This document shows, piece by piece, positions 1 through 64,000 of a DNA stretch of 64,000 nt. The position numbers were made by a program, and so were the translations under genes. The stretch is from a virus (taxonomy: Duplodnaviria > Heunggongvirae > Uroviricota > Caudoviricetes). The notes below the pieces were generated by a model. That model was not told the DNA's origin. It made no database searches and worked only from the letters and a program-made list of their open reading frames with translations. The stretch is taken from IMG/VR virus record IMGVR_UViG_3300042298_002704; one strand, given 5' to 3'. Numbering within the stretch: position 1 is the stretch's first letter; each line of letters begins with the position of its first letter.

Positions 1-15
1 TAAAAACATTCTGTA

Positions 16-828
16 ATGACAACTAAAATAATTAAAAAAACTCGAAAAAATACCGTAAAAGGTGAATTCAATTTTGTTAAACGAATGATAACAGAAACCT
101 TTCCAACAGGAATGGTCAGTTTAGTTTCGGATTCATTCGATCTGTGGTCAGTTATAACTGAAATTTTACCAAACTTGAAAGAACAAATTCTTTCACGCGA
201 TGGTAAATTGGTTATTCGTCCTGACAGTGGAGATCCGGTTGATATTATTTGTGGTGAATGTAAAGATGTTGATTGTGAATTTAAAATTGATCATACATCT
301 GCCCACAAAGGCGTAATCGAACTCCTTTGGGACATTTTTGGCGGAACCGTAAATGAGCAAGGTTATAAAGTTCTTGACCCGCATATCGGTTGTATTTACG
401 GCGATTCAATCACAATTGACCGTCAAGTTCAAATTTATGAAAGATTGGCCGCAAAAGGATTTGCTGCAACAAATATCGTTCTCGGAGTTGGAAGTTTCAC
501 ATATCAAATGAACACGAGAGATACTTTCGGATTTGCCGCCAAGGGTGCATGGTTCGAAATTAAAAATGAAGATGGTACTAAAACTGAATATTCAATTTAC
601 AAAGACCCAGTAACTGATGATGGTACAAAAAAGAGTTTGAAAGGTTTATTGAGAGTTGATTACATTGATGATTATGACCAAGATTCACCAGAAATTAAAT
701 GTTTTACTGAACAGACTTGGCTTCAAGAATCAACTGGACTTCTCCAAACCATTTATGAGGATGGAAAATTTTACAATCAAACTTCATTGACCGAAATTCG
801 GAGCAGAATTGATAAACTTGTAAAATAA
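16..828 (+). CDS. nadV: Nicotinamide phosphoribosyltransferase (NAMPT/NadV), C-terminal half. The ORF begins with its own ATG right after an in-frame TAA at 1-3.
   Basis: Motifs VSDSFD, IRPDSGDP, GDSI, KDPVTD..KKSLKG align with the C-terminal half of NAMPT recalled from memory. The N-terminal ~200 aa are not in this ORF. Confidence 0.7.
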   Translation: MTTKIIKKTRKNTVKGEFNFVKRMITETFPTGMVSLVSDSFDLWSVITEILPNLKEQILSRDGKLVIRPDSGDPVDIICGECKDVDCEFKIDHTSAHKGVIELLWDIFGGTVNEQGYKVLDPHIGCIYGDSITIDRQVQIYERLAAKGFAATNIVLGVGSFTYQMNTRDTFGFAAKGAWFEIKNEDGTKTEYSIYKDPVTDDGTKKSLKGLLRVDYIDDYDQDSPEIKCFTEQTWLQESTGLLQTIYEDGKFYNQTSLTEIRSRIDKLVK

Positions 829-856
829 TACTGTCTTAATATTTGTTCAATTTGAG

Positions 857-891
857 CCTGTATCTGCTGTAAAGTGGGTGCAGGTTTTTTT
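857..891 (+). terminator. Putative intrinsic terminator after the NAMPT ORF
   Basis: CCTGTA…TGCAGG stem (one G-U) then TTTTTTT. Confidence 0.4.
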
Positions 892-902
892 GTTAGAAGT
901 TA

Positions 903-914
903 GGATATTTATAT
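903..914 (+). promoter_or_regulatory. Late-type motif GGATATTTATAT
   Basis: 26 nt upstream of the phoH start. The same motif recurs upstream of + strand structural genes. Confidence 0.45.
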
Positions 915-939
915 GTAAAATAATAAAAAGGGATTTGAT

Positions 940-1581
940 TTGAATAGAGACGATAGAGAAAAGAATATCAAATATGATATTCAGTTAATTGATGAACAAA
1001 AGGAAGCAAAAGAAGGAATTTTATCTCATCCGTTTTCTTTTTTATTAGGAAATGCTGGAAGCGGTAAAACGTTGACGGCCACGGCTATTTCGTTGGACCA
1101 GTTATTCAAAAAAAATATTTCTAAAATTGTAATAACCCGACCTACGGTTTCGACGGAAGATAATGGGTTTTTGCCCGGAACAATTCAAGAAAAGATGGAC
1201 CCGTGGTTAGTTCCGATTAGAGATAATTTTAGAAAGGTTTATAATAAAAAGGAAAAGTTGGAACAACTGGAACGGGATGATATTATTGAAATTGTTCCGT
1301 TGAGCTACTTTCGGGGCAGAACTTTTGATAATGCCGTGTGTATCGTAGACGAATTTCAAAATCTTTCTAAGTCACAATTAAAAATGTGCATTGGAAGGTT
1401 AGGTAAAGGAAGTATGATGATTTTTTGCGGTGATGAACAACAAATTGACTTGAAGGTTAAGCAAGATAGTGCAATTTGGGAAATTGAAAAATTAAAGCAA
1501 AGTAATTTTGTATTTATACATGAACTTAAACATAATCACCGACACGAAGCAGTGTTTGAGTTATTGGAACTTTTAAAATAA
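940..1581 (+). CDS. phoH: PhoH-like ATPase
   Basis: Walker A LLGNAGSGKT and PhoH-like TRPTVSTEDNGFLPG / DEFQNLS motifs. TTG start. Preceded by a GGATATTTATAT motif at 903-914. Confidence 0.8.
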   Translation: MNRDDREKNIKYDIQLIDEQKEAKEGILSHPFSFLLGNAGSGKTLTATAISLDQLFKKNISKIVITRPTVSTEDNGFLPGTIQEKMDPWLVPIRDNFRKVYNKKEKLEQLERDDIIEIVPLSYFRGRTFDNAVCIVDEFQNLSKSQLKMCIGRLGKGSMMIFCGDEQQIDLKVKQDSAIWEIEKLKQSNFVFIHELKHNHRHEAVFELLELLK

Positions 1582-1596
1582 AACGAGGAAAAATAA

Positions 1597-1785
1597 ATGT
1601 CAAGAAACAACCAAAACTCAAAATGGAAAGCACATCAACAACCGAACCCAACAACCGTTGAGGTTCCTGTTAAAAAAGTAGTAGAAATTTCAGAACCTTT
1701 GAAAGTAGTTGAAGTTCCTGTTGAACCCGTTGTTGAAAAACCAGTAGTTAAAAAATTAACCAAAAAAGAAACCACTGAGGAATAA
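1597..1785 (+). CDS. Small K/V/P/E-rich repeat protein
   Basis: ATG start with AGGAAAA upstream. Repeats of VEVPV/VVEKPVV. Confidence 0.45.
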   Translation: MSRNNQNSKWKAHQQPNPTTVEVPVKKVVEISEPLKVVEVPVEPVVEKPVVKKLTKKETTEE

Positions 1786-2120
1786 TGGCCTTAAAAGTTA
1801 AAAATTTTGAACTTCCAGATAAAACTATTTTAGAGGAAGCGTATTTACGAATTTCAGTTATTACGACTGCTAACGTTGATTACGATTATTTGGAACCACT
1901 TTTAGATAGTGAAGATGTAATTACCCGGTGGACAACAAGGTTGGAAAACAGAGCCAATGTTTTTGTTTACGGGGATGAAATTGCGCGTCAAAACCGGGTT
2001 AGTCCGTTAAATTGGTTTGAATTTAGATTCGATTTCAATTTAGCAGATAACGGTAATATTTACGAACAAGCATATGAATATTTAAAATACAATATTTATC
2101 CAGAATCAGAGGATTGTTAA
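1785..2120 (+). CDS. Hypothetical protein
   Basis: ATG overlaps the upstream stop (ATGG coupling). Continuous coding frame in the structural operon. Confidence 0.5.
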   Translation: MALKVKNFELPDKTILEEAYLRISVITTANVDYDYLEPLLDSEDVITRWTTRLENRANVFVYGDEIARQNRVSPLNWFEFRFDFNLADNGNIYEQAYEYLKYNIYPESEDC

Positions 2121-2522
2121 TTGTCATTATACACCTTTATAATCAAGCAAGGTAAAACTTTTGAGCGGAGATTCGAGTATAAGACCGGGTCTCCTGCTCA
2201 ACCTTTTGACTTTACTGGTTATGAGGTCCGGGCGCAAATTAGACCTCAACCGGGTTCCTCCATTGTTTATTGCACTCTTAGTTCAAGTATCCAGCCTGAT
2301 GGAACGGGGTTTAACATGACTCCTACATCGGCATCTGTTGTTTTACCACGTTCAAGCGGAAGTGTTGGAATGAAAATTAGTGCGTTTTCAAGTTCAATGT
2401 TTAATTTTGATACTGCATTTATTGATATTGAATTTTATAGTGGAAGTGGTCAAACTCAATATGTTAAAGAACTTTTAAGTGGAAAGGTAAAAGTCATTAA
2501 AGAGGTGACTAACGTTGGCTAA
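2121..2522 (+). CDS. Hypothetical Ser/Gly-rich protein
   Basis: TTG start directly after the upstream TAA. Stop overlaps the fibre gene start. Confidence 0.45.
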   Translation: MSLYTFIIKQGKTFERRFEYKTGSPAQPFDFTGYEVRAQIRPQPGSSIVYCTLSSSIQPDGTGFNMTPTSASVVLPRSSGSVGMKISAFSSSMFNFDTAFIDIEFYSGSGQTQYVKELLSGKVKVIKEVTNVG

Positions 2523-5500
2523 TGAAAAGGTTTATATTTTTGACCAAGATAACATTCAAATAAACGTATATGAACAATCATCTACGGAAGTAAATGTTAT
2601 TCCTGAAAATGAACCTGAAATTATTTATTTATTTGAACCGGGACCACAGGGGCCAAAGGGTAATGACGGAGGTGAATTTGTTTTACCGTCAAATGTAGTA
2701 TCCGGTTCAGACCAATTAAGCGGAAGTTTTGATTTAAGATATGAGTTACAAGGTTCAAATCTTATATCATCAAGTCAACAAATTTCAAGTGATATTTCTG
2801 GTTCATTTACCAATCTTTCCAGTTCATTTGCTGGAAGGATTTTTGTATTTGAAAATAAAACTTTATTTTCATCATCCCAACAAGTTGATTATAATTCAAT
2901 TCAAAACGTCCCGGCTGGCATTTTAAGTTCAAGTCAAACCTTTGTACTTAAAACCGAATTTTATCCGTATTCAAGTTCAACAGATACGAAGATAGGAAGA
3001 TTGGAACAACAAACATCTTCTTACGCTCAAATTTCAACTCTAACGCCTTTATTTAATTTTACAAGTTCTACTAACCAACGGCTGCAAATAATTGAACAGG
3101 CGACATCCTCGTATGTTAGAAACGATTCTACCGCATCGTTTATAAACAATTCACAGACTTCAAGTTTTGCAACTGCTCAAAGTTTCATTTCATATACTGG
3201 TTCTACAGATGAAAAAATTCGAAGGTTAGAACAGGCGACCAGTTCATTTGCTGTTAAAACTGAAATTAGCGGAGCATTTACGTCAACTTCAAGTTCCCTT
3301 GCAAGTAGAATAGGTATATTTGAAAATAAAACCTTATTATCAGGTTCTTCACAAATACAATATTCTCAAATAACTGGTATTCCGGTTGGAATTTTAAGTT
3401 CAAGTAATGGTTTTATTTCAAGTAGTCAGCAAGTACATTTTTCTTTAATATCAAATAAACCAACCTTAGTATCAAGCTCAGGACAAATTTCATACTTAGA
3501 AATTGTAAACGTTCCGAGTAATATTGTGTCAGGTAGTGATCAACTTTCTGGAAGTTATGATTCACGATATGAAAGAAAAGGAACTGGCATTCTTTCATCA
3601 TCTAATGGATTTTTTAGTTCATCTGCTCAGGTAGATTATAATTTTATTCAGAATAAACCTACAACGATACCAACTGCAAGTTTTGCATTGACGGCAAGTT
3701 TTGCATTAAATGCAGGATCGGGGGGGAACATAAATACAAGTTCACTTGCAACCACTGGTTCAAATCAGTTTAATGGAAACCAAAGTATAAGTGGAAGTTT
3801 AACAGTAAGCCAACCAATAACAGGGTCAATTTTAAGCGCAAGTTATGCGGTTTCGGCCAGTTATGCTCCAAGAGTACCATTACCTGCAAATTTAATTAGT
3901 TCAAGTCAGCAAGTGAATTTTGCTGATATTTCAGGTTCATTTAATACTGGATCATTCTTAGCAAATAGCTTTACTTCAAGCTATTATACGTTTACAGCTT
4001 CTATTGATACAAAGGTTCAACGTCTTGAAAGTGTTACCAGTTCATACGCGCTTAAAACAGAAATTAGTGGTGCGTTTACAAACGTTTCAAGCTCATTACA
4101 AGCAAGAATTGGACTGTTTGAGGGAAAGACTTTATTTTCATCGTCTGCTCAATTACCCTCTGGTTTAATTTCTTCAAGTGCTGGATTTATAAGTGCATCG
4201 AGTCAAGTTGATTTTGCGGGGATCATAAATAAACCAACTTTACTTTCAGGTTCAGGTCAAGTTATTTATAACCAAATTAGTTCAATTCCTTCAAATATTG
4301 TAAGTGGAAGCGAACAACTAACTTCAAGTTATGATACTCGTTACCATCGACTTGGAACTGGATTATTTAGTGCGTCACAGCAAGTAAATTACGCTCAGTT
4401 ACTTAACGTTCCAGTAGGGATTTTAAGTAGTTCAAATGGATTTATTTCTTCAAGTCAACAAATAAAAAATAACTTACCTTCTGGGACTGTTTCAAGTTCG
4501 CAACAAATAAATTCCGGCTCATTTTCAGGTTCTTTTTTTGGAAATGGTAGTGGTCTAACGGGAATCTTTTCGGCCTCATATGCTTTAACTGCTTCATATG
4601 TTTCAGGTTCAAGCAATAGTTCAATTTCATCGAGTTATGCAGTAACAGCTTCTTACGCGTTAGTTGCTCAAACACTTCTTGGTTCTATTGTTTCGGCATC
4701 ATATGCTGAAACTGCAAGTTATTTGAATAATCAAGCCAGATATTTTGCAACCCACAACCAGCCTGTTTCAGACGTTACATGGTCATTTCAACACAATCTT
4801 GGAAACAAATATCCAGTTATTACAGTTTGGGGAAATGATGATGAAGTGGTTATTCCTGAACGGATTTTTGGTTACAGTCCAAATTTGACTTATATTTATT
4901 TTCCGTCTTCACAATCCGGGTTTGCAGCAGCTACGGTCGGAAGTATTTTGCCCACAACATCCTATGGAAATTTTACAGGATCGTTTTCAGGTTCATTTAT
5001 CGGAGATGGAAGTGGGTTAACTGGCGTAACTGCTACAATACCGCCAAATATACTTTCAAGTTCTAATCAAATAGCAATTGATATTTCCGGGTCATTTACT
5101 AATTTATCAAGTTCATTTCAAAGTAGGATTTCGAGTTTTGAAAGTAAAACCTTATTTTCTTCTTCTGCCCAAGTCAATTTTTATCAAATTTCAAATGTTC
5201 CAGATGGTATTTTAAGTTCCAGTAACGGATTTATAAGTAGTAGTGAACAGTTAACGTCAAGTTATGATACTCGGTACGAGCGAAAAGGTACTGGTATTTT
5301 TTCAAGTTCTCAACAAGTTTCATTTACTCAAATATCTAACATTCCTTCTGGAATAATAAGTTCAAGCAATGGCTTTATAAGTTCAAGTCAACAGGTAGAT
5401 TTTTCTTTAATAGTAAATAAACCAACCTTAGTATCAGGATCGGGTCAAATTATATTTTTGGGCATTTCCAATGTTCCGAGTGGAATTGCATCTGGTAGTG

Positions 5501-6681
5501 AACAATTTACTGGAAGTTATGATTTAAGATATGAAAGAAAGGGAACTGGGATAGTATCAGCCTCAAACCAAATATCTTATTCCCAACTTCAAAATATTCC
5601 GACTGGAATCGTAAGTTCAAGTCAACAAATAAATTCTGGCTCATTTTCAGGTTCTTTTTTTGGAAATGGTGCAAATTTAACTGGTATAGCTTCAAGCAGT
5701 TATGCCATTTCTGCAAGTTATGTTTCGGGAGTAACTCTTCCGTCTAATTTAATAAGTTCATCGGCTCAAATATCAAATGATATTTCCGGGTCATTTACTG
5801 CACTTTCTGGCTCATTTAACAATAGGTTCGTTTCAATAGAAGCGACTACTGGAAGCCTAAACACCTTCACTGGCTCAATACAGAATATAGTGAACTCTAT
5901 TCTATTAACCACTGGTTCATTGAATACGGTTACAGGTTCTATTATAGAAAGGTTAAATTCTATTGAATTGACTACTGGTAGTTTGAACCTTGCTACTGGT
6001 TCTATATTAGGTAGGATTGCTTCCATCGAATTAACAACAGGAAGCATTAACCTTTACACAGGTTCAGCTAATACAAGGTTCAACCTTATAGAAATAAAAA
6101 CTGGAAGTTATGCAACTACTGGTTCAAATACATTTGTAGGTAATCAAACCATAAGTGGCTCTATTACTATATCAGGTTCTATATTTATATCATCAGGTAG
6201 CATATCAGGTTCATTAAGAGGTAATGGAAGTGAAATTACAGGAGTAGTTTCAAGCAGTTACGCATTAAGTGCAAGTTATGCTTCTGTTGCACAAACTTTG
6301 CTTGGATCAGTAATTTCAGCATCATACGCACTGACTGCATCGTATGCAATGAATGGGGGAGGTGGGCCAAGTGTAAGTGCTTCGTATGCAGCAACAGCAT
6401 CTTACATAGACTCTCCGGGAGTTTTCAGTGGTTCATTTTCTGGTTCATATATAGGAGATGGTTCTGCTTTGACAGGAATTGTTGCATCTGCAAATCCGGC
6501 AGGGCCAAATCAATCTATTCAATTCAATGACTCTGGTGCAACTTCTGGAAGTAGTCAATTATTATTCAACAAAGCAACTGGTCAATTAAGCGGGTCATTT
6601 ATCGGAGATGGTTCTGGACTGACAAATATCGGCGGCGGAGTCACAAAGGCATTTGTATTAGCAATGGCCGCAGCATTATAA
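2515..6681 (+). CDS. Long tail fibre-like protein (1388 aa, serine-rich, internally repetitive)
   Basis: Short collagen-like GPQGPKGNDGG. Four or more ~150-aa repeat units (ISGSFTNLSSSF..RI..FE.KTLFSSS.QV ... GILSSSNGFISSSQQV). Four ~20-aa LTTGSLN.xTGSI heptad-like repeats near the C-terminus. TTG start. Confidence 0.7.
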   Translation: MANEKVYIFDQDNIQINVYEQSSTEVNVIPENEPEIIYLFEPGPQGPKGNDGGEFVLPSNVVSGSDQLSGSFDLRYELQGSNLISSSQQISSDISGSFTNLSSSFAGRIFVFENKTLFSSSQQVDYNSIQNVPAGILSSSQTFVLKTEFYPYSSSTDTKIGRLEQQTSSYAQISTLTPLFNFTSSTNQRLQIIEQATSSYVRNDSTASFINNSQTSSFATAQSFISYTGSTDEKIRRLEQATSSFAVKTEISGAFTSTSSSLASRIGIFENKTLLSGSSQIQYSQITGIPVGILSSSNGFISSSQQVHFSLISNKPTLVSSSGQISYLEIVNVPSNIVSGSDQLSGSYDSRYERKGTGILSSSNGFFSSSAQVDYNFIQNKPTTIPTASFALTASFALNAGSGGNINTSSLATTGSNQFNGNQSISGSLTVSQPITGSILSASYAVSASYAPRVPLPANLISSSQQVNFADISGSFNTGSFLANSFTSSYYTFTASIDTKVQRLESVTSSYALKTEISGAFTNVSSSLQARIGLFEGKTLFSSSAQLPSGLISSSAGFISASSQVDFAGIINKPTLLSGSGQVIYNQISSIPSNIVSGSEQLTSSYDTRYHRLGTGLFSASQQVNYAQLLNVPVGILSSSNGFISSSQQIKNNLPSGTVSSSQQINSGSFSGSFFGNGSGLTGIFSASYALTASYVSGSSNSSISSSYAVTASYALVAQTLLGSIVSASYAETASYLNNQARYFATHNQPVSDVTWSFQHNLGNKYPVITVWGNDDEVVIPERIFGYSPNLTYIYFPSSQSGFAAATVGSILPTTSYGNFTGSFSGSFIGDGSGLTGVTATIPPNILSSSNQIAIDISGSFTNLSSSFQSRISSFESKTLFSSSAQVNFYQISNVPDGILSSSNGFISSSEQLTSSYDTRYERKGTGIFSSSQQVSFTQISNIPSGIISSSNGFISSSQQVDFSLIVNKPTLVSGSGQIIFLGISNVPSGIASGSEQFTGSYDLRYERKGTGIVSASNQISYSQLQNIPTGIVSSSQQINSGSFSGSFFGNGANLTGIASSSYAISASYVSGVTLPSNLISSSAQISNDISGSFTALSGSFNNRFVSIEATTGSLNTFTGSIQNIVNSILLTTGSLNTVTGSIIERLNSIELTTGSLNLATGSILGRIASIELTTGSINLYTGSANTRFNLIEIKTGSYATTGSNTFVGNQTISGSITISGSIFISSGSISGSLRGNGSEITGVVSSSYALSASYASVAQTLLGSVISASYALTASYAMNGGGGPSVSASYAATASYIDSPGVFSGSFSGSYIGDGSALTGIVASANPAGPNQSIQFNDSGATSGSSQLLFNKATGQLSGSFIGDGSGLTNIGGGVTKAFVLAMAAAL
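4501..4548 (+). repeat. Intragenic ~48-bp DNA repeat in the fibre gene, copy 1
   Basis: CAACAAATAAATTC(C/T)GGCTCATTTTCAGGTTCTTTTTTTGGAAATGGT is also at 5623-5670. Confidence 0.75.
5623..5670 (+). repeat. Intragenic ~48-bp DNA repeat in the fibre gene, copy 2
   Basis: One mismatch versus 4501-4548. Encodes the INSGSFSGSFFGNG repeat. Confidence 0.75.
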
Positions 6682-6697
6682 AGGAAATATAAAAAAA

Positions 6698-8050
6698 ATG
6701 GCACAAAAAGGCGTAGTATCAGGCAATAATTATACATTCAACGCATTAGCAAAGACCATTACGTTTAGTAATGATTACTTGGGCATGGCATTAAGTGATG
6801 TGATGTATATCATTAACATTACATCTGGCGTTGCTACTGTAATATACGATCCGTCTGACATTACAAAGGGAGGGACATTATCAGGGTTAACCTTGACATT
6901 GAATTATGATACAAGTTCAATGTCATCCACAGATTCATTGCAAATAATTATTGGATTCACTCCACAAAATCAAGACCCGGCACCTGTTAAAAGTGTTGAT
7001 ACAGTAACAGATACTAATCAAACAGAATTATTGCAAAGTATAGCAGATAATTTGGGCTTATTGTCACTTGCAATGGATGTAAACGAAAAAGCTCCGCTAA
7101 GTGTGCATGATGTAGTCACTAAAAAAGATGTGCAAGGCGCAAATGTAATATCAGACGCTCCAAGGCCTCTTCACGGTATATTGAAAGGTGCTGTGTTAGG
7201 GGACTCTTTTGTAGTTGATACAACTGGTTATGCGACATTAGTAGTTCAATGTGCAAGCTCAGTTGGATACAACTCTCAAATAATTATAGAAGGTTGTAAC
7301 GACGCCCCCAACTTTGCGTCTGCGCAGTGGTCGCAATTAACTTATATAAACACAATAAATACGACCACAGGAGCAACTGCTATTCAAAACGCGAACTTTT
7401 CCCCTACTCCATCAAATAGTTATACATTATACATATCTTGCTTTCATAGGTTTATTAGAATTAGACCTGTAACTGCTAGCGCCGGAACGTTTAGTATAAC
7501 AGCGTATTTAAGAACACAGCCAGTAGATGCTGGCCCTATTTTTACAAAAGCAGTGTCAGCAACAATAGGTGCGATTTCAACAATCGTAGCCACCCAGAAC
7601 GCAGCTGGTTCCACACAAAATTTTACAGGTGGTTTACCAGTGGGAGGATTCTTACCGCCCGGATCAACTAACGTTACTTGGCCAGTACTTGTTGGTGGGA
7701 GAGAACTGCCAGCAGTAGGTTCTTTATCTGGCGTAAGTCGAACGTTACTGGTAGACCCATTAGGTAGACCGATATTAGGAACAGACATTCCATCTGGTTC
7801 ATTTGGAAATGGTTCGACCATGAGAGGCGTAGGCGGCATTCAAAATACCATTCAAGGTTCACAGGCATTATTAGTATCAGACGTTGGGCAAACTGAGGGC
7901 AATACGAATAATCATCTACTATACCAAATATTAGAAGAATTAAAAATATTAAACCAACAATTCATAGAACTTCCGATATTATTACAGTCTAGTTTTTCAC
8001 AAATGAGCGACCCGGATGAATATCGAAATGAACATGGAAAGAACTGGTAA
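6698..8050 (+). CDS. Putative tail fibre/receptor-binding structural protein
   Basis: ATG start after A-rich spacer. Thr/Ser/Gly-rich 450 aa placed after the fibre gene. Confidence 0.5.
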   Translation: MAQKGVVSGNNYTFNALAKTITFSNDYLGMALSDVMYIINITSGVATVIYDPSDITKGGTLSGLTLTLNYDTSSMSSTDSLQIIIGFTPQNQDPAPVKSVDTVTDTNQTELLQSIADNLGLLSLAMDVNEKAPLSVHDVVTKKDVQGANVISDAPRPLHGILKGAVLGDSFVVDTTGYATLVVQCASSVGYNSQIIIEGCNDAPNFASAQWSQLTYINTINTTTGATAIQNANFSPTPSNSYTLYISCFHRFIRIRPVTASAGTFSITAYLRTQPVDAGPIFTKAVSATIGAISTIVATQNAAGSTQNFTGGLPVGGFLPPGSTNVTWPVLVGGRELPAVGSLSGVSRTLLVDPLGRPILGTDIPSGSFGNGSTMRGVGGIQNTIQGSQALLVSDVGQTEGNTNNHLLYQILEELKILNQQFIELPILLQSSFSQMSDPDEYRNEHGKNW

Positions 8051-8117
8051 TAAACAAAAGGCAAGTTTTAGATAAAAATTTGCATATTTATAACAACAAA
8101 AACAAAGGAAATTTTAA

Positions 8118-8738
8118 ATGTTAATTCAAGCACAAGTAGGCCCAATCGTATCATCAACCTCTTTAGGTGTTGGAACAAACCCAAACCTAAGATTAGACAA
8201 TACAGGTGGTTTGACAGTCACACAATTAAATGCACGATACTATGAACCAACGTATCGTAGGCAAATGTTTACAATTGCTAATCAATCGGGAGTAACGACA
8301 TCGGCAGGTTTAACGACAACTTATGTAGGATTATGTATTGCAAATCCAACGACTTCAACAGTAAATGCAGTAATAACTAAAATAGGATATGCTTTCTTAG
8401 TAGCTCCGGCAGCAGCAATGACAATTGGTATTATGACAGGTGTTGGAGCTTCCATTACCGGAGCAATTACACCAAGAAATAGATTTGTAGGAGGTGTAAC
8501 TTCACAAGTGCTTGCAAGTACTTCATTAACGCTTCCCGGTACACCTGTACTTGAAACTATATTAGCGTCTGGTTTAACTGCCGCAATTACAACATCACCA
8601 ACAGGTGTTAGTGGATTTACTGATTTAGAAGGTTCATTAATATTACCTCCCGGCTCGTTTGCATGTTTTTATACGTCATCAGCGTCAGGAGCTTCTTCAT
8701 TCTTTGGTTCTTTCCAGTGGGTTGAAGTTCCGCTGTAA
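8118..8738 (+). CDS. Ala/Thr/Gly-rich structural protein
   Basis: ATG start. Followed by a hairpin terminator at 8751-8790. Confidence 0.5.
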   Translation: MLIQAQVGPIVSSTSLGVGTNPNLRLDNTGGLTVTQLNARYYEPTYRRQMFTIANQSGVTTSAGLTTTYVGLCIANPTTSTVNAVITKIGYAFLVAPAAAMTIGIMTGVGASITGAITPRNRFVGGVTSQVLASTSLTLPGTPVLETILASGLTAAITTSPTGVSGFTDLEGSLILPPGSFACFYTSSASGASSFFGSFQWVEVPL

Positions 8739-8750
8739 AAATCAATTTTA

Positions 8751-8790
8751 AACAAAGGTTGGGGTTATATCCTAACCTTTGTTTAATTAA
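8751..8790 (+). terminator. Intrinsic terminator
   Basis: AACAAAGGTTGGGG-ttatat-CCTAACCTTTGTT hairpin, then T/A-rich tail. Confidence 0.5.
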
Positions 8791-8807
8791 TTTAAAGGTA
8801 AAAGGAA

Positions 8808-9365
8808 ATGGAACCAATATTAACAGAAATAACTTATGAGTTGGGGACAGACGGTCAAACGCAGTTCAAAGTCACAACTTCAACATATCACGATGGTAGC
8901 ATTGATATAACAAAGAAACCTTATGGCACTTCTGACCAAATTGCCTATGAAAAAGCCGATGAGATTGAAAATAAGATAAACGATTTAGTTGAAATTTCAC
9001 AAGAAATTTCAAGAATAAATGCAAAATTGAAAGAAATAGATTATTTTGATAATGATATAAAAAATCAGATAGGAATTTCTCCACTTGATGTGATACAAAA
9101 ACGTTACAAAGATATTTTGTTAGATAAAGGTTGGTCAATTGACAATAGCTCAGGATATGTTTCACTTGATTTTTCAGTAAATTCCTCAAATGTATTAAAA
9201 TATTCAGTCAATGGAACGCCTAATAAGAATGTGAAATTATATGGTAATATTATAAGATTGATTGATTATCCTGTTAATGGTATTAATACCGATTTCTTTT
9301 TATCGCAAACAGAAAGGATTTATTTTTCATTGCCAAACAGAAGTATAAAAATAAAAAAACCATAA
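8808..9365 (+). CDS. Hypothetical protein
   Basis: ATG with AAAGGAAA upstream. 185 aa. Confidence 0.5.
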   Translation: MEPILTEITYELGTDGQTQFKVTTSTYHDGSIDITKKPYGTSDQIAYEKADEIENKINDLVEISQEISRINAKLKEIDYFDNDIKNQIGISPLDVIQKRYKDILLDKGWSIDNSSGYVSLDFSVNSSNVLKYSVNGTPNKNVKLYGNIIRLIDYPVNGINTDFFLSQTERIYFSLPNRSIKIKKP

Positions 9366-9403
9366 AATTTATTCATATTCATCTAACATAAAAACTTGCA
9401 ATT

Positions 9404-9847
9404 GTGAAAATATATAATCCTCAAATAATAAATGGTGCTATATCGGGTTCGTTAATTGGAACGGCCAGTTATGCAGTATCGTCAAGTTTTGCAGAAAATG
9501 GCGGCGGTGGCGGTCAAGGTTCTGGATTGTATTCAATTGGCGTAACAATAAAAAGTGAGGATACTTATATTACCGAAGGAAGTAAAGGGTTTAGGCATAT
9601 CCCTTCAAATTCTACAATTGTTAAAGCAAGGGGCGTTGCAAATGTAAATGGAAATATAAATTTGAATGTTAGAAAAAATGGAAATTTATTGGGAAATTAT
9701 AATTTAACCAATTCAAGTTCAAGTATTGATATGACTTTATCAGGTTGGACAACTTCATTATTAGAAAATGATTTGATTGAATTTTATGTCAGTCAATCTT
9801 CTTTATACATAACACAATTCAATTTTTTTATGGATTTACAAGGGTAA
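9404..9847 (+). CDS. Hypothetical protein with an N-terminal Gly run
   Basis: GTG start. ENGGGGGQGSG. Coupled to the next gene. Confidence 0.45.
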   Translation: MKIYNPQIINGAISGSLIGTASYAVSSSFAENGGGGGQGSGLYSIGVTIKSEDTYITEGSKGFRHIPSNSTIVKARGVANVNGNINLNVRKNGNLLGNYNLTNSSSSIDMTLSGWTTSLLENDLIEFYVSQSSLYITQFNFFMDLQG

Positions 9848-9850
9848 AAA

Positions 9851-11962
9851 ATGAAAGCAGCAGTAGAACATATTTTTAATGGTCCAACTGGAAGTTTAAG
9901 TTCATATACGTCAAGTCTATGTTCATTTGGTAATTTATTTCAACAATATACCGGAAGTAAATCATATATTGCTCCGAATGCAACTTTATCAGTAAGTTTA
10001 CCAGAAGTTTCAACCTTTACGACTACGTATCCTCACGTTTATCAGTGGTCTAATAGATATTTTTGGATTTTTACTGCTGATTTTGCTACTGCTGCCTCGA
10101 CTCGTAGAGTTGTCATGTATCAATATGACCGACAAACTGATTCTACCAGTTTGATAGGTTCAATTTTATTGAACTTTTCTGTTATTTCAGGAAACAAGAC
10201 CTCGAGGTCAATTCGAGGATTGGTATATAAACATACAACCGGAACCGTTCAAGCAACAAATGCGACTACTATAACTGGCACATCTACACAATTTCAGACT
10301 GAACGAATTGCAGCAGGTGCAAGAATTGGGTTTGGATCAACTAATCCCACTGAAATAACTACTTGGTATAATATTACTGCAATTGCAAGTGATACCAGTT
10401 TAATAATAGATCAAACTGTAACTATTCCTGCCGGAACCTCGTATGTTATTGAGGAAATTAGAATTGCGTATATTTGTACTAATGCAACTGCTGCAAACGG
10501 GGGGTTGTTTTTAGTAAAAGGATTAAACCCAAGCGTTTTTACCGCAAATACATCTATTTCGGAAGCAGCTTCAACTGATAACCTTCGAGCAATTTACTTT
10601 TTAAAGGATGCTGTTACAAATAACAATACTGTCGCATACGGTATCGGAATGGCTGATGAAGTAAGCAAAACCGAACACGAATGTTACATCTTAAACGCAG
10701 ATGCGACAACTACTGCAAGAATATATAGGTTTAATCTAAGAGCAGCGTTGACTGTTTCATCCGGTGCGTCCACGAGCGCGTTTGTTTATAGAACTGGTCA
10801 GGCGACAACGACTGGTACAATTGCAACTGCTCACAACGGTCGAGTATTTGCAGTGAATCACGGTGCAGCATCTGGAATTAGTTCGTTTTGGTTTTGCACC
10901 ACTACTCGTGTATATAGATGTGCATTAACTGATATTACCAACGGCGGGACTTCGCATTTGACAGATGCAATGGTTGAGATTCCTGCTGGTTCAACTACGA
11001 CATATCCTGCAACTGCTACTTTATCTCAAGTTGATTATGCAAGTTCAATAGATAGATTAATAATTTCAACTGGTGTTGCTCCGTTTCGTTTGCATATAAC
11101 TGATTATAAAACAGATGGTTCGCAATTTGAAAAATATATAATTCCGGATTTAGGTAGATTGGAATCTTCCACCACTTCAACAGATGTAGCAAATACAATT
11201 TCAGCAAGGGCATTGCCCCACAATATATGGACTGAGGATGGAATTTTATTCACAATACCTGCATCAGTGACTACTGGTATCAATATCATGTATGTTTATC
11301 CGGGATTTGGGGCAGATTGGTCATATGCAGACACAGCGCAACAATATATAATTACGCCAAAATTAACTACTTTGAATGCTCAAAAACTTTATCGTGCCTA
11401 TGTTACAAATAAGGAAAATGAAGGAAATGAGCATTTAGGTTCGGCCACGGATGGGTTTAGGCTATACGCTCGTACGAGCGGAATAGATGATAATACTGGG
11501 GGTTGGATTTTATTAAATGATGATTTTGGTTTGACCGGGCTGACTCCGGGAACGCATATTCAATTTAAAATCGAATTTGAAACTTTATCTGATTTATGTG
11601 TTCCAACCAAGATTTATTCCGTTTGTTGTGTTTATGAGGACGGAAGTCAAGATTATCATTACGAACCAAGTTTAACATACTCTTCGGCTCAAAATAGAAT
11701 ATTTGCATGGAGGCAAGCACAAAGTTGGGGTTCAAATATTCCTAATCTTCGCATAAGGTTATTTAATATTGCGACCGGATTATTAATTCACGATGACGAT
11801 ATTACAAATTCAGATTATGGAACGTGGCAATATTCAACAGATGGAATAACATGGAATACTTGGTCAGCAGCACAAGATGTGGTTGGAAATTATATCCGTT
11901 ATACTGCAACTTCACTGCCTAATAATATAACTGTTAGAGCATTGTTAACGCAGGGAGTATAA
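9851..11962 (+). CDS. Large structural protein (703 aa; baseplate/fibre-associated?)
   Basis: ATG 3 nt after the upstream stop. Thr/Ser/Ala-rich. Confidence 0.55.
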   Translation: MKAAVEHIFNGPTGSLSSYTSSLCSFGNLFQQYTGSKSYIAPNATLSVSLPEVSTFTTTYPHVYQWSNRYFWIFTADFATAASTRRVVMYQYDRQTDSTSLIGSILLNFSVISGNKTSRSIRGLVYKHTTGTVQATNATTITGTSTQFQTERIAAGARIGFGSTNPTEITTWYNITAIASDTSLIIDQTVTIPAGTSYVIEEIRIAYICTNATAANGGLFLVKGLNPSVFTANTSISEAASTDNLRAIYFLKDAVTNNNTVAYGIGMADEVSKTEHECYILNADATTTARIYRFNLRAALTVSSGASTSAFVYRTGQATTTGTIATAHNGRVFAVNHGAASGISSFWFCTTTRVYRCALTDITNGGTSHLTDAMVEIPAGSTTTYPATATLSQVDYASSIDRLIISTGVAPFRLHITDYKTDGSQFEKYIIPDLGRLESSTTSTDVANTISARALPHNIWTEDGILFTIPASVTTGINIMYVYPGFGADWSYADTAQQYIITPKLTTLNAQKLYRAYVTNKENEGNEHLGSATDGFRLYARTSGIDDNTGGWILLNDDFGLTGLTPGTHIQFKIEFETLSDLCVPTKIYSVCCVYEDGSQDYHYEPSLTYSSAQNRIFAWRQAQSWGSNIPNLRIRLFNIATGLLIHDDDITNSDYGTWQYSTDGITWNTWSAAQDVVGNYIRYTATSLPNNITVRALLTQGV

Positions 11963-11964
11963 TT

Positions 11965-12129
11965 TATGGCTTTGGACGATATTCAGTTTGCAACTACGGG
12001 TTCTTATTCACAACCTTCCATTATTGTAACTTTACCTGAGAGCGGATCGTTAGGTAGTCCAATATTAATTGAAGCGCAAACAGTATTTTTTGAGAAGAAA
12101 CTTATAAGCGAACAAACTTTTGTATTTTA
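11965..12129 (+). CDS. Small ORF (54 aa)
   Basis: ATG immediately after the upstream stop. Not in the ORF track (<60 aa). Confidence 0.25.
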
Positions 12130-12132
12130 ACA

Positions 12133-12144
12133 GGATATTTATAT
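12133..12144 (+). promoter_or_regulatory. Late-type motif GGATATTTATAT
   Basis: 23 nt upstream of the 12167 start. Confidence 0.45.
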
Positions 12145-12166
12145 TTTAAAATAAGGAACCTTTGAA

Positions 12167-13348
12167 TTGCCTTCATATTCACCTAACATAGAAATTTGGG
12201 CCGGTAGCGGAAGTTTTTTTCCACTAACCTTTACCCCTTTTGGATTTTACGATAATGATTCAGAATTCCAATGTGATTCAGAAGCAATTGCAAAATGGGC
12301 CGCGCTACGTCTCGGCTTTCCAATTATGGACGTGGAACTTCAAGAGGTCAATTTCTATGCAGCGTTTGAAGAAGCAGTAAATGAATACGGCGCACAATTA
12401 AATTACTTTCGAGCAAGAGATCAACTATTAAATCTTCAAGGGCAGCCAACAGGCTCGGTTAATTTGAGTCAAAAATACGTTCCACAAACTTTAAGAGGAA
12501 TTTTTAAACTTTCAAAAGCATACGGAACAGAAGCAGGATTTGCAGGAAACCAAACTTTTTACACTGGTTCAATAACATTGACAACTCAAAAACAAGTCTA
12601 TGATTTGGTTAGAGATGCTGTAATTGAAACGGGAAGTTTTGCAACCGATCAATTTGTAATTCGGAGAATCTTTCACGAAAATACTCCTGCCTTAACTCGT
12701 TTGTTAGACCCAACTTTGGGTGCAGGTTTCGGTTCCCAAGAAATGCTTTCACAATTTGGTTGGAGTAGTTATTCAGTTCCGGGTAACTATTTATTGATGC
12801 CCCTTTACCATGACGTTTTACGGATGCAAGCAGTTGAGTTTAACGACTTGATTCGTAAAAGTGGCTATTCATTTCAATTAACTGGCAATCGTTTAAGAAT
12901 ATTTCCGATTCCAACTCAAACAGTAAAATTATGGTTCACATATACGTTAGATAAAGAAGGAAGTCCGGTTAATACGGAAGGTTCAGAACGTGATTTTAAT
13001 GGCAAGATTTCCGATATTTCAAATATCCCGTACCAAACCATAACCTATAAGTTTATAAATGAAATCGGCAAACAATGGATTCGTAGATATTGTTTGGCAT
13101 TGGTTACTGAAACATTAGGTTATATTAGAAATAAATATGCTTCCATTCCAATTCCGGATGGTGAAGTAACTTTAAACGGCGCTGATTTAGTTTCACAAGG
13201 TAAAGAAAAGCAAGACGCACTTTTAACTGAATTAAAAGAAGTTTTGGATTCAATGTCATTTCAGGCTCAACTTGAAAGAAAGACGGCAGTGGCAGAAAAC
13301 TTACAAAACCAATTGAAGTTTGTTCCGTTGAAGATTTATATAAAATAA
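12167..13348 (+). CDS. Putative baseplate/structural protein
   Basis: TTG start 23 nt after GGATATTTATAT at 12133-12144. 393 aa. Confidence 0.55.
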   Translation: MPSYSPNIEIWAGSGSFFPLTFTPFGFYDNDSEFQCDSEAIAKWAALRLGFPIMDVELQEVNFYAAFEEAVNEYGAQLNYFRARDQLLNLQGQPTGSVNLSQKYVPQTLRGIFKLSKAYGTEAGFAGNQTFYTGSITLTTQKQVYDLVRDAVIETGSFATDQFVIRRIFHENTPALTRLLDPTLGAGFGSQEMLSQFGWSSYSVPGNYLLMPLYHDVLRMQAVEFNDLIRKSGYSFQLTGNRLRIFPIPTQTVKLWFTYTLDKEGSPVNTEGSERDFNGKISDISNIPYQTITYKFINEIGKQWIRRYCLALVTETLGYIRNKYASIPIPDGEVTLNGADLVSQGKEKQDALLTELKEVLDSMSFQAQLERKTAVAENLQNQLKFVPLKIYIK

Positions 13349-13360
13349 AAAGGAATAAGT

Positions 13361-13690
13361 ATGAAAAAAAAACCAACCAGAAGACAGCAAGCAATTATAG
13401 AACATTTCGTTAAACAAGTATTAAAAGAAGAAGACCCAAACTACCGAAAAAAAGCACATTTTAAATATTCTGATAGAAATAAATTTTTAACTGATAGAAC
13501 TGTTGAACTATTCCATTCCGAATTTTACAAGGATGTTCATAAATTTGCTGACAAAATTATGGACGAACTTCGCGATAAATTATCAGTTGAAGATATATCT
13601 TTTGGTAGAACAGCGGGTTCTGATTTAAAAATAATTAGAAGTGTATTGCGCCGGGAAATTATTAAGTTTATGAACGATTGGACTGGATAA
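13361..13690 (+). CDS. Small protein, paralog family A (KPTRRQQAIIEHFVKQVL)
   Basis: N-terminus nearly identical to the 15025-15219 product. Confidence 0.5.
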   Translation: MKKKPTRRQQAIIEHFVKQVLKEEDPNYRKKAHFKYSDRNKFLTDRTVELFHSEFYKDVHKFADKIMDELRDKLSVEDISFGRTAGSDLKIIRSVLRREIIKFMNDWTG

Positions 13691-13723
13691 AACAGCATTA
13701 TTTATATTAACCCAAATATTATT

Positions 13724-14008
13724 ATGAAAACTTTACTATTGACAACATTTTTATTATTCGCAACTTCAAAGGTTCCGGTTCAAGAAAAAGAATGGCTTGG
13801 AAGCATTCACGTTTTCATGACTGATGACGATCAAATTGAAGTTCAATACAACGGTAATTATCAAAAATGTTTTGTCATTTACTTAGTCAAACGAGTTTGC
13901 GTAAGTTGCGATTCAACAATAAATGAACCATATTTGGATTCAATCTTTAATTTTCAATCCATTCAAAGAGAAGTTCCAAAAAAACCCATAAAAACAAAAA
14001 GGATGTAA
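13724..14008 (+). CDS. Small secreted protein
   Basis: Signal peptide MKTLLLTTFLLFATS. Cys-containing mature part. Confidence 0.45.
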   Translation: MKTLLLTTFLLFATSKVPVQEKEWLGSIHVFMTDDDQIEVQYNGNYQKCFVIYLVKRVCVSCDSTINEPYLDSIFNFQSIQREVPKKPIKTKRM

Positions 14009-14203
14009 ACACGAATAAAGCAAAAGTAGAACGTATGATTACGAAAATTATGCTCAAAGAATCTTCATCGCAGCGAGAATATAGTAAAATTTTACAAGCA
14101 ATTTCGGATGCTACTGAATATTCACAACGTCGTGAGGATGTGAAACAATTATTAACTTCCGTAATTGAATACTGCCAATCTAAACTTAGGAATCTTTAAT
14201 ATT

Positions 14204-14485
14204 ATGAATTTAAAAGAAAACTATGAAAGGTTCTTTGGAAAAATAAACCAAGAACCAAAACAAACAAATAAAACATTAACTTCTGAACAGAAAACCAGAT
14301 TTATTAATCTATCGCATCAACTTAAACTCAAATATCCCAATGCCCCCCTAACATTAAAGGAAGGTTTTGTTTGGATGGGTAACAAAAAAGTTGAACAGGC
14401 TGATAAATTCTTAAATCGTTCGGCCATGCAAATTCAAGAAATGGTTAGAAGTTTTTCAAATTCAGGTAAACGAGGATTGATTTAA
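14204..14485 (+). CDS. Small protein, paralog family B (KENYERFFGKINQEP)
   Basis: Trimmed to the first ATG. N-terminus similar to the 16101-16328 product (KETYERSFGRLNESP). Confidence 0.5.
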   Translation: MNLKENYERFFGKINQEPKQTNKTLTSEQKTRFINLSHQLKLKYPNAPLTLKEGFVWMGNKKVEQADKFLNRSAMQIQEMVRSFSNSGKRGLI

Positions 14486-15028
14486 TTGGCAATCTTTGGC
14501 GGAACTTCAAGAGATGCTTTATTTTTAAAGCACGTTTCAAAGGAAATAATCAATCGTATTATTTCAGTGGAAATTGCTTTGTATAAGTTAAACCTCCAAC
14601 ATACTGAAATTTCAATGTATGGGGAAAGTTCAAAGAAGTTCTACGATAATCCAATCAGGCTGTTTACTTTGGTTTCAAAAGAAGAAGCAACTTTAAACGA
14701 TGTTGATACGGGTTTAGATGCCGCGCAGAACGTCGTATTTTCATTTCTAAGGGACGATCTCAAAGATTACGATATAATACTCGACGTTGGTGATATAATC
14801 AAATTTAACGCCAATTTTTACGAAATTGATAATGTAGTTCAAAACCAGTTTTGGTTTGGTAGAAATCCAGATACTTTACCAATTACAACAGAGGGTAGAA
14901 GTAATTACCAGTTTGGATATAACCAAACAGTCAAATGTTCAACCCACTTAACAAGAATATCACAATTAAACCTTGTACCAGTTAGGTCAGGAATAACAAA
15001 AACTCTAAATATACCGAGGAACTTATGA
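14486..15028 (+). CDS. Hypothetical structural-module protein
   Basis: TTG start overlapping the upstream TAA. 180 aa. Confidence 0.45.
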   Translation: MAIFGGTSRDALFLKHVSKEIINRIISVEIALYKLNLQHTEISMYGESSKKFYDNPIRLFTLVSKEEATLNDVDTGLDAAQNVVFSFLRDDLKDYDIILDVGDIIKFNANFYEIDNVVQNQFWFGRNPDTLPITTEGRSNYQFGYNQTVKCSTHLTRISQLNLVPVRSGITKTLNIPRNL

Positions 15029-15219
15029 GAAAACCAACTAAAAGACAAATTCAAATAGCAGAACATTTCGTTAAGAAGGTTTTGAGTGAAGCATCTGATT
15101 CAACATCATTAAACGTTTCAAATCGTTTAAGTTATTTGGCTAAACAACTCAAATCAAATAAGTTGACGCTTGGCGAAGTAATAACCAATTTAAAACAATT
15201 AATCAGTAGTTTGAAATAA
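15025..15219 (+). CDS. Small protein, paralog family A
   Basis: ATGA overlap with the upstream gene. KPTKRQIQIAEHFVKKVL matches 13361-13690. Confidence 0.5.
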   Translation: MRKPTKRQIQIAEHFVKKVLSEASDSTSLNVSNRLSYLAKQLKSNKLTLGEVITNLKQLISSLK

Positions 15220-16104
15220 ATGCCTCAACATCAAATCTATCCATACCAAGAAGGTAGAACGGTAAATTCAAACAATCGTGCTACTGATATGCGAAGGGAC
15301 AATGACACAGTCAAGGTTCCTAAGATTGGCTTGTATGACATAGACTACGCCATATTTTTCCACCTACAAAACAACTGGAAGCCCCGTGTAATTGAAAATG
15401 ATGTTTCTATTCCCGTTCCGGTTATGTTTTCAAATGGTGAAAAATGGGCGCAAATTAGGGCAAATGGTTATTTACGGGATAATATGAAAAAAGTTCAAAG
15501 TCCGTTAATAATCATTCGTAGAGGTGATGTTACAAATGATGAAAGAATTTCATTACCTCCGGGTCAAGTTTGGGGAGGAAATTCGGTTGTTTATCCAAAA
15601 CAAAGAGTTATCCCATATAGAAATAGTGGTATGGTTTGGGATAAAACCGCAGGTCAATATTTAACAAAAGAAAGTGTAGAATTTTATTTAATTGATATTC
15701 CCAATTACGTTCGTATAACCTATGATTTGATTTTGTGGACTGATTTGCAGGAACAAATGAATGTTTTAGTTCAACAACTAATTCCAATGTCAGGTCATAT
15801 ATGGGGTGATTTTTATAAGTTCAGAACCTCAATCCAAAGTATGACTCCTGAAAACGTCAATGTTCCGGGAGAAGATAGATTGATTAAAACAACGGTAAGT
15901 TTGCAAGTTGACGGTTATTTAAGAAATGAATTTGAATATCAGCAATCAAAAGTTCAAAAAGCATTTTCAATCAAAAAGGTTCGATTTTTGGAAGAAGGTT
16001 CAGAAAAAATAATGTACGATGATATTAATGACATAAATAACCCAACCATTGAAAATACTGCAAACATACCACAAACTGAATTAAAAAGGAAAATAAGAAC
16101 ATGA
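15220..16104 (+). CDS. Hypothetical virion-module protein (294 aa)
   Basis: ATG adjacent to the upstream TAA. Confidence 0.55.
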   Translation: MPQHQIYPYQEGRTVNSNNRATDMRRDNDTVKVPKIGLYDIDYAIFFHLQNNWKPRVIENDVSIPVPVMFSNGEKWAQIRANGYLRDNMKKVQSPLIIIRRGDVTNDERISLPPGQVWGGNSVVYPKQRVIPYRNSGMVWDKTAGQYLTKESVEFYLIDIPNYVRITYDLILWTDLQEQMNVLVQQLIPMSGHIWGDFYKFRTSIQSMTPENVNVPGEDRLIKTTVSLQVDGYLRNEFEYQQSKVQKAFSIKKVRFLEEGSEKIMYDDINDINNPTIENTANIPQTELKRKIRT

Positions 16105-16328
16105 AAAAACATCCATTAAAAGAAACATACGAACGTTCGTTTGGAAGACTAAATGAAAGTCCGGAACGAAATAAAATAACCTATTATATGAGTAGACTTC
16201 AAAAAGAAGTTATGAAATTGAACCAAGAAGTTCAAGCAAATCCGGAATTTAAACAAAACGATCCGATTAAAAGCGGATTGGCTGGGGTAATAACTGCTTT
16301 CAATAAATTCTTTGAAGTTACAAAATAA
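16101..16328 (+). CDS. Small protein, paralog family B
   Basis: ATGA overlap. Similar to the 14204-14485 product. Confidence 0.5.
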   Translation: MKKHPLKETYERSFGRLNESPERNKITYYMSRLQKEVMKLNQEVQANPEFKQNDPIKSGLAGVITAFNKFFEVTK

Positions 16329-16349
16329 AAATAGGTTTGCAAAAAAACT

Positions 16350-16362
16350 GATATATTTATAT
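16350..16362 (+). promoter_or_regulatory. Late-type motif GATATATTTATAT
   Basis: 35 nt upstream of the sheath start. Confidence 0.45.
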
Positions 16363-16396
16363 AATAAACACAAAATAAACAAAGAGGATATGATAA

Positions 16397-18244
16397 TTGG
16401 CTAACAGCAACGTTTTTAGCAGCCCGGGTGTATTCACACGCGAATTTGATTTGTCATTCAGACCTCTGGAAATCCCTGCGGTTGGTGCAGCAGTCATTGG
16501 ACCAACCGTTCGTGGTCCAGCGTTTGTACCGACACCTATTTCAACGTACAGCGAATATATTCGTTGGTTTGGAGACACTTTTATTTCCGGTTCCGGTGCA
16601 AGTGAGCGGATGTATAAATATTTAACTACCCATTGCGTGCAAGAATATTTGCGTTATGGTCAGGTCATCACCGTAGTTAAAATTTTAAATGCAGGATATC
16701 AACCAGCGTATTCGTATGTAATTAATTCTTCAAGTTATGCTACATTGTCGACTCTGAGTTCTGGCTCAGTAACGTTCGGCGCAAATAACATGGCGTTCAA
16801 AATAGTTTCACTTTCTGATGGTGAAATTATGAACTCTGGCCGTTTGGCCGCCGCCGTTTCAGGTTCAGGCGTAGCAGCAGAAGAAAGTACAAATAATTTA
16901 TTGTTGACTGGTTCGCAGTTCAATGCACGTTGGGAAATTGCAAACGTTGATCCATCTCGCGGTGTATTTGATTTATACATCCGTAGAGGCGATGATATTT
17001 CAAATAGAAAAGTTATTTTGGAACAATATTCGCAAGTAAGTTTGGACCCAAATACACAAAACTATCTCCCAAGAGTAGTTGGTGATATGGTTAATACTTT
17101 GAGATACGATTCCAATGGTAGCCCATACTTGGAACGTTCTGGTTCATTCCCAAATCGTTCCAGATTTATTCGTATTGAAGGTGTAAATAATACCTTAAAT
17201 TACATTAATTCAAACGGCGCTGTTAGAGATGCGAGTTTGTCAGGTTCTTTACCTGCGGCTGTATCTGGAACCTTTGCAGGTGGTAGCGATGGTAATGTTA
17301 TTCACCCTCGTGCAATGAATGAATTGATGTTTGCGACAAATACGCAAGGCTTTAATCCGGCATCTGCATCATGGGGTCAAACAGCGTATCAAGACGCAAT
17401 TGATATTCTTTCAAACAAAGACCAATACGACATTAATTTGTTATTTACTCCGGGATTGTTGGATAATGCAACTGGACACGGTTCAATTATTACCCGCGCA
17501 ATTAATATGTGCGAAGATAGAGGCGATGTTTTCTACGTTATTGATCCAACTTACAAAGGTTCAACAGTAGGACAAGCGCAATTAGCAGCCGAAGGTAGAA
17601 ATACCAACTACGCTGCAATGTACTATCCTTGGTGTCAAATCAACGACCCTGATTTGGGTAGAAATGTTTGGGTTCCGCCAAGTGCTATTATTTCAGGCGT
17701 TTATTCATTTAACGACTTGGTTGCGCATCCTTGGTACGCTCCTGCTGGTTTAAATCGCGGTACTCTTGATACCGTAGTTCAAACCGAACGTTTGATGACC
17801 CAAGGCGATAGAGATAATCTTTACATTAAATCAGTTAACCCGATTGCGACATTCCCGCGTCAAGGTATTACGGTTTGGGGTCAAAAAACATTGCAGAAAA
17901 AACAATCTGCTCTCGACCGGATCAACGTTCGTAGATTGTTAATTGATGCTAAACGGTTTGTTGCTTACACGGTTAAGTATTTGGTGTTTGAAAATAATAC
18001 CGTAGAAACTCGTGCAAGATTCATTGAATTGACCGATCCGTATTTCCGTAGAGTTAAGAACCAGCAAGGTCTTTACGATTACCGTATCATTATTGATGAA
18101 AGTAACAATACTCCAGACGTAGTTGATAGAAATGAAATGAGAGCGCAGATTTATTTGAAACCTGCAAAAACAGCCGAATTCATTATCGTTGACTTTGTTG
18201 TACTTCCGACCGGAGCATTGTTTCCAACGGATACAAACGAATAA
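16397..18244 (+). CDS. Tail sheath protein
   Basis: C-terminal sheath signature SGVYSFND...WYAPAGLNRG...NPIATFPRQGITVWGQKTL. TTG start with AAAGAGGA 8 nt upstream. GATATATTTATAT motif at 16350-16362. Lies just upstream of the tube gene. Confidence 0.9.
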   Translation: MANSNVFSSPGVFTREFDLSFRPLEIPAVGAAVIGPTVRGPAFVPTPISTYSEYIRWFGDTFISGSGASERMYKYLTTHCVQEYLRYGQVITVVKILNAGYQPAYSYVINSSSYATLSTLSSGSVTFGANNMAFKIVSLSDGEIMNSGRLAAAVSGSGVAAEESTNNLLLTGSQFNARWEIANVDPSRGVFDLYIRRGDDISNRKVILEQYSQVSLDPNTQNYLPRVVGDMVNTLRYDSNGSPYLERSGSFPNRSRFIRIEGVNNTLNYINSNGAVRDASLSGSLPAAVSGTFAGGSDGNVIHPRAMNELMFATNTQGFNPASASWGQTAYQDAIDILSNKDQYDINLLFTPGLLDNATGHGSIITRAINMCEDRGDVFYVIDPTYKGSTVGQAQLAAEGRNTNYAAMYYPWCQINDPDLGRNVWVPPSAIISGVYSFNDLVAHPWYAPAGLNRGTLDTVVQTERLMTQGDRDNLYIKSVNPIATFPRQGITVWGQKTLQKKQSALDRINVRRLLIDAKRFVAYTVKYLVFENNTVETRARFIELTDPYFRRVKNQQGLYDYRIIIDESNNTPDVVDRNEMRAQIYLKPAKTAEFIIVDFVVLPTGALFPTDTNE

Positions 18245-18255
18245 ATATAAAATTA

Positions 18256-18301
18256 CCTAACCTTGGATTATAAAAAAAGTTCAAGGTTAGGATATTTATA
18301 T
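18256..18301 (+). promoter_or_regulatory. Sheath-tube intergenic stem-loop overlapping the GGATATTTATAT motif
   Basis: Perfect 10-bp inverted repeat CCTAACCTTG/CAAGGTTAGG with a 15-nt loop. The motif is at 18290-18301, 22 nt before the tube ATG. Confidence 0.5.
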
Positions 18302-18322
18302 TAAAATAGAGGAAAAATAGAA

Positions 18323-18796
18323 ATGCCAAGATTATTAACTCCGGAAGCGCACAATCCTATTTTGCAATTTCGGTATATGATTACAACTTCAAAGTTACCA
18401 AACGTTCAATTGTATGGAAAGGCTGCAACTCAGCCTACCCACCAATCAGCGCCCGTGACTGTCGAATATATCAATTCGTATTTCAAGGTTAAAGGTAAAT
18501 TAAGATGGGATTCCATAACGGTTTCTTGTTATAACTTTGAAGGAATTACTGCTTCGGAATTGTGGACGTATTTACAGGAACACCAAGCAGTTGATAGTGC
18601 GACTGATACACGCGCTCCATCATACAAACATGACCTTCAATTAATGTTGTTAGGCCCGGACGAAGCGCCTGTTGGTACTTGGAAACTCGTTGGCGCATTT
18701 TATGAAACTGTTGCTTACGGTACTCATGATCGCGGAACGGACGACGTTTCAGTTGCAGAATTGACTATCTGTTACGATTACGCAACTTATTCGTAA
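18323..18796 (+). CDS. Tail tube protein (T4 gp19-like)
   Basis: Sits directly after the sheath gene. MPRLLxPE..NP..QFRY N-terminus shared by two paralogs. GGATATTTATAT at 18290-18301. Confidence 0.8.
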   Translation: MPRLLTPEAHNPILQFRYMITTSKLPNVQLYGKAATQPTHQSAPVTVEYINSYFKVKGKLRWDSITVSCYNFEGITASELWTYLQEHQAVDSATDTRAPSYKHDLQLMLLGPDEAPVGTWKLVGAFYETVAYGTHDRGTDDVSVAELTICYDYATYS

Positions 18797-18833
18797 CTAC
18801 TTTTTAAACTAAAATAAAATAAAGGAAAATGTT

Positions 18834-19082
18834 ATGCCAGATTTTTTAGTAAATCTTTTGGTTAACCTTTGGGACAAATTTAAAGCCAAAAACGCGAAAG
18901 TAGCCACATTGATTGTGGTAGTTTTGGGTACTTTGGTTTATTTTGCCGACCAAGGCACATTGGCTGGTTTGATTACATTGCCCGATTGGGCTGCTACTGC
19001 TATTCAGTGGATTGGTACTTTGTTATTGGCACTTCAAGGTTCTCGCACCAGTGCTGATTTGGCCAAACAACATCAAGGTTAA
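18834..19082 (+). CDS. Small two-TM membrane protein
   Basis: Two hydrophobic segments (LIVVVLGTLVYFA, AIQWIGTLLLAL). Followed by a bidirectional terminator. Confidence 0.5.
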   Translation: MPDFLVNLLVNLWDKFKAKNAKVATLIVVVLGTLVYFADQGTLAGLITLPDWAATAIQWIGTLLLALQGSRTSADLAKQHQG

Positions 19083-19105
19083 TCTTTTAAATAAAATTAT
19101 AATAA

Positions 19106-19143
19106 TAGGGCAATGGCGTAAAAAACCTTTGCCCTATTTTTTT
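19106..19143. terminator. Bidirectional terminator between convergent genes
   Basis: TAGGGCAA…TTGCCCTA perfect 8-bp stem followed by TTTTTTT. Confidence 0.6.
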
Positions 19144-19912
19144 ATCGTCTTCCTGATTTGACAAAACCTTTACGTCTATTTCGAGAACGATAATAACCTT
19201 GCCGCAGATCGCAACCAAGTTCTTTTAGTTTGGTTATGATTTGTTTTTTATCTGAAAATTTCAATGCAGGATGGTCAAATTTCTGATCATCTTCATCCCA
19301 TTTACTTGGAATGTAATTATATTGTGAAGTCCACAATTCTGGAAATTCACGATATTCGCCAAATTTTTCCAAAACTACCTCAATCTGATAATCATAACTT
19401 TTAGTTTCTTCGTTCCAACTTTTTCCTGATTGAGAAAGATACGAAACCAATTCGGATGAATTAGAAATGTTTACAGTTCCAAGGTCATTTTGGAATCTCC
19501 CGTCGAGTTCATCATAACTAAATTCAGCACTGGTTGAATGTCGATTTACGGACATAAACTCCCATTCGCCGTTTGGAAACTTGGCTACAAACCAATCTTC
19601 AAAAGTAGCAAATGAATAGTTGCCGCCGTTGTTACTGGTTTCTGGTCGGTAGTTTGAACAATCGTCAGTTACCCGTACCGATGCAATAAATTCCCATTTT
19701 GGAAAAAATTGTGGGTGCGGTTCTGGAAAATGAAAATCGATTTCATGTCCGTTTTTGGAGATGTAGTCTGCTTCATGTTTTGAACATTCGCGGAGAAATT
19801 CTCCGGAAGGGTTGGTGAAATACCAACCCAATTCACAATAACGGAGCAAATTTCCTCCGGTAGTTAAAATCATGTTTTCTTTCATATCTTTTCGTTTAAT
19901 AATCTCCCACAA
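19142..19912 (-). CDS. Hypothetical protein (256 aa)
   Basis: Long ORF convergent with the structural module. Basic C-terminus. Confidence 0.55.
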   Translation of the reverse strand: MWEIIKRKDMKENMILTTGGNLLRYCELGWYFTNPSGEFLRECSKHEADYISKNGHEIDFHFPEPHPQFFPKWEFIASVRVTDDCSNYRPETSNNGGNYSFATFEDWFVAKFPNGEWEFMSVNRHSTSAEFSYDELDGRFQNDLGTVNISNSSELVSYLSQSGKSWNEETKSYDYQIEVVLEKFGEYREFPELWTSQYNYIPSKWDEDDQKFDHPALKFSDKKQIITKLKELGCDLRQGYYRSRNRRKGFVKSGRR

Positions 19913-20102
19913 AGTTTAACCAAATGCCGGAAACGATTTCGGTACAAGTGACTTGTTCTCGAAACTGTTCATCGGTCATTATATCAAAATAAAATCGATC
20001 ACAATTCGATTTATAAATTGAATACGCCTCGGTGACATTTGGAGCAATGAAAACGCCGCCACCGCGCCAGCCTGCATCAATTGTAAACAAGTAAAGTTTC
20101 AT
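19896..20102 (-). CDS. Hypothetical small protein
   Basis: 68 aa. ATG start. Small overlap with the downstream gene. Confidence 0.4.
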   Translation of the reverse strand: MKLYLFTIDAGWRGGGVFIAPNVTEAYSIYKSNCDRFYFDIMTDEQFREQVTCTEIVSGIWLNFVGDY

Positions 20103-20137
20103 ATTTTTATTTTAGTTTTCTATTCAGTAAATGACTT

Positions 20138-20431
20138 TTAAAGATTATTTGCGGCGCATATAGTTATCACATAACGACCGTTATATTTTTGAAAGATTGT
20201 GATGGGCGGATTAATTGCGTTAGATTTCATTTTTCCGTTTACATATTGACCCATAAACGCAGAGCGTTGCATATTTGGCCATTTACGCAATAACATCGGC
20301 CAATCCAATAATTTTCCTTTAACTCGTCGACCTTGAATCGACCGCCGCGCCGCAATATAGGTGTCGAAAATTCCTTCAATGACCGTCCAAGAATCTTGGT
20401 TTTTATCGACAGATACGACTATGTATTTCAT
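20138..20431 (-). CDS. Hypothetical protein
   Basis: TACTTTTG (TAnnTTTG) -7 box 29 nt upstream of the ATG at 20460-20467 (complement). Confidence 0.5.
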   Translation of the reverse strand: MKYIVVSVDKNQDSWTVIEGIFDTYIAARRSIQGRRVKGKLLDWPMLLRKWPNMQRSAFMGQYVNGKMKSNAINPPITIFQKYNGRYVITICAANNL

Positions 20432-20459
20432 GTTTTAATTGTTTGGTGAATTAATACAA

Positions 20460-20520
20460 CAAAAGTATAACCCTTTCAAATAACTACCAAACCTTTTAAC
20501 CTCATTAACAAATTATTAAC
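20460..20520 (-). promoter_or_regulatory. Bacteroidetes-type promoter (TTTG -33 / TACTTTTG -7) with three phased ATTAAC repeats upstream
   Basis: Read on the - strand: GTTAAT x3 at 10-bp spacing, TTTG, 20-nt spacer, TACTTTTG, then 29 nt to the ATG at 20431. Confidence 0.55.
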
Positions 20521-20523
20521 TTC
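20460..20523. repeat. 64-bp intergenic module, copy 1
   Basis: Identical to 21338-21401. A 37-bp partial copy is at 22871-22907 and a diverged copy at ~36366-36391. Confidence 0.8.
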
Positions 20524-20557
20524 ATTAAAAAAGTTCCAGTTTAAGATATTTATATGT

Positions 20558-21040
20558 ATGCCAAGATTATTAATTCCGGGTTTATTTCAGCCAACATTAC
20601 AATTTCGTTACACCCTTTTCACCAATCGTTTGAAGGGTGCAATGTTCTATGCCTACGCATCAACTCAACCCGGATTTGATAATAGTCCCTTGGAATTACA
20701 TCACGGCAATGCAAGTTTCTTTGTTAAAGGAAAAACCAAGTGGAATCCAATTCAAATAAAATGTTATCAATTTGAAGGGATAACTTTTTTAGATTTTTGG
20801 GTTTATATGCAACAGCATCAAGTTACGGAAACTGCGACTGATTTATACGCAGAAACCTATAAACATGATCTAAGAGTTTCGGTAGTTGGCCCGGAAGAAA
20901 TTCCGGTCGGGACTTGGGTTTTGCATGGCGCATTTTATGAAAACGTCGACTTCGGACAAATGGATCGTTCAAGTGATGCCATAGCAGAAGTCAACGCTAC
21001 GATACGTTATGATTATGCGGTTTATAAACCGTTTTTTTAA
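20558..21040 (+). CDS. Tail tube paralog 2 (gp19/gp48/gp54-like)
   Basis: MPRLLIPGLFQPTLQFRY... aligns with the 18323 product through to YDYAVY. Confidence 0.75.
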   Translation: MPRLLIPGLFQPTLQFRYTLFTNRLKGAMFYAYASTQPGFDNSPLELHHGNASFFVKGKTKWNPIQIKCYQFEGITFLDFWVYMQQHQVTETATDLYAETYKHDLRVSVVGPEEIPVGTWVLHGAFYENVDFGQMDRSSDAIAEVNATIRYDYAVYKPFF

Positions 21041-21312
21041 TTTTTAATTACAAATCCTTTCATATGCTTTGCGCATTCTGGCCCAATATCAAAGCATCCT
21101 TGTGAATCTGCATCTGTTTCGACAGCGCACATTTCTTCTGAAATAGACGGATGCACCGCCAACCAATCCGTATTCATATGAACAGTATAGGCGTTTTGAA
21201 TATTTTTAATTGGCTTCATGCAACAGATGCATTGCGGCTCCGAAATAGTTCCGTATTTGTCTTCGTTCCTGTCTTTTACAGGACTTTCATACAGAGGCAT
21301 TGTCTTGTTCAT
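21037..21312 (-). CDS. Cys-rich small protein (possible zinc ribbon)
   Basis: Several Cys pairs (CICCMKPIK, CAVETD, GCFDIGPECAKH). Confidence 0.4.
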   Translation of the reverse strand: MNKTMPLYESPVKDRNEDKYGTISEPQCICCMKPIKNIQNAYTVHMNTDWLAVHPSISEEMCAVETDADSQGCFDIGPECAKHMKGFVIKN

Positions 21313-21337
21313 AATCGATGTTCGTTTTAATTATATA

Positions 21338-21401
21338 CAAAAGTATAACCCTTTCAAATAACTACCAAACCTTTTAACCTCATTAACAAATTATTAACTT
21401 C
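21338..21401. repeat. 64-bp intergenic module, copy 2
   Basis: CAAAAGTATAACCCTTTCAAATAACTACCAAACCTTTTAACCTCATTAACAAATTATTAACTTC. Confidence 0.8.
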
Positions 21402-21411
21402 GGAAATATAA

Positions 21412-21906
21412 ATGGCTCGTTTATCACCAGAACAATATAACCCCATTACAAGCTGGAGATTTAAAATCCAATTCAGTAGTTTACCCGATGTTGGGTTTTA
21501 CGCTAAATCGGTAACATTGCCTCAAATTGACAATTCCCCATTAACAATTGAGTACGGAAACACTCAAATGAAGATTAAGGGGAAAACCAAATGGAATGAT
21601 GTTGAAATGGTCATGTATGCGTATGAAAAAATGACCAACGAACAACTTTGGGAATATATGACGACATTACATCAAAAGGTTGATGATGGTACTGATTTTT
21701 ATGGAGAAAAATATAAACTCGATGTCATAATTCAAATCATGTCCCCGATGGATACCCCAATAGCAAAATGGACTTTGGTTGGTGCATTTGCTAATTTGAT
21801 TAACTTCGGGGAAATGGATTACGCAACAGAAGAAGTTGTCCAACCTCGTTTAACATTTAGTTATGATTATGCGCTTTACGAAAAACAAGGTTACCAGTTT
21901 ACTTAA
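21412..21906 (+). CDS. Tail tube paralog 3
   Basis: MARLSPEQYNPITSWRFKIQF... and C-terminal SYDYALYE conserved with the other two. Confidence 0.75.
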   Translation: MARLSPEQYNPITSWRFKIQFSSLPDVGFYAKSVTLPQIDNSPLTIEYGNTQMKIKGKTKWNDVEMVMYAYEKMTNEQLWEYMTTLHQKVDDGTDFYGEKYKLDVIIQIMSPMDTPIAKWTLVGAFANLINFGEMDYATEEVVQPRLTFSYDYALYEKQGYQFT

Positions 21907-21965
21907 ATAAAAAAAACTCATACCAAGTTAACGGTACAAGCCTTTTATTAAAACACAAACAACAA

Positions 21966-22325
21966 TTATTTTTTTGGAACCAGTTTGAACGACCGAACCC
22001 CTTGTTGAAGTTCAAGATTCATAAATTTGAGAACCTCGCGTGGAATCTTATAATATTGAACGATCCATTTTCCAGGTTCATACGTTCTTTTGGTCGTGGT
22101 CACTTCCTTATCGTTCCAGACCTTTTTAATTTTTTTGGAACTTTTCATTTTGGGACGAACCTTGTGCCAAACGAAGGCGTAGGCGAATTCGGCGTCATAA
22201 TATCCCCAACTAACTCCGTTGGAAGTGGAGCCGAAACTAAGATGTTTACTCCAAAACAGATCGTTTGGGACTGGTTTATGTCGCTTTTCGGTTGTTTGTG
22301 GTTTGATATTGATTTTAAGTTTCAT
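21966..22325 (-). CDS. Hypothetical basic protein
   Basis: 119-aa ORF. Lys-rich. Confidence 0.45.
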   Translation of the reverse strand: MKLKINIKPQTTEKRHKPVPNDLFWSKHLSFGSTSNGVSWGYYDAEFAYAFVWHKVRPKMKSSKKIKKVWNDKEVTTTKRTYEPGKWIVQYYKIPREVLKFMNLELQQGVRSFKLVPKK

Positions 22326-22353
22326 GATTTTGAATTTTAATTGTTGAGTTATT

Positions 22354-22815
22354 TTAATGAGCAGTTCTCAAATCTTCCGTCGGACTTAAACTACATATTC
22401 CGTAATTTCTGGCTTGTGCATCTGAACAAGAAATACTGGCTTGAATTACACCAGTCGGACTCGACTCATCTTTAATATATAAAGAAACCGCATATTGCTC
22501 GGAGAACGGGAATTTGCATTTAACACGACCGTACAAAACGGTCTCATTTTCAAATAACAGTTTCAATTTCAAATCCTGTTCACACGCCAAACATTGCGCT
22601 TTCATTCGGTCATTATGTGTGAGGTCTATTGTTGGGATTAATTCGAATTCTTTTCTCGCATCAGTTAATGGAAAACTGGCAACATATCCATTAACAAACG
22701 TAAAAACAGCCGAAAATGAAGTTAAACCGCTATATTCGCTTTTAATTTTGATGACTTCGGCCTTTTGAATTTTATACCGAAAAGCATTTTTAGTGATATT
22801 TGCATCGAATTTCAT
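22354..22815 (-). CDS. Hypothetical protein
   Basis: 153 aa. TAnnTTTG-type promoter at ~22840. Confidence 0.5.
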   Translation of the reverse strand: MKFDANITKNAFRYKIQKAEVIKIKSEYSGLTSFSAVFTFVNGYVASFPLTDARKEFELIPTIDLTHNDRMKAQCLACEQDLKLKLLFENETVLYGRVKCKFPFSEQYAVSLYIKDESSPTGVIQASISCSDAQARNYGICSLSPTEDLRTAH

Positions 22816-22929
22816 CGTTTAAATCGTTTAGTGAATGAATACAACAAAGGTATATTCATTGATAATACAAACCAAACCTTTTAACCTCATTAACAAATTA
22901 TTAACTTTAAAACAAAATTATCCTGAAAA

Positions 22930-22941
22930 GGATATTTATAT
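22930..22941 (+). promoter_or_regulatory. Late-type motif GGATATTTATAT
   Basis: 30 nt upstream of the 22971 start. Confidence 0.45.
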
Positions 22942-22970
22942 TAAACTAAAAACCTAAAAAGAAGGAAAAA

Positions 22971-23792
22971 ATGCAAGAAGGAAAAGTTACGTTAAAAACG
23001 GACATTACAAATCAGGAACCTGAATCATTTCAACGTTCATTTCCAAACAACGTTGTTGAATTACCAAGTAAAGGTTTGGTATATGATGAAACGAATTTAT
23101 TGTCAAAGGGCAGCGTTGAGATGAAGTTTATGACTGCCAAAGAGGAAAACATCCTAACTACTGAAAGTTATATCAAACAAGGAATTGTAATTGATAAATT
23201 TTTACAGTCAATCATCGTTTCGCCTAAATTCAATTATGATTCACTTTTGGTAGGTGATAAAGATGCACTTATTTTAGCAAGTCGGATTTATGGTTATGGA
23301 GAAATTTACACCATCGAAGTTACGACTCCATCTGGAAAGAAACAAAAGGTCGATATCAATTTAGAAGAAATTCCAAACAAGGAAATTGATGAAAGTAAAT
23401 TCAACAAAGGAGAAAACCGTTTCACATATTTGTTTGAAAACAAGATTGGAAAATATACACTCGAATTCAAACTTTTAACTGTTGGCGACCAAAAACGAAT
23501 TGATGACCGTTTGAAGAAGTACAAAAGTTTTGGAAAGGAGGATCAGCAAATTACTATTCGTTTGGAAGAAATGATTTTATCTGTTAACGGAAATTCTGAT
23601 CCAAACTTCATTCGTTTGTTTTTAAATAACGAATTTTTGGCCCGCGATTCAAGAGCCTTCCGCGATTACGTTGCAAAACTTCAACCCGGACCAAACATGG
23701 AAATTGAAATCGTTGATGAGGAAACAGGAGAACCCTTTCGCACTTCGATTACCATCAGACCAGACTTTTTTTGGCCTGACAGCGGACTATGA
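22971..23792 (+). CDS. Hypothetical protein from a late-type promoter (virion-associated?)
   Basis: ATG with AAGAAGGAAAAAA upstream. GGATATTTATAT at 22930-22941. Confidence 0.55.
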   Translation: MQEGKVTLKTDITNQEPESFQRSFPNNVVELPSKGLVYDETNLLSKGSVEMKFMTAKEENILTTESYIKQGIVIDKFLQSIIVSPKFNYDSLLVGDKDALILASRIYGYGEIYTIEVTTPSGKKQKVDINLEEIPNKEIDESKFNKGENRFTYLFENKIGKYTLEFKLLTVGDQKRIDDRLKKYKSFGKEDQQITIRLEEMILSVNGNSDPNFIRLFLNNEFLARDSRAFRDYVAKLQPGPNMEIEIVDEETGEPFRTSITIRPDFFWPDSGL

Positions 23793-23802
23793 TAGAACGG
23801 TA

Positions 23803-23976
23803 ATGGATCAATGCTTTGACATTGGTTACTATTCGCAAGGTGCAATGTCAGCAATGGACGCATATTCAATGCCAGTCAACGTTCGGGCATATTATTATGC
23901 CAAACTCGTTAGGGTAAAAGAACAGGAAGCCAAGGCCGCTGAAGACGCTCGAAAACAAAATGGGAGAAGACGTTAA
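23803..23976 (+). CDS. Small ORF (57 aa)
   Basis: ATG shortly after the upstream stop. Ends in a terminator hairpin. Confidence 0.3.
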   Translation: MDQCFDIGYYSQGAMSAMDAYSMPVNVRAYYYAKLVRVKEQEAKAAEDARKQNGRRR

Positions 23977-23998
23977 TTCGTCGACTCCCATTTCTTTT
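23961..23998. terminator. Putative bidirectional terminator
   Basis: TGGGAG…CTCCCA 6-bp stem then TTTCTTTTT, between convergent genes. Confidence 0.4.
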
Positions 23999-24384
23999 TA
24001 ATCATCGTAATGTTTACCGTTTAGATGGGTGAAGAAATGTTCAATCATCTGTTCCATTACTGGAATAGTGATTTGAGAATATTTTCCAGATTCATTGAAC
24101 CATTGTACCAATGAAATTTCAATCGAATGAAATCCAAAATTAGGTACTTCAATATTGAAATGGATTGACGGCCAGAAGTTATGCAAAGATTCATCGTCTT
24201 GACCGTATAAATATTGAATCCAGCCAAACGATTCATTAATATTAATAAAATACCGTTTTGAACCGTCTTGGTTGTAGATACATTTTTGCCATTTACGACA
24301 AATATGGGGTTCTTCTACTGGATTTTCCTTCCAGCATTTGTAACCTCCTGCTTCTTCGAGAAGTTGTTTTGAAATTGTGATCAT
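23998..24384 (-). CDS. Hypothetical protein
   Basis: 128 aa. Promoter-like TACCACAAAAGTAAAGG plus ATTAAC repeats upstream. Confidence 0.5.
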   Translation of the reverse strand: MITISKQLLEEAGGYKCWKENPVEEPHICRKWQKCIYNQDGSKRYFININESFGWIQYLYGQDDESLHNFWPSIHFNIEVPNFGFHSIEISLVQWFNESGKYSQITIPVMEQMIEHFFTHLNGKHYDD

Positions 24385-24487
24385 CGTCTTGTTGTTTTTA
24401 AAATTCTACCACAAAAGTAAAGGCTCAGTCCATACGAACCAAGCCTATTAACAAACATTTAACATTTTTACTGTAAAATTACAAATT

Positions 24488-24796
24488 TTACCTTCCAAAG
24501 AACCTATACCGCTGCCAATTTACTCGTTTAATATTTTCACAAGTTTCATTGATTCGTTCAAGTTCTTTTAGTGTTACATCTACTTGAAATCCGTTCAAGA
24601 CTACAAAATTCTCACCTTTAAGCCAACGTTCATTGCATTGATAAATCAAATCTTGAATATCATCTTGATTTAATTTGAATCTGCGATTACCCAAAGTCAT
24701 TTCTTTGGAATCAAAATCATAATCAATGGTGTGAAAAATTGGACCGAACTTTTTTGTTTTTTCTGGGTTAATGTTTAAACTATGGTTTACTGACAT
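24488..24796 (-). CDS. Hypothetical protein
   Basis: 102 aa. Confidence 0.45.
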   Translation of the reverse strand: MSVNHSLNINPEKTKKFGPIFHTIDYDFDSKEMTLGNRRFKLNQDDIQDLIYQCNERWLKGENFVVLNGFQVDVTLKELERINETCENIKRVNWQRYRFFGR

Positions 24797-24806
24797 AAAA
24801 GATTAT

Positions 24807-25622
24807 TTAGTTATGACCGCCGATATGCACGGTCAGTTTATAAATATCTTCCAGTTTTGAATTATCTAAAACAAATTTAACATCAGTACCCAAGTTATTA
24901 AACAATTCTGTAAATGGATAATCCAAATAGCCCTCAGAACCATAACAATCTCGTTGTAAAACGAAGATAATTGCCTGTTTTGTATTGGAAATTGCCCAAT
25001 TTAAAGTTTTGTTAAAATTTTCCCATTTATCCAAACCCATATCATCACCCAAGGTTCCAATAACAACGGTATAATCACTTTCAATTGAAATATCAAAATA
25101 ATTGTTGTTGAATACTTGAATATCTGGATATTTTTGTTTTGCAACATTGTAAAGGTTTGGGTTCAATTCAATACCAAAATAATCGATATTACTTGGCTTA
25201 TCAAAAACCCATTCAGGAGGATTGTTTATTCTACCAAACAAATCGCCCCTACCACAACCTAAATCTTTAATTGAGTAATTGCTTTTTGGTAAACCTTCTA
25301 AAACCCAATCGTATATTTCGTTTTGAGTTTCTTCATCCGGATAGCCAACTATTTGAGAATCGTTTATGAGGTAGTCTGGTAAATTTGTATCAACAAGCTC
25401 AACACCCAAATCTTCAAATTCTTGAACGACTTGTTCCGGAGTCGCAGTTTCCCAATATGCTTCCATTTTTTTCTGAATCGCATCAACGTTCATTCCGTCA
25501 ACTGAATCGTTACCTCCTATGAGTTCGCCCGAGGAAATTTCATTCAAACTTTCTTGAAGTGAATTGTATTTTTCTTCAAGGTTCGGATTTCCAGAAATAA
25601 GGGCTTCTAAACTTGTAATCAT
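24807..25622 (-). CDS. Class I SAM-dependent methyltransferase
   Basis: Motif I IKDLGCGRGDLFG. Downstream acidic/aromatic motifs. Confidence 0.6.
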   Translation of the reverse strand: MITSLEALISGNPNLEEKYNSLQESLNEISSGELIGGNDSVDGMNVDAIQKKMEAYWETATPEQVVQEFEDLGVELVDTNLPDYLINDSQIVGYPDEETQNEIYDWVLEGLPKSNYSIKDLGCGRGDLFGRINNPPEWVFDKPSNIDYFGIELNPNLYNVAKQKYPDIQVFNNNYFDISIESDYTVVIGTLGDDMGLDKWENFNKTLNWAISNTKQAIIFVLQRDCYGSEGYLDYPFTELFNNLGTDVKFVLDNSKLEDIYKLTVHIGGHN

Positions 25623-25927
25623 TCTAAAATTTTCCTTTCAAATTCATTTAATTCAGTTACTGATTCGTCTTGGACGTATTTTTCTTCCTTCCCTTCCAAG
25701 GTGAAATCCGTCAAAGTTTTATCTTTAAATTTATTGTTAAGTTTTAAAGATAAATCAATATCAATGTAACAGGGAGTTTCAGGATCAGTAGTCAAAGATT
25801 CAAGTACAATTCCACGTTCGGTTAATACGTTGAAATATGTTACTTCTTTGCGCATCCATTTTTTTGTAATTGAACCAAGTTCTCTTTTTCCCCTATTGAA
25901 GAGGATTACTTTATCATTTTTCTTCAT
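25619..25927 (-). CDS. Hypothetical protein
   Basis: ATGA overlap with the downstream gene. Confidence 0.45.
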   Translation of the reverse strand: MKKNDKVILFNRGKRELGSITKKWMRKEVTYFNVLTERGIVLESLTTDPETPCYIDIDLSLKLNNKFKDKTLTDFTLEGKEEKYVQDESVTELNEFERKILE

Positions 25928-25934
25928 ATATTTT

Positions 25935-26825
25935 TTAAAGTGAATTAATCAAGTCGACAATTTCATCTTGCGGGAAAATATCCCACTTTGTAAATCCGCC
26001 CCACTTATTCGGTCCGGAAACATTGGTATGACTAAACAACCCTTTATGTTTACCATCCTTAATTTCTTGATCAAAATCAAAGGCTTTGAATTTGTTCATT
26101 TTTTTCAACCTTTCCTTCAAACCTTTGGTTATATCAATGTTCTGATCCTTCGCAATTTTGTTCAATAAAAAGTTTAAGGAATGAAGTTGGTCGTTTGTAA
26201 TCCGTTGGAAGTACCTTTGGCCGCGCCACGTTTGCTTCAAATCGATTATTTCTCCCGGGTTAACCCTTTTGTTAGCCCACATTAAAAAGTCGTTTCCTAC
26301 GCGATTTAAAAACGTTAAATTGCAAAGTTCAATTCCAATACTTTGACGGTGCATTCTTGTATCCCCGATTCCCAAGTGCCAACCGTAATCTTGGTAGCGC
26401 ATACATTCAACAATTTCCCCGTCGAATTGGTCTCTTAACGTTTGGCCGTGTTTACCACCGATTACGAATTGGGTTCCGACTGGTCCCCGCTTGTCATTAT
26501 TCCAATCTCTGACAGTGGCGAAGGGATCATCCCAGCCCGCCGTACAATGCAAGAAAATCCATTCTTTCTTTTCGTTCGTGGTCATGAATTCGCCACGTTT
26601 TAACGGAAAGGATTTTATTTTAGGTTGTTCTTGTAAATCAGTTGAAATGAACCCTTGGGTTGTATCATGTTGAACTGGTTCAATTTCATCTTCTCCTTCC
26701 AATGGAGAATATTCAAGTCCTTCTTTGAGACAATAGTTTCGCCATGCTGCTTGGGTAAATTCGTCTAAGATTCCGGTTGGGGGAATTCCAAGTTTATTTT
26801 GGATTTCTAAAATTTTAGTTATCAA
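25935..26825 (-). CDS. Endolysin: N-terminal peptidoglycan-binding domain plus N-acetylmuramoyl-L-alanine amidase (Amidase_2/PGRP-like)
   Basis: LGIPPTGILDEFTQAAWRNY (PG_binding_1-like). IFLHCTAG, GWHLGIG, SIGIELCN, HTNVSGPNKW amidase_2-like blocks. Confidence 0.6.
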   Translation of the reverse strand: MITKILEIQNKLGIPPTGILDEFTQAAWRNYCLKEGLEYSPLEGEDEIEPVQHDTTQGFISTDLQEQPKIKSFPLKRGEFMTTNEKKEWIFLHCTAGWDDPFATVRDWNNDKRGPVGTQFVIGGKHGQTLRDQFDGEIVECMRYQDYGWHLGIGDTRMHRQSIGIELCNLTFLNRVGNDFLMWANKRVNPGEIIDLKQTWRGQRYFQRITNDQLHSLNFLLNKIAKDQNIDITKGLKERLKKMNKFKAFDFDQEIKDGKHKGLFSHTNVSGPNKWGGFTKWDIFPQDEIVDLINSL

Positions 26826-26947
26826 GTTTTATTCCTCAGTTTTATTGATAAAAGTCCAGTCTTTCCATTCTTCTTTGGTTGAGTTTAATCTTCGGCGAAT
26901 TGTATGTTTTGGAATATCTAATTTTCTACTTGCATCATTTGCACTTA
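26826..26947 (-). pseudogene. Orphan helix-turn-helix segment (…SRKLDIPKHTIRRRLNS…) with no start codon, in a different frame from the upstream HNH ORF
   Basis: Open frame of 42 codons immediately downstream of, and overlapping, the HNH gene end. Typical HTH of HNH/homing-endonuclease C-termini. Confidence 0.4.
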
Positions 26948-27253
26948 AATATTCAATTCGATTTTAATAAATTCATATAATCTTGAATTGGGAATAAATC
27001 GTTTTTGACCTTTACCGCCTGAGCACATTTTAAAACAGGCATTCCAAATCTTAGAATTATTTGGATAAATTCGAGTAAGAATATAATGAACTAAGAAATG
27101 TTCCCTTGCTGTTAAGACAGTTAAGTTATTTTTTTCATTAGTTCCGCCCAAACATTTTGGAACAATGTGATGTTTTTCAGTATAAACATCTTCTGGTAAA
27201 ATTCGTTCTTGTCCTCGTTTACAAATGTCGTCATAAATCTTTTGATAATTCAA
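26945..27253 (-). CDS. HNH homing endonuclease core
   Basis: EKHHIVPKCLGGTNEKNNLTVLTAREHFLVH. TTG start. Flanked by fragments in other frames. Confidence 0.65.
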   Translation of the reverse strand: MNYQKIYDDICKRGQERILPEDVYTEKHHIVPKCLGGTNEKNNLTVLTAREHFLVHYILTRIYPNNSKIWNACFKMCSGGKGQKRFIPNSRLYEFIKIELNI

Positions 27254-27399
27254 CGGTTAAACTCCTTATTGTATTTGATAAAATTTTATCAACAAATAAG
27301 TTAATCTTCAACGAATTATCATTGCAATATTTTACAATCTCAGAATGAGTCTGTTCACTAATTTGAATCGTCTTAACTTTTTTGTTGGTTTTCATATAC
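27251..27399 (-). CDS. Small ORF (49 aa) overlapping the HNH start in another frame
   Basis: ATG at 27399. Ends 8 codons into the HNH ORF. Confidence 0.3.
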
Positions 27400-27463
27400 T
27401 ATAAGTAGTCTAATTTATGTAAAAAGATGTAGGATTTTGTTTGTTTTTATTGTTAAAGATTTG

Positions 27464-27961
27464 TTAAGGTAACGATAATAATAATGCTCCGCTCCACGGA
27501 GAAACTACTCCCGGCACAACTGTCGACGTGTATGTGCCGATCAAAGTAGTTAAATGAACTCGACACGCCATTTCCAAATTAGTTAAAATAATTTGAAAAT
27601 TGGTGTTTGGAGGCGTTTTTACGTTACTCCATGTACCTCCGGAACTAACCACTACATTTCCCGTCGGTCCCGTAATAAGACCGCCCAAATGATATGTTAT
27701 AAAACTCGGTCCTAATTGTTGTAATAAATCAACATCAGCAGTTGATTGTCTATTTAATTCACAATATTGTAAAATAGAACTTTGCAAGGCAGGAAGTTTT
27801 GGAGCATTGTTGATTAAAACGCCACCACCAGTTAATGTATCAAAATGTAAACTCATGCAACTATGGTAAGCATTTGCAATTGTGGATGCAAATAATTGAG
27901 TCGTAACGTGGGGGTTTCCGGTTAGGACATTGCATTGAGTTTTGAATAATGACCAAGACAT
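27464..27961 (-). CDS. Hypothetical Gly/Thr/Ser-rich protein
   Basis: 165 aa. Confidence 0.45.
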   Translation of the reverse strand: MSWSLFKTQCNVLTGNPHVTTQLFASTIANAYHSCMSLHFDTLTGGGVLINNAPKLPALQSSILQYCELNRQSTADVDLLQQLGPSFITYHLGGLITGPTGNVVVSSGGTWSNVKTPPNTNFQIILTNLEMACRVHLTTLIGTYTSTVVPGVVSPWSGALLLSLP

Positions 27962-28167
27962 TTATTTTTTAGTATAACCTTTCAAAAAAATCCAAAAGTG
28001 AAAGTATTTTTTTCATTTCAATATTGAGTTGAAGAATGAATAAATGCCAGTTCCCGGAATAAGTGCGTACCATCCAGCACCTCTACGATTCTCAGGTTTG
28101 GTTAAAATTAGAAATACAATATCAAAAAGATATATTACGATTAATATAATTAGAATCGTCGGCATAT

Positions 28168-28833
28168 TTAACTTGCGTTTGTGAGAACGTTCAGTTCTAT
28201 TTGTTCGTTCAACGTTTGATTTTCAATTTTTTTGTTTGAAATTACAGTTCGCCCTGAAAGTTCACATTGAAAAACATTACTTTTTGATTTAACCTCGGCC
28301 TGTTCCTTTAATACAGATTTTTCAACTGTCGAATCAGAAACTCGTGAACCGTTATAAAGTTCGCTATATGAAACATTTGATTTTTTACAAACAACTGTCC
28401 AATTTTTTAAAATTGAACTTTTAATTATCGGTTCATCATAAATATCAACGTTATCGTGAATTTCTGAATCTTCAATTTGGGCGTTCCCCCATATTCGAAC
28501 CTTATCACTAACAACTGTATTTTTCAAATTAACATTTTCAAATACTTGACAGTCACCTGTTACAAATGAATTTTCAAGTTGAGCATTATCATAAACTTTT
28601 GCAAGTTGCGAAACCCAACTGTCGTCTTCTTGACTTAAATTTTTTTCACTCTGAATGTATCCGCCAATCGTGCCCTCTCTTATAAATTGGGTTTTACATT
28701 GAAAATCTTTCAACGCTAAAACTCGATATAATTTTACAGGTAGACCTTTTTTTGGATGTTTCCAAGTGATGTGGTCGTTTTTTAAAATTTGATACTTCAT
28801 TAAGCCTGAACTCCTTTTTGATTGATTGACCAA
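28168..28833 (-). CDS. Beta-helix-like repeat protein
   Basis: Degenerate short repeats (NVxxxNxxV / DNVDIYD) over ~150 aa. Confidence 0.45.
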   Translation of the reverse strand: MVNQSKRSSGLMKYQILKNDHITWKHPKKGLPVKLYRVLALKDFQCKTQFIREGTIGGYIQSEKNLSQEDDSWVSQLAKVYDNAQLENSFVTGDCQVFENVNLKNTVVSDKVRIWGNAQIEDSEIHDNVDIYDEPIIKSSILKNWTVVCKKSNVSYSELYNGSRVSDSTVEKSVLKEQAEVKSKSNVFQCELSGRTVISNKKIENQTLNEQIELNVLTNAS

Positions 28834-29036
28834 TTATTTTCAGAATCTTTGGTCAAATTCCAACCGGAATCATTTAACAAGGCTTTGATTTCCTGAAAAT
28901 ACCTTTGCGTTTGGTATTCAGGTTTGAACTTAAAAGTGTGATTTTGCATTTTAGTTTTTACATCATTAATTGCAAGATGTAATTGGGTAGGAAACGCAAA
29001 CAATTCCTGCGGTGTGGGAAATATGTTATTCTCCAT
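28800..29036 (-). CDS. Hypothetical small protein
   Basis: 78 aa. Confidence 0.4.
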   Translation of the reverse strand: MENNIFPTPQELFAFPTQLHLAINDVKTKMQNHTFKFKPEYQTQRYFQEIKALLNDSGWNLTKDSENNWSINQKGVQA

Positions 29037-29319
29037 AAAATTCTTCGTACTCCTCTTCTATTTCAGTTTGTTTAGGTTTAACTTCCTTGATATTAAGGAA
29101 GCGGGTTAATTTGCTACTGTTATTGAATTCAGTCATTCCGGTATTATAGTTTTTTAGATGAAAAGCACCGTCCTCAAACCATTCTACCATATTAACATCA
29201 ACAATAAAATCTTCATACGGAACATCATATTTCTGCCATACTTCTAAAATAGCATCATTTCTATTTTCAGAATTAACTGAAAAACACGCTCCGTCATTCA
29301 TTAAAATTATATATTTCAT
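29026..29319 (-). CDS. Hypothetical protein
   Basis: 97 aa. Confidence 0.45.
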   Translation of the reverse strand: MKYIILMNDGACFSVNSENRNDAILEVWQKYDVPYEDFIVDVNMVEWFEDGAFHLKNYNTGMTEFNNSSKLTRFLNIKEVKPKQTEIEEEYEEFYGE

Positions 29320-29331
29320 TTTGAAAATTTT

Positions 29332-29844
29332 TTACACGCCTTGACATAAATGATTTGCAGCCTTACAAGCGATTTGATCTTCCCATTGGTCGGGCATATG
29401 AGCATTTTCTTTGTATTTCACCATATATTTGAAATCATAACCCAATGCCCAACCTTTTGCTGCGGAAACCAACCGATTTGAAACGGTGTCAACAAGGTTG
29501 TTGTAATCAAATTCCAACATAATCATTTCTTTTGGAATAATTTGTTCTTGGGTCAATTTCAACGCAACGTCGATAGTTAATTGACATTCGCGTAAAAGTT
29601 TGGTAAATAAATCGGGCTTGCCACTTTCTGTTCTATAACTTTGAACTTTTTCTTTAACGAAGATAAAATGAACTCCTTGTTTACCATATCTAAACGCAAC
29701 TACGGTGTAATAATAAACAAAACCATGTGCTGCACTGGAATCCGTTCCGATATGAATTTTTAAATCAGAACCATGTTTGATTCGTTGTTCCAAACAATGT
29801 TGAATTAGATCAACATTTTGACGTTTGTAATTTTTAAATTGCAT
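29332..29844 (-). CDS. Hypothetical protein
   Basis: 170 aa. Confidence 0.5.
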   Translation of the reverse strand: MQFKNYKRQNVDLIQHCLEQRIKHGSDLKIHIGTDSSAAHGFVYYYTVVAFRYGKQGVHFIFVKEKVQSYRTESGKPDLFTKLLRECQLTIDVALKLTQEQIIPKEMIMLEFDYNNLVDTVSNRLVSAAKGWALGYDFKYMVKYKENAHMPDQWEDQIACKAANHLCQGV

Positions 29845-29855
29845 TGTTCAAAAAT

Positions 29856-30266
29856 TTAATCATCCTCGCCGGGCTCATCTTCTGTTTCTTCAACTTCACT
29901 CATATCATGATGAATGAAAATTGGACGTGGATACAATTTGATTGTAGGTTCGAGTTGGAGAAACTTATCAATTCGTTTAACCAAAGTTTCATGAAATTCA
30001 AATACGACGGCGCTGTTACCGTCAATAAATTCGATTAAAGTTTCTTCGGGAGAATCCGGAATCTGCATCATTGCTGCAATTTTTTGAATATCATCTCGCC
30101 GAATATATGAATATGCAATTACATCGGTCTCAATTTGTTCGCCTTTTTTTCTTTTTCCTTCCGCAATTTCTTCCGGAGGTAAATCAAGTTTTTTGGCTAA
30201 TTCATTTATTGACTTGGGATAAATCCCATTATACAACACGCGCACTTTAAACCAGTTTGGATTCAT
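29856..30266 (-). CDS. Hypothetical protein with an acidic C-terminus
   Basis: 136 aa. EETEDEPGEDD tail. Confidence 0.5.
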   Translation of the reverse strand: MNPNWFKVRVLYNGIYPKSINELAKKLDLPPEEIAEGKRKKGEQIETDVIAYSYIRRDDIQKIAAMMQIPDSPEETLIEFIDGNSAVVFEFHETLVKRIDKFLQLEPTIKLYPRPIFIHHDMSEVEETEDEPGEDD

Positions 30267-30495
30267 TATTTTCTTTTAATTGTTAACTTTAATGTAGAGT
30301 CTCTGAAATAAATATCTACGTTTTCTTTATTAATAATTACACAACCACGTTCAATATCAAAACAACATCTGATATAACCTTCTACAAAACCATCCGATTT
30401 ATTTACTGGTTTGATATAGTAATAAAATGTCCAACTGACGTTAAACCCCAGTAAGAATATAATTAAAAAATGTAATATAGGTTTTAACTTTTGCA
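30266..30495 (-). CDS. Small membrane protein (trimmed to an internal Met; the upstream part overlaps a tRNA)
   Basis: MQKLKPILHFLIIFLLGFNVSWTFYYY hydrophobic N-terminus. Confidence 0.35.
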
Positions 30496-30500
30496 TTTTT

Positions 30501-30572
30501 GTCAGGGTAATCAGAATCGAACTGATATCACTTGATTGGAAATCAAATACACTAACCGTTGTGCTATACCCC
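30501..30572 (-). tRNA. tRNA-Gly (anticodon TCC)
   Basis: Hand fold: acceptor CGGGGTA/TACCCTG, anticodon stem TTTGA/TCAAG, loop TTTCCAA, T-arm ATCAG-TTCGATT-CTGAT. Confidence 0.55.
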
Positions 30573-30741
30573 GTTAACCAGTTTGGAACTACCCTCAAAG
30601 CCTTACTGGAATTGCTTGGTTTTCAAATTGTTTCCTAATAAAGTTACATTCAGTCTCGTTAAGTAACTATAAAACAAAACCAAAAAGAACCTTTCGAACG
30701 ATTCGTTTCGGGCCGGATATTTGACCCATATCTGGGAGTTT

Positions 30742-30814
30742 GAGCAGTAGACTGGAATCGAGCCAGTTTCACCGATTTACAAGATCGGGCATCATCCATT
30801 AAATGCTTCAACTG
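30742..30814 (-). tRNA. tRNA-Thr (anticodon TGT)
   Basis: Acceptor GCAGTTG/CTACTGC (one mismatch). Anticodon stem CCGAT/ATCGG, loop CTTGTAA. T-arm ACTGG-CTCGATT-CCAGT. Confidence 0.5.
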
Positions 30815-30824
30815 CTTAGTTTTG

Positions 30825-30903
30825 TCGACTTGGAAAGATTCGAACTTTCATTTTCAACACCAATTACGAATATCGATCTTATCAGGATCGCTCGGTACAA
30901 GTC
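30825..30903 (-). tRNA. Atypical tRNA-like element: perfect T-arm and acceptor plus a GAT-anticodon-like hairpin, but no D-arm
   Basis: Acceptor CGACTTG/CAAGTCG. T-arm GAAAG-TTCGAAT-CTTTC. Hairpin CGATC-CTGATAA-GATCG. Spacing is not canonical. Confidence 0.3.
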
Positions 30904-30928
30904 GTTAATTTATTTTCAGTTTTGATAG

Positions 30929-31001
30929 TACCCACTATCGGAATCGAACCAATACTTTGCTTGTATGTAAAACAAGTGCCATACCATTAGGCGAAGCGGG
31001 T
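30929..31001 (-). tRNA. tRNA-Val (anticodon TAC)
   Basis: Acceptor ACCCGCT/AGTGGGT. Anticodon stem CTTGT/ACAAG, loop TTTACAT. T-arm ATTGG-TTCGATT-CCGAT. Confidence 0.55.
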
Positions 31002-31007
31002 AATTTG

Positions 31008-31085
31008 TGGCTATAATGGGTCTCGAACCACTACTGTCAGATTCAAAATCTGATTTGCTTCCATTACAACAATTCCCATTAAATT
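31008..31085 (-). tRNA. tRNA-like element with a Gln(TTG)-type anticodon arm and a poor acceptor stem
   Basis: Stem TCAGA/TCTGA with loop TTTTGAA. GGTTCGAGACC T-loop. I could not pair a convincing acceptor by hand. Confidence 0.3.
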
Positions 31086-31094
31086 TAATATTTT

Positions 31095-31184
31095 AGGGAG
31101 TATGACCAGAATCGAACTGGCTTAGATTTTTATATCTTTCAGGGTCACAACCTGATTCGTTTCCGACAAACGAGTTACATACTC
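31095..31184 (-). tRNA. tRNA-His (GTG) with G-1:C73 and an unusual ~18-nt hairpin in the variable region
   Basis: 8-bp acceptor GGAGTATG/CATACTCC(+C). Anticodon stem TCAGG/CCTGA, loop TTGTGAC. Variable hairpin AAGAT..ATCTA. T-arm GCCAG-TTCGATT-CTGGT. Confidence 0.45.
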
Positions 31185-31194
31185 CATTCATTTT

Positions 31195-31266
31195 GCGCCA
31201 TGCCCTCGATTCGAACGAGGAACCACGATTTTGGAGATCGTTCGGTTACCAGTTACCCCAGCACGA
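31195..31266 (-). tRNA. tRNA-Trp (anticodon CCA)
   Basis: Acceptor GTCGTGC/GCATGGC (two G-U). Anticodon stem ACGAT/ATCGT, loop CTCCAAA. T-arm CCTCG-TTCGAAT-CGAGG. Confidence 0.55.
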
Positions 31267-31273
31267 CAGTTGA

Positions 31274-31495
31274 TTATAAATATACTTTTTTAAACTTTTT
31301 TCTTCCTATACGCTTTATCAAAAACGCTTCGTTTAAATCCGTATCGAGAAAAACCTGATATCGCTTTCCGTCTCGATCCAAATATTTTGCTTTTGATAAT
31401 TCCCAATTACAATTCTTCAAAATTTGAAGACTGTCGGAGTCTTGACTAAATACCAAGATGGGGGATACCAAAAATATAAATATCAATTTTTTCAT
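31274..31495 (-). CDS. Small secreted protein (trimmed so it does not overlap tRNA-Asp)
   Basis: Signal peptide MKKLIFIFLVSPILVFS. Confidence 0.45.
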   Translation of the reverse strand: MKKLIFIFLVSPILVFSQDSDSLQILKNCNWELSKAKYLDRDGKRYQVFLDTDLNEAFLIKRIGRKKFKKVYL

Positions 31496-31511
31496 AATCA
31501 AAACTTCTTTG

Positions 31512-31584
31512 CAGTCCCGACGGGATTTGAACCCGCATACACCAGTGTGACAGACTGGCAGTTTAACCATTGTCCTACGGGACT
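31512..31584 (-). tRNA. tRNA-Asp (anticodon GTC)
   Basis: Acceptor AGTCCCG/CGGGACT. Anticodon stem CCAGT/ACTGG, loop CTGTCAC. T-arm GCGGG-TTCAAAT-CCCGT. Confidence 0.55.
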
Positions 31585-31592
31585 AAACCTTT

Positions 31593-32405
31593 TTATTGTT
31601 GATTGACAATCACCGGCGTTTTACCGTCAGTTATAATAACTTTATTGTTGGTACTACGAATAGCATCAATCCATTTATCTTGAAGAATTTCCTTAGTCAA
31701 CCCTTGTGTTTTTACCAAATCTTTTTCTCGATAAATTTTAGCCTTTTCTAATTCCATTTTAGCAATTTCAAGTTCATTTCGAGCCTGTTCTGCTTGTTGA
31801 ATTGTATTGTTTCTATTTTCAATGGCTTTAATCATAGATTCGGGAGGTCTCAATCCAGAACTCAACGTCAACAAATTGAAGAATTTTCCATTAAATTCGG
31901 TTTTCAGTCGAGTTTCTACCGCCAATTCAAATTTAGCCAAATTTTTCAATAACTCATCGGTCGAAAATTTTCTTGCTTCTTCCCGGTAAGCATTTAAAAT
32001 AATCGGAGTTAAAATATTGGTTTCGATATTGTCCATAAACCCTGATATATCTGCCGGATTAACGTGCTTGTAATTAAAAACAATTTCCGGACCTTTTCCC
32101 CTAATGGCTTCGTAAGCGTAATTTGGGTCTACCTTATAGAAGCCGCCATCATTTGTTGTTACACCGAGTTCTGGCGCATCTCCCTTTTGTTCGAACATGG
32201 GAACCTGATATAGTTCTGAGCAGGGACCAAGGGGACCCTGAGCGCCTGTAACAAGTTTAAAATCGGCAAGACCGTTTTTGCCGCAGTTTTCCATGAGAAC
32301 ACCTTCGAAATTTGGTTCAGGTCGATTACATCCCGTACAACCAGTTTGAAAAATTTGATAAACGCCCAATAGAGCAAAGAAAATAAAGAACTTAATTTGT
32401 TTCAT
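31593..32405 (-). CDS. SPFH/band-7-like lipoprotein
   Basis: Signal peptide ending in IFQTGC (lipobox-like). C-terminal coiled coil QQAEQARNELEIAKMELEKAKIYREKD typical of SPFH proteins. Confidence 0.45.
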   Translation of the reverse strand: MKQIKFFIFFALLGVYQIFQTGCTGCNRPEPNFEGVLMENCGKNGLADFKLVTGAQGPLGPCSELYQVPMFEQKGDAPELGVTTNDGGFYKVDPNYAYEAIRGKGPEIVFNYKHVNPADISGFMDNIETNILTPIILNAYREEARKFSTDELLKNLAKFELAVETRLKTEFNGKFFNLLTLSSGLRPPESMIKAIENRNNTIQQAEQARNELEIAKMELEKAKIYREKDLVKTQGLTKEILQDKWIDAIRSTNNKVIITDGKTPVIVNQQ

Positions 32406-32604
32406 TTAATGAACTGATTTTGATTCTTAAAAGTTAAATGTATAGCGAACATATCTATAAAATCCATAAAGTGATAATGGGAGTGTCAGATATGTCAGTT
32501 GAAAAATTTTAGATTGCCATAAATAGGTATGACCTATATATAACAAAAAACCCAATAATGGTACTGTTAAATATTTTAATTCTTTTTTCATTTTTAATGT
32601 TTTG

Positions 32605-32684
32605 TGCCCCCATCCGGCCTCGAACCGGAAAGCTCGCGCGGCACCGTTTAAGGATGCTGTGTTTACCAATTTCACCACAGGGGC
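32605..32684 (-). tRNA. tRNA-Leu (anticodon TAA), type II with a long variable arm
   Basis: Acceptor GCCCCTG/TGGGGGC. Anticodon stem GCATC/GGTGC, loop CTTAAAC. T-arm TCCGG-TTCGAGG-CCGGA. Confidence 0.65.
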
Positions 32685-32767
32685 AAATTATTAAATTTCA
32701 TTTTTGTTGGCTGAACAAATGCAATCCAAAAAGAAATTTACAAAGAAAAAAATCTATGTTCAGTTTC

Positions 32768-32843
32768 GTAGTCCATTTCAGATTCGAACTGAAACGTAAG
32801 CAATTCCTAAAATTGCCGCCTCTTCCGTTGGGCTAATGGACTA
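32768..32843 (-). tRNA. tRNA with anticodon TAG (Leu?) and an unusually short variable arm
   Basis: Acceptor TAGTCCA/TGGACTA. Anticodon stem GCAAT/ATTGC, loop TTTAGGA. T-arm TTCAG-TTCGAAT-CTGAA. Confidence 0.5.
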
Positions 32844-33041
32844 TTTAAATTTTTTAAATGATTTGAAAAACATATCCTTTGACATGATTGGTTTAAAATT
32901 GCCGTCGATATTTGAAATTTGAATTCCTTTCTCTCCAATTTCGAGAACTCTTACTCGGAGACCTCGATCAGTATCGGGAAAGGTCGGATCATAAAACCAA
33001 ATTTCGCCTATTTTTATTTTCGGTTTAAAAAAATTAAACAT
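32841..33041 (-). CDS. Hypothetical small protein
   Basis: 66 aa between tRNAs. Confidence 0.4.
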   Translation of the reverse strand: MFNFFKPKIKIGEIWFYDPTFPDTDRGLRVRVLEIGEKGIQISNIDGNFKPIMSKDMFFKSFKKFK

Positions 33042-33063
33042 ATTTAAACTGCTTAAATGTTAG

Positions 33064-33136
33064 TAGGCCGACATGGATTCGAACCATGAACAACGGATTA
33101 AAAGTCCGCGATTTTACCAATTGAAACTACCGACCC
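33064..33136 (-). tRNA. tRNA-Lys (anticodon TTT)
   Basis: Acceptor GGGTCGG/TCGGCCT (three G-U). D stem GTTT/AAAT. Anticodon stem GCGGA/TCCGT, loop CTTTTAA. T-arm CATGG-TTCGAAT-CCATG. Confidence 0.55.
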
Positions 33137-33363
33137 AATTTTCAATTAAATTCAGTCATTAACTTTTTAATGACCTTTTTCTTCTGTTTTTTGTTCCAAA
33201 TGTTTAATTACATTACAAAGGTAAAAAACCTTTTTCAATTTACCAAGTCCATTAACATTTCATTTGGAAAAGGATTGGATTTAAGTTCCAAATTTCGGTT
33301 TCTAATTGAAAGGTACTGTTCAGAAGAAAATCCAATCCTCTAATCACAAACAACTAAACAAAC

Positions 33364-33447
33364 GTGGACACATTTGGGATTTGAACCCAAGTGATCTTGT
33401 TTGCAAAACAAGTGCATAGCCTCTCTGCCAATGGCCCCTAATAAAGT
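33364..33447 (-). tRNA. tRNA-Ala(TGC)-like element with a poorly pairing acceptor
   Basis: Anticodon stem CTTGT/ACAAG, loop TTTGCAA. T-arm TTGGG-TTCAAAT-CCCAA. Acceptor pairs in at most 5 of 7 positions. Confidence 0.3.
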
Positions 33448-33508
33448 CTAATCTTCAAAGGTTTTTATGAATTTACAAGTTTCGAGTAACCTTTGAAATG
33501 TGACTTTT

Positions 33509-33584
33509 TGGTGGCGAGGTCGAGATTTGAACTCGAAGTATAAGATCATGAGTCTTATGTGTTAACCAATTACACTACCTCGCT
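33509..33584 (-). tRNA. tRNA-Met/Ile2 (anticodon CAT), CCA encoded
   Basis: Acceptor AGCGAGG/CCTCGCC (A1:C72 unpaired). D stem GTGT/ACAC. Anticodon stem TAAGA/TCTTA, loop CTCATGA. T-arm TCGAG-TTCAAAT-CTCGA, then ACCA. Confidence 0.7.
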
Positions 33585-33764
33585 ATATTTCTTCTATCGA
33601 TTTCCTTCAAGATAATCAAACACCATTAAAAATGGCCCTATTACTGGAATGAAATCTAACATTTTTATTTTTAACCAAGAACCTTCTGCAATTGAAAGTG
33701 TGATATAAAAACAAAGTTGAAATAAAAATAATGATAGAAAATAGATCATTTTAGTTTATTTTAG

Positions 33765-33838
33765 TAGAGCGGACGGGGTACGATCCCGCACAGTCAAGAT
33801 TGAAAATCTTGTTTCTTAGCCAATTTGAATACCGCTCC
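33765..33838 (-). tRNA. tRNA-Glu (anticodon TTC)
   Basis: Acceptor GGAGCGG/CCGCTCT. Anticodon stem CAAGA/TCTTG, loop TTTTCAA. T-loop ATCGTAC is atypical. Confidence 0.55.
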
Positions 33839-33909
33839 AAGTATTTAACCAAAGTACCAGCCAGACCTCTCGTTTACTGCCCACCATTGAGGTTGTTTGT
33901 TCCACTTTT

Positions 33910-33936
33910 AAGAGCAGCATAGGATTCGAACCTACG
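33910..33936 (-). ncRNA. tRNA 3' fragment (T-arm plus 3' acceptor strand only)
   Basis: GTAGG-TTCGAAT-CCTAT then GCTGCTC. The 5' side is AT-rich with no complementary acceptor strand. Confidence 0.3.
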
Positions 33937-33949
33937 AACATTTGGTTAA

Positions 33950-34150
33950 TTATTTATTTGGGTTTTCAATTGAATGAATATTCAACTGATTTAAACTTAC
34001 CATCACAAATCCGTAACAAAGCACTGATGTTTGAATCGCATCCCAATTTATTGTTTGAAATAGAGCCAAATCCAATATAAACTTGGCCATTCCCCCAAAA
34101 CAAAATGCAATTAACGGCATTATTGAAAGTGATAATTTATTTGCTTGCAT
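33950..34150 (-). CDS. Small hydrophobic protein
   Basis: 66 aa with two hydrophobic stretches. Confidence 0.4.
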   Translation of the reverse strand: MQANKLSLSIMPLIAFCFGGMAKFILDLALFQTINWDAIQTSVLCYGFVMVSLNQLNIHSIENPNK

Positions 34151-34160
34151 TTTTTAGATG

Positions 34161-34436
34161 TTAATTACTCACTCTGGTTATTAAAAATTCTTCACAAAAA
34201 TCTCCAGTATCAGGATAAATCAAATCTATTTTGAATGATTCCGAAGGCCGAACCTTTGAAAGGTATATACTTCGCGTCATTTCCGTTCCATCTGTAAGTT
34301 TACCGGAATAGCCGATGGAATCAAATTCTTTTAGTTCTTCGCGATCCAAGAAATCTAATTGATCGCCAGATGAACTGATTTTACCCATTACGGTTTTAAT
34401 TCTGTAAGTTTCAATTTTCATGTTTGTTAATTTCAT
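34161..34436 (-). CDS. Hypothetical protein
   Basis: 91 aa. ATG start. Confidence 0.45.
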   Translation of the reverse strand: MKLTNMKIETYRIKTVMGKISSSGDQLDFLDREELKEFDSIGYSGKLTDGTEMTRSIYLSKVRPSESFKIDLIYPDTGDFCEEFLITRVSN

Positions 34437-34923
34437 TTAAAAACCACAATAAAAAGACCTCTCAAAGATACAAACTTGTGGTTAGAAAAGCACAAAACAA
34501 AGTTTTATACCCTTCATTTGTTCTTAGGCAGTGTGGCTATATAGCACTTTTCATGGCGTTTTACAGTACGGGAAATTAACTACTTTCAACGTTTAAGGTT
34601 TGAAACCTGAGTGTAGTTGTTTTTATGTCGATTTCCCATCTGCCCAACAAAACTTTTTACCTTGATCCTCAGTCATACATGAAAAGTTTCGTAGCCAACT
34701 CAACCTTTTTTCAACCACTTCAAGGTTGGTTTTTGCGCGGTGGTAACTGACGGTAACGATCCGACTTTTCAGGATTTTCAGTCCTGCACATTGACCATCA
34801 ATGTTAAGTTACCAAAATGAGCAGCGTTATTGTAAATTTTTTTAATAGTATCAATTTGTTGTTATCTTGGTCCGACAATCAAGGGCTTGTTACCAATTTA
34901 CAAAATCATATCGGCCTTACTCT

Positions 34924-34963
34924 TGGTGACGTAGCCGGAATCGAACCGCGCTATCTGAACTAC
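34924..34963 (-). ncRNA. tRNA-like 3' minihelix with encoded CCA
   Basis: …GCGG-TTCGATT-CCGG-CTACGTC-A-CCA. Upstream body is unstructured and AT-rich. Confidence 0.3.
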
Positions 34964-35040
34964 TTATTTTTTAAGCCCTCTATTCTAATAGACCTTAGAC
35001 TTTAAATCCTCATTCAGCCCTTTTACGCCATTTAATCTTG

Positions 35041-35115
35041 CATCTGTACGGGATTCGAACCCGCGTTTCCCGCTCCCGGGCGCTTTGACCGCTAAACTAA
35101 CAGACTCCTATCGAA
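35041..35115 (-). ncRNA. GC-rich tRNA-like element (good T-arm and acceptor, non-canonical body)
   Basis: Acceptor AGTCTGT/ACAGATG. T-arm GCGGG-TTCGAAT-CCCGT. Body CCCGGGAGCGGG does not give an anticodon arm. Confidence 0.25.
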
Positions 35116-35181
35116 TATTCAACTTCGTGTCAGCTTGGCTGATTATCCGCTACTCCGTTCCCCCTGACAAGGTACTTGTTT

Positions 35182-35256
35182 TGGCGCACCATCAAGGACT
35201 TGAACCTCGAACCCTCACTTTAACAAAGTGCCGCTCTACATTGGAGCTAATGGCGC
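35182..35256 (-). tRNA. tRNA-Asn (anticodon GTT), CCA encoded
   Basis: Acceptor GCGCCAT/ATGGTGC (G3-U70). D stem GCTC/GAGC. Anticodon stem CACT/AGTG, loop TTGTTAA. T-arm CGAGG-TTCAAGT-CCTTG, then GCCA. Confidence 0.55.
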
Positions 35257-35373
35257 AATTTTAAATAACGAACCTTTCCCAGAACGAAATTGAATTACGG
35301 ATACTGTGATTTTTACACTTCGAGCCGTTGGCTCCGACTTCAATAGTACGCAAACCCGCATTCGTTATTTATA

Positions 35374-35400
35374 ATACAAAGGTAAAAACATTTTTTGTAA
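35374..35400 (-). promoter_or_regulatory. tRNA-island promoter copy 1 (TACCTTTG type)
   Basis: ATTTATAATACAAAGGTAAAAACATTTTT, directly repeated at 35536-35570. Lies upstream (on the - strand) of tRNA-Asn. Confidence 0.45.
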
Positions 35401-35535
35401 ATAATAGGTCTGGTGCGTTTCCGTTAAACCCGCGTATTCCTTGTCGTTTTTACGACTCATCCAGAAGTAACTGTTACCTTATGCGCTTTAAAGAATTCAG
35501 GGCCGACAGTAAGGTTTTAACCTTAGTTTCCTACT

Positions 35536-35570
35536 TCCTATTATTTACAATACAAAGGTAAAAACATTTT
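35536..35570 (-). promoter_or_regulatory. tRNA-island promoter copy 2
   Basis: ~30-nt direct repeat of the 35374-35400 element. Confidence 0.45.
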
Positions 35571-35611
35571 TGATAACCACCAAATTATTTTTTACCGTTA
35601 ACATTCCGTTT

Positions 35612-35709
35612 AGACGTTTGTTTAGGAATCGAACCTAAAAATCTTCACATAATTAAATGTGGTCTTGTACCTAGGATTCGGTTGTTTTACCAATTAAACT
35701 AACAAACGT
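35612..35709 (-). ncRNA. Over-long (98 nt) tRNA-like element
   Basis: Acceptor ACGTTTG/CAAACGT. T-arm TTTAGG-TTCGATT-CCTAAA. D-like GTTT..AAAC. Internal CACAT/ATGTG hairpin. Length is inconsistent with a standard tRNA. Confidence 0.3.
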
Positions 35710-35942
35710 TTTTAAAAAATGAACCTGTGAAGTTGACTTTACTTCCTTATTCATTACCGACAATGTTTAATATTTCATGCGTTCAGGACGCACTCATCTG
35801 TCGTTTTCATCAACTCTTTTCAGAGTAGGTTCAAAATGCAGTCCAGTATAAGTCCCATTAGCATAGTATTTTCTTTGGCGATATTTACCGAACTTTATAA
35901 AGGTTCCATACCTAATCGGGAAGTCACCTATAACCCACCTCG

Positions 35943-36026
35943 TGGGAGCAAAAGGATTCGAACCTCTGTGTCTGGTTAGGAACCTGATTTACAGTCAGGT
36001 GCAATCGACCGCTCTGCCATACTCCC
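35943..36026 (-). tRNA. tRNA-Tyr (anticodon GTA), type II
   Basis: Acceptor GGGAGTA/TGCTCCC. Anticodon stem CCTGA/TCAGG, loop CTGTAAA. Long variable arm. T-arm AGAGG-TTCGAAT-CCTTT. Confidence 0.65.
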
Positions 36027-36399
36027 GAAAATTACTCAAAAAACCGAATAACTTTTTTGTCATTCTGACGGCGTTTTTTGGCTGTCTGTTTTTTGATCCA
36101 ACGGCGAGCGTGTTTACACCATTCGCCATTCATTTTCATGTTAGTTGCGTTCATAATATTAAGTTTAGTTTATCTGAAAGCGTTTAAGGATTTTTTTGTT
36201 TAATCATTTACGTCTACAACCTACTTGCTTTGTGGCCACTTGGACTGACTACCAAGAACTCGTGACTATCAATCATCGCGACGTTAATTAAACATCCTCA
36301 CTCCGTTTAACCATACGGAAATGGTTTAATTTCTTAGTACAAAGGTAAGTAAACTTTTTCAATCTGCCAAACCTTTTAACAACTTATTAACTTTTCTTT

Positions 36400-36532
36400 T
36401 TTCTTGTTTTCGGTCGTAATACTTGGGACTTTTATGAGTCCGGGTAAAAGTCTTGACCGGAGTTCCTTCCCATTCTTTGAGAATGTTGTGGTAGGAGGGT
36501 TTTTGAATTTGAATTTTAGTTTTCTGTTTCAT
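36400..36532 (-). CDS. Small basic ORF (~44 aa)
   Basis: ATG at 36532. Lys-rich. Below the ORF-track size cutoff. Confidence 0.2.
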
Positions 36533-36547
36533 TTCCGTTGTAATAAA

Positions 36548-36583
36548 AATGTGCCATAAAGGTACAATCCTCTAAGGCACATT
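36548..36583 (-). terminator. Putative terminator after the 36692-36985 gene
   Basis: AATGTGCC…GGCACATT stem. A-run on the + strand gives a T-run on the - strand. Confidence 0.35.
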
Positions 36584-36691
36584 TCCAAATGTTTTTACAG
36601 TATTAACAACTGGTTAACATAGGCAGTGCCTCGGCTTATTGGATAAATAAAATCGTTCTTGTTTTTTCATACACATAAATATCCAAAATTT

Positions 36692-36985
36692 TTAGAAAAC
36701 CTTTTTCAGGTCATGTGAATAAACAGCGCATTTATCTCCGTTTGTCCATTCGACTATTGACATTGGAACTTTTATTCCAAATAACTGCTCCAAAGCAAGT
36801 TGGTGCGTTTGTTCAGTGATAAAACCATAAGAACCACATTCGGGAATATCATACGAATAAATGTCGTTGTTGTTTTCGACTTTTAACCGAACCAAATTGC
36901 CTACTTCGAACGTAGGTTCTTCTTGTTTAGGTTCTATAACTTTGGATTTTTTCATAGATTTAAAAAGTGGTGGATATAAGTGCAA
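36692..36985 (-). CDS. Hypothetical protein
   Basis: 97 aa. Followed by a hairpin terminator at 36548-36583. Confidence 0.5.
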   Translation of the reverse strand: MHLYPPLFKSMKKSKVIEPKQEEPTFEVGNLVRLKVENNNDIYSYDIPECGSYGFITEQTHQLALEQLFGIKVPMSIVEWTNGDKCAVYSHDLKKVF

Positions 36986-37019
36986 TTATACCCACCCTAT
37001 TATCATGTCCAGTACATTT

Positions 37020-39131
37020 TTAAATCCAACTTTTTCCAGTTACGGCTGGGGCAGTAGTTAAACCTTGGGTTAAATCTATGTCTACAATCGGAACTGAATT
37101 AAGCGTTTCTTCTGTCATCATTCTTGCAACCTGTTCCCACGTAGTATTTTCATCAAAAACAATATCGGCTTCTTCTTTTGTTTTCACAACCGAACCTGCC
37201 AATAAATCGATGATATGGCCTTGGGCAAGTTTTTTCCAATTAACTTCCTCTTTACCGTCATCCAAGATAACAAACTTTTCCAAGAATGTTCTCATCTTGA
37301 TTACATCAGAGGCACTTGCAACAATGTTGTTCGTATCCAAAGCAACGTCTAAATAAACCAAGTTCTTAGTCGGAACGTGAACTGCGCACAAATAAGCGGT
37401 CTTTGAATTTGACGTTATTTTTGTCGCGTGTTCGACTGTTTCAGGTAACCAATGGTTGTTTCTTTCTGGTTTAGAACGTTGCATCCAACCACAAAGAACA
37501 CCCTCATTTGGCCATTTATTGAAGTTTGGTCCGCGAAAAATTCGAGCGTCAAAAACAACCCATTCAACTCCGTCCAAATCATTCAAGTTTAGATCCAAGT
37601 ATTCTGCGTTTTTATACGCATATCCGGTATTGTCCCCCGAATAAGTAATCGAGGTTCCGAATTTATGATCCCCGTTCCAACCAACTTTAACAACTGAATT
37701 GTCTTGATTGATTACAAAGGCAGACAAATCAATGTCGTGTTTTTCTACCCAGTGACAATAAACTCGTAAAGTTTTGTCTTCTGGAAGTTTTTCAACTGTT
37801 CCGATTGCTTTACTTGAAATTGAAAAACTTGATGCTCTATTGTTGGTTGCTAATGGAGAATAATACAAAGAACGGCCAATGAAAACTTTCTTAGTGTTTT
37901 TCATCTTAACTTTCTTGTAAATTTGAACCATCAACTTGCCTCGAATTTCCTCAACTACCTCAGAAGGCAATGCTTCCAATGCTCCGAAAGTTGAAACATT
38001 GCTTTTGTTCTGGTTAGCCAAAACAACGGCACGATCTTTCTCTTGGTCACGGTCGGAAAAATAATTGTAAAGGGTTACCAATTGTTCAAAAGTTGGTTCC
38101 AGTTTTACAAATTCGTCGATTGCGACCATTCCGAAGACTTGAAACAATTGATTCATTCTTCTCATGTAAACACCTTTGCGTTTTGCAAGTAAATTGAAGA
38201 TAGTAACATCTTTATTTTTAATTGCGAGTTCCAACCTTGAATTGAACGTCTTCAACTCTTTCGAGTTGTTCCGTAATTTCCACGCAAATGATGCAAGAAT
38301 TGGAAATAACCGTTTATTTTCAGAAGTCAACGGATTCAGATAAAACAAAACTCGCAACCAAACTTCGCGATATGTTTTGAAACTTTCCTCCAAGTCATAA
38401 CACTCATTTAAAGTACGCAAAAGCGCATTTTTAACTGAACGTTTTGGCTGTTTAAATTTAGTTTTATCTTTCAAACCTTCGTCTCCGCCACAATATGCAG
38501 CATAAATACGCAAAACATCAGTAGCGGAACGAACTGGAAGTTCTTTGCCCAAATCCAAATAACGCTTACCGATGTAAGCCTTGGTTTCTTTGAATGAAAT
38601 GCGATTAAATTCCAATTCAGGGGCAAGGCCGTTATCAATAAACCAGTCGACAATTTCTTTATCCCATTTAGAAATTGAACTTCCAGAATAGACGATATCA
38701 GTGAAAATTGAATCGAATTGACGTTCAGTTAACAAAGAAATTTCTTTGTAATTGACATCTTCCAACGCAAATTCGCGCTTCATAAATTCACTGTCTTCTG
38801 GCCGCCAAGTTCCAAATGACCAATAATGAGAAATTGCGTTCCAAACAAATTCTTCATGAGAAAGTGCTTGAACTGATTGAGGGAAATTTCGATAAATTGG
38901 TTCATAACCACTTTCACCGACAATAGTTTTCAAACCCTTACAAAGATCGTTGTAGACTTCTGTAAGTGTTTGTTGATCTTGTTTACCGAGAGCAATGTGA
39001 AGTTGCTCAGAACATACAAATCCGTATTTAAATAGTTCAGTTTGGATTTGCATTGCAAGTAATCTGTTACTTTCGGTTCCTTCATTTAGGAACAAACCTT
39101 TCCGCTTTTGAAAGGAAATAAAATGTTTCAT
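37020..39131 (-). CDS. Large protein of unknown function (703 aa) embedded in the tRNA island
   Basis: Single long ORF with an ATG start. I recognise no catalytic motif (no Walker A, no HNH, no DxD). Flanked by tRNA-Arg and a tRNA-like minihelix. Confidence 0.7.
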   Translation of the reverse strand: MKHFISFQKRKGLFLNEGTESNRLLAMQIQTELFKYGFVCSEQLHIALGKQDQQTLTEVYNDLCKGLKTIVGESGYEPIYRNFPQSVQALSHEEFVWNAISHYWSFGTWRPEDSEFMKREFALEDVNYKEISLLTERQFDSIFTDIVYSGSSISKWDKEIVDWFIDNGLAPELEFNRISFKETKAYIGKRYLDLGKELPVRSATDVLRIYAAYCGGDEGLKDKTKFKQPKRSVKNALLRTLNECYDLEESFKTYREVWLRVLFYLNPLTSENKRLFPILASFAWKLRNNSKELKTFNSRLELAIKNKDVTIFNLLAKRKGVYMRRMNQLFQVFGMVAIDEFVKLEPTFEQLVTLYNYFSDRDQEKDRAVVLANQNKSNVSTFGALEALPSEVVEEIRGKLMVQIYKKVKMKNTKKVFIGRSLYYSPLATNNRASSFSISSKAIGTVEKLPEDKTLRVYCHWVEKHDIDLSAFVINQDNSVVKVGWNGDHKFGTSITYSGDNTGYAYKNAEYLDLNLNDLDGVEWVVFDARIFRGPNFNKWPNEGVLCGWMQRSKPERNNHWLPETVEHATKITSNSKTAYLCAVHVPTKNLVYLDVALDTNNIVASASDVIKMRTFLEKFVILDDGKEEVNWKKLAQGHIIDLLAGSVVKTKEEADIVFDENTTWEQVARMMTEETLNSVPIVDIDLTQGLTTAPAVTGKSWI

Positions 39132-39301
39132 TTAATGAAATTTAAAAAGTGAATAATCTTTGAAGGTTGTTTAGAATGAAATGTAGTCATGTAGTAACCT
39201 TCAAAATGTTTCAGTTTGTTTTTTTATTTTCGACTAATCTCGAAAAGTAATTTACGGCGCGTCTACCAGTTTCGCCACTCCCTGCGTTTTGAATTTATTA
39301 G

Positions 39302-39342
39302 GCAGGGAGGCAGGAATCGAACCTGCAATGTACCGGCTCCCA
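39302..39342 (-). ncRNA. tRNA-like minihelix (acceptor plus T-arm only)
   Basis: TGGGAG-CCGGTACATT-GCAGG-TTCGATT-CCTGC-CTCCCTG. No D or anticodon arms. Confidence 0.3.
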
Positions 39343-39375
39343 ATGCAGTAACTTTTCAAATGTGTCAAAAAATTG

Positions 39376-39448
39376 TGATCCCGGCAGAATTCGAATCTGC
39401 AACTTATTCATTAGAAGTGAATTACTCTATCCGTTGAGTTACGGGACC
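39376..39448 (-). tRNA. tRNA-Arg (anticodon TCT)
   Basis: Acceptor GGTCCCG/CGGGATC. D stem ACTC/GAGT. Anticodon stem ATTCA/TGAAT, loop CTTCTAA. T-arm GCAGA-TTCGAAT-TCTGC. Confidence 0.75.
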
Positions 39449-39642
39449 AGATTAAAATTAAGTCTAATCTTCAAAGGTTTTATGAATTTACAAGTTTCGG
39501 AGTAACCTTTGAAATGTGACTTATAATTATCAAATTTTAACCAAAACAAATTTGATTGCGTCTTGTTTGAATGAAACACCTTGACGATGGTGATCAAAAA
39601 ATCCATTTATAAACAATCTACTTCCTATAATGAAATGTTTCA

Positions 39643-39906
39643 TTAGTGTTTCATTATTTCGTTATTATTGCCCGAACCCGCAAGGTTCCCGATCAGTAGA
39701 AATAAACCAGCAAGAACAAAAAATCCCATACCGACTTTAATAAAAAATTGATCGTTTGGATTTACGTTCATTACGATAAACCCGCCAATCAAAACTGAAA
39801 CAAATGCCAGCAAGGGAGCAGCAGTTTTGATTTTGGCAGTTTCTTCATTTTTATGCTCTACATAGCGATTGTACGCTTTGCGATCTTCCTTTGTCAATTT
39901 TCTCAT
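39643..39906 (-). CDS. Small two-TM membrane protein
   Basis: AAPLLAFVSVLIGGFIVMNV and MGFFVLAGLFLLIGNLAG hydrophobic segments. Confidence 0.5.
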   Translation of the reverse strand: MRKLTKEDRKAYNRYVEHKNEETAKIKTAAPLLAFVSVLIGGFIVMNVNPNDQFFIKVGMGFFVLAGLFLLIGNLAGSGNNNEIMKH

Positions 39907-39916
39907 GTTGACTGAT

Positions 39917-40095
39917 GTTTAATTTAGCGGAATTTTCAAATTTTTAATATCCTCAAATGTTAACTGGCCTGCCGATTTATTTGGATTATCAACAAAAACC
40001 AAATTACAAATTTGAGAGTCTGGAAAAATTTTAGATATCTTGACGGGTTTGCCATTGATATTAAATTGTTTACCGACGTATATTTTTCTCATATT
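39917..40095 (-). CDS. Small ORF (~59 aa)
   Basis: ATG at 40095. Not in the ORF track. Confidence 0.25.
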
Positions 40096-40096
40096 A

Positions 40097-40390
40097 TTAA
40101 TTATTTTCGTCGTAAATCAATGTTAGAAATTCAGTAATGGTTTGACTTTCTTTCAATAACTTGACCAAACATTCTTCTGAAATATAAAAGCGACCACCGG
40201 TTTCTAATTCTGGGTTGAGTGTTATGAACGCTGCATTATAACTAATATCGACGTCGTCCCACCCCTTTCCGAAAATAATGAAAACGGGATATTCGTTCAA
40301 AAATTTCATTTCAATATCAGCATCAGTTGGAAGATGTGATTTTAATTTTTCAAAAATTTTTCCAGATGCAATAATTTTTTCGTAGTTCAT
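40097..40390 (-). CDS. Hypothetical protein (possible SUKH/SMI1-like immunity fold)
   Basis: HLPTDADIEMKFLNEYPVFIIFGKGWDD resembles an LP..Y..FL…NG motif. Weak. Confidence 0.4.
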   Translation of the reverse strand: MNYEKIIASGKIFEKLKSHLPTDADIEMKFLNEYPVFIIFGKGWDDVDISYNAAFITLNPELETGGRFYISEECLVKLLKESQTITEFLTLIYDENN

Positions 40391-40393
40391 AAT

Positions 40394-40612
40394 TCAAAGT
40401 TTAACTTTGTGAACTAATTTTTCAAAAATTTCAATGGCCAAAAGTCTTAATTCTTCTTCGCTTTTGACAATACCTCGTTTCTCAATTGCAACTGTCAAAT
40501 TCGGGTCAACACACGTTTTTACAGAAACCCAAGTTCTACTTAGGTTCATTTCAAATGTGTTTCCGTTATAAAAAAACGCAATTGCGTTGCCAGTATCAAT
40601 GTAATTTTTCAT
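40394..40612 (-). CDS. Hypothetical small protein
   Basis: 72 aa. A TAnnTTTG box lies only ~4 nt before the ATG. Confidence 0.45.
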   Translation of the reverse strand: MKNYIDTGNAIAFFYNGNTFEMNLSRTWVSVKTCVDPNLTVAIEKRGIVKSEEELRLLAIEIFEKLVHKVKL

Positions 40613-40662
40613 AGTACAAAGGTAAATAAACTAAAATTACAAAACAATACAAGAGATGTTAA

Positions 40663-41151
40663 TTACTTGTTAAACAACCGTTCGTTCAGAATTCGTTTAA
40701 TGAACCTTTGAACACCTTCATCTTTTGACATACCAGTACGTTCACTTTCATTCATATCGTACTCGCAAGTTGCGAGGTACATTAAATTTTGCAACTCATG
40801 TATTGTCAACTGAATAGGAGTTTGACTCATTAAAACTGAACAAGTGTCTTCTGAAATTTGTTCATATAGATCAATATTAAACCACCCCGGATTCGGAAGT
40901 TCAATGATAATATTATTCGACTCGGACCAGCATTTTACTGGTCGATCTTCTTCATTTAACCAAACAATTTCACGCTTTCCGTTATTCAAAATTCGAGTGT
41001 AAATTTTCATGGCCTTACCAAGTTTGTTAAGTTCATCTTTCACGGCTGGGAGAATGACAAATCGCTTCATTGGACTGTTACTTTCTTCCAAGTTCTTTAT
41101 TGCTTTGTTGAAAATTTCTCTCATATTTAAAAACGCGGTTAACCTATACAC
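40663..41151 (-). CDS. Hypothetical protein
   Basis: 162 aa. Confidence 0.5.
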   Translation of the reverse strand: MYRLTAFLNMREIFNKAIKNLEESNSPMKRFVILPAVKDELNKLGKAMKIYTRILNNGKREIVWLNEEDRPVKCWSESNNIIIELPNPGWFNIDLYEQISEDTCSVLMSQTPIQLTIHELQNLMYLATCEYDMNESERTGMSKDEGVQRFIKRILNERLFNK

Positions 41152-41168
41152 CGCAAGGTAAAATTGGG

Positions 41169-41378
41169 TTACAGTTTGTTTCCTTTTCCGACTATTTCAT
41201 ATTCATATCCCATTCCAATGCAAAACTGTTCAAAATCGTTAAACATTATTCCTAAAAGGGAATCCGATGCAATGTGCCTGATTTCGTCCTCAATTGACGC
41301 AGAAGTAATTGCCACGAACTCCCGACCGTTTTTAATGATAATCGGAGGAAGGCGGCATGCTGTTTTTAATTCCCCCAT
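41169..41378 (-). CDS. Hypothetical small protein
   Basis: 69 aa. Chosen over the overlapping + strand ORF because of strand context. Confidence 0.4.
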   Translation of the reverse strand: MGELKTACRLPPIIIKNGREFVAITSASIEDEIRHIASDSLLGIMFNDFEQFCIGMGYEYEIVGKGNKL

Positions 41379-41424
41379 CTAAATTTTCGAATCGATAACT
41401 TTTATGTCCATGAAAAAGTTGTTT

Positions 41425-42444
41425 TTAATTGAAAAGTGCCAGTTCCAAACCTTTAATAGGAGTAATGTTTCTGGAAAGTGCAAGTTGTGCGGCTTTTTCG
41501 GTTGTTCCTTGATAACCAAGGTTCAAAACAGTTGAAAGCATCTGGTCTTCCGGACTATCAAAGTCTTTCGTACCCAAAAATCCTGTCACACCGTTAAATG
41601 CGCCCCATCCTGTGCCTTTAAATTCTTTTTGGCCGGGACCACTTTCGTAGTAAGAAAGCGCAGAAGTAATGATGTTTCGCTTCCGGGTTGAAATAATCGA
41701 ATCGCCTTCTGCATCCAAAATTTGACCAAGCGCAAGGGCTTCAATTTCTTCCCCGGTCAAAAATACATGACCAAAGAAATCGACTGGGTTAATTTGGATA
41801 TCTGACATTTGGTTGAACGCGTCACCAAGTATGGTTACGTTCTTTTCCAAAAGGCCCATCACTTTGACAAACTCGCGAATTTTTTCATTCGCACTTTGGG
41901 TGTGACGGAATGTGTACTTTTCTTTTGCGCCGCGCAATGCAGCGGTCAGCGTGTTGTTACAAACAACCCTGATTGGTGTAAAAATAACGCTAATTGGTGA
42001 AGTTCCATCAAAACTGTTGGTGAACAAGAGGTACATATCGGTTACGTCAGTTCCTTTTACCACCACCTGTTTATCCGATTTCATTGAAACAAACGAAATA
42101 GCACCGTCTTTAAGTACGCCAGCAGTTTCAATGTGAAATGGGAACTGGTTAACAATTGCAAGTGCGTCCGCGTTTTGAACCGGAGTGTAACGGCTACCTA
42201 CCGTTCCCAAAACTTTATGAGTGTCAGTACGCCAAGTAAAGAATGAACTTTCGCTGATGATTTCAATCTCGCCCATACGGTGAATGTTTGGCGATTTTTC
42301 AACGTGGTAATCAAGTCCGCCATATTGCATAGCGTCTTGAAGGTTGACTTGTTCGAGGATTGTACCAAACCCGTGCCAAGGTTTGATATTTTTGGAAACA
42401 AAGTCTCCGGTTTCGTTTTTCTGAAAACTAAGGTTATGTGCCAT
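41425..42444 (-). CDS. DUF932-like phage/plasmid protein (tentative)
   Basis: 339 aa. Length and general composition resemble the DUF932 family as I recall it. TACCTTTG promoter 22 nt upstream. Confidence 0.45.
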   Translation of the reverse strand: MAHNLSFQKNETGDFVSKNIKPWHGFGTILEQVNLQDAMQYGGLDYHVEKSPNIHRMGEIEIISESSFFTWRTDTHKVLGTVGSRYTPVQNADALAIVNQFPFHIETAGVLKDGAISFVSMKSDKQVVVKGTDVTDMYLLFTNSFDGTSPISVIFTPIRVVCNNTLTAALRGAKEKYTFRHTQSANEKIREFVKVMGLLEKNVTILGDAFNQMSDIQINPVDFFGHVFLTGEEIEALALGQILDAEGDSIISTRKRNIITSALSYYESGPGQKEFKGTGWGAFNGVTGFLGTKDFDSPEDQMLSTVLNLGYQGTTEKAAQLALSRNITPIKGLELALFN

Positions 42445-42462
42445 TGTTAAAAAAGTTTGTTT

Positions 42463-42527
42463 GTTAATTACTATACAAAGGTAAGGGAGTGTTTTTAAAC
42501 TTCCAAATGGATTAACAAGCCATTAAC
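42463..42527 (-). promoter_or_regulatory. Bacteroidetes-type promoter plus ATTAAC pair (11-bp spacing)
   Basis: TACCTTTG 22 nt before the ATG of the 41425-42444 gene. ATTAAC at 42511 and 42522. Confidence 0.5.
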
Positions 42528-42744
42528 ACAGTGAATGTTTTATAACTTGATTAAGATTTTCAAAAGTTCTTCCGTCAAATTTAGAATAGTTTGCAGTGCA
42601 ATAACCGGATATATTTCCGGAAATTGTGACCGATGCTTCGTATTGTTTTTCATTAACACTGAAATATACCGAACTGTTATCTTCGGTAAATTCAATATTC
42701 ATTTTAGTGAACTTTCTTTTTAAATTGTCAATTTTCATAATCAA
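42523..42744 (-). CDS. Hypothetical small protein
   Basis: 73 aa. Confidence 0.4.
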   Translation of the reverse strand: MIMKIDNLKRKFTKMNIEFTEDNSSVYFSVNEKQYEASVTISGNISGYCTANYSKFDGRTFENLNQVIKHSLC

Positions 42745-42928
42745 TTGTTTTTAATTACGATACAAAGATAAAGGCTTGATCCTTACGAACCAAGCCCATT
42801 AACAAACATTAACAACCTTTAAGAATTCATATTTCGGTAATGATCCCAATCATTATTATCAGTTGGGAATTTCAAATATTTGAATATAAAGATGATTGCG
42901 GCACAAAGGCCAATAAAGAATAGGATTT

Positions 42929-43315
42929 TCATATATTTTTAGATTTAAAAAGTTTGTGACATTTATCAGGTTGAATATCTTCAATGGTCTGTCGACGACC
43001 TACGCCAATCATCCAAGTATTCAAAGTCATAACTGAATTTGGATAGATCGGATCATGAACTTCATCATATACGATGGTATATGAAGTTGGTTCCCAATCT
43101 TTGGGAACGGATGCATAAAAAATTATACAAAGCAGACACCAATCAGAATCTTGAACTTCGCGCCAAAAAACATCTTTAAAAGGAACTCCGATTTCTTTTG
43201 CAAATTTAGTTGCGCCTTCTTTTAGATTCCTAACAGCATCCGCGACATTTAAAGTTTGCATATAACCAGCATTATATGCGACCATCGAACTGTATGTGAA
43301 CAAAGATAATGTCAT
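42929..43315 (-). CDS. Hypothetical protein
   Basis: 128 aa. ATGA overlap with the upstream gene. Confidence 0.5.
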   Translation of the reverse strand: MTLSLFTYSSMVAYNAGYMQTLNVADAVRNLKEGATKFAKEIGVPFKDVFWREVQDSDWCLLCIIFYASVPKDWEPTSYTIVYDEVHDPIYPNSVMTLNTWMIGVGRRQTIEDIQPDKCHKLFKSKNI

Positions 43316-43950
43316 TGTTGAGTTTGATTTTTATATTGATATTGATATTCACATTCTCCCGGAAGGAAATAAGCATACGCCCTGCAAAATTCCGGATATT
43401 GCGCTTTAAATTCTTTAACGGCATCTTTGCAGTCGAACTCGTTAAAATATTGACCATAATGTACTACCCAATAATCTTTGATCTCTCGGGTACTTCCGTC
43501 TTTATATTTTTGAGTCAATGAACCTTTTGGAAGTTTGGTACACATGGAACCATCTGGACGTGAACCCGGAGGTTGAATCAAAAGTTCCATCCTGATAGTC
43601 CAATACCCACCAGTCGTTCTACCGGGACGCTGGCCGAAGCGTTGATTTGAAATAACGACCGTATCGCGACTCAAAACAGTCGTTTCGGCCTTACAATTAT
43701 CAGCGTCCCAACTTGTTTCTGAAACGACTCTGACGCGTTTCTTGACTTCTTGGTAACCTGAAACTGGACTATAAACAAGTTCGCCAATCGTTCCATAATT
43801 CGATTTCGCATCGCATGGGTCGGGAGTCAGTGGAGATTGCATTGAATATTGCAAAGGAAATTCAAAACGCTGAATCAACTCTTCACATTGGGCATTTAAG
43901 TCACCAAAGGTTAGTCCGATTAGACTAAGAATTAAAATCGTAATTTTCAT
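43312..43950 (-). CDS. Secreted Cys-containing protein
   Basis: Signal peptide MKITILILSLIGLTFG. Eight Cys. Confidence 0.55.
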   Translation of the reverse strand: MKITILILSLIGLTFGDLNAQCEELIQRFEFPLQYSMQSPLTPDPCDAKSNYGTIGELVYSPVSGYQEVKKRVRVVSETSWDADNCKAETTVLSRDTVVISNQRFGQRPGRTTGGYWTIRMELLIQPPGSRPDGSMCTKLPKGSLTQKYKDGSTREIKDYWVVHYGQYFNEFDCKDAVKEFKAQYPEFCRAYAYFLPGECEYQYQYKNQTQQ

Positions 43951-43964
43951 ATTGTTGTTTTATT

Positions 43965-44142
43965 TGTTTTAATTGTGAAAGTAATTCAGTTCCTTCTGAA
44001 GGAACTGATCGATCATTTTGTTTGTGTGTGGCCAAAACCAATTGCCAATTTTACTTAGTCTCTTAGATTCAAGCCAAATAAGATGTTCTTCCTGATTTTT
44101 AATCATGACATCGATTCGATCCAATAATGCCTGTTTGTTCAT
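43965..44142 (-). CDS. Small ORF (~59 aa)
   Basis: ATG at 44142. ATGA-coupled to the upstream small ORF. Confidence 0.3.
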
Positions 44143-44292
44143 TGATCTAAAATATTTTCAAGTAAATCTTGGATTTTGGTTAACAGTTTTTCAGCCTTTG
44201 AATTACCAACAACACCGTATTTTTTTATGATCCGATTATGACGTCGGAGCCATTGTTTCCACCATTCGGGATTCTGCTCTCGTTTAGTCATT
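44140..44292 (-). CDS. Small ORF (~50 aa)
   Basis: ATG at 44292. Stop overlaps the next start. Confidence 0.3.
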
Positions 44293-44583
44293 GATTTCAA
44301 TTGTGATTGTTGCGTTTACTCGTGTAACCACTTTCCCTATAAATTCAGGGATATAGTCTTTAATAGTCTCAGTGTTCAATTTTGACCATTCGTCAATTTT
44401 TACTGGGTTATCTTTTCGATTCCATTCCATCTCGTTTTCAAGAACAAACAAAATCATTTTGCCGTAATCACACTGAGCAATTAGAAAATATTGGCCATCT
44501 ACTTTGATAATATTTTCACCATTGTAATAAGACAGTTCTTGTACTTGTGGTTGGGTATCGGTGATAATAATTTTAGTTGTCAT
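44284..44583 (-). CDS. Hypothetical protein (trimmed to an internal Met to remove overlap)
   Basis: MTTKIIITDTQPQV…. Confidence 0.4.
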   Translation of the reverse strand: MTTKIIITDTQPQVQELSYYNGENIIKVDGQYFLIAQCDYGKMILFVLENEMEWNRKDNPVKIDEWSKLNTETIKDYIPEFIGKVVTRVNATITIEIND

Positions 44584-44584
44584 G

Positions 44585-44896
44585 TTAAAAGAATTTATCG
44601 TTTTGTTGTGTGTACGGTTCAATTTTAATTTTTAATCCCAAGTCTTTGTTTCTGCCTCGGAATTTTTCGCGATCGTAATCGTTATTCATCATTTCAGTAT
44701 TTCGCCAATGTAAATGACCATTGTCATTATGATTCGTTTTACTTTTGGTCGTAACTGATTTATAAAGTTTCAAATCCTCGGCAGAGAGCATTTCAAGTTG
44801 TCGACGTTTCAGTTCCAAAAGAAACTTTTCAACCTCGGGTTCAGTACCAATAAAAGTTTCATTGATACTTCCGGTAACTTTAAGACGTTTAGTCAT
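44585..44896 (-). CDS. Hypothetical protein
   Basis: 103 aa. Confidence 0.45.
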   Translation of the reverse strand: MTKRLKVTGSINETFIGTEPEVEKFLLELKRRQLEMLSAEDLKLYKSVTTKSKTNHNDNGHLHWRNTEMMNNDYDREKFRGRNKDLGLKIKIEPYTQQNDKFF

Positions 44897-45077
44897 ATTG
44901 AAAGTTAAAGGTTAATGAAACAAACACTCGTTCAAGTATTGTTTCGGGCGTTAAGGCTTTATACGCACGATCAATGGTTGCGTAAATTTTAAAATTGCCG
45001 TTTGGAAAGGTAACTTTCCACGCTTGTGTCATACCATCAGGGACGGCATCATAATAACAAGGTGATTTCAGGTTCAT
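44889..45077 (-). CDS. Hypothetical small protein
   Basis: 62 aa. Confidence 0.35.
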   Translation of the reverse strand: MNLKSPCYYDAVPDGMTQAWKVTFPNGNFKIYATIDRAYKALTPETILERVFVSLTFNFQYD

Positions 45078-45157
45078 TTTTTTAAAAGTTTATTTGTTAA
45101 TTACAGTACAAAAGTAAAACCTAAAAATGAATTAACCAAACACATTAACATTTCATT

Positions 45158-45364
45158 TTATCTTTTTATTTTTTGACCGTTAATAAACATAAATTTCTTA
45201 CTATCAAACGCAAATGGCTCGATCATAAATTCTTTCAAATGTCCCATATGTTTGGCCTCTATAATTGCGGCATCGGCATCAAATGCATAATAATGTCCCA
45301 GTTCAAAATAAGAAGAACCGGGAACATTCAATTTAACGCAAACCGTAAATCGTTTCGATTTCAT
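45158..45364 (-). CDS. Hypothetical small protein
   Basis: 68 aa. Confidence 0.4.
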   Translation of the reverse strand: MKSKRFTVCVKLNVPGSSYFELGHYYAFDADAAIIEAKHMGHLKEFMIEPFAFDSKKFMFINGQKIKR

Positions 45365-45619
45365 TTAGGCAGGATAATGAGTTTTAAAATTTCCCAACAT
45401 AGGAACGTTTGACCAGTCCCTATAATACAAAGGACATTCATCCTTTGAAAGAATGGTTGTGTTTTCCAACCCAATCTCGCAAGGCTTTAATGCAACGGCC
45501 TTTGTAACATTACGAAGGCTTTTAGTTGAACCATCTGCAAAGGTTGCAGTGAATACGGTGCTTGCGCGTTTAGCGTCAAGCATTTCAATAGAGCGAGAAA
45601 TCAAAACTGGAACTAACAT
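45365..45619 (-). CDS. Hypothetical protein (start moved to the ATG)
   Basis: The ORF track uses a TTG. An ATG lies 3 codons downstream. Promoter at 45664-45721. Confidence 0.45.
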   Translation of the reverse strand: MLVPVLISRSIEMLDAKRASTVFTATFADGSTKSLRNVTKAVALKPCEIGLENTTILSKDECPLYYRDWSNVPMLGNFKTHYPA

Positions 45620-45660
45620 AAACTTCAAAGGTTAAGCCCTAACCGGCGGGCCGCCGTTTA

Positions 45661-45721
45661 ATTACAGTACAAAGGTAAAACCTAAAAATGAATTAACCAA
45701 ACACATTAACATTTCATTAAC
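45661..45721 (-). promoter_or_regulatory. Bacteroidetes-type promoter with three ATTAAC repeats at 12-bp phasing
   Basis: On the - strand: GTTAATG x3, TTTG, ~20 nt, TACCTTTG, then ~40 nt to the start. Confidence 0.55.
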
Positions 45722-45975
45722 GAAAATTGGTAGTGATCGTTATCAAACCGAAATATTTCGCCAGAATCGTATTTAGGGCTAATTGGAAATGCGTGTTCTT
45801 CATAACCTTCAAGACAGAAATAATCATCAGCATATTCATCTTTCATAATGCGCTCAGATTCGAAAATCTCGGGTTCCTGACAATCAGAATGTAAGTTCCA
45901 ATATTTAAGGATATATTTTCCTTTAATATCGTTTTCTACTATATTGAATAACTCGTCGACTGTAATGTATTTCAT
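45706..45975 (-). CDS. Hypothetical protein
   Basis: 89 aa. Confidence 0.45.
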   Translation of the reverse strand: MKYITVDELFNIVENDIKGKYILKYWNLHSDCQEPEIFESERIMKDEYADDYFCLEGYEEHAFPISPKYDSGEIFRFDNDHYQFSLMKC

Positions 45976-45983
45976 ATTTATAG

Positions 45984-46376
45984 TCAGAATAATTTTAAAA
46001 TTTCAAAAAATTTCTCGTTTGAAATTTCTTCGTATTGGATATCGTATATATCATTGATGTGTAATTTTAAATCTTTCAATTCTGACCGTTCATTCAAAAA
46101 TCTCAAAATAAAATCATAATGACCGTAAGTAAGCCCTTTCCGACATCCGTATGATTTAACAGTTCCGTCAGTGTTTTTCATTTCCAAAAACGTAGCATAA
46201 TGAATTACTCCATTAATGTTAAGTTTGAAAGAACGGTTTCCTAACCATTTAAAATATCTGTCAATGAAGATGCTTTGGGTACATCTTGTTGATTTTGAAT
46301 TTAATGGAATTGAACGAGAAAACTTATCATGTACCTTGATAAGTTTGTTAATCCATTTAGGGTCAATTGTTTGCAT
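45984..46376 (-). CDS. Hypothetical protein
   Basis: 130 aa. Confidence 0.5.
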   Translation of the reverse strand: MQTIDPKWINKLIKVHDKFSRSIPLNSKSTRCTQSIFIDRYFKWLGNRSFKLNINGVIHYATFLEMKNTDGTVKSYGCRKGLTYGHYDFILRFLNERSELKDLKLHINDIYDIQYEEISNEKFFEILKLF

Positions 46377-46794
46377 TTAAAATAATTTTAGAATTCATAA
46401 TAAGGACACATTCACAATCCCATCCATATAAAGACATTCTGGTTTTCCACATTCCCCGCTCAGTTAAATGAATGGCATCATATTGGGAGGACAATAATTC
46501 AAAGTCCAGATAGTCACCAACTTTAAGTTGGTTACCAACTTTGGGTAACTCGTCGAAATCGCTTCTACTATCAATTACTAAAATTTTAGCATCTGGACTT
46601 AATTCAAAAGTAAAAGAATTATCATCTTCACAATCGCGAAATTGTGCCTCTTTGCACCACTGTTTCCAACCATATTCGGAATCAACGGCCGAAGCCCATA
46701 AACCACCTTTCGGTTTAGAAAAGTAAGACAAGTTTTTTATCTGTCCGAATTTGGAAACATCAAAGGATGTTGCGCCGTAATGGATGAGTTTCAT
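46363..46794 (-). CDS. Hypothetical protein
   Basis: 143 aa. Confidence 0.5.
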   Translation of the reverse strand: MKLIHYGATSFDVSKFGQIKNLSYFSKPKGGLWASAVDSEYGWKQWCKEAQFRDCEDDNSFTFELSPDAKILVIDSRSDFDELPKVGNQLKVGDYLDFELLSSQYDAIHLTERGMWKTRMSLYGWDCECVLIMNSKIILNANN

Positions 46795-47690
46795 ATTTGA
46801 AATTCAGCAAGGAACTTCTCTGCAAACTTTACGTTTTCAGGTCTTTCCTCGTTATGATGTTTAATGATTTCTTCGCACACCTCAATGCCTACATTAATGT
46901 AGGACGGATGTGTATTCCTATCAAATTTGCTTATGTTTGAATATTCACAAATAGGGTAGTACGGGTTGTAACGTTCTTCTGTTAAGAACTTTGCCTTTTC
47001 TGATAGGTCATAATATTTTTTCTGCCGAGCAGCGTTTATTTTTGTAAAGTAATCGTGGGCAGAATCCACAACCTCTTTAACAACTGGATTGGAAATAAGT
47101 TTTACAATTTCCTCCGGCAAGACTGAATTTTCCCACAGGCCATACTCTGATATGTCTTGGTTTGCCCCACTTGCCTCTTCATATATAAAACCGTCCTTGT
47201 AACCCATTTCAGTACCAATAACGCACAACAAGTGGTTTGCTACTGCTCTTTTGTTTGGGAATATACTTTTGTAAGGATAGTCCGGGTGTAACATTTGTGT
47301 AACCCACTCTTCAAAGGTTTTGTTAGACTTTCTTGACAATTGTTCAAGTTCGGACAGTTGTTTTTCTGCCCCAAGTACAATGCTTGAAAATTCATCCCAA
47401 CTTGGTCGATAATCTCCAACGTGCATACCCCAAGCATCGTAGATGAGATTATCGTGTTCGTCGCAATTTGGATCGCACATTTCAATTTTGTATTTTGGGT
47501 TGTCTTCGCAGGAATTTTCTTTATTTAATATTCCATCAAACCCATAACAAATTCTACCTCCGTACCATAAGGTATTATAAATGTATCCCAATTTGGCAAG
47601 TAGTGGAAGACCTTCTGGCTTGCACAGTTCATCCTGATTATCTCGAATGTATGTGAGAATTGGGTCTATAATTTTCGGTTCAAAGTTCAT
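46791..47690 (-). CDS. Hypothetical protein (299 aa)
   Basis: ATGA overlap with the downstream gene. Confidence 0.55.
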   Translation of the reverse strand: MNFEPKIIDPILTYIRDNQDELCKPEGLPLLAKLGYIYNTLWYGGRICYGFDGILNKENSCEDNPKYKIEMCDPNCDEHDNLIYDAWGMHVGDYRPSWDEFSSIVLGAEKQLSELEQLSRKSNKTFEEWVTQMLHPDYPYKSIFPNKRAVANHLLCVIGTEMGYKDGFIYEEASGANQDISEYGLWENSVLPEEIVKLISNPVVKEVVDSAHDYFTKINAARQKKYYDLSEKAKFLTEERYNPYYPICEYSNISKFDRNTHPSYINVGIEVCEEIIKHHNEERPENVKFAEKFLAEFQI

Positions 47691-47844
47691 TTATTTTGTT
47701 TAAAAAAGTTCAAATATCTAAAAAAATTATTTGCGCGATGAGAACAGGTATTACGCCTCGGTAGAAACACTGAAAATCGCACAGGAAACGCTAAATTAAG
47801 GGGTGTATGGGCGCAATTTAACCCCTAAAACACCCCCCTATATT

Positions 47845-48057
47845 TTAACGTTCTATTAACATTTCATTAACCTTCGTATTCTGGAAACCAAGGTTCATCG
47901 GTAGGACAATCGTACAGATAATCGTCTGAACAATTAGGAGCGCAAATTGCCCTACAATCGACTTAGGCATTTGTTGATCCATTGGAATAAAGGTTTGAAA
48001 TTTATTTCTTGAATATTCATGGTGATTTGAATTTAAGTTTTTAGTTGTAAAAGCCAT
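47845..48057 (-). CDS. Hypothetical small protein
   Basis: 70 aa. Confidence 0.35.
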   Translation of the reverse strand: MAFTTKNLNSNHHEYSRNKFQTFIPMDQQMPKSIVGQFALLIVQTIICTIVLPMNLGFQNTKVNEMLIER

Positions 48058-48212
48058 AGGTTACACTTAAATGTAAACCTGAAAATAAGGATTGAACCTT
48101 AATGACATCGGATTGTAATTTACAATCAATTGCGATTTGACCATTTTTAAGGTGAACTTTGGCCTTAATACCAGATGTTTTCAACTTTTCTTTGACGTAT
48201 TTGATGGACATG
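48042..48212 (-). CDS. Small ORF (~56 aa)
   Basis: ATG at 48212. Promoter-like GTAAAGGTAC upstream. Confidence 0.25.
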
Positions 48213-48298
48213 ATAAGAGTGATTTAAGTTGTTTTAAATTGTACTGTAAAGGTACGAACCTTTTACTGAATGTCAATACCTCATTTGTTAATGAATTC

Positions 48299-48631
48299 TT
48301 AAAGTTCAAAACACGCCTCCAAATCCATGTTCAATAAATCTTTGGAAGTGATGGCGTGCTTATTGTGATCAACAGCATATTCGTAAACGATATATTCAAT
48401 TGCAGCAATAATTGCTCCGCGCTTAGAATAAATGGCAGGTTCATCATCTGCCCAACCATTGTAACAACCACGAACGTCACGATCTCGCTTACACGCATCT
48501 TCGTACCATTCGTCAAACAAATATTCAACAGCCTTGAAGATGGTTGATTTGGGAGAAACCTTATTAGCATCAAACCATTCAGTGTCGATGACTTGGGTTC
48601 CAAAGTTCTTGGTGATAATTCTGATTTTCAT
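48299..48631 (-). CDS. Hypothetical protein
   Basis: 110 aa. TACCTTTG promoter at ~48653. Confidence 0.5.
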   Translation of the reverse strand: MKIRIITKNFGTQVIDTEWFDANKVSPKSTIFKAVEYLFDEWYEDACKRDRDVRGCYNGWADDEPAIYSKRGAIIAAIEYIVYEYAVDHNKHAITSKDLLNMDLEACFEL

Positions 48632-49266
48632 AATCGTTGTTCGTTTTAATTACAGTACAAAGGTACAGCCCGGAACAATACGAACCAAACCTTTTTAAAA
48701 CTTTAACATTTTATTAACAGAAATTCCCGATCCTGATTACAGTTTATCAGTCGGGCTCGAGGTTCATATTAGGAAATTGATTCAGAAATTGGACTATTTT
48801 GTTCGGTCCTTAAATGCGGGTCACCTCTGTGATAGTGCATAGACGTTACTTAAAAAGGTTCAATTTCAAAGAAAAAACAAATCATTTACTAAACTTTTCT
48901 GTATTCCGTACTATGATTCAGCACCACCTGTTAATCGACTCATCAGCCAAAAGGTTCAATGATTTAATATAAATATCCCCAATAAAATTAAAACATTCAT
49001 TTTTACAATCATGGTAGTACATTAATCTTCATCATCCCATTCATCTTCTTCAATAATTGAAAGTATTTCAAAACCAATTACCTGACCAAATACTTCTATT
49101 TCAAATATAAATCCATCCTTAGATAAACTTATTTTTAATTCAAACCATGACAGAAATGAATCCCTTGTCAAGGTTGTACTATAAATGGAAGTATTTCTCT
49201 CCCCATCATGAGTTATTATTCCGAATTCAATTGTTCCAGAGTCAATTTGAGTGTAACATTATTTTG

Positions 49267-49488
49267 TTATTTAAACCTTTTAAGAAAATCCTCAGCCTCT
49301 TGAGCATTAAAGGACTTATTCAAATTATTCTCCCCATTTCTGCATAAAATACCTAATGCAGAATCGATCCCGCTACCAATACGATCAAATACATTAAAGA
49401 AATTTTTAATGGCGTTTTCCTGACTGCCAATCTCGGCAGCCTTTTGTTTCAAAAATTCTTGTCTAGCAATTTTCTTGTTAGAGTTCAT
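49267..49488 (-). CDS. Hypothetical small protein
   Basis: 73 aa. Confidence 0.4.
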   Translation of the reverse strand: MNSNKKIARQEFLKQKAAEIGSQENAIKNFFNVFDRIGSGIDSALGILCRNGENNLNKSFNAQEAEDFLKRFK

Positions 49489-49921
49489 TTCTAATCAATT
49501 ATTTTTTTAAAGTGATACAAATATATTACCCCATAGGAGAAAGTCGATCCTGCGACGATTTAGAGCCCTTGTCGTACATTTTAGACGCAGGTAAAATTAC
49601 AGCAATTAATTTCCCCATAAAGGTAATGAGATTTCCTTGACGGATCGGTGTTTCTGGTGTTAAAGTTCTGTTAACCATTTTTCTGGTGGATTTTTTATTT
49701 TTTCGGGACAGGATGAGACGTGGCGTAATACTTCTCCTCCCCCAACTTACCAAAATTGTACCCATTTTCAAGAAAAAAGCCTCAATAAACAACAAATATT
49801 ATTAAAATGATACATTTTAGGCCAAAAAATACTAATAATATCTAAATTCCAAAAATTTCCCAAATTCCTCTTCTGACAGTTTAAGTTCTGGTCAGTTTTA
49901 TATTTTTAAAAACATCATTGT

Positions 49922-50167
49922 TTAATTCCAACTTATGGTGTAATAACTTCTTTCTCTTTGGTCTCTGAAGTCGCCTTGATTATATGCGATTCTATATCCC
50001 TCGGATTCCAACTTTTGTTTAGTTAGTTGGTGGATGGTATAAACATAAATCGAATAGTCTCCTTTTTTGGATGCTTCTTCAATTTTTGTCATAATGGCGT
50101 TATAACCATTTTCTGAGTTTTCCAGTTGAAATTGATCACTGAGTTGTTTTGCTTCGAGTGCTTTCAT
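49922..50167 (-). CDS. Small protein, tandem paralog 1
   Basis: EASKKGDYSIYVY…QKLESEGYRI…YYTISW, similar to the neighbouring gene. Confidence 0.45.
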   Translation of the reverse strand: MKALEAKQLSDQFQLENSENGYNAIMTKIEEASKKGDYSIYVYTIHQLTKQKLESEGYRIAYNQGDFRDQRERSYYTISWN

Positions 50168-50168
50168 T

Positions 50169-50411
50169 TTATTTCCAATCTATGTTATAGAACATTATAG
50201 TTTCTCCTGTTTCATAATCGTATTCCATTGTTGTATGAACGAGGAAACCATCTTGTTTTAGTTTTTGAATCATTGGTTCGTTTAATCTATATCTGGGTAA
50301 GGAAATGGAATAGTTTCCTTTTTTTGCTTCTTTTTTAAGGAACCTTAACATTTGATGATATTCGCTTTTACTTTCATCTGCTAAGGTTCTGAACTTTTGG
50401 GCTTTATTCAT
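50169..50411 (-). CDS. Small protein, tandem paralog 2
   Basis: KEAKKGNYSISLP…QKLKQDGFLV…MFYNIDW. Confidence 0.45.
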   Translation of the reverse strand: MNKAQKFRTLADESKSEYHQMLRFLKKEAKKGNYSISLPRYRLNEPMIQKLKQDGFLVHTTMEYDYETGETIMFYNIDWK

Positions 50412-50748
50412 TCTTTAATTTAAAGTTTAACCATGTGTCATGGTTTGTTTGGTATTTTATTTTTATTGAATGAACCTTGACGTTTGCATCGAACCAAAAC
50501 GTCTGCTCATCTTGTCCAGAATTGATTATTTGGGGTTCTGGTGCATTGTTTATTGTTATCCATACCAAACCTTCAATCCAACGATCAAATTCAACTGAGG
50601 TTAAATTTATGGGATTACGAAAGGTCATAACAATGTTATGTTCCTCTAACTGGGAATCAGGTAACTGAACGTGAAATTCTTGCAACTCCTGACCGTGGGT
50701 TAGAGTTGGTAGGAAAAATAACAGTAAAATTTTCAGGATTGTTTTCAA
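50404..50748 (-). CDS. Secreted protein
   Basis: Signal peptide MKTILKILLLFFLPTLTHG. Confidence 0.5.
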   Translation of the reverse strand: MKTILKILLLFFLPTLTHGQELQEFHVQLPDSQLEEHNIVMTFRNPINLTSVEFDRWIEGLVWITINNAPEPQIINSGQDEQTFWFDANVKVHSIKIKYQTNHDTWLNFKLKNE

Positions 50749-50957
50749 GCAGTTCTGATTAAATTTTCGTTGTCATCATTACAAACGAACACTTCGCCGA
50801 CTTCTACACCATTACCCTTCCAGTTTTCAGTAATTGGTAATGTAGTTTCCTCTGCTTCAATAATTTGAATTAAATGAATTCCAGTGTGTCTGGTGAGTTC
50901 ATCCGAATAACAAGTTGTTGTATCTGTTACTGGATTAAAATAAACGTAAACTTTCAT
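50745..50957 (-). CDS. Hypothetical small protein
   Basis: 70 aa. ATGA overlap. Confidence 0.4.
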   Translation of the reverse strand: MKVYVYFNPVTDTTTCYSDELTRHTGIHLIQIIEAEETTLPITENWKGNGVEVGEVFVCNDDNENLIRTA

Positions 50958-51889
50958 ATTATAGGTTGATTTTGTTTAATTTTTTCAATTATTTTCGTAT
51001 CGAACCTTTGCATTATTTCACTGTAACCGTAGTAAAAATAATCAAGATTGGATTTGCAAATATCATTTTCCTTTGATTCCTCATCGGTTAGAACCTTTGG
51101 AACCCATTCAATCATATTGTCCAGCGTTCCTGCCCACTGAAATGAACCCAAGGGTTGATACCGTTCGTAATCTTTTTTACTCAACGGTTTACCAAGTTGA
51201 GCCTTTAATACTGGATTCTTTGCTTCCAGTCTTAATAACCAACTTAACAAACTATTTTGTCCTTTTAATGACCAAATCATCCAACTGAGATTATAAAGGG
51301 CATAATGCGGATAAATCAATTTTTGATAAATCCATTTCTTCCACTTTGGTTGCGGTGTTAGTTTTGTTTGTGGTGTTATTTTTTTTACTTGTAAAATGAG
51401 TCTCAATATGAAATTCCAAGGAACGGTAAATAAAAACAACAAAAAGTTCAGTAAAAAGAAACTTTCTCTTAAAATGAACCTTTTAATGAAGTTTCTCTCT
51501 ATTTCGGCTTTCAAAGTTTTTTGCCACAACCAAAAGTCCAATGTTTGCCAATAACGTCTTGAAAGTTGAAGTGGTAAATTATCCAATATCCACTTCAATT
51601 CTACATAATCCCTGTTCAAATACAAGGCCAATATAATCGCAGAAACATGATCTCTTGACATCGTTTCAGCACCCTCATTCGGATACCGATAAAATTGGAC
51701 GTATCCATCGTCACGCAGTTTAACGCATCGAAGTAATGTCTCTTTTAACCAAGGAACATTCGGATGAAAGATGTAAAAAAACGCATTTCTTCCGATGGAA
51801 TCTCCTTTGGACCAAGGAGTTCCCTCTTCCAACGCAATTAGATTTTCATCAAAACGCCAAAACGTTTTTTGGTTATATGGGCTGATCAT
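50954..51889 (-). CDS. Hypothetical protein (311 aa) with an internal hydrophobic segment
   Basis: Long ORF with FFLLNFLLFLFTVPW. Confidence 0.55.
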   Translation of the reverse strand: MISPYNQKTFWRFDENLIALEEGTPWSKGDSIGRNAFFYIFHPNVPWLKETLLRCVKLRDDGYVQFYRYPNEGAETMSRDHVSAIILALYLNRDYVELKWILDNLPLQLSRRYWQTLDFWLWQKTLKAEIERNFIKRFILRESFFLLNFLLFLFTVPWNFILRLILQVKKITPQTKLTPQPKWKKWIYQKLIYPHYALYNLSWMIWSLKGQNSLLSWLLRLEAKNPVLKAQLGKPLSKKDYERYQPLGSFQWAGTLDNMIEWVPKVLTDEESKENDICKSNLDYFYYGYSEIMQRFDTKIIEKIKQNQPII

Positions 51890-51941
51890 TAATATTCCAT
51901 AATGTTGTTTATTATCAACATTTTACTGAAAAATGTCGAAA

Positions 51942-52292
51942 TTAATCAACATTTTCCCAATTGTACCAAATACCATCTGCATTTGGCCACGTTGGATGGT
52001 TTGTTTGGGCTTTGATCGCATTTGGAGCGACCAAGTTTTTCAATTCCGTGACCCGAAAGAGGTCAAAACTATGCGAACATCTTTCCTCATGAATTGAACC
52101 ATCGGGAAGATGAAACTTGATGGTCATCCCATCAAAATAGTTTAACCATACGAGTTGAGCAAGAACTTCGTCCGAATTTGATTTCCCGCTACTTATCCAG
52201 TCAAAATATGCTTCATCAATCATTTCTTTTGTTGGCGCTATTCGTTCAGGAAAAAGCCAATTCGAAAGTCGAGCGTAGGTTTCCTTGTTCAT
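51942..52292 (-). CDS. Hypothetical protein
   Basis: 116 aa. Confidence 0.5.
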   Translation of the reverse strand: MNKETYARLSNWLFPERIAPTKEMIDEAYFDWISSGKSNSDEVLAQLVWLNYFDGMTIKFHLPDGSIHEERCSHSFDLFRVTELKNLVAPNAIKAQTNHPTWPNADGIWYNWENVD

Positions 52293-52294
52293 GT

Positions 52295-52417
52295 TTAATA
52301 ATATTTTGAGTCTTCTCCAGCCTTGTCAAATATTGCAAATCCAAACTCTCCGAAATAAGTCAGAGCAAAGACTGCAACCAACCAAATAAAAATGTAAAGG
52401 TAAAAAAAGTTTTTCAT
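52295..52417 (-). CDS. Small membrane peptide (~40 aa)
   Basis: MKNFFYLYIFIWLVAVFALTYF. Trimmed so it does not overlap tRNA-Met. Confidence 0.3.
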   Translation of the reverse strand: MKNFFYLYIFIWLVAVFALTYFGEFGFAIFDKAGEDSKYY

Positions 52418-52422
52418 AATAG

Positions 52423-52495
52423 TGGACCGTACTGGACTTGAACCAGTGGCTCTCGCGTTATGAGCGCGGCACTCTACCAACTGAGTTAACGGTCC
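52423..52495 (-). tRNA. tRNA-Met (anticodon CAT)
   Basis: Acceptor GGACCGT/ACGGTCC. D stem ACTC/GAGT. Anticodon loop CTCATAA. T-arm ACTGG-TTCAAGT-CCAGT. Confidence 0.75.
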
Positions 52496-52608
52496 ATGTG
52501 CCTACAAAAGTAGGCGGTTAATCATCAATTTCCATCAACAGCATACATGCTATTTCCAACGTCACAAGTCCAAAAATGACTAAATAAACAATTTCAAAAA
52601 CGTTCATA

Positions 52609-52926
52609 TTATTCGCAATTACACGCTGACGGGTAAATTTCCATAAATTTTTTCAAATTTACCGGAGTGTTTGGATCGTTCAAAACTCGTTCTTGTGATT
52701 GAACAAATTCCCAGTTCAGTTCGTCGGGACAACCCCAAACTTCTGTAACAAGAGTATCAGAATATAACACAAACGTTTCATCTCCAGACTCATTGCTACT
52801 CGGAGGGCACCATGTATAACTGAATTGGATGTATGTGCATTTTGCACGATAGTTGTCGCAGTCAACTTTCTGCTTTTGACAGGCAATGGTTGAAAGAACG
52901 ATGATAAAGAAAAACAGTTGTTTCAT
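52609..52926 (-). CDS. Small lipoprotein-like secreted protein
   Basis: Signal MKQLFFFIIVLSTIAC. Several Cys. Confidence 0.5.
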   Translation of the reverse strand: MKQLFFFIIVLSTIACQKQKVDCDNYRAKCTYIQFSYTWCPPSSNESGDETFVLYSDTLVTEVWGCPDELNWEFVQSQERVLNDPNTPVNLKKFMEIYPSACNCE

Positions 52927-52998
52927 TTTTTATTTGTTTTAATTACACCACAAAGATAAAAGTATTTATTTCAAATTTCCAAATGGATTAACAACTCA

Positions 52999-53583
52999 TT
53001 AACTACCTTGTTCATTTATAACTGAAAGCGTTCCTAAAAATCCAATCAATTTATTATTTACATCTCGCAATTGATATGCAACTCCATGAACTTTTTGAAA
53101 TTTACCAGACGGGAGAACAAAACGGTATTCCATATCAAAGTTTAAATCATTTTGAACACAACGATACCACTCTTCAAATACATCATCTTTTTCATCAGGA
53201 TGAATCCAATTAGACCAGTTATCTCCTTTTATTTCACCCTCAGTTCGACCTATTATTTTACACAAAGAACGATTGACATCTATACACTTTCCTCGTTCGT
53301 CACTTATCCAAGTTCCAAGTGGTAAGGATTTAATAATTGCTATCGTCTTTTGTTCCTGCAATGTTATCTTATCTTCGATCCTATTAATTGCATCTCTTAA
53401 AGTTGAACCGCCGTTTGGCCTAAATTCTTCTGCCATCTTTTGAATCTTTCCGTATAATTCCCTTCCTTCCTCATATCTTTGTTTTAACCAAAATTTCCAT
53501 AAAGCGCCGCCGACAATTCCAAATGGGGCTAAAAGTGAGAGCCATTCTTTTAGTACGATTAAAATTGATTTAAAAAATTCCAA
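52999..53583 (-). CDS. Membrane-anchored PAS-domain protein
   Basis: N-terminal TM (ILIVLKEWLSLLAPFGIVGGALW). PAS-like block WISDERGKCIDVNRSLCKIIGRTEGEIKGDNWSNWIHPDEKDDV…FVLPSGKFQKVHG. Confidence 0.55.
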   Translation of the reverse strand: MEFFKSILIVLKEWLSLLAPFGIVGGALWKFWLKQRYEEGRELYGKIQKMAEEFRPNGGSTLRDAINRIEDKITLQEQKTIAIIKSLPLGTWISDERGKCIDVNRSLCKIIGRTEGEIKGDNWSNWIHPDEKDDVFEEWYRCVQNDLNFDMEYRFVLPSGKFQKVHGVAYQLRDVNNKLIGFLGTLSVINEQGS

Positions 53584-53615
53584 AATGCGTGTCCTCTTAT
53601 TTTGATGATTGTTGA

Positions 53616-53866
53616 TTATTTCTTTTTTGACTTTTTAATGGGAGGAATTTTATCTGGATGCCAATCGATTAAAAGTTCATCCTCTTGACTGGTATTCCGC
53701 CAGTATTTTGGACTGAACTTCGAAATTTGTTTATCCTTGTCTATAAATATGGGAAATCCTGCGCTAAAACCTTTATAATAACCCAAGACTTCTTTTAATT
53801 GTGGATTTAACCACCAAACAAGATCATTTATTTGAGGTTTTGATTGCGGAAAAATTTGATATTTCA
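53616..53866 (-). CDS. Hypothetical small protein (trimmed start)
   Basis: Lys-rich C-terminus KKSKKK. Overlaps the amidase gene end. Confidence 0.35.
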
Positions 53867-54558
53867 TTATTTTGAATTTTTTCTCGAACGTACTTATCAA
53901 CTAAAAGTTTAAATTTACAAAACGCATTATCTTCTTGCTTTTGATTCCAATTTTGCTTGTAAAAGAATTTGGGACATTGCTTTCCGGAAACGTCATGGTG
54001 ACGTATAACTCTGCTAACGTCCGGAACCTTCCTGTATAGCGTTACGACTTTACCTTGTGCGGCAGACCATAATTGAACTGTTTCTAAACGAACAAACCCT
54101 TTATCAATCATTTGCCAAGCAATTGAACGGGCAGTCATATCAACGATTAGCGAATCGTTTCTGCCGCCGCCGAGGCACATTTCATAAGAAAGAGAATTTT
54201 CATTAAAAACTTTTCCCTTTAACCAAGGCTTAGGAATAAATCCGAACCATTTACGATCCCCGACTGCAAACGCAACTTCGGTTTCCGGAACACATTGAAT
54301 TATTTCTTCATCGTCAACTGCATAATGACAACCAGCATTTCTTGCTCTTTGTAAATACCGAGCATTCATTTCTGCATTTGCTTTTGGGTGAAAGTTTGCA
54401 GTATAATGAACGACTATATATTCAATTCGTTCTTTCCTTTTTCTTGTATGTTTGTCCAATATTTGACGGAAGGAAACTCCGCCAACGAAAAGTACAAATA
54501 TAAGTCCTAATATATATTTAACTTTGTGGGTTTTTAAATGTAAAATAATTTTTTTCAT
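53824..54558 (-). CDS. N-acetylmuramoyl-L-alanine amidase (Amidase_2) with an N-terminal signal anchor
   Basis: TM YILGLIFVLFVGGVSF. IVVHYTA, GCHYAVD, NSLSYEMC, RHHDVSGKQCP motifs. Confidence 0.7.
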   Translation of the reverse strand: MKKIILHLKTHKVKYILGLIFVLFVGGVSFRQILDKHTRKRKERIEYIVVHYTANFHPKANAEMNARYLQRARNAGCHYAVDDEEIIQCVPETEVAFAVGDRKWFGFIPKPWLKGKVFNENSLSYEMCLGGGRNDSLIVDMTARSIAWQMIDKGFVRLETVQLWSAAQGKVVTLYRKVPDVSRVIRHHDVSGKQCPKFFYKQNWNQKQEDNAFCKFKLLVDKYVREKIQNNEISNFSAIKTSNK

Positions 54559-54561
54559 CTC

Positions 54562-55131
54562 TTAGTCCTTTCCCATTGCTATCAATTTTTGAAGGTTTTC
54601 TTCTGTCATTTTATTAATCGTCGAATAATCATGATTCCAGCAAGCAAGTTCGAATTTTCTACGACGGGAATGACTTTTTTTGATGTCTTTATTTTTATTA
54701 CCGCAACCCCAACTTGCGCCACAACATCTTCCTAATTTTCGTCCATTCTTGGTTAAGCCTCTTGCATATGAGTACATTCGTAAAGCATTGTTTTTCAAAT
54801 CATCTTTATGTAAACGACCATACTTGTTAATTTCGTAAATCGTTATCTTAGTTGCTTCGTCAAATGTAACTTTACCATCCTTGGTATATTGTTTAATTTC
54901 ATGTCTACGAACCTGACCTTGGTCATTCCACCCGAAGCCAATTGAATATGCTTGTTTACCATTCACAAACCCGTCTTTATACCACCACGAGCGGTATCCT
55001 TCATTCGCTTTAATTTCCCATACCATAATTTGATATGGAGAATATTTTAATTTAGATTCGTCGCTGTTAGGTTTGTTGGCTGCAACGAGAGCAAATAAGC
55101 ATAACGAGCCAAAAATTATGCGTGTTTTCAT
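54562..55131 (-). CDS. Secreted GH24-type lysozyme (T4 lysozyme-like)
   Basis: Signal peptide MKTRIIFGSLCLFALVAA. WEIKANEGYRSWWYKDGFVNGKQAYSIGFG resembles the E…D…T/S-IG-G catalytic core of T4 lysozyme. Confidence 0.55.
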   Translation of the reverse strand: MKTRIIFGSLCLFALVAANKPNSDESKLKYSPYQIMVWEIKANEGYRSWWYKDGFVNGKQAYSIGFGWNDQGQVRRHEIKQYTKDGKVTFDEATKITIYEINKYGRLHKDDLKNNALRMYSYARGLTKNGRKLGRCCGASWGCGNKNKDIKKSHSRRRKFELACWNHDYSTINKMTEENLQKLIAMGKD

Positions 55132-55165
55132 TTGGTTTAACTCCTTTATATTTTGAGGTTTATTT

Positions 55166-55654
55166 TTATAGGGGGATTAATTTCTTATATACCCAATACA
55201 AATCTTCCATCGAACCTTCAAATGTTTGAAAATCAAATGGACTGACATCGAACTTGAATGCTCTATTTAGTTCCAATTCAAGTTCATGTAGTAATTTCAA
55301 CTCATGTTGGCAATGGGCTTCTGCCAGTTTTCTGTTTTCTTTATTCCACTTGGCTCTCCTGACAATGAACCAATCTTCAAAGGCTTCTTTACTTGCAAGT
55401 TTGTTTTTCTGTTTCCATTCAACTTGCTCGTGTTTGAAAAGTTGATTATTTTCTTCAACCATTTGTAAATATGGACTTTCATTAAATTCTCCGTTTCTAA
55501 TACGGTAAAGAATCAAATGTTCATTTTCTCCAAAAGGAACTTTCTTTAACTTCGGTTTTGAAGTAGTTTGACCTTTTCGCCAGTAATTAAATTGGTTGAA
55601 TGACATATAAATATCTTTTAAGATTTTCTTAACATTTGTAAGTAGTAATTTCAA
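55166..55654 (-). CDS. Hypothetical protein
   Basis: 162 aa. Confidence 0.5.
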   Translation of the reverse strand: MKLLLTNVKKILKDIYMSFNQFNYWRKGQTTSKPKLKKVPFGENEHLILYRIRNGEFNESPYLQMVEENNQLFKHEQVEWKQKNKLASKEAFEDWFIVRRAKWNKENRKLAEAHCQHELKLLHELELELNRAFKFDVSPFDFQTFEGSMEDLYWVYKKLIPL

Positions 55655-55798
55655 ACGAAATAAACTACAATTTTAACAAGCATTAACAAAAGTTTAACAA
55701 ATAAAAAACCCCATCCGACTTGTGAAAGTGAACGGGGACATAATAAGTAATTTATTTATTACATTGGCGGAAAATTACAATACTCTGATTTTTTTGGT

Positions 55799-56059
55799 TT
55801 ATACCATATCTAATACATCAGTTAGCCTGCGGCCTGACTTCACAAATAACCAATCCCTTTGAGCAAAGTAGTCCTCAAATGCTGCCAGCAACCGTTCTTC
55901 GTTGCTATAAATATTGAATCGTTCGTCATCCGAAAACTCTCGTTCGGCCCAAGTCTCAAAATAGAGAGCCAATGTGATTCTCGCAAAATGCTTAGATGAC
56001 GCTTCTAAATCGCGGTACTCCATTACATCAACGGGAACGGAAATTGTCTTTTTGCTCAT
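55799..56059 (-). CDS. Hypothetical protein (start trimmed to the Met downstream of the promoter)
   Basis: TACATTTG box and ATTAAC repeats (56138-56153) lie inside the longer track ORF, so the start is likely at 56059. Confidence 0.45.
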   Translation of the reverse strand: MSKKTISVPVDVMEYRDLEASSKHFARITLALYFETWAEREFSDDERFNIYSNEERLLAAFEDYFAQRDWLFVKSGRRLTDVLDMV

Positions 56060-56156
56060 TTTTAAAAATTTAAGTGTGATGCCTTGCGGCGTTTTGTTAG
56101 GACAAATGTACGTTGACGTTTGTAAACAACCAAACTCATTAACAATCATTAACAAA

Positions 56157-56363
56157 TTAGTCTCTCAACAATTGTTTCCCGGTAAATGAACGTTCTTGAA
56201 TCGGATTTGATTGCTTCATCTGCCATTGCAAAAATTCCTCACTTGTGATTGTCATTTCAACCAGTCCGTTTGAAGGTTGAAGGGAATATGATTGCGGAAA
56301 GCCTAATTCATTTATACTTTTCATTTCAGTTGGGTGAACCCAAACTTTGACTTGCCTGTTCAT
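56157..56363 (-). CDS. Hypothetical small protein (trimmed)
   Basis: MNRQVKVWVHPTEMK…. Confidence 0.35.
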   Translation of the reverse strand: MNRQVKVWVHPTEMKSINELGFPQSYSLQPSNGLVEMTITSEEFLQWQMKQSNPIQERSFTGKQLLRD

Positions 56364-56520
56364 TTTGTTTTTCCTTAATTTGGTTATGAAGTTTTTGACG
56401 ATAATTTTCAAGTTCTTCCAGAAAATTACTCGTTTCAATGTAAGTGAAATCTGCCAACCCATACTCACTCAGGAGTTGTTCCAAGGTCAGATTCTTCAAG
56501 TCTTTTTCTAAATTCAGCAT
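56326..56520 (-). CDS. Hypothetical small protein (trimmed)
   Basis: MLNLEKDLKNLTLEQLL…. Confidence 0.35.
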   Translation of the reverse strand: MLNLEKDLKNLTLEQLLSEYGLADFTYIETSNFLEELENYRQKLHNQIKEKQNEQASQSLGSPN

Positions 56521-57127
56521 TGTCTTTTTCGTTTTTGGCGTGACGATATTCTGCCCGAACATAAGCCCAAGTTGGGTTGTCGCCGTGATCTCTGTTTTGC
56601 AGGCTCATATTTGGGCCGGTTTTATTGTAATATAAATAAGCGTGATTGAAACATACCAATTCCATGTTTTCCAATATGCAATTGTCTTTATTTCCATCTT
56701 TCCACATCAACATCAACGGAACTTTATAATCAGTTATTCGTCTTTCATTGAACCCGCAAATATGACATTCTTCAACCATCAAACCTTCTTCAATCAACAT
56801 TTGTTGAAGTTTTTCTTTACTATGAGTATGCTTCCGCCCATTAATAACTTCCAATGCAGTTGCTTTTGGAGCAGTAGAAGTGAAGACGTGGTTTCCTTTT
56901 TTATGAAGGTCAAATAAAGATTTTCCAGTTTCTTTATCAATGTATCTACTCGCATACTTGCGCCAAGTTTCTGGCCTAATCTTTAAATATTTAAAGGCTT
57001 GACGATTGTTTTCGGTAATCGACATAACATAGCGAACCTCTTCTTCCGTAAGGTTGTAAGATTTTCGAGTCCACACGCCTTTGTGTGGGTCTAATTTTTT
57101 ATCATTATAATCAAGTTCTCTATCCAA
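56465..57127 (-). CDS. Putative zinc-binding nuclease-like protein (HNH-like C..C/..CFNH)
   Basis: CHICGFNE … DGNKDNCILENMELVCFNHAYLY. Confidence 0.4.
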   Translation of the reverse strand: MDRELDYNDKKLDPHKGVWTRKSYNLTEEEVRYVMSITENNRQAFKYLKIRPETWRKYASRYIDKETGKSLFDLHKKGNHVFTSTAPKATALEVINGRKHTHSKEKLQQMLIEEGLMVEECHICGFNERRITDYKVPLMLMWKDGNKDNCILENMELVCFNHAYLYYNKTGPNMSLQNRDHGDNPTWAYVRAEYRHAKNEKDNAEFRKRLEESDLGTTPE

Positions 57128-57437
57128 GTTTAGCCTCCAAGCAATGAATAAACCAAGTAAGTGAAGAATAAAATAAACCAGTCCAAACCCATGAAATGGT
57201 TCCTATTTCTAAAAATTGCCCAACGTCAAACAAAAAGAATGCGACAAACCAACCTACCCAAACACCTGTGCAAAGGAAACAACCAAATAAATGCCCAATC
57301 CAACGTAACCCGATAAAATTCCTGTATTCCAAATCTCTCAACCATTTAAATAATGGAAATGTCGATTCGCTTATTATTTGGGTAATATTGTAAGTAATGA
57401 ATACGGAAAAAATAAGTTTGAATATTATAAAATTCAT
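57120..57437 (-). CDS. Membrane protein
   Basis: Three hydrophobic segments. Confidence 0.45.
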   Translation of the reverse strand: MNFIIFKLIFSVFITYNITQIISESTFPLFKWLRDLEYRNFIGLRWIGHLFGCFLCTGVWVGWFVAFFLFDVGQFLEIGTISWVWTGLFYSSLTWFIHCLEAKLG

Positions 57438-57688
57438 TTTCTCGATTTGATTAATTTAAAAGGTACATTGTTTTCTGCTAACCTTTGGTTCAACTTCATC
57501 AATTGTTCTAAGGGCGCAGAAGTTAGTAAAAATTGACCTTGCAGTTGTGCAAATTCAATCGCGGCTTTACTTTTAGCCTCACTCCATTTCATGACAGTCA
57601 TTAAACCATTTTTGATCGGTTCAGTATCTTGTCCGGTTTCGAACTTTAACAAAAGATTATATTTTTCGTCTTTGCAACAATCAACCAT
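57434..57688 (-). CDS. Hypothetical small protein
   Basis: 84 aa. ATGA overlap. Confidence 0.4.
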   Translation of the reverse strand: MVDCCKDEKYNLLLKFETGQDTEPIKNGLMTVMKWSEAKSKAAIEFAQLQGQFLLTSAPLEQLMKLNQRLAENNVPFKLIKSRK

Positions 57689-57803
57689 TGATTTATCCCA
57701 TCTAATGTTTTGTCTACCGATTCAGTTATGACTGAATAAATATTTAGTTTTCCAACCCTGATATAGCCAATGAAATGACCGTTTGAAGGTTTAATGATAA
57801 TAT

Positions 57804-58229
57804 TCACTTATGAAGTCTCCTTTTTCCTGCTTCTTTAACTAACATCTTTCCGATATCATAAACCTTACTGAAATGAGCCAATTCAGGTTCTTTTTCCTTT
57901 TTCGGCTCAGGTTCCTCTACCGGAGGTTCTTCTTCTGGACTTGGTTCTGAGTTAGAACTTCCTTTTTTCTCTTTTTCTTCTTCCGGTTTTTGAGTCATAA
58001 AGGCTTGTAATTGTTCCAACGTATAAGTTTGATTACCAACTTTTATTTGAGTTATATCTCTGTAATCAAACCTATGATCTTTACCATAAACATCGTAACC
58101 AATACCGTCGAGGTTGTCACTCAAATCACCTTTATCTGCAACATCGTACCAAACACTTCCAACACAAACCTTTAAAGGTTTTCTTTGGTCCAAATATTGT
58201 TGTAAAAACCTGTTATCAAAATAATACAT
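57804..58229 (-). CDS. Hypothetical protein with an acidic/Pro-rich C-terminus
   Basis: EPSPEEEPPVEEPEPKKEKEPE. Confidence 0.5.
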   Translation of the reverse strand: MYYFDNRFLQQYLDQRKPLKVCVGSVWYDVADKGDLSDNLDGIGYDVYGKDHRFDYRDITQIKVGNQTYTLEQLQAFMTQKPEEEKEKKGSSNSEPSPEEEPPVEEPEPKKEKEPELAHFSKVYDIGKMLVKEAGKRRLHK

Positions 58230-58367
58230 CTAAATCATTTCCTTTACGTTTTTTCTTTTTAAAATCTTTGTCCTTTTCAAGTTCAGGATTCCAATCTTTT
58301 TTCTTTTTTTTGATTTTTTCTTTTTCAGGAAGTTCTTCAAATTCTTCCCAATCATTCAAATTAACTT

Positions 58368-58667
58368 TCATTTTCTGAACTCTACGTTTTGAAGTCCTGC
58401 AAATAATTTTTCTAACGTATAATTTTTCCCCGTACTGGTAAAAAATTTAGTTGCCTCTAAAATATCCATTCTATCCTTTTGCATTAATGTTTCCATTATT
58501 GCCCAACCTTGGTGTTTGGTGAAAATGGCTTTATTGTAAAAATCATGATCTTTTGGATATGTTCGCAAATAATCAATTCTCCCAAGTTGGTTAGTTTCAA
58601 CTATTAAATCCTCGTCTTTAATTCCCGGCCATTGAGCATAAAAGATTGTTGGTTGTAATTTACTCAT
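58368..58667 (-). CDS. Hypothetical protein
   Basis: 99 aa. Confidence 0.45.
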   Translation of the reverse strand: MSKLQPTIFYAQWPGIKDEDLIVETNQLGRIDYLRTYPKDHDFYNKAIFTKHQGWAIMETLMQKDRMDILEATKFFTSTGKNYTLEKLFAGLQNVEFRK

Positions 58668-58799
58668 CGGAACCTTGATTTTTATTTCTTGAATTCGGGT
58701 AAAAGGTTCGATGTAATAATTCTTTATAAATCATTCGGCGTAAATAAGTTTTCTCATTTTGTTGATTCAACATATTTTTCAATTCTTCTGTTGTATATT

Positions 58800-58975
58800 C
58801 ATGTAGTGGTTTCATTCGTCACTGTTTTAATTGCTTCTTTAAATCTTTCTAAAAACCAATTCGCTTCAAGTTCACTTTCTTGTGCTTGTAATAAAAAGGA
58901 TTGTTTTCCTATTGTTATTTTCGGATGCCAACCTTTTAATGATTTTTGAAGTGAATATTTAATTTCAGGTTTCAT
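58800..58975 (-). CDS. Small ORF (~58 aa), ATGA-coupled to the glycosyltransferase gene
   Basis: ATG at 58975 overlaps the GT2 stop. Confidence 0.3.
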
Positions 58976-60252
58976 TTCAAAGTTATGGGTTCATTTTTAC
59001 AAACAATCAATTCTTTTTCATACGTTTGAAGTGAACGTATTGTTATTTTTAAATTTCCGAGTTCAAATTCCCCAAGTTCGTTTGCTTGGGTTATGATATC
59101 ACTCAAATGTTGAATATTTATAAAGTCAGTTTGATTGAACCTTTGACCGTCAATTTCAACAATTACGTCGGTTTCACACGCACCATACTCCATCTTTGTT
59201 TTCAAATCAAACTTCGTATTATGTTGTTCACGTTTAACATAAGTATCAATAATTTCTTGTTCCAATTCGACATAAACCAATCTGTCGCACCAAGGTTCTA
59301 ATGCTGAAATAAAATCATAACCACAATTTCGAAGAATAAAGCCGATATTTCGTCTATGTTTAGGCATTATAGGATGATGCCATTCGTCATGTTTCGGAAA
59401 TGATTGCCATTTCCTGATGAAATTTAACATTGAATTTCTGTTGTTAAATTCCCATTCTTCTGAACTTTTGCCCGGAGTTGTTAAATATGGATTAAACCTT
59501 GAACCTCTACACGTCATGTGATAACAATATCCTTCACGAGTTTGAACAAATTCAGTTCCGTTTAATAAAAATCTATTCCACAGATCATCGTCTTCTTTGG
59601 ATTGTGGTGTAAACAAGTAATCGTGACCGTTTATTTCTAAAAATTCATCTTTACAAACTGTCCACGGAGCAAAAATTCCAGATGTGGTTCCTTTCAACGG
59701 AACATTAAATTTCATAGGTTGATTTGGATTGAAATTACAAGTATATTCCCAGTTATCTAATCTTGACCAAACATCTAACTGAGCAAATAAACCGTCCTCA
59801 TCAAAACTTTCAGGTTCAATTCCAAAATTACCAACTATCTTTTCCTTCCCACCCGGGTGAAGTGGCGGCTCTATTCGTGTAAGCGACACTATACGGTTTT
59901 TTATCAAATTCTCCCCATCATACATCAACTTTTCAATTTCATCCAATGCTCCCGGACAAAGATACATATCACAATGCCAAACCATTACCAAATCAGTTTC
60001 AACAATGTCTTCGACAATTTTATTGTAAAGAATTGTAAGACCTAACCGTTCTGGTCCTGAATTGACAATATATTTAAAATAGGGGTCTTTTTTGGAAAGT
60101 TCCTCATACCATTCTAATGTTCCATCAGTACAAGCATCAACTGCCGAGCAAATCCAAACTTCGTGGTTTCCTTGATTCTTCCTAATTGAATCGTAACTCC
60201 ACTTAAAATATTTTAAGTTATTTCTGTTGGGGACAATAAGTGAAATTTTCAT
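58972..60252 (-). CDS. Family 2 glycosyltransferase (GT-A fold)
   Basis: ISLIVPNRNN … AVDACTDGT resembles the GT2 N-terminal and DxD region. Confidence 0.65.
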   Translation of the reverse strand: MKISLIVPNRNNLKYFKWSYDSIRKNQGNHEVWICSAVDACTDGTLEWYEELSKKDPYFKYIVNSGPERLGLTILYNKIVEDIVETDLVMVWHCDMYLCPGALDEIEKLMYDGENLIKNRIVSLTRIEPPLHPGGKEKIVGNFGIEPESFDEDGLFAQLDVWSRLDNWEYTCNFNPNQPMKFNVPLKGTTSGIFAPWTVCKDEFLEINGHDYLFTPQSKEDDDLWNRFLLNGTEFVQTREGYCYHMTCRGSRFNPYLTTPGKSSEEWEFNNRNSMLNFIRKWQSFPKHDEWHHPIMPKHRRNIGFILRNCGYDFISALEPWCDRLVYVELEQEIIDTYVKREQHNTKFDLKTKMEYGACETDVIVEIDGQRFNQTDFINIQHLSDIITQANELGEFELGNLKITIRSLQTYEKELIVCKNEPITLK

Positions 60253-60452
60253 TTAACTTTTTCTTTTGCAAGTTGATATAATTCTTCTGGAACTTCGGTG
60301 TTAACGATCATATCATATTCGTCTTTGAAGGGATACAATCCTACTTCTTCCATTAACATTTGAATGACTCTTTCGTTGGGAGTTTCCCATTTCCAATCAC
60401 CATAATACATTGATTTTGCAAATAATTTGCAGATTACTTCGCATTTGTTCAT
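60249..60452 (-). CDS. Hypothetical small protein
   Basis: 67 aa. ATGA overlap. Confidence 0.4.
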   Translation of the reverse strand: MNKCEVICKLFAKSMYYGDWKWETPNERVIQMLMEEVGLYPFKDEYDMIVNTEVPEELYQLAKEKVK

Positions 60453-60485
60453 ATTAAACTTTCGTATTTATCTATAATTTTAGAA

Positions 60486-60863
60486 TCAACATTCAAAATT
60501 TCTCGGCCTTGCATGGTTGGAAATAAAACTTTTATTTGTGTCACAATTTCCTCCCATCTTTTTATAATCACCATCAATTTGCGATTTCAGATTTTTGAAA
60601 CTATTGAAAAACTTTTCTATATCGAAATAACCACAATTATGGTATTTTCTGACAATCATTGGTAAAAAAATTGCTGCAAAATTTTCATGATTGACCGTTT
60701 TATCGTCATTAACAAATGAAACTAAACGATTCGCGCCTATTTCCAATAAACATGATAATTCAAATTGTTGTTCAATATCAAGTCCTTCGATCAATCCAGT
60801 AGATTTCCATTTTTTATAATATTTGATTGCGTCTATTAAAATGATTTCTCGCTTCATTTTCAA
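60486..60863 (-). CDS. Hypothetical protein
   Basis: 125 aa. Confidence 0.45.
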   Translation of the reverse strand: MKMKREIILIDAIKYYKKWKSTGLIEGLDIEQQFELSCLLEIGANRLVSFVNDDKTVNHENFAAIFLPMIVRKYHNCGYFDIEKFFNSFKNLKSQIDGDYKKMGGNCDTNKSFISNHARPRNFEC

Positions 60864-61207
60864 ATTTGTTTAATTATTGGTAAGTTGCCTGAAAACCCTT
60901 CAATTGAATAAATGCTTTCAGTTTCATATTTTTCAATTAGAACCATTTGCAATATCCCATCTTTTCGTATTAACCCAAACGTATAATAATCACCTAAATT
61001 TATGAACTTCCCACTATGATAGCAAACCATTTGCAAATCATTGTATTTTTTAGAAGTCATACGTTGCCATTTAATTTCTTGCATAGTTGGATGTATAGGA
61101 TTCGAACCTATATGGAAAATCTCAGGCATATTTGATATATTACAATTTTCCTCACCGCGAGCGTCTAACCAATTCCGCCAACATCCAATTTTAATTTCAG
61201 TACCCAA
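60860..61207 (-). CDS. Hypothetical protein
   Basis: 115 aa. ATGA overlap. Confidence 0.45.
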   Translation of the reverse strand: MGTEIKIGCWRNWLDARGEENCNISNMPEIFHIGSNPIHPTMQEIKWQRMTSKKYNDLQMVCYHSGKFINLGDYYTFGLIRKDGILQMVLIEKYETESIYSIEGFSGNLPIIKQI

Positions 61208-61229
61208 ACCGTCATTTACGGTTATTTAA

Positions 61230-61802
61230 TTATTTGAATTGTTCTTTAAAATTTTCTACAATTTTGTCTTGAATTTCTGAATCTAACTCGACAGTTCCAA
61301 ATTTTGAACTGGCGGCGGCAAGACGTTCTCCCATTGCAATTTTCTTCCAATTTGAGGCAGTGTCCAAGATCGGAACTTCCTCAGGTTTGGCCTCTTTCGC
61401 AAAAGGAATGTAGATTGTCAAAATTCCATTCTCAAACACGGATTGAATTCCTGTATGGTCAAATTTTGATGTAATTTGCCAAGTAAAATCAAAATCTCGT
61501 TTGATAATGTTCCTTTTAACATAAGTTCGCTTAGATTCATCTTCCCGGTTTGAACGGTTGTATTTGATTCTAAGTTTATCCGATGTTTTAGTTACTTGAA
61601 TATCCTCGCGTTTGGCATCCAAAATTGGAATTTCAAAAACTAAAAATTCATCGTTGAACCAACTGTCTAATGGATAAGGAACCTTTGTTAAATCGCCGAA
61701 AGGTTCAAATACTGATTTCCCTCTGGCTAACTCGTTACGGAATAAAAGGTTCAATTCCTGAAAAAATGGGTCATTTGCGATCCCTGCTCTGTATTGTGTC
61801 AT
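61230..61802 (-). CDS. Hsp20/alpha-crystallin family small heat-shock protein
   Basis: Alpha-crystallin-domain-like IQVTKTSDKLRIKY … GILTIYIPFAKE. Confidence 0.6.
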   Translation of the reverse strand: MTQYRAGIANDPFFQELNLLFRNELARGKSVFEPFGDLTKVPYPLDSWFNDEFLVFEIPILDAKREDIQVTKTSDKLRIKYNRSNREDESKRTYVKRNIIKRDFDFTWQITSKFDHTGIQSVFENGILTIYIPFAKEAKPEEVPILDTASNWKKIAMGERLAAASSKFGTVELDSEIQDKIVENFKEQFK

Positions 61803-61858
61803 TTGTTACCTCCTAAGATGGTTTATGAAATGACGGCTTGGGGTACTGAATATTTTTT

Positions 61859-62077
61859 TTATCGAATAACTGTTTCTTCAAATATTTCAAACAGTGAACG
61901 TTCAGGACAACTAATTATAAACTGAGCATTTTCAAACCAACTCGTCCTTCCCAAAAGTTTCAAATAAATCGTTTTTGTTTCAGAAGGCAAACCTTTTGCT
62001 GCCCCAACAATATCAAAAACGGTGTAACTGTAATTTTTTCCTTTCAACTTGAAAGTATTACCAATTTCAATGTTCAT
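61859..62077 (-). CDS. Hypothetical small protein
   Basis: 72 aa. Confidence 0.4.
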   Translation of the reverse strand: MNIEIGNTFKLKGKNYSYTVFDIVGAAKGLPSETKTIYLKLLGRTSWFENAQFIISCPERSLFEIFEETVIR

Positions 62078-63029
62078 CTTTTAACTCCTTTGTTAATTTA
62101 GTTATAAATATCTTTTCTGAATAAATTTCGTTGTAAGCCTTGAACGCATATTCACTTACATGATCGTAAAAAAGTTTATTTTCTTTTAAATGCTTTGCAA
62201 CTCGCAATGCTTCCTGCATATTTCCTTTCGGAATTGTTAATTCGGGGAACAACAAACGTTGCGCATCGCAGCCTTCTGGGCTTTTATCATCATTTCTTCC
62301 CCAACCCAAACAAGGAATTTTTAACCTTGCACACGCTAATGAAAAACTTCCGGCAGCAAAAGTAGGCATTAGATTGATACCATATTTACGTTTATTCAAT
62401 TCCAAGAACCATTGTTGCCAAGTCATGTAAGGTAAATGGTGTAAATCGACAATTCCATCTTCATTTTCTAACTTTCGACCCATTGACGGGGCAAATACTT
62501 GTTCGCCTAAAAATTGGGCTACAATAAACGAATCCATTCCTCCGTACCAACTACACATATTTCCCGAAATAAGTGAACCTGAACGATTCTCGTGCGGAAT
62601 AGCAGGGATTGAATCTTCAATTAACAAACTTGGAAGCGTATAAACTTTTTTATCCGGAAAAATACCTTTGAAATAAATAACATCTTGCTCGTTATGACAA
62701 TAAATGAAATCTACTTCATTTAAAAACCCTAAGAATTGAAGTTGAGTTTCAATTGGGAAATCTTGATATAGATTTGCTGGCCCTTCCTGCATCCAGCACC
62801 ATTTTTCACAAATGTTTCTGTTTTCCCAGAAAAAATTAATTGCTTTCATGGGTTCTTTTTTAGGAACAATTATGAAACCAAATTCAAACCAAGAATCAAT
62901 TTCTTTGCTTTGGTTAAAATTGAAATGTTCTGCATCTAACCCGACAATCCAGTTAGCATCAGTTCTGCCACCTTGATTTCTGGCTAATTTTCCAGTAAAT
63001 TGATTTTCAGTAAAAAATGCTATATACAT
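62067..63029 (-). CDS. Hypothetical protein (possible GT-B-like glycosyltransferase)
   Basis: 320 aa. C-terminal FAAGSFSLACARLKIPCLGWG. Weak. Confidence 0.5.
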   Translation of the reverse strand: MYIAFFTENQFTGKLARNQGGRTDANWIVGLDAEHFNFNQSKEIDSWFEFGFIIVPKKEPMKAINFFWENRNICEKWCWMQEGPANLYQDFPIETQLQFLGFLNEVDFIYCHNEQDVIYFKGIFPDKKVYTLPSLLIEDSIPAIPHENRSGSLISGNMCSWYGGMDSFIVAQFLGEQVFAPSMGRKLENEDGIVDLHHLPYMTWQQWFLELNKRKYGINLMPTFAAGSFSLACARLKIPCLGWGRNDDKSPEGCDAQRLLFPELTIPKGNMQEALRVAKHLKENKLFYDHVSEYAFKAYNEIYSEKIFITKLTKELKDEH

Positions 63030-63200
63030 GAAATTCCTGTTTCTAATGCTTCTCTAATTTGTTTTGCAGTATAACCTCGGATTGTGAGTTCATCCAAAAG
63101 TTCATATACTGAAACATAATCTAAATAATTTAGATTTTTTTGTTCAAACCATCTACCATAATGCAATTTATTTCCATTGTTTGATTCTTTATTTTTCATA
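63026..63200 (-). CDS. Small ORF (~58 aa)
   Basis: ATG at 63200. Overlaps the downstream start. Confidence 0.25.
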
Positions 63201-63633
63201 TTATTTCAATTTTATCGTAAATACTACATTTAAAAATATTCGTAGGTTCGTTTGTGCATAAATACGGAAAAGTACCAACTTCAAAATCTTTCAATTGAAA
63301 TTCAAGCCCATTATCGTACTCATCATCACTAAAATTGATGTTTAAAATTTCAAATTCGTGTGCTTCTATTTTCATAGTTTCCAAATGAAGTTTTTGCCAT
63401 TTTTGCGTATTATAGTTAAACTGATAACTGCCCATATTAGGTTCAGTCTGAAACGTTGTATATTCAATATTTCGGTTTTTCGCCGTTGTTCGGTCTACCC
63501 AACTGAATTTATATAATCTTAGTTTCTTATTAATAAGATACGAGGTCAAAATTTCATGTATAGACGTAATCATATCATCGTCTTTTGAAGTTAAATAATT
63601 CCTTCCAGTTATATGCAATAAAAGTTGAACCAA
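63196..63633 (-). CDS. Hypothetical protein
   Basis: 145 aa. Confidence 0.45.
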   Translation of the reverse strand: MVQLLLHITGRNYLTSKDDDMITSIHEILTSYLINKKLRLYKFSWVDRTTAKNRNIEYTTFQTEPNMGSYQFNYNTQKWQKLHLETMKIEAHEFEILNINFSDDEYDNGLEFQLKDFEVGTFPYLCTNEPTNIFKCSIYDKIEII

Positions 63634-63726
63634 CTCCTAATACAAAACTTTTGAAGTCAATTCCGCCCATAATAAGGTCAAATCCAAAGGCTAAACCAAA
63701 AATAATCAAAAATGCTGGTTCTATTT

Positions 63727-63984
63727 TCATTTTAAAAATTCTTTTATTGTTTTAATTAAAGGTTCTCTTTCTCTAAAATCTTGACATAACTTCATTTCTT
63801 TATTTAACCAAATAACCAATATGTATCTTCCTTCATGTTCATCGTTTTCATAATAATCATCTAAATAAAAATGTAAGCCTTCTTTCCAACCAAATTGATA
63901 AAAAATGGATGAATCAACGGTATATCGCTCTCCTTTCAAATAATCAAATTGCGCAAGTTCTTTAAGTTGTTCTAATAAAGACAT
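63727..63984 (-). CDS. Hypothetical protein
   Basis: 85 aa. ATG at 63984. Confidence 0.4.
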   Translation of the reverse strand: MSLLEQLKELAQFDYLKGERYTVDSSIFYQFGWKEGLHFYLDDYYENDEHEGRYILVIWLNKEMKLCQDFREREPLIKTIKEFLK

Positions 63985-64000
63985 TCTTTTAAAAATTTAG

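What the first reader, a model, noticed from the sequence alone, without database searches (positions are those of the whole stretch)
37020..39342. Unrecognised 703-aa protein embedded in the tRNA island, flanked by a tRNA-like minihelix
The long ORF at 37020-39131 (-) has none of the signatures I can identify by eye: no P-loop, no nucleotidyltransferase GGxxRD/DxD, no HNH, no ligase KxDG. It sits between tRNA clusters. Immediately upstream on its strand is an acceptor-plus-T-arm minihelix (39302-39342), then tRNA-Arg. Large proteins co-located with tRNAs in phages are often RNA repair, modification or RNA-binding factors. An arrangement of an RNA-binding protein with an adjacent tRNA-like non-coding RNA, as in Ro60/Rsr with YrlA-type RNAs, would look like this, but that is speculation. 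This is the strongest candidate for an undescribed system in the window.
Basis: inference. Interest (0 to 1): 0.7.

Follow-up and report, generated by a model that had tools for sequence, protein, structure and literature searches.

The report
Ro60-like protein with tRNA-mimic RNAs
A large unannotated phage protein is encoded next to a set of small structured RNAs, some shaped like rearranged tRNAs; the pairing resembles the Ro60–Y RNA particle but uses different parts, recurs in phages and bacteria, and was not found in any library or paper I searched.

Summary
The 703-aa ORF (37020-39131, minus strand) is real. The "minihelix" is real but is only part of a 146-nt circularly permuted tRNA-like RNA (39227-39372). 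That RNA, two ~70-nt hairpin RNAs beside it and a fourth 5.6 kb away share one core: outer stem P1, internal loop CAU/GAUUA, 8-bp stem P2, then UUACU.

About 30 independent loci carry this core beside homologues of the protein. All 72 covariance-model hits lie on the gene strand. Both stems covary strongly. Searching from the RNA motif alone led back to the gene in 6 of 6 contigs.

The apical part varies: an open loop, a T-arm/acceptor "top half", or a full tRNA-like in either permutation. Homologues at 23-26% identity (Rhodococcus phage Weasels2, Xanthomonas phage XacN1, a gut phage) keep the architecture with altered core motifs.

Best reading: a Ro60/Y-RNA-like ribonucleoprotein built from different parts. 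Binding and function are inferred. The family has about 2,600 clusters, all unannotated, and the RNA is not in Rfam.

The parts
37020..39131 (-). Gene for the 703-aa protein (helical Ro60-ring-like N-terminal domain plus TerD domain)
   Evidence: ORF. 163 homologues, none with an informative name. Family of 2,592 50%-identity clusters at E<=1e-3. AF2 model pLDDT 77, pTM 0.68.
38037..39053 (-). N-terminal all-helical domain (about aa 27-365), fold closest to the Ro60/TROVE ring
37329..37796 (-). TerD domain (about aa 446-601) with conserved metal-site motifs DIDLS and SGDNTG
39227..39372 (-). Circularly permuted tRNA-like RNA: P1 (39364-39372 / 39227-39234), CAU (39360-39362), P2 (39352-39359 / 39240-39247), UUACU (39347-39351), T-arm, closed acceptor, D-arm, GAUU (39236-39239)
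   Evidence: MFE fold. RNAalifold on 5 permuted examples from 4 lineages: 21 of 31 pairs keep pairing through changes on both sides. Weak Rfam YrlA hit, 17.6 bits.
39303..39326 (-).
   Evidence: Rfam tRNA local hit on the T-arm.
39259..39284 (-). Acceptor 5' strand (39278-39284) and D-arm (39259-39275) of the same RNA, downstream of the 18-nt loop that closes the acceptor
39145..39218 (-). Stand-alone hairpin RNA unit (P1, CAU/GAUUA loop, P2, UUACU, A/U-rich loop, U-tract), ending 13 nt before the start codon
   Evidence: R1 covariance model, 65.2 bits, E 6e-13.
39456..39526 (-). Stand-alone hairpin RNA unit, 7 nt upstream of tRNA-Arg
   Evidence: R1, 64.7 bits, E 8.5e-13. It overlaps a mechanically listed 55-aa ORF (39439-39606), which is therefore probably spurious.
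39375..39448 (-). tRNA-Arg(UCU), packed between two RNA units with gaps of 7 and 2 nt
   Evidence: ARAGORN. Rfam tRNA 66.6 bits.
33440..33510 (-). Fourth RNA unit, near-copy of 39456-39526, between tRNA-Met and tRNA-Ala
   Evidence: R1, 68.7 bits, E 9e-14.
36969..36996 (-). Terminator-like hairpin (11-bp stem plus U-tract) 24 nt after the stop codon; probable end of the transcription unit

Best explanation
The region is a two-component cassette. It holds tandem genes for small structured RNAs, followed on the same strand by the gene for a 703-aa protein that most likely binds them, giving a ribonucleoprotein that works like Ro60 with its Y RNAs.

Shown by computation:
(1) All the RNAs share a core: outer stem P1, a conserved internal loop (5' ACAU, 3' GAUUA), an 8-bp stem P2 extended by a U.G and a U-A pair, and an invariant UUACU.
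(2) Beyond the core the RNAs differ. The apical part is an unstructured A/U-rich loop, a hairpin, a T-arm stacked on a closed acceptor, or a full tRNA-like body. The full body occurs with the acceptor open and the core in place of the anticodon loop, or circularly permuted as in this window.
(3) This RNA family is the only feature that consistently accompanies the gene across phages and bacteria.
(4) The protein has a TerD domain, and its helical domain has Ro60 as its nearest solved fold.

Inferred:
(5) The helical domain recognises the invariant core, as Ro60 recognises the conserved bulged stem of Y RNAs.
(6) The variable apical domain is displayed as an adaptor or decoy. The tRNA-like versions would engage tRNA-binding factors such as processing, modification or repair enzymes, or host tRNA-targeting nucleases.
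(7) The TerD domain, with its strictly conserved metal-site residues, replaces the vWA/MIDAS cap of Ro60 as a metal or ligand-dependent interaction module.
(8) In a phage with 18 tRNA genes, the likely role is surveillance or protection of tRNA and other structured RNA during infection.

The close packing with tRNA-Arg suggests one precursor transcript, cut into separate RNAs by the tRNA-processing enzymes RNase P and RNase Z.
For: RNA family is real. Sequence-anchored test: of 89 unique CAT-N8-TTACT sites, 57 pair 8/8 and 22 pair 7/8 with an N8-GATT partner, against about 1 and about 5 in two controls; there are 83 different stem sequences. On 47 aligned units, 94.1% of cells pair against 50.3% when shuffled (0 of 500 shuffles reach it). 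P1, which was not used to select the units, pairs in 89.4% of cells with double changes at 6 of 6 positions. Both tRNA-like permutations are recovered independently by RNAalifold: 21/31 and 19/25 pairs with compensatory change. Rfam scores the non-permuted forms as tRNAs of 120-130 nt with the core at the anticodon loop.

Linkage to the gene. Regex search: 120 units on the gene strand and 1 on the other strand. Covariance model: 72 hits at E<=0.01, all on the gene strand, in 244 kb. About 29 of 33 distinct loci have units within about 700 nt upstream. A second Myxococcales MAG has them just downstream on the other strand. No protein-coding neighbour is conserved across the family. Reciprocal test from the RNA pattern alone: all 6 contigs with real units have the gene adjacent; the other matches pair only 3-6 of 8 and fail the model.

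Depth. Homologues at 23-26% identity in Weasels2, XacN1 and a gut phage have 3-4 tandem units of the same two-helix architecture next to the gene. Their core motifs are changed (UUAA/GCUCA with UUACU; or UUCCUUCU), which fits RNA-protein co-evolution. Weasels2 unit 3 folds as a permuted cloverleaf and gives an Rfam YrlA hit of 26.4 bits.

Parallel with known systems. [quoted passage not shown]

Against: Stand-alone units end in a U-tract and sit in front of the gene, which also fits cis-acting attenuators. Three GC-rich or partial loci (L037, L046, L049) show no unit. One unit in the window lies 5.6 kb from the gene. The biological role (steps 6-8) is analogy only.
Confidence: 0.62

Rival explanations
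1. The units are cis-regulatory leader elements of the gene's own mRNA. They would be a series of terminator or attenuator hairpins that the protein, or another factor, binds to set its own expression, rather than separate functional RNAs.
For: Units lie directly upstream on the same strand. The last one ends 13 nt before the start codon. Stand-alone units are followed by U-tracts. No sigma-70-like promoter was found between the units and the gene.
Against: Units also occur away from the gene: 33440-33510 in the window, and L001 at 11089 and 13652. They lie downstream of the gene in Weasels2 and on the opposite strand in L014. The non-permuted tRNA-like forms have their own acceptor ends and canonical D and T arms, which suits excision as separate RNAs. 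Autoregulation could coexist with the ribonucleoprotein model.
Confidence: 0.14
2. The non-permuted forms are genuine tRNAs carrying a new kind of insertion or intron in the anticodon loop. The protein would be their maturation or splicing factor. The stand-alone and permuted forms would be decayed derivatives.
For: Rfam's tRNA model scores them at 43-53 bits with canonical acceptor, D and T arms. The gene often sits in tRNA arrays. RtcB, annotated as a tRNA splicing ligase, lies 3 kb from the Weasels2 homologue.
Against: Removing the P2/P1 hairpin leaves only 3-4 loop nucleotides, so no 7-nt anticodon loop can form (read). ARAGORN calls none of them as tRNAs. Most units (51 of 82 unique) have no tRNA body at all. 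The permuted forms could not be aminoacylated because the acceptor is closed.
Confidence: 0.07
3. The units are repeats, processing signals or miniature mobile elements of phage tRNA islands, and their nearness to the gene is incidental. The protein would be a TerD-type stress or metal-binding protein unrelated to RNA.
For: The C-terminal domain is a bona fide TerD. One unit sits between two tRNAs far from the gene. The evidence for the Ro60 fold is weak.
Against: Units accompany the gene in loci with no tRNAs, including Myxococcales chromosomes. The strand bias is 72 to 0. The stems differ between copies while keeping pairing, unlike the near-identical copies expected of mobile repeats. The reciprocal test gave 6 of 6. 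No other conserved neighbour exists.
Confidence: 0.05

Closest known systems
Ro60/Rsr with Y RNAs, especially bacterial and phage YrlA (Rfam RF02553; Chen et al. 2014, PMC4201824)
   Different: No sequence similarity to TROVE. TerD replaces the vWA/MIDAS domain. The conserved RNA core is ACAU/GAUUA plus UUACU, not GNCGAA. YrlA model score is 17.6 bits against a gathering score of 69. Within this one family the tRNA-like body occurs in both circular permutations and in 'top-half only' form.
Thermus phage phiLo Ro60 with Yrl1/Yrl2 (PDB 9L5Y/9KOP; PMC12135203)
   Different: phiRo60 is a recognisable TROVE plus vWFA protein, and its RNAs carry the CGAA motif. Neither is true here.
TerD family (Pfam PF02342; structures 2QZ7, 2KXT, 3IBZ)
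   Same: The C-terminal domain has the TerD fold and the conserved DxDxS and SGDxT metal-site motifs.
   Different: Classical TerD proteins are single-domain proteins of about 190 aa in tellurite or stress-resistance operons. Here the domain is fused behind a 400-aa helical region and paired with RNAs. No link between TerD and RNA turned up in the literature searches.
MXAN_6230/SCO0854 RING domain family (NCBIfam NF041916)
   Same: Partial sequence similarity over residues 287-604, covering the end of the helical domain plus TerD (E 2e-39).
   Different: The score of 135 bits is far below the family cut-off of 600, and no match to the rest of the 842-position model was reported. I did not examine whether that family has RNA partners.
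tRNA genes (Rfam RF00005)
   Same: The non-permuted RNAs pass the tRNA gathering score and have canonical acceptor, D and T arms.
   Different: There is no anticodon loop. A 40-60-nt two-helix module occupies that position. The window's copy is permuted with a closed acceptor.

Membership tests
Ro60 / TROVE (Pfam PF05731) | Sequence match to the TROVE profile | tested here: not met
   No TROVE hit for the window protein at E<=1, nor for 30 plus 63 family members. hhalign of family profiles against an 18-sequence Ro60 alignment gives probability 0.1% and 0.2%. The Ro60 alignment is narrow (actinobacterial, Neff 2.5).
Ro60 / TROVE (Pfam PF05731) | HEAT-repeat helices forming a closed ring | tested here: inconclusive
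Ro60 / TROVE (Pfam PF05731) | C-terminal vWA domain with a MIDAS site capping the ring (PF25045) | tested here: not met
Ro60 / TROVE (Pfam PF05731) | Structured small RNA genes adjacent on the same strand | tested here: met
YrlA (Rfam RF02553) | Score at or above the gathering threshold (69 bits) | tested here: not met
   17.6 bits in the window. 26.4 bits for the Weasels2 unit.
YrlA (Rfam RF02553) | GNCGAAN0-1G motif near the 5' end, the proposed Rsr-binding site (PMC4201824) | tested here: not met
   The invariant positions in 47 aligned units are CAT, TTACT, A and GATT; there is no conserved CGAA.
YrlA (Rfam RF02553) | tRNA-like domain with T-arm 5' of a closed acceptor-like stem and D-arm 3' of it | tested here: met
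   Window RNA 39227-39372 and four relatives.
TerD (Pfam PF02342) | TerD beta-sandwich fold | tested here: met
TerD (Pfam PF02342) | Profile match and conserved metal-binding motifs | tested here: met
   The window protein itself is below Pfam's reporting level. But 19 of 30 close homologues hit TerD, and the family profile hits TerD chains in PDB at E 0.006. DIDLS and SGDNTG are invariant. That these residues bind calcium is taken from my knowledge of TerD structures, not tested here.
tRNA (Rfam RF00005) | Cloverleaf with a 7-nt anticodon loop | tested here: not met
   In the window, only the T-arm matches locally (13.6 bits). Non-permuted relatives pass the threshold but carry the core module in place of the anticodon loop. 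ARAGORN calls none of them.
Known anti-phage defence proteins (PADLOC-DB) | Match to any PADLOC model | tested here: not met
   No hit at E<=0.01 for the window protein or for the Weasels2 and XacN1 homologues.

The most novel reading that the evidence does not exclude
This is a previously unrecognised class of ribonucleoprotein, independent of or only very anciently related to Ro60. A TerD-capped helical protein would be programmed by interchangeable small RNAs whose apical modules imitate tRNA parts. Phages would use it to intercept host tRNA-targeting defences or to triage damaged tRNAs, with the TerD metal site acting as a switch. The coexistence of both circular permutations of a tRNA body on one protein-binding scaffold would then be a natural example of modular RNA adaptor evolution.
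Probability: 0.3. Interest if true: 0.9.

Novelty: new variant of a known kind. Interest (0 to 1): 0.8.

Why it matters
Ro60-Y RNA particles are conserved from bacteria to humans, yet their functions remain poorly understood. A second, sequence-unrelated or extremely diverged version would show which features of the design are essential: a different cap domain, a different RNA recognition motif and an unusually varied set of tRNA-mimic modules.

It would give a function to a family of about 2,600 protein clusters now labelled hypothetical. It would add a structured RNA family with strong covariation that is absent from Rfam 15.

It also offers cultured systems for experiments: Rhodococcus phage Weasels2, and Xanthomonas phages XacN1 and Xoo-sp13. 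For phage biology, it points to a further layer in the contest over tRNA between phages and host defences.

Tried and rejected
(1) Internal start at Met27. This was suggested by the 677-aa database homologues. I rejected it because the first 26 residues are conserved.

(2) Anticodon-loop mimicry by a small hairpin in the short inserts. By eye, loops such as CUUUUAA looked like anticodon loops. But the 47 inserts are unstructured on folding, with MFE near 0 and less structure than shuffles, so I dropped it for the stand-alone units.

(3) Sequence-level link to Ro60. I built a Ro60 alignment from mycobacteriophage Bxz1 gp220 and compared it with narrow and broad family profiles. There was no signal.

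(4) First reciprocal scan with the pattern ACAT..GGTTACT..ACC..GATTA. It returned 23 stretches with no protein gene, which at first looked like a contradiction. All of them fail the covariance model and pair only 3-6 of 8, so they are chance matches in a very large collection. L093, a borderline hit, lies inside an 846-aa ORF.

(5) The afdb50 fold library was unavailable.

(6) DNA similarity of the region to deposited phages found only the tRNA-Arg.

(7) Literature searches for TerD with tRNA-like, TROVE with TerD, and Ro60 with phage and tRNA-like found no description of this family.

(8) A conserved protein partner such as RtcB or PNPase: none is conserved across loci. RtcB is near the gene only in Weasels2.
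Full report
OBSERVATION. The ORF at 37020-39131 on the minus strand is real and 703 aa long. Database homologues are mostly called as about 677 aa, which suggested an internal start. The protein has no significant Pfam or NCBIfam assignment and only an unknown-function PHROG. It lies in a same-strand island of tRNA genes. The window belongs to a tailed phage with a contractile tail sheath.

It is only a fragment of a larger RNA. After an 18-nt loop come the complementary acceptor 5' strand (39278-39284) and a D-arm (39259-39275). Two further helices, formed by the sequences at 39352-39372 and 39227-39247, enclose the whole. This is a circularly permuted tRNA-like RNA of 146 nt.

A NEW RNA FAMILY. 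Reading the DNA upstream of homologous genes from other contigs showed the same conserved elements in AT-rich phages and in a GC-rich Myxococcales genome: CAT, eight variable bases, TTACT, then further on eight bases complementary to the first eight, then GATT.

I tested this in three ways. First, a search anchored only on the invariant letters found 89 unique sites. Of these, 57 pair perfectly and 22 pair at 7 of 8, against about 1 and about 5 in two kinds of control, and there are 83 different stem sequences. Second, in an alignment of 47 short units, the proposed structure is paired in 94.1% of cells against 50.3% after shuffling. An outer stem P1, which played no part in choosing the sequences, is paired in 89.4% of cells with compensatory changes at all six positions. 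Third, a covariance model built from that alignment finds exactly three units in the 64-kb window, at 39456-39526, 39145-39218 and 33440-33510, each at about 65-69 bits.

The common core is P1, an internal loop (5' ACAU, 3' GAUUA), P2, and UUACU. RNAalifold adds a U.G pair between the U of CAU and the G of GAUU, and a U-A pair at the other end of P2. Rfam 15 has no family for this core. Only its tRNA model responds, and only to the tRNA-like members.

VARIABLE APICAL DOMAIN. Of 82 unique units, 51 carry a 16-36-nt A/U-rich insert that does not fold. Others carry a hairpin, or a T-arm stacked on a closed acceptor-like hairpin without a D-arm, or a full tRNA-like body. The full body occurs in two topologies. 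In 15 unique cases the acceptor is open, and the core sits where the anticodon loop would be. Rfam scores these as tRNAs of 120-130 nt, and RNAalifold recovers acceptor, D-arm, P2 and T-arm with compensatory change in 19 of 25 pairs. In the window and four relatives the acceptor is closed by a loop and P1 is open, with 21 of 31 pairs showing compensatory change. ARAGORN calls none of them as tRNAs.

LINKAGE TO THE GENE. A regex search found 120 units on the gene strand of the collected loci and 1 on the other strand. The covariance model found 72 at E<=0.01, all on the gene strand, in 244 kb. By my count of distinct contigs, about 29 of 33 have units within about 700 nt upstream of the start codon. 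A second Myxococcales MAG has two units just beyond the gene on the other strand. Three GC-rich or partial loci show none.

No protein-coding neighbour is conserved across the family. Genuine tRNA genes are nearby in only about 10 of about 36 loci. Starting instead from RNA sequence patterns in the viral collection, every contig with real units had the gene adjacent (6 of 6). The remaining matches pair at 3-6 of 8, fail the model and are chance hits.

In the window the order on the minus strand is: unit, tRNA-Arg, permuted tRNA-like, unit, gene, terminator-like hairpin. The gaps between these features are 2 to 24 nt. This suggests a single precursor processed by the tRNA-processing enzymes RNase P and RNase Z; that step is inferred.

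TerD is confirmed by Foldseek, by a profile search of PDB sequences and by Pfam in 19 of 30 homologues. Its DIDLS and SGDNTG motifs are among the few invariant positions in 63 diverse members.

The Ro60 resemblance is not confirmed by any other method. Foldseek lists no Ro60. Pfam TROVE is never hit. hhalign against a Ro60 alignment built from mycobacteriophage Bxz1 gp220 gives 0.1-0.2% probability. I therefore treat 'Ro60-like fold' as a lead supported by one method and by the RNA context, not as family membership.

BREADTH. A profile search of 1.84 billion cluster representatives finds 2,592 members at E<=1e-3 and 1,196 at E<=1e-30, nearly all 670-740 aa. Foldseek on viral models finds full-length matches in Lactobacillus phage LpeD and Campylobacter virus IBB35 at about 15% identity. 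tblastn finds homologues at 23-26% identity in cultured phages Weasels2, XacN1, Xoo-sp13, RpAliso and RcXuper, all annotated as hypothetical.

I examined three of these remote loci, and each has tandem units next to the gene. Weasels2 has four units in the gap after gp266, one of them a permuted cloverleaf with an Rfam YrlA hit of 26.4 bits. XacN1 has three upstream of ORF396. A gut phage contig has four upstream of its gene. Ten of the eleven units fold into the two-helix architecture; the first gut-phage unit folded no better than shuffles. The conserved letters differ by lineage: UUAA/GCUCA with UUACU in Weasels2, and UUCCUUCU in XacN1 and the gut phage. That is what co-evolution of an RNA with its binding protein would produce, though it rests on three lineages read partly by eye.

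INTERPRETATION. The best-supported explanation is a ribonucleoprotein that works like Ro60 with Y RNAs. The protein binds the invariant core, and the variable apical domain serves as an adaptor or decoy. The TerD domain stands where Ro60 has its vWA/MIDAS cap.

The parallels with published Ro60 systems are these. Y RNAs lie beside the gene on the same strand. They have a terminal stem with a conserved binding motif. [quoted passage not shown] A phage Ro60 binds upstream-encoded Y-like RNAs and host PNPase (PMC12135203).

Binding, processing and biological role are all inferred. The main rival is that the units are cis-acting attenuators of the gene. It is weakened by units located far from, downstream of, or antisense to the gene, but it could coexist with the main model. 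A tRNA-intron reading and an incidental-repeat reading fit the data poorly.

NOVELTY. I found no description of this protein family, of the RNA core, or of a TerD-RNA connection in Rfam, Pfam, PHROGs, NCBIfam, PADLOC or the searchable literature. It fails the sequence-defined membership tests for Ro60 and YrlA while sharing their design, so I class it as a new variant of a known kind. If the Ro60 fold similarity proves spurious, it would be a new kind of ribonucleoprotein altogether.

Noticed in passing
window 33915-33940 (-): An orphan T-arm (GTAGG-TTCGAAT-CCTAT) plus acceptor 3' strand lies just after the 66-aa ORF 33950-34150. It has no matching 5' half and ARAGORN does not call it. It looks like a tRNA remnant.
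   Followed up: partly
window 36548-36686 (-): A weak Rfam hit to FuFi-1 RNA (26.7 bits against a gathering score of 59.6, E 0.005) lies in the gap between two small ORFs downstream of the gene. It could be another structured RNA.
   Followed up: no
window 31096-31184 (-); L001 12503-12591 and 11626-11718: tRNA-His is called at 89 nt here and in the close relative. The relative's tRNA-Lys is 93 nt. Both are unusually long for these tRNA types and may carry insertions.
   Followed up: no
L001 11321-11398; L029 4714-4787: Related phage contigs carry suppressor-type tRNAs: anticodon UUA (reads UAA) in the 96%-identical relative, and anticodon CUA (called tRNA-Pyl) just downstream of the homologous gene in L029. 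This may mean stop-codon reassignment in these phages. The window itself has no such tRNA.
   Followed up: no
L001 5416-5900 versus window 39218-39227: The close relative has about 480 extra bases, with a called 84-aa gene, inserted between the permuted tRNA-like RNA and the last unit. In the window these two RNAs are only 8 nt apart.
   Followed up: no
L060 (Xanthomonas phage XacN1) about 3598-3672: In the gap with the RNA units there is a tRNA-like sequence with an acceptor stem, an unusual T-loop (CGAACTA) and an encoded CCA end. It is neither annotated nor called by ARAGORN.
   Followed up: no
L061 808-1105; L062 702-1013; L076 695-1006: Phage contigs carry tmRNA genes. In the gut phage contig L061 the tmRNA and four tRNAs sit immediately upstream of the RNA units and the homologous gene.
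   Followed up: no
L059 (Rhodococcus phage Weasels2) 9029-9650: An RtcB RNA ligase gene lies 3 kb downstream of the homologue gp266 and its four RNA units, on the same strand. This echoes the rsr-Y RNA-rtcBA operon of Salmonella, which I recall from the literature on that operon (papers listed) but did not check. It is not conserved in other loci.
   Followed up: partly
window 39439-39606 (-) and 39216-39437 (+): Two mechanically listed small ORFs (55 and 73 aa) overlap the RNA units and tRNA-Arg. They are most likely not genes. Annotation pipelines may call such ORFs over this RNA family.
   Followed up: partly
L062-L086, the sites listed: About 20 viral contigs share an identical-length (47-nt) match to the degenerate RNA pattern, with only 3 of 8 pairing. 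This is probably one conserved coding sequence in a group of related phages, unrelated to the RNA family.
   Followed up: partly

Follow-up and report, generated by a model that had tools for sequence, protein, structure and literature searches.

Gene content of the window

The stretch of DNA analysed here (the window, 64,000 nucleotides, G+C 35%) is part of a metagenomic contig of 163,381 bp, Ga0453721_0000011. From 1 to 19 kb it consists of a plus-strand block of structural genes, including the tail sheath gene at 16397-18244. Beyond 19 kb lies a long minus-strand block, made of small ORFs and 18 tRNA genes. Searches with Pfam and PHROGs on 80 ORFs of the 19-64 kb region identified T4-like tail-tube and baseplate proteins, amidases, Hsp20, a PAS-domain protein and homing endonucleases, and no HTH, winged-helix, sigma or other recognisable transcription factor was found among these 80 ORFs. 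An Rfam search returned tRNAs only.

No match was obtained when 8 kb of the window were compared by megablast to 50,697 phage records, hence this phage has no close sequenced isolate. Its closest isolated relative is the 160-kb Flavobacterium phage vB_FspM_immuto (hereafter immuto), and the relationship is visible at the protein level only (46% amino acid identity for the tail sheath).

A recurrent minus-strand promoter with tandem GTTAAT boxes

The original prediction for this DNA was that of a recurrent promoter grammar, in which a Bacteroidetes-type core is preceded by phased ATTAAC repeats (GTTAAT when read along the minus strand). This grammar is real, and each of the sites listed with it is a true instance. 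Fifteen intergenic minus-strand sites have in common the arrangement GTTAAT-N5-GTTAAT-N3-(T)TTGG-N19/20-TAnnTTTG, usually followed by tactGTAATTAAAAC, and at three additional sites the boxes form arrays that lack the core or are reversed (Table 1). The single reverse-oriented copy that had been noticed is among the latter (40617-40674). All sites lie in gaps or at ORF ends, pointing towards minus-strand ORFs or tRNAs. To say that nearly every minus-strand gene is preceded by such a promoter was nevertheless too strong: there are about 15 promoters for some 95 minus-strand ORFs and 18 tRNAs, so that the promoters head operons.

Table 1. Promoters and box arrays of the window. Numbers given as 53/42/33 are the distances, in nt, of the box starts upstream of the T of TAnnTTTG.
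Feature	Coordinates	Strand	Description
Three-box promoter	20460-20520	-	GTTAAT, GTTAAT, GTTAAA at 53/42/33, TTTGG, TACTTTTG; heads 20138-20431; divergent from plus-strand tail-tube-like gene
Three-box promoter	21338-21398	-	cassette near-identical to 20460-20520; heads 21037-21312
Three-box promoter	22845-22905	-	same cassette family as 20460-20520; heads 22354-22815
Two-box promoter	24412-24463	-	44/33, cTTGG, TACTTTTG; heads 23998-24384
One-box promoter	33216-33256	-	33, cTTGG, TACCTTTG; upstream of tRNA-Lys and tRNA cluster
Sigma-A-type core with single GTTAAC	35553-35602	-	box at 42; within tRNA region
Two-box promoter	36340-36391	-	44/33, TTTGG, TACCTTTG; upstream of tRNA-Tyr
Two-box site	36557-36618	-	54/43, TTTGG, variant -7 motif
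Reversed-box site	40617-40674	-	TTTAAC, ATTAAC before TACCTTTG; ATG 4 nt after -7
Two-box promoter	42476-42527	-	44/33; heads DUF932 gene 41425-42444
Two-box promoter	42763-42813	-	43/33, N4 spacer; heads 42523-42744
Near-copy of index promoter	45109-45149	-	distal box degenerate (GATAAA); heads 44889-45077
Index promoter	45656-45721	-	GTTAAT boxes 45721-45716 and 45710-45705; third GTTAAT 45697-45692 overlaps -33
Index promoter core		-	TTTGG 45701-45697; TACCTTTG 45677-45670; leader tactGTAATTAAAC down to 45656
Three boxes, 11-nt spacing	47844-47871	-	without -33/-7 core; G-rich inverted repeat downstream
Box promoter	48658-48718	-	53/42, third box degenerate, TTTGG, TACCTTTG; heads 48299-48631
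Two-box promoter	52951-53003	-	45/34, TTTGG, TATCTTTG; heads 52609-52926; overlaps 3' end of PAS-domain ORF
Three boxes	55672-55698	-	directly after terminator-like hairpin; without canonical -7; late-type GATATTTATAT at 55605-55615
Two-box promoter	56103-56153	-	43/33, N4 spacer, TTTGG, TACATTTG

The index site, read as a whole on the minus strand, is cGTTAATgaaatGTTAATgtgTTTGGttaattcatttttaggtttTACCTTTGtactGTAATTAAAC. A putative GC hairpin, cggcggcccgccg, lies downstream of it, and the first in-frame ATG is found about 50 nt after the -7 motif. Over the whole set this distance ranges from 24 to 50 nt, and is of 24 to 31 nt in most promoters.

Two layouts were distinguished, box-N5-box-N3-(T)TTGG and box-N5-box-N3-box-N3-TTTGG. 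Both continue with 19-20 nt, TAnnTTTG, about four nucleotides, and then (G/A)TAATTAAAAC. The spacer between boxes is N5 as a rule and N4 in three cases, the third box coming at a 9-nt step. Measured from the T of TAnnTTTG, box starts recur across promoters at 33, 42-45 and 53-54 nt upstream, which places the boxes at about -40 to -60 relative to the presumed start site, rather than at the -45 to -70 first proposed. At eleven sites, at least two boxes spaced by 9-11 nt precede TTGG and an exact TAnnTTTG. A twelfth, 36557-36618, has the box pair with the -7 motif TACCTTTA (36557-36564), the one exception to an exact TAnnTTTG, which is otherwise present in 14 of the 15 box-bearing core sites, mostly as TACCTTTG or TACTTTTG. 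Only one such box is found at 45109-45149, 33216-33256 and 35553-35602.

Both modules are far more frequent than expected by chance. Over the whole window, GTTAAT-N5-GTTAAT with at most one mismatch occurs 14 times, 13 of them on the minus strand, for 1.38 expected (none of 100 shuffles reached 14), and TTGG-N18-21-TAnnTTTG occurs 15 times, 14 of them on the minus strand, for 2.11 expected. Pairs of GTTAA[ATC] with N4-6 spacing show the same orientation (16 out of 19 on the minus strand). With a rough gene map, 11 of these 19 pairs fall mostly within the intergenic 10.9% of the sequence (binomial P about 9e-7), and the others touch the ends of weak or over-extended ORFs. Box pairs thus concentrate in gaps and at ORF ends, and are not equally common in coding sequence, so that the observation stands. 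In an unbiased comparison of minus-strand hexamers between non-coding and coding DNA, TACCTT (6.7-fold) and GTTAAT (5.3-fold, 28 against 14) came first. Finally, an information profile per position, built with 18 distinct promoters of the window and of related phages, peaks at the proximal box, at TTGG and at the -7 motif, the spacers giving a flat signal.

A Bacteroidota core, used by a non-late promoter class

Promoters of the Bacteroidota primary sigma factor, described for Bacteroides and Flavobacterium, consist of a -33 TTTG and a -7 TAnnTTTG element. The phage core corresponds to this sigma-A consensus, as had been proposed: TTTG/TTGG, the 19-20 nt spacing and TAnnTTTG all match, and the likeness extends to the short leader and to the orientation relative to genes. 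It is highly likely that the core is recognised by the host RNA polymerase carrying its primary sigma factor, which would read -33 TTTG(G) and -7 TAnnTTTG, with a short A-rich leader following. What sets the phage promoters apart is the array of sequence-specific tandem boxes fused to their -33 element, as no element upstream of it is defined in the published consensus.

On the plus strand, another motif, (G)GATATTTATAT, precedes the structural genes. It was found 18 times for 3.75 expected, and is similar in kind to the T4 late promoter. The box promoters drive small hypothetical ORFs and tRNA clusters. Since structural genes carry GATATTTATAT instead, the box promoters are, judging from this distribution of motifs, a non-late class, for the period when host factors are what is available. 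They probably act early.

In middle promoters of T4, a MotA box at -30 takes the place of the -35 element, and sigma appropriation is needed. The present class is similar in being defined by an extra box for a specific (here putative) protein. It does not fit the definition of a MotA-type middle promoter, and this model was rejected because the boxes are found upstream of an intact -33 TTTGG.

The boxes are an add-on to a core shared with related phages

Viral DNA was scanned with a 17-base pattern, which returned 24 stretches. Those with the full grammar (L017, L013/L019/L020 and L024) are relatives of the present phage, and do not constitute independent evidence. In other viral groups (L001 type and L007 type) boxes are present, with a different core spacing. 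Relatives with 77-83% amino acid identity in the neighbouring protein have the boxes at the orthologous divergent promoter, with spacers that differ, and boxes are also kept at the position orthologous to 22845-22905 in the relatives L121-L123. More distant relatives have no boxes in the stretch available, so that the boxes are limited to a sub-clade.

The early region of immuto contains a repeated cassette, aaaaAGTTGC-N19-TATATTTAGGTATCAATAATTAAAAC, which has the same type of core and leader. Its upstream region is A-rich, and no GTTAAT pairs were found there. This ruled out that the boxes are a universal feature of this phage group. Core and leader are common to the group, and the boxes are a separable addition, since immuto has the former without the latter. 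We also considered whether ATTAAC in the leader GTAATTAAAAC could be an inverted box, allowing looping; this idea was not retained, since the leader has a variable number of A's and is present in immuto, which lacks boxes.

The box module resembles an OmpR/PhoB-family operator

Classical sites of the OmpR/PhoB family are direct repeats of the type hexamer-N5-hexamer, with an 11-bp period, abutting the -35 element or its analogue. Examples are the PhoP box TGTTTA-N5-TGTTTA, the CpxR box GTAAA-N5-GTAAA and the WalR box. The phage module is built like these sites, and like the OmpR sites C3/F3, with two or three phased hexamers separated by 5 nt, upstream of the -35 analogue. As far as sequence can tell, it has every feature of an OmpR/PhoB operator. 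The phage boxes differ from the known sites in that GTTAAT is not among the boxes described, the cognate protein being here a candidate, RprY (see below), and in that they are present some 15 times over in the genome of a virulent-type phage.

The same boxes are found upstream of bacterial rprXY operons

A total of 185,579 genomes, one per species, were scanned with the composite GTTAAT-N5-GTTAAT-N3/4-TTGG-N18-21-TAnnTTTG. Thirteen matches were obtained, 11 of them in Bacteroidota. This, together with the fact that the closest isolate is the Flavobacterium phage immuto, bears out the assignment of the host to this phylum made in the original prediction. Thirteen matches are not far above a rough expectation against a background of real sigma-A promoters, and the signal is in the downstream genes. 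Three independent matches are directly upstream of a sensor-kinase gene, in Spirosoma (L030), Draconibacterium (L036) and a Bacteroidetes MAG (L037). The kinase gene is followed by a gene for an OmpR-type regulator in L036 and L037; L030 ends inside the kinase gene. The best NCBIfam match of these two regulators is RprY (E values of 1e-79 and 1e-91), with 267 and 304 bits, below the equivalog cutoff of 370. As there is one such operon among the few thousand genes of a genome, its presence at three of about eight independent loci cannot be due to chance.

For an independent test, 80 metagenome loci were chosen solely by their similarity to the regulator protein, and the region preceding the neighbouring kinase gene was inspected. 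In 49 non-redundant regions upstream of kinase genes, drawn mostly from related gut Bacteroidales and not from the Flavobacteriia, the likely host class, GTTAA[ATC] was present on the gene strand at 2.26 copies per 200 nt, against 0.25 upstream of 85 other genes of the same loci, a 9-fold enrichment approximately for rprX. The total upstream of kinase genes was 114, compared to 19.3 +/- 4.4 in shuffled sequences. When kinases were clustered at 60% identity, 8 of 12 clusters had on average at least two boxes, and the clusters with none have another gene directly upstream. These protein-seeded loci encode regulators that score above the RprY equivalog cutoff (390-448 bits for 370). Of 82 regulators, 78 share the recognition helix RSMDV[YF]I[TA]KLRK, of which two close variants (VTK and TKI) also occur.

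Boxes of the rprX promoters are one helical turn apart, their distances to the -7 motif being 64, 55/53, 43/42, 33/32, 23/22 and 2 nt. Several promoters of distinct clusters have the very register of the phage (64/53/43/32 in L100, 63/42/32 in L041, 42/32 in L104 and 64/43/33/16/2 in L116). In Bacteroidales, boxes are most often found at -64 and -2, positions that suggest both repression and activation.

RprXY is a conserved two-component system of Bacteroidota. In a Tn-seq study of B. fragilis, rprX/rprY was the sole essential two-component system (PMC4072883), and the annotation of Flavobacterium psychrophilum includes an rprY gene (PMC5350093). RprX is present in other oral and enteric Bacteroidetes, and in P. 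gingivalis RprY binds its own promoter as well as those of nqrA, ahpC and chaperone genes (PMC5706477); groES, dnaK and clpB are among the promoters bound. No published RprY operator or consensus was found in the searchable literature, and in the RprY papers searched GTTAAT occurred only within primers. No published description of the phage element was found in the searchable literature either. From the boxes described above, RprY itself would be the protein that binds them at the bacterial rprXY operons, by autoregulation.

The phased boxes had been proposed to be the site of a host or phage factor, or an UP-like element. The former idea is supported, as bacterial rprXY promoters have these very boxes at an identical register, which points to a host regulator of the OmpR/PhoB family rather than to a generic UP element. 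Under the UP-element hypothesis, the boxes would be Bacteroidota-style sub-sites at about -42/-53, contacted by two alpha C-terminal domains, which would make the promoters stronger with no regulator being involved. In E. coli the proximal and distal UP sub-sites are at about -42 and -52. The box centres coincide with these positions, and the phage module, at about -40 to -60, likewise has two sub-sites one helical turn apart; moreover the boxes are A/T-rich, and in immuto this place is taken by an A-rich tract, within a cassette that is similar in other respects. However, the E. coli element consists of A/T tracts, whereas an exact hexamer with a conserved G, between spacers that are free to vary, argues for sequence-specific recognition and not for A-tract geometry. 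The hexamer is also gene-specific in host genomes (see the densities given above), which a general polymerase contact should not be, and rprXY boxes are found at -22, -2 and +17 too, beyond the reach of alpha. We therefore consider an UP element quite improbable.

Possible action of RprY on the phage promoters

Our preferred explanation, to which we would give an even chance of being correct, is that the box promoters are host RNA polymerase promoters with tandem candidate sites for the host RprY. It is favoured because the type of site, the evidence from host genomes, the absence of a candidate phage factor in the window and the non-late gene set all fit. The two or three direct GTTAAT hexamers would be tandem sites for a winged-helix regulator of the OmpR/PhoB family, most likely the host RprY, bound as a head-to-tail dimer, or as three protomers, on the boxes at about -40 to -57. 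The bound regulator would recruit or stabilise polymerase, as OmpR does from promoter-proximal sites, giving strong non-late promoters coupled to the state of a host signalling system. Both the binding of RprY to the phage boxes and an activating effect are what we infer from this arrangement. A further step, proposed more tentatively and which we rather expect to need revision, would be that GTTAAT-N5-GTTAAT is the RprY operator and that this phage lineage copied the rprXY upstream architecture onto its own promoter class.

T4-type phages generally encode their own promoter-class regulators, and the present phage has T4-like tail and baseplate genes as well as a separate late-type motif. The boxes could then be operators for a phage-encoded DNA-binding protein, a middle-gene activator or an early repressor, their likeness to rprXY being mimicry or coincidence. 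The existence of arrays lacking the sigma-A core (47844-47871 and 55672-55698), as expected for operators with other roles, and the restriction of the boxes to a sub-clade from which immuto is excluded, are in keeping with this. Yet the 80 ORFs searched with Pfam and PHROGs include no HTH, winged-helix, sigma or regulator-like protein. With phmmer, two RprY-like proteins found no regulator homologue among all six-frame ORFs of the window. Such a factor could be encoded elsewhere, as 73 kb of the 163-kb genome were covered and some 90 kb lie beyond; in the 9 kb next to the right end of the window, no further box promoters were found. If these promoters are the earliest ones, no phage protein would yet be present to activate them, and the occurrence of the same hexamer, spacing and register at chromosomal rprXY promoters of several Bacteroidota orders would be left unexplained. 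A phage-encoded factor is in our opinion unlikely, without being far-fetched.

The PAS-domain protein of the phage was considered both as an RprX-like kinase and as a DNA binder. It has no similarity to RprX kinases, and it is membrane-anchored, so that neither role was retained.

If RprY does bind the phage boxes, it might also act as a brake, a highly active regulator (under stress) repressing the phage promoters and delaying development, in the manner of Spo0A with the Bacillus phage phi29. In P. gingivalis, RprY has been described as repressing both the nqrA promoter and its own (PMC5706477). Many rprX promoters of Bacteroidales have a box over the -7 motif (offset 2), and two phage promoters have an extra box over the -33 element (offset 20). 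Against this, the dominant offsets in the phage are upstream of -33, the classical activating position of OmpR-type regulators, which leaves the core free, and those rprX promoters that have the phage register (L100, L041 and L104) show no recognisable -33 element, like activator-dependent promoters. This leaves only a small chance to the brake. A separate observation counters activation by RprY: the phage cores are already near consensus, and an activator may be needless.

Host two-component regulators have been met in phages before. Spo0A represses promoters of the Bacillus phage phi29, and PhoB acts on pstS/phoA of cyanophages. The present genome, with its putative sites for such a regulator, is a similar case. 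It differs in that few promoters are concerned in those phages, by repression in phi29 and for auxiliary metabolic genes in cyanophages, whereas here a whole class is involved, tRNA clusters included. To our knowledge, phage promoters with host response-regulator sites are found only as isolated cases, and a whole promoter class with such sites, as well as a candidate RprY operator, appear to be undescribed. As far as we know, the control of transcription in Bacteroidota phages is almost unstudied, and strong portable promoters are in demand for this phylum.

Should the boxes be RprY sites, they would provide an operator sequence, open to testing, for a two-component system that is conserved throughout the phylum and that B. 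fragilis cannot do without. They would also mean that a lytic-type phage ties an entire class of its promoters to a signalling pathway of the host, and give a simple sequence signature from which host phylum and promoter class could be predicted for the genomes of uncultured phages. The expression of phage early and tRNA genes would then depend on RprXY activity, and report it, and the roughly 40 boxes of each replicating phage genome could soak up the regulator and help to shut down the host. If the boxes were instead an UP-like element or the operator of a phage protein, a clean definition of a promoter class would still be gained for a 163-kb Flavobacterium-type myovirus, and the interest would be more local.

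Repeated cassettes and inverted repeats

Three groups of promoters (20460/21338/22845, 45109/45670 and 24412/42763) are near-identical over about 60 nt, beyond the motifs themselves. Repeated early-promoter cassettes that drive modular shuffling are on record for T4-type phages (PMC2839356), and one could imagine that the copies are mobile promoter cassettes kept alike by recombination, in which the boxes have no function of their own. This is very improbable. The remaining copies have only the boxes, -33 and -7 in common, with unrelated spacers, and boxes are kept at orthologous promoters of relatives despite diverged spacers. Nor would recombination explain the link with rprXY.

The arrangement nevertheless recalls the PeSL cassettes of RB49 and phi1 (PMC2839356), similar promoter cassettes found among small early genes in a T4-like myovirus. 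The host phylum and the core consensus are different here, and the tandem-box module is one that the phage has in common with host chromosomal promoters, unlike PeSL. Inspection by eye showed short inverted repeats downstream of the promoters at 45677 and 36347, and none that were evident at the other promoters. Some of the promoters may thus be followed by a stem-loop, as in PeSL (candidates at 45640-45655 and 36310-36330).

Box promoters beyond rprXY and the window phage

The full composite, GTTAAT-N5-GTTAAT-N3/4-TTGG-N18-21-TAnnTTTG, was also found upstream of chromosomal genes other than rprXY, which are perhaps candidates for membership of the same regulon. In four related Bacteroidota MAGs of the genome scan (L028, L031, L033 and L034), the downstream gene is presumably one for a DUF5916-like exported protein; L028 is labelled Bifidobacterium breve, but has the look of a Bacteroidota contig. 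The genes following the composite in three further matches (L027, L032, L035) we take to be a DUF1573-like lipoprotein pair, a 2-oxoacid:ferredoxin oxidoreductase operon, and an ABM monooxygenase gene adjoining a TetR gene. A Capnocytophaga gene (L025/L029) is among the others.

At many of the rprX loci themselves (L100, L041, L116, L043 and others), only 4–5 nt separate TAnnTTTG from the first ATG, which suggests that the kinase mRNAs are leaderless, or else that the start codon is mis-assigned. Boxes overlapping the -7 element (GTTAATTTTG) are common in the Bacteroidales rprX promoters.

GTTAAT-N5-GTTAAT-N3-TTTGG is also present in two sets of unrelated viral or integrative elements. In the first, formed by IMG/VR contigs of ∼52% G+C (L007, L014, L022, L023), TACCTTTG lies one helical turn more distant, upstream of a small ORF and a second gene that, judged by eye, looks like an integrase gene. 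In contigs of the L001 type no -7 motif was found downstream, and TTAACA repeat arrays lie near the boxes.

The closest isolated relative, Flavobacterium phage vB_FspM_immuto, carries in the 60–77 kb region of its record about 20 copies of a promoter cassette, aaaaAGTTGC-N19-TATATTTAGGTATCAATAATTAAAAC. Its leader is the same as in the window promoters, but the region upstream is A-rich and devoid of GTTAAT pairs, unlike theirs. Three 18-nt repeats, each containing GTTAAA, are found around position 67,400 of the same record.

A late-type motif and boxes without the sigma-A core

A second motif, (G)GATATTTATAT, recurs in the window (18 copies with at most one mismatch, versus 3.75 expected). It is placed ∼0–45 nt 5′ of structural genes and of a few minus-strand genes, and looks like a late-promoter class, analogous to the T4 late promoter TATAAATA.

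Features of the window (n, number of elements)
Feature	Position	Strand	Source
(G)GATATTTATAT motif	904-914, 12134-12144, 16352-16362, 18291-18301, 20545-20555, 22931-22941	+	
(G)GATATTTATAT motif	31474-31484, 48967-48977, 55605-55615	-	
Three GTTAAT/GTTAAA boxes, 11-nt spacing, no -33/-7 core	within 47780-47871	-	
Terminator-like hairpin (ccccgttcac...ggatgggg + T run), three boxes, late-type GATATTTATAT	55605-55740	-	
Tail-tube-like paralogues (gp19 family), n=3	18323-18796, 20558-21040, 21412-21906	+	
194-aa protein, hydrophobic N-terminal segment and PAS domain	52999-53583	-	Pfam
tRNA-like matches, n=2	35040-35106 (39.8 bits), 35614-35708 (40.5 bits)	-	Rfam

At 55605-55740 the two promoter grammars, box and late-type, stand side by side: the boxes come directly after the hairpin, and next stands GATATTTATAT in place of a -7 motif. 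After the boxes of 47780-47871 come a G-rich inverted repeat (ggggggtgt...acacccc) as well as ∼100 nt of non-coding, relatively G+C-rich sequence upstream of a 299-aa ORF. This stretch, which has no match in Rfam, is possibly a regulatory site or a small RNA.

Neighbouring genes

The tail-tube-like paralogues are 35–50% identical (via matches in L019/L020, relatives of the window phage), and small minus-strand genes sit between them. The second and third are each divergent from a three-box promoter.

With its hydrophobic N-terminal segment and its PAS domain (aa 81–187, E 1e-13), the 194-aa protein resembles a histidine kinase of which only the sensor half is present. Despite undetectable similarity to the RprX kinases, it might interfere with host signalling.

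Neither tRNA-like match was called as a tRNA by ARAGORN; the second may be an intron-bearing or degenerate copy, because it is 95 nt long.

Follow-up and report, generated by a model that had tools for sequence, protein, structure and literature searches.

The five consecutive minus-strand genes between positions 52609 and 55131 of this window (the whole stretch of 64,000 nucleotides analyzed here) raise two questions: whether they form the lysis cassette of a phage that probably infects Bacteroidota, and what part a membrane-bound PAS-domain protein would play in it. The initial annotation read them as a candidate lysis module, and all five open reading frames are present at the coordinates it gave. 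We propose, with a probability of roughly 0.55, that the unit is the envelope-lysis cassette, or the major part of one, of an uncultured lineage of large aquatic myoviruses most likely infecting Bacteroidota. The features that bear on this proposal are the following.

55703 to 55737, minus strand: terminator-like hairpin with a U-run, upstream of the cassette
55166 to 55654, minus strand: first gene of the unit, an open reading frame for a hypothetical soluble protein
54562 to 55131, minus strand: divergent GH24-like muramidase with an N-terminal Sec-type hydrophobic segment, assigned through fold and transitive profile links
53824 to 54558, minus strand: N-acetylmuramoyl-L-alanine amidase (Amidase_2) with an N-terminal transmembrane (TM) anchor, assigned through Pfam Amidase_2 and phrog_670
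53616 to 53867, minus strand: small basic protein of 83 aa with a Lys-rich tail and no TM segment, a conserved open reading frame
52999 to 53583, minus strand: single-pass membrane PAS protein, assigned through PAS_3, TIGR00229 and phrog_9869
52609 to 52926, minus strand: small Cys-rich lipoprotein of 105 aa with a PROSITE-type lipobox
57120 to 57437, minus strand: DUF1360-like polytopic membrane protein, 1–3 kb upstream of the cassette across loci
50954 to 51889, minus strand: glycoside-hydrolase-like protein with an (alpha/alpha)6-toroid fold and no signal peptide
25935 to 26825, minus strand: second Amidase_2 protein (Pfam, 3.6e-7) with no signal peptide or anchor

The gene order is kept in 25 related loci at protein identities of 44–98%, so the arrangement is not a product of chance, and all five open reading frames are conserved among related metagenomic phages. 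Lysozyme and amidase genes are adjacent in 22 of the 22 related loci long enough to check. The PAS gene follows this enzyme pair in 12 loci and is missing from about five that retain the pair (L004, L011, L022, L023, and L024), so it is not essential to the two enzymes; the PAS and lipoprotein genes are accessory, occurring in 12 loci and four lineages, respectively. The cassette genes all lie on one strand, each with an SD-like site ahead of it, and are spaced by a 3-nt gap between the lysozyme stop codon and the start of the amidase gene, then an overlap, then a 32-nt gap. Upstream, the minus strand of 55690–55760 folds into a 12-pair stem followed by UUUUUUAUUU (MFE −17.5 kcal/mol, with z = −3.67 and none of 200 shuffles folding equally well), and the hairpin is probably the 5′ boundary of the transcription unit. 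The first gene, whose true start is likely Met17 at ~55606, is conserved in closer relatives only; in L001, L002, L005, L014, and L019 tblastn finds its homologues (43–53% identity) immediately ahead of the lysozyme gene, and family searches with its product returned no match. A scan for sigma-70 promoters was uninformative (34 sites against 37.8 expected). Candidate Bacteroidetes TAnnTTTG motifs were listed.

The source probably belongs to an uncultured lineage whose members are large (~80–230 kb) aquatic myoviruses. A Bacteroidota host is likely because nearly all predicted signal peptides of these phages other than that of the muramidase carry Gln at +1, the signal-peptide Q-rule of Bacteroidota (PMC5837995), and because the nearest tail sheath is that of a Flavobacterium phage. 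Both observations agree with the host proposed in the initial annotation. Megablast of the 50–60 kb region against cultured phages returned no match, nor did defence-system models run against the cassette proteins.

The gene at 54562–55131 had been described as a GH24 lysozyme with a signal peptide. Fold and catalytic triad bear out the GH24 part of this call, and a hydrophobic N-terminus is present, whereas no direct family match was found. The protein has no Pfam match at E ≤ 0.1, no PHROG or NCBIfam match, and no match among PDB sequences, whether searched as a single sequence or as a 39-sequence profile. Its confident AlphaFold model shows the two-lobed T4-lysozyme/GH24 fold with a Glu-Asp-Ser triad. 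Within the motif EG-x7-D-x9-S-IG-x-G, all 39 sequences have E44 and D53, and S63 is conserved in at least 90% of them; hhalign pairs these residues with T4L E11/D20/T26 in an alignment that is not significant by itself (E 0.04). Searched against 1.84 billion proteins, the lysozyme profile (A1) reaches P0280 (1e-14), P0304 (1.7e-5), P0305 (2.6e-5), and P0308 (3.8e-4), all of which match PF00959, P0308 above the cutoff (23.9 bits; cutoff 22.3) and the others just under it. By structure and transitive profile links only, the protein can thus be held to represent a very divergent GH24 subfamily. Members are rare: the 1.84 billion representatives contain 53 clusters of them, and no relative was found in 50,697 phage records or, on the bacterial side, in 185,579 species genomes. 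Conserved Cys pairs lie in a C-terminal insertion, and the invariant Cys136 and Cys143, like the six further Cys residues of the lipoprotein, fit an oxidizing compartment. The N-terminal segment, with 17–44% Gly/Ala/Ser/Thr, is not SAR-like, and its Ala-Asn junction, invariant in 39 of 39 sequences, deviates from the Q-rule, an indirect hint against cleavage; the segment may serve as a signal peptide or stay uncleaved as an anchor. Here and below, topology and signal-peptide calls are based on hydropathy and charge counts, used in place of SignalP and DeepTMHMM.

For the adjacent gene, the initial call of an Amidase_2 with an N-terminal TM segment and an HHDVSGKQCP motif was confirmed by Pfam (PF01510, 3.9e-14, 53.5 bits against a cutoff of 26), by hydropathy, and by alignment with T7 lysozyme. 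The protein also matches the phrog_670 endolysins (9.6e-28) and, in the PDB, XlyA (4e-7) and PlyL; against cultured phages it matches endolysins of Gram-positive phages only, at ~30% identity. Residues H50, Y79, H188, K192, and C194 align with H17, Y46, H122, K128, and C130 of what we take to be the T7 lysozyme sequence, in which H122/K128/C130 are covered by the HHDVSGKQCP segment. The His/His/Cys zinc ligands and the catalytic Tyr and Lys are invariant in 17 of 17 family members, and by these residues the enzyme is predicted to be catalytically intact.

The PAS protein was correctly described as TM-anchored, having one N-terminal hydrophobic span and PAS profiles above the gathering score: PAS_3 (1.2e-13, 51.5 bits, cutoff 25.6), PAS (3.5e-10, 40.3 bits, cutoff 22.6), and TIGR00229 (8.7e-11, 42 bits, cutoff 22.9). 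From the N-terminus it consists of a short tail, a TM segment at ~14–29, a basic KFWLKQR junction, a helix, the motif PNGGSTLRDAINRIE, and the PAS domain at ~82–190. This motif is invariant and of the phrog_9869 type (PNGGSxLRDAINRIE), and of the 19 columns that do not vary in the family 12 fall within it. In the PAS region the only invariant columns are G98, N104, E117, G120, W123, G181, and G184; none is a cofactor-binding residue such as a LOV Cys or haem His, and no Cys or His is conserved in the alignment. The closest solved structure is 3nja, the PAS domain of a GGDEF protein. A count of 3–5 Lys/Arg over the first 15 residues past the TM segment, against a net charge of ~0 before it, suggests that the protein is N-out and C-in, with a cytoplasmic PAS domain. 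Its presence in such a context is unusual, as had been supposed: no homologue occurs among 50,697 phage records, and our literature search found no relevant report of PAS domains in phage lysis.

Evidence for a lysis context comes from the membrane-proximal part of this protein. It matches phrog_9869 with E 2.6e-6 at full length and 6.3e-7 for residues 1–86 (profile positions 64–94), and hhalign of the N-terminal 86 residues (A4) against the actinophage proteins (A5) gives a probability of 97.5% and E 5e-12 over 69 columns. By these scores the N-terminal ~80 residues, anchor plus motif, are homologous to a rare actinophage family, phrog_9869, whose genes lie next to an endolysin or holin gene in three of three phages with usable annotation: directly beside lysin A (Arthrobacter phage Sonali gp22), an amidase (Thermobifida phage P1312_040), and an endolysin-holin pair (Streptomyces phage mu1/6 gp52). 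In the fourth, BIM BV-113, the neighbours are unannotated and a candidate lysin has no PDB match. Sonali gp22, P1312_040, and mu1/6 gp52 also match phrog_15431 'holin', more weakly. In the window the phrog_9869-type PAS gene is placed two genes after the amidase gene. The lysis context claimed in the initial annotation is likely, and it gains independent support from this homology between the TM and juxtamembrane region and a family of endolysin or holin neighbours. The joining of a rare lysis-cassette motif to a sensor hints at host lysis under the control of a signal but is no proof of it.

Two small genes complete the cassette. The Lys-tailed gene at 53616 is real and conserved, but its start, first placed at 53900, moves to an ATG at 53867 on the evidence of homologues, which begin at MKY/MRY. 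It and the amidase gene overlap at the 3′ end of the latter, an arrangement that is conserved, and at 34–55% identity the small gene follows the amidase gene in L001, L002, L005, L011, L012, L014, L016, L019, and L022–L024; family searches with the protein found no match. The lipoprotein call at 52609 was borne out by the lipobox FFIIVLSTIA/C, in which the Cys of STIA/C is the first of seven. Its gene occurs only in loci with a PAS gene, after which homologues are encoded in L005/L014, L016, and L019 (blastp 1e-38 to 1e-8; four lineages). Kinship with 228-aa secreted Cys-rich proteins in PAS-less loci was rejected, the match being not significant and mostly confined to the signal peptide. The 72-nt gap upstream of the lipoprotein gene contains a Bacteroidetes-type −7 motif, TAtcTTTG, which counts as weak evidence.

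We propose that the unit, which encodes two separate peptidoglycan hydrolases for different bonds, each with an N-terminal Sec-type hydrophobic segment, would rely on the host Sec system to bring both enzymes to or across the inner membrane, making a large holin pore unnecessary. A true hydrophobic anchor, together with a basic linker of 14 residues, would keep the amidase, and possibly the muramidase, at the membrane, so that the wall would be out of reach until something freed or activated the enzyme. The downstream PAS membrane protein is a candidate controller that resembles the Mu releasin in predicted topology and in position, and its cytoplasmic PAS domain might make release or activation depend on a cue from the cytoplasm. 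The Cys-rich lipoprotein, an optional component, may have a role at the outer membrane. A more specific and tentative version, to which we assign a low probability, makes the PAS-fused phrog_9869 protein a signal-responsive lysis timer in a holin-less, sensor-gated pathway of Bacteroidota phages: the PAS domain would respond to some host signal, such as the redox or energy state of the cell or a small metabolite, and the TM and PNGGSxLRDAINRIE module would trigger release or activation of the tethered amidase and muramidase.

The best surviving alternative, itself rather improbable, is that the unit remodels the envelope and lyses nothing. The exported muramidase and amidase would cut or modify host peptidoglycan locally during infection, for example to keep out superinfecting phages, reshape the cell, or reuse wall material, together with GT2-like and (alpha/alpha)6 hydrolase-like neighbours, while the signal-less amidase at 25935 and an unrecognized holin lysed the cell. 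Known holin and spanin families matched nothing in the window, other small TM open reading frames included, and none is recognized near the cassette. The suggested holin candidate at 57120–57437 did not hold up as a recognized holin: it is DUF1360-like instead, with a short, weakly charged C-terminus, invariant E24, C53xxC56, and W60, and no PHROG match. It is present in every locus reaching far enough upstream, and 11 of 13 family members (A3) match PF07098 DUF1360, with E 3.9e-5 at best and every score under or close to the gathering cutoff. DUF1360 is scarcely treated in the literature. In a two-component spanin, an outer-membrane lipoprotein works with a type II inner-membrane protein bearing a periplasmic coiled coil; in the cassette a lipobox protein follows a single-TM protein, but the soluble part of the latter is predicted to be cytoplasmic, the cassette proteins matched no spanin family, and the lipoprotein occurs in four lineages only.

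The surroundings also lend remodelling some weight. Close by are a GT2-like gene at 58972, the (alpha/alpha)6-toroid gene at 50954–51889 (a conserved downstream neighbour that may lie outside the cassette), an epimerase gene in L003, several secreted proteins in related loci, and many small genes; glycan-active and small genes of this kind could point to envelope remodelling. The gene at 25935–26825, described at first as a third hydrolase with a PG-binding and an amidase domain, keeps the Amidase_2 assignment (31 bits against a cutoff of 26) and loses the PG-binding domain, for which Pfam has no match at E ≤ 0.05. Its product has no hydrophobic N-terminus or segment, a single-protein scan gave one close relative only, and it is possibly a canonical cytoplasmic endolysin or a virion lysin. 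As a signal-less enzyme it could be the true endolysin, which counts against the cassette as the lysis unit; its gene, however, likewise has no adjacent membrane-protein gene. Two hydrolases acting on different bonds are, moreover, the usual recipe for wall destruction, and the homology of the PAS protein to endolysin and holin neighbours argues for the lysis cassette over remodelling.

A further alternative concerns the amidase alone and seems quite unlikely to us: that its catalytic domain faces the cytoplasm (N-out and C-in, or peripheral), leaving only the GH24-like enzyme in the periplasm. The amidase would then act on soluble muropeptides or precursors as AmpD does, or bind a cytoplasmic partner as T7 lysozyme binds RNA polymerase, and would gain access to the wall only once the membrane was damaged. 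Amidase_2 does take in cytoplasmic enzymes, AmpD and T7 lysozyme among them. Hydrophobic N-termini are conserved across both enzyme families, and the amidase span (residues 15–30) has a mean Kyte-Doolittle value of 1.7–2.9. In every homologue 5–8 Lys/Arg follow within 15 residues of the anchor, and the net charge there is no lower than on the N-terminal side; this speaks against efficient export of the catalytic domain, which is accordingly uncertain. SAR segments are uncharged and enriched in weakly hydrophobic residues. The amidase anchor is a true hydrophobic TM segment, and its 11–29% Gly/Ala/Ser/Thr, against 62% in P21 R and 50% in P1 Lyz (presumed reference sequences), led us to reject the amidase as a SAR endolysin, the analogy drawn in the initial annotation. 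The N-terminal tail, however, carries 2–7 Lys/Arg in the 17 family members, usually 4–7, which disfavours its own translocation; the closest relatives of the catalytic domain are phage endolysins, and the gene is translationally juxtaposed to that of the exported muramidase. Very unlikely is a set of five neighbours with no common function, the PAS gene being an unrelated signalling or auxiliary gene: the absence of PAS from about five loci, the restriction of the lipoprotein to four lineages, and the many small unrelated genes around the cassette would fit, but the PAS gene, where present, is always one or two genes downstream of the amidase gene (12 loci, identity down to ~60%), unrelated phages carry its N-terminal module in connection with lysis cassettes, and spacing is tight on one strand.

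To our knowledge, lysis in Bacteroidota phages is almost uncharacterized, and the cassette described here gives its study a definite object that is conserved and open to experiment. Standard annotation fails to recognize the GH24-like subfamily, which metagenome pipelines will therefore overlook. The conserved amidase anchor, basic on both flanks, is an unusual topology that could reveal a new way of keeping an endolysin inactive. The PAS protein fuses a sensor domain to a membrane module that adjoins endolysins in unrelated actinophages; should it control lysis, this would be one of the rare phage examples of a classical sensor domain tying the lysis decision to an intracellular signal, and would give the orphan phrog_9869 family, shared with actinophages, a first functional handle and role.

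Sec-dependent endolysins include the SAR type (P21 R, P1 Lyz, and Mu gp22) and the signal-peptide type (Oenococcus fOg44 Lys44). The cassette differs from these systems in having two separate enzymes, an amidase whose anchor has basic residues on either flank, and a lysozyme that is invisible to Pfam. With the GH24/PF00959 enzymes (T4 E, P22 gp19, and P21 R) the lysozyme shares the T4-lysozyme fold and catalytic motif, from which it departs by a 4-residue insertion between Asp and Ser/Thr and a Cys-rich insertion in the C-terminal lobe. In Mu, a holin-less phage, a membrane-tethered cytoplasmic protein controls release of the anchored endolysin; this releasin, gp25 (DUF2730), acts on the SAR endolysin gp22 (PMC9239132). 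The PAS protein resembles gp25 in its N-terminal TMD, predicted N-out and C-in, in its basic junction and helical cytoplasmic domain, in its gene position a few genes downstream of a membrane-tethered endolysin with a basic cytoplasmic tail, and in the lack of a recognized holin nearby. It differs in carrying the PAS domain and PNGGSxLRDAINRIE motif and in having as partner an amidase with a non-SAR anchor, and homology to gp25 was rejected (hhalign probability 0.5%; no PF10805 match). The phrog_9869 proteins of actinophages, whose hosts are Gram-positive Actinobacteria and whose sole lysis annotation is the weaker co-match to phrog_15431, share with the PAS protein a homologous N-terminal TM segment and HPNxGxSLRDAVxRIE motif and, as here, a gene beside an endolysin; at 91–147 aa they end just past the motif, whereas in this lineage a ~110-aa PAS domain is fused after it.

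We propose, with a probability of about 0.55, that the gene set around 54 kb is a lysis cassette, and its sequences point to a system in which endolysins depend on Sec, are tethered to the membrane and have a membrane regulator. All five minus-strand ORFs of the initial annotation are present:

54562-55131, minus strand, GH24-like muramidase
53824-54558, minus strand, amidase
true start 53867, minus strand, small Lys-tailed basic protein
52999-53583, minus strand, PAS protein
52609-52926, minus strand, lipoprotein

The genes are tightly packed in the window, each preceded by an SD-like site, and a stable hairpin with a U-run precedes the unit (z = -3.67). The small Lys-tailed ORF is conserved; in the window and in relatives alike, it overlaps the amidase gene at the latter's end. 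The lipoprotein assignment holds, with a lipobox of PROSITE type and another six Cys residues.

Mapping by tblastn across 25 related loci gave a conserved order: GT2-like gene, three small genes, DUF1360-like membrane protein, HNH-like protein, two optional genes, GH24-like muramidase, amidase, optional small basic protein, PAS protein, optional lipoprotein and (alpha/alpha)6 protein. In 22/22 loci extending past the muramidase gene, with identities as low as 44%, this gene adjoins the amidase gene. The PAS gene occurs in 12 loci, always one or two genes past the amidase gene. About five others whose downstream DNA is long enough to show it (L004, L011, L022, L023 and L024) lack it; it is thus dispensable in some lineages, which counts against the lysis reading. 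Four lineages carry the lipoprotein, each with the PAS gene. In PAS-less loci (L011 2322-3293 and its equivalents in L012 and L022), three genes follow the one for the small basic protein and encode a soluble protein of 51-63 aa, a single-TM protein of 40-62 aa and a secreted Cys-rich protein of 228 aa; they may be an alternative accessory set.

The window is a portion of a large tailed phage. Its plus strand encodes a tail sheath (phrog_23, 6e-69), virion proteins and the C-terminal part of NAMPT (16-828, plus strand; phrog_448, 1.6e-90), and a long minus-strand block starts at ~24 kb. The NAMPT (nicotinamide phosphoribosyltransferase) gene is one of the auxiliary metabolic genes characteristic of large phages. 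There are 18 tRNA genes, with a cluster of 17 at 30501-39448 (30.5 to 39.4 kb) and a tRNA-Met at 52422-52495 (minus strand), directly downstream of the lipoprotein gene. The latter overlaps a listed ORF (52295-52480) for which the only plausible product is a 40-aa single-TM peptide from 52417. The tRNA region also contains, at 31593-32405 (minus strand), the gene for an SPFH/Band-7 lipoprotein (…TGC↓TGCN; Pfam 4.6e-8 for the domain); its homologue in related locus L018 (8294-9115) follows the PAS gene at a distance of ~700 nt. No DNA-level relatives of the region at 50-60 kb were found among 50,697 deposited phage genomes; the nearest tail sheath is that of Flavobacterium phage vB_FspM_immuto, at 46% identity. 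Signal peptides in the window and related loci were assessed by heuristic scan and by eye, and almost every predicted signal-peptidase-I type signal places Gln at +1, after a small residue.

Predicted signals with Gln at +1 (arrow before +1)
Window, 43312 (ORF 43312-43950), DLNA↓Q
Window, 50404 (ORF 50404-50748), THG↓Q
L003, 8995, LNA↓Q
L004, 12028, AFG↓Q
L010, 6641, LYG↓Q
L011, 2607, LFS↓Q
L015, 105, LSA↓Q

Further predicted signal peptides of this kind lie at 31274-31570 of the window and 9046 of L001. Gln at +1 is the Bacteroidetes-specific Q-rule (PMC5837995), and obedience to it by these signals points, like the tail-sheath match, to a probable Bacteroidota host. The exception is the GH24-like family, with an invariant Ala-Asn.

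The amidase matches Amidase_2 (3.9e-14) and endolysin PHROGs (1e-27), and its residues H50, Y79, H188, K192 and C194, invariant in 17 relatives, fall in alignment on the zinc ligands and catalytic residues of T7 lysozyme, which bears out the original domain call. Export and topology readings for the amidase, muramidase and PAS families rest on hydropathy and charge counts. The amidase family anchor is an uncharged span of 16-24 residues with a mean Kyte-Doolittle value of 1.7-2.9, in which Gly, Ala, Ser and Thr make up only 11-29%, compared with 50-62% in the SAR domains of P21 R and P1 Lyz. By composition and hydropathy it is a true anchor rather than a SAR-like one, and the analogy to SAR endolysins drawn in the initial annotation is not upheld for the amidase. 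After the anchor, every homologue conserves a basic stretch, SF[RK]xI[LM]D[KR]..[KR]xR[KR], with 5-8 Lys/Arg per 15 residues; with a further 2-7 Lys/Arg in the N-terminal tail, orientation is not settled by the positive-inside rule.

Assignment of the neighbouring ORF to a signal-peptide GH24 lysozyme was the weakest of the earlier claims. The protein has no match in Pfam, PHROGs, NCBIfam or PDB, even with a 39-sequence profile, and its family comprises 102 unannotated homologues of about 190-210 aa. A confident AlphaFold2 model (pLDDT 94.3) retrieved T4 lysozyme or T4-lysozyme fusion proteins as all of its best 50 Foldseek matches. An EG-x7-D-x9-SIGFG motif, with E44 and D53 invariant in the family and S63 conserved in at least 90%, is paired by hhalign with E11/D20/T26 of T4 lysozyme, in an alignment not significant by itself. 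An exhaustive profile search recovered only 53 clusters among 1.84 billion representatives, the most distant of which match PF00959 (one above the gathering cutoff, three just below); relatives were found neither in cultured phages (50,697 records) nor in 185,579 species genomes. We conclude from profile and model that 54562-55131 encodes a very divergent, phage-restricted GH24-like enzyme, so that the assignment survives through fold, triad motif and a distant family link, and not through a direct family match. This subfamily is invisible to annotation pipelines. Its N-terminus is a hydrophobic segment of 15-23 residues with an invariant Ala-Asn end, then Lys/Arg; the junction agrees with the -3/-1 cleavage rule and departs from the Q-rule obeyed by other secreted proteins of these phages, and the segment may be cleaved or kept as an anchor. 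Conserved Cys pairs in the family favour an extracytoplasmic location.

Several PAS models match the PAS protein above their cutoffs, in agreement with its first description. Its near-neutral N-terminal tail and the K-x-W-L-K-K-R directly after the hydrophobic span predict an N-out, C-in protein with a cytoplasmic PAS domain, the usual location for PAS_3-type domains. In the PAS domain, the family conserves neither a Cys nor a His of the kind that marks LOV- or haem-type cofactor binding. The most conserved part of the family is PNGGS[TS]xRDAxNRIE, which holds 12 of its 19 invariant columns and persists at 30% overall identity. The sole PHROG match, phrog_9869 (2.6e-6), covers the segment between anchor and PAS domain, and tblastn gave weak actinophage matches to residues 1-86. 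The actinophage proteins so found are strong phrog_9869 members (2e-17 to 2e-32) that also match phrog_15431, 'holin', and all of them carry an N-terminal TM as well as the motif HELHPNxGxSLRDAVxRIE. This group is rare, with four distinct phages in 50,697 records, and neighbouring genes are readable in three: Sonali gp22 overlaps and lies directly upstream of lysin A, P1312_040 does likewise with an amidase, and in mu1/6 the gene for gp52 is the next one after those for endolysin gp50 and holin gp51. Profile-profile comparison of the PAS family with the actinophage group aligned 69 columns, among them the TM, at a probability of 97.5% (E 5e-12). This homology, together with the actinophage gene positions, makes the PAS protein a member of a lysis-cassette-associated membrane family, with a fused PAS domain, and gives it an independent tie to lysis cassettes.

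Family matches recognised no holin or spanin among the cassette proteins and small TM ORFs of the window. The suspected holin-like ORF at 57120-57437 (minus strand) instead encodes a polytopic DUF1360-like membrane protein that precedes the cassette in related loci L001-L023 and is conserved in every locus reaching that far, with invariant Glu24, Trp60 and a membrane-embedded Cys53-x-x-Cys56. From its CxxC, a role in thiol-redox chemistry, possibly linked to nearby Cys-rich exported proteins, seems likelier than one as a holin. Two small proteins with two hydrophobic spans each and no family match, at 18834-19082 (plus strand, 82 aa) and 39643-39906 (minus strand, 87 aa), are unrecognised holin candidates outside the cassette. 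The HNH/homing-endonuclease-like gene at 56465-57127 (minus strand; phrog_14736, 8e-9; PADLOC HEase, 2e-7) is found at an identical position in all related loci and so behaves as a fixed gene rather than a mobile endonuclease. The GT2-like glycosyltransferase gene at 58972-60252 (minus strand; Pfam score borderline at 23.6, cutoff 23.3) heads a conserved syntenic block, and a gene for an NAD-dependent sugar epimerase/dehydratase comes next in a TARA relative (L003 2444-3304). No cassette protein matches a defence-system model.

Against the lysis reading stand the lack of a recognised holin or spanin near the cassette, a second, signal-less Amidase_2 at 25935, and the basic post-anchor stretch, which allows a cytoplasm-facing amidase. 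For it stand the amidase, the PAS protein, the divergent GH24-like enzyme and the independent tie to lysis. The initial annotation is confirmed as an observation, and its reading as a lysis module is partly supported, in a more precise form. The two hydrolases are identified enzymes with intact active sites, conserved pairing and conserved hydrophobic N-termini, and the PAS-protein N-terminus is, by profile comparison, homologous to lysis-cassette proteins. In the lysis model, both hydrolases would be Sec-targeted, at least the amidase, with its linker of only ~14 residues, would be held inactive at the membrane, and a trigger would release or activate the enzymes. To the stronger reading, that the PAS domain itself gates lysis, we give a low probability. 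The cassette is of interest because it is directly testable.

Phage Mu has no holin, and its anchored endolysin requires the 'releasin' gp25, a cytoplasmic protein tethered to the membrane, whose gene lies a few genes further downstream; gp25 dependence is set by basic residues of the endolysin cytoplasmic tail (PMC9239132). Although gp25 and the PAS protein have no sequence relationship, the architecture here is parallel, and phage Mu is the nearest worked example.
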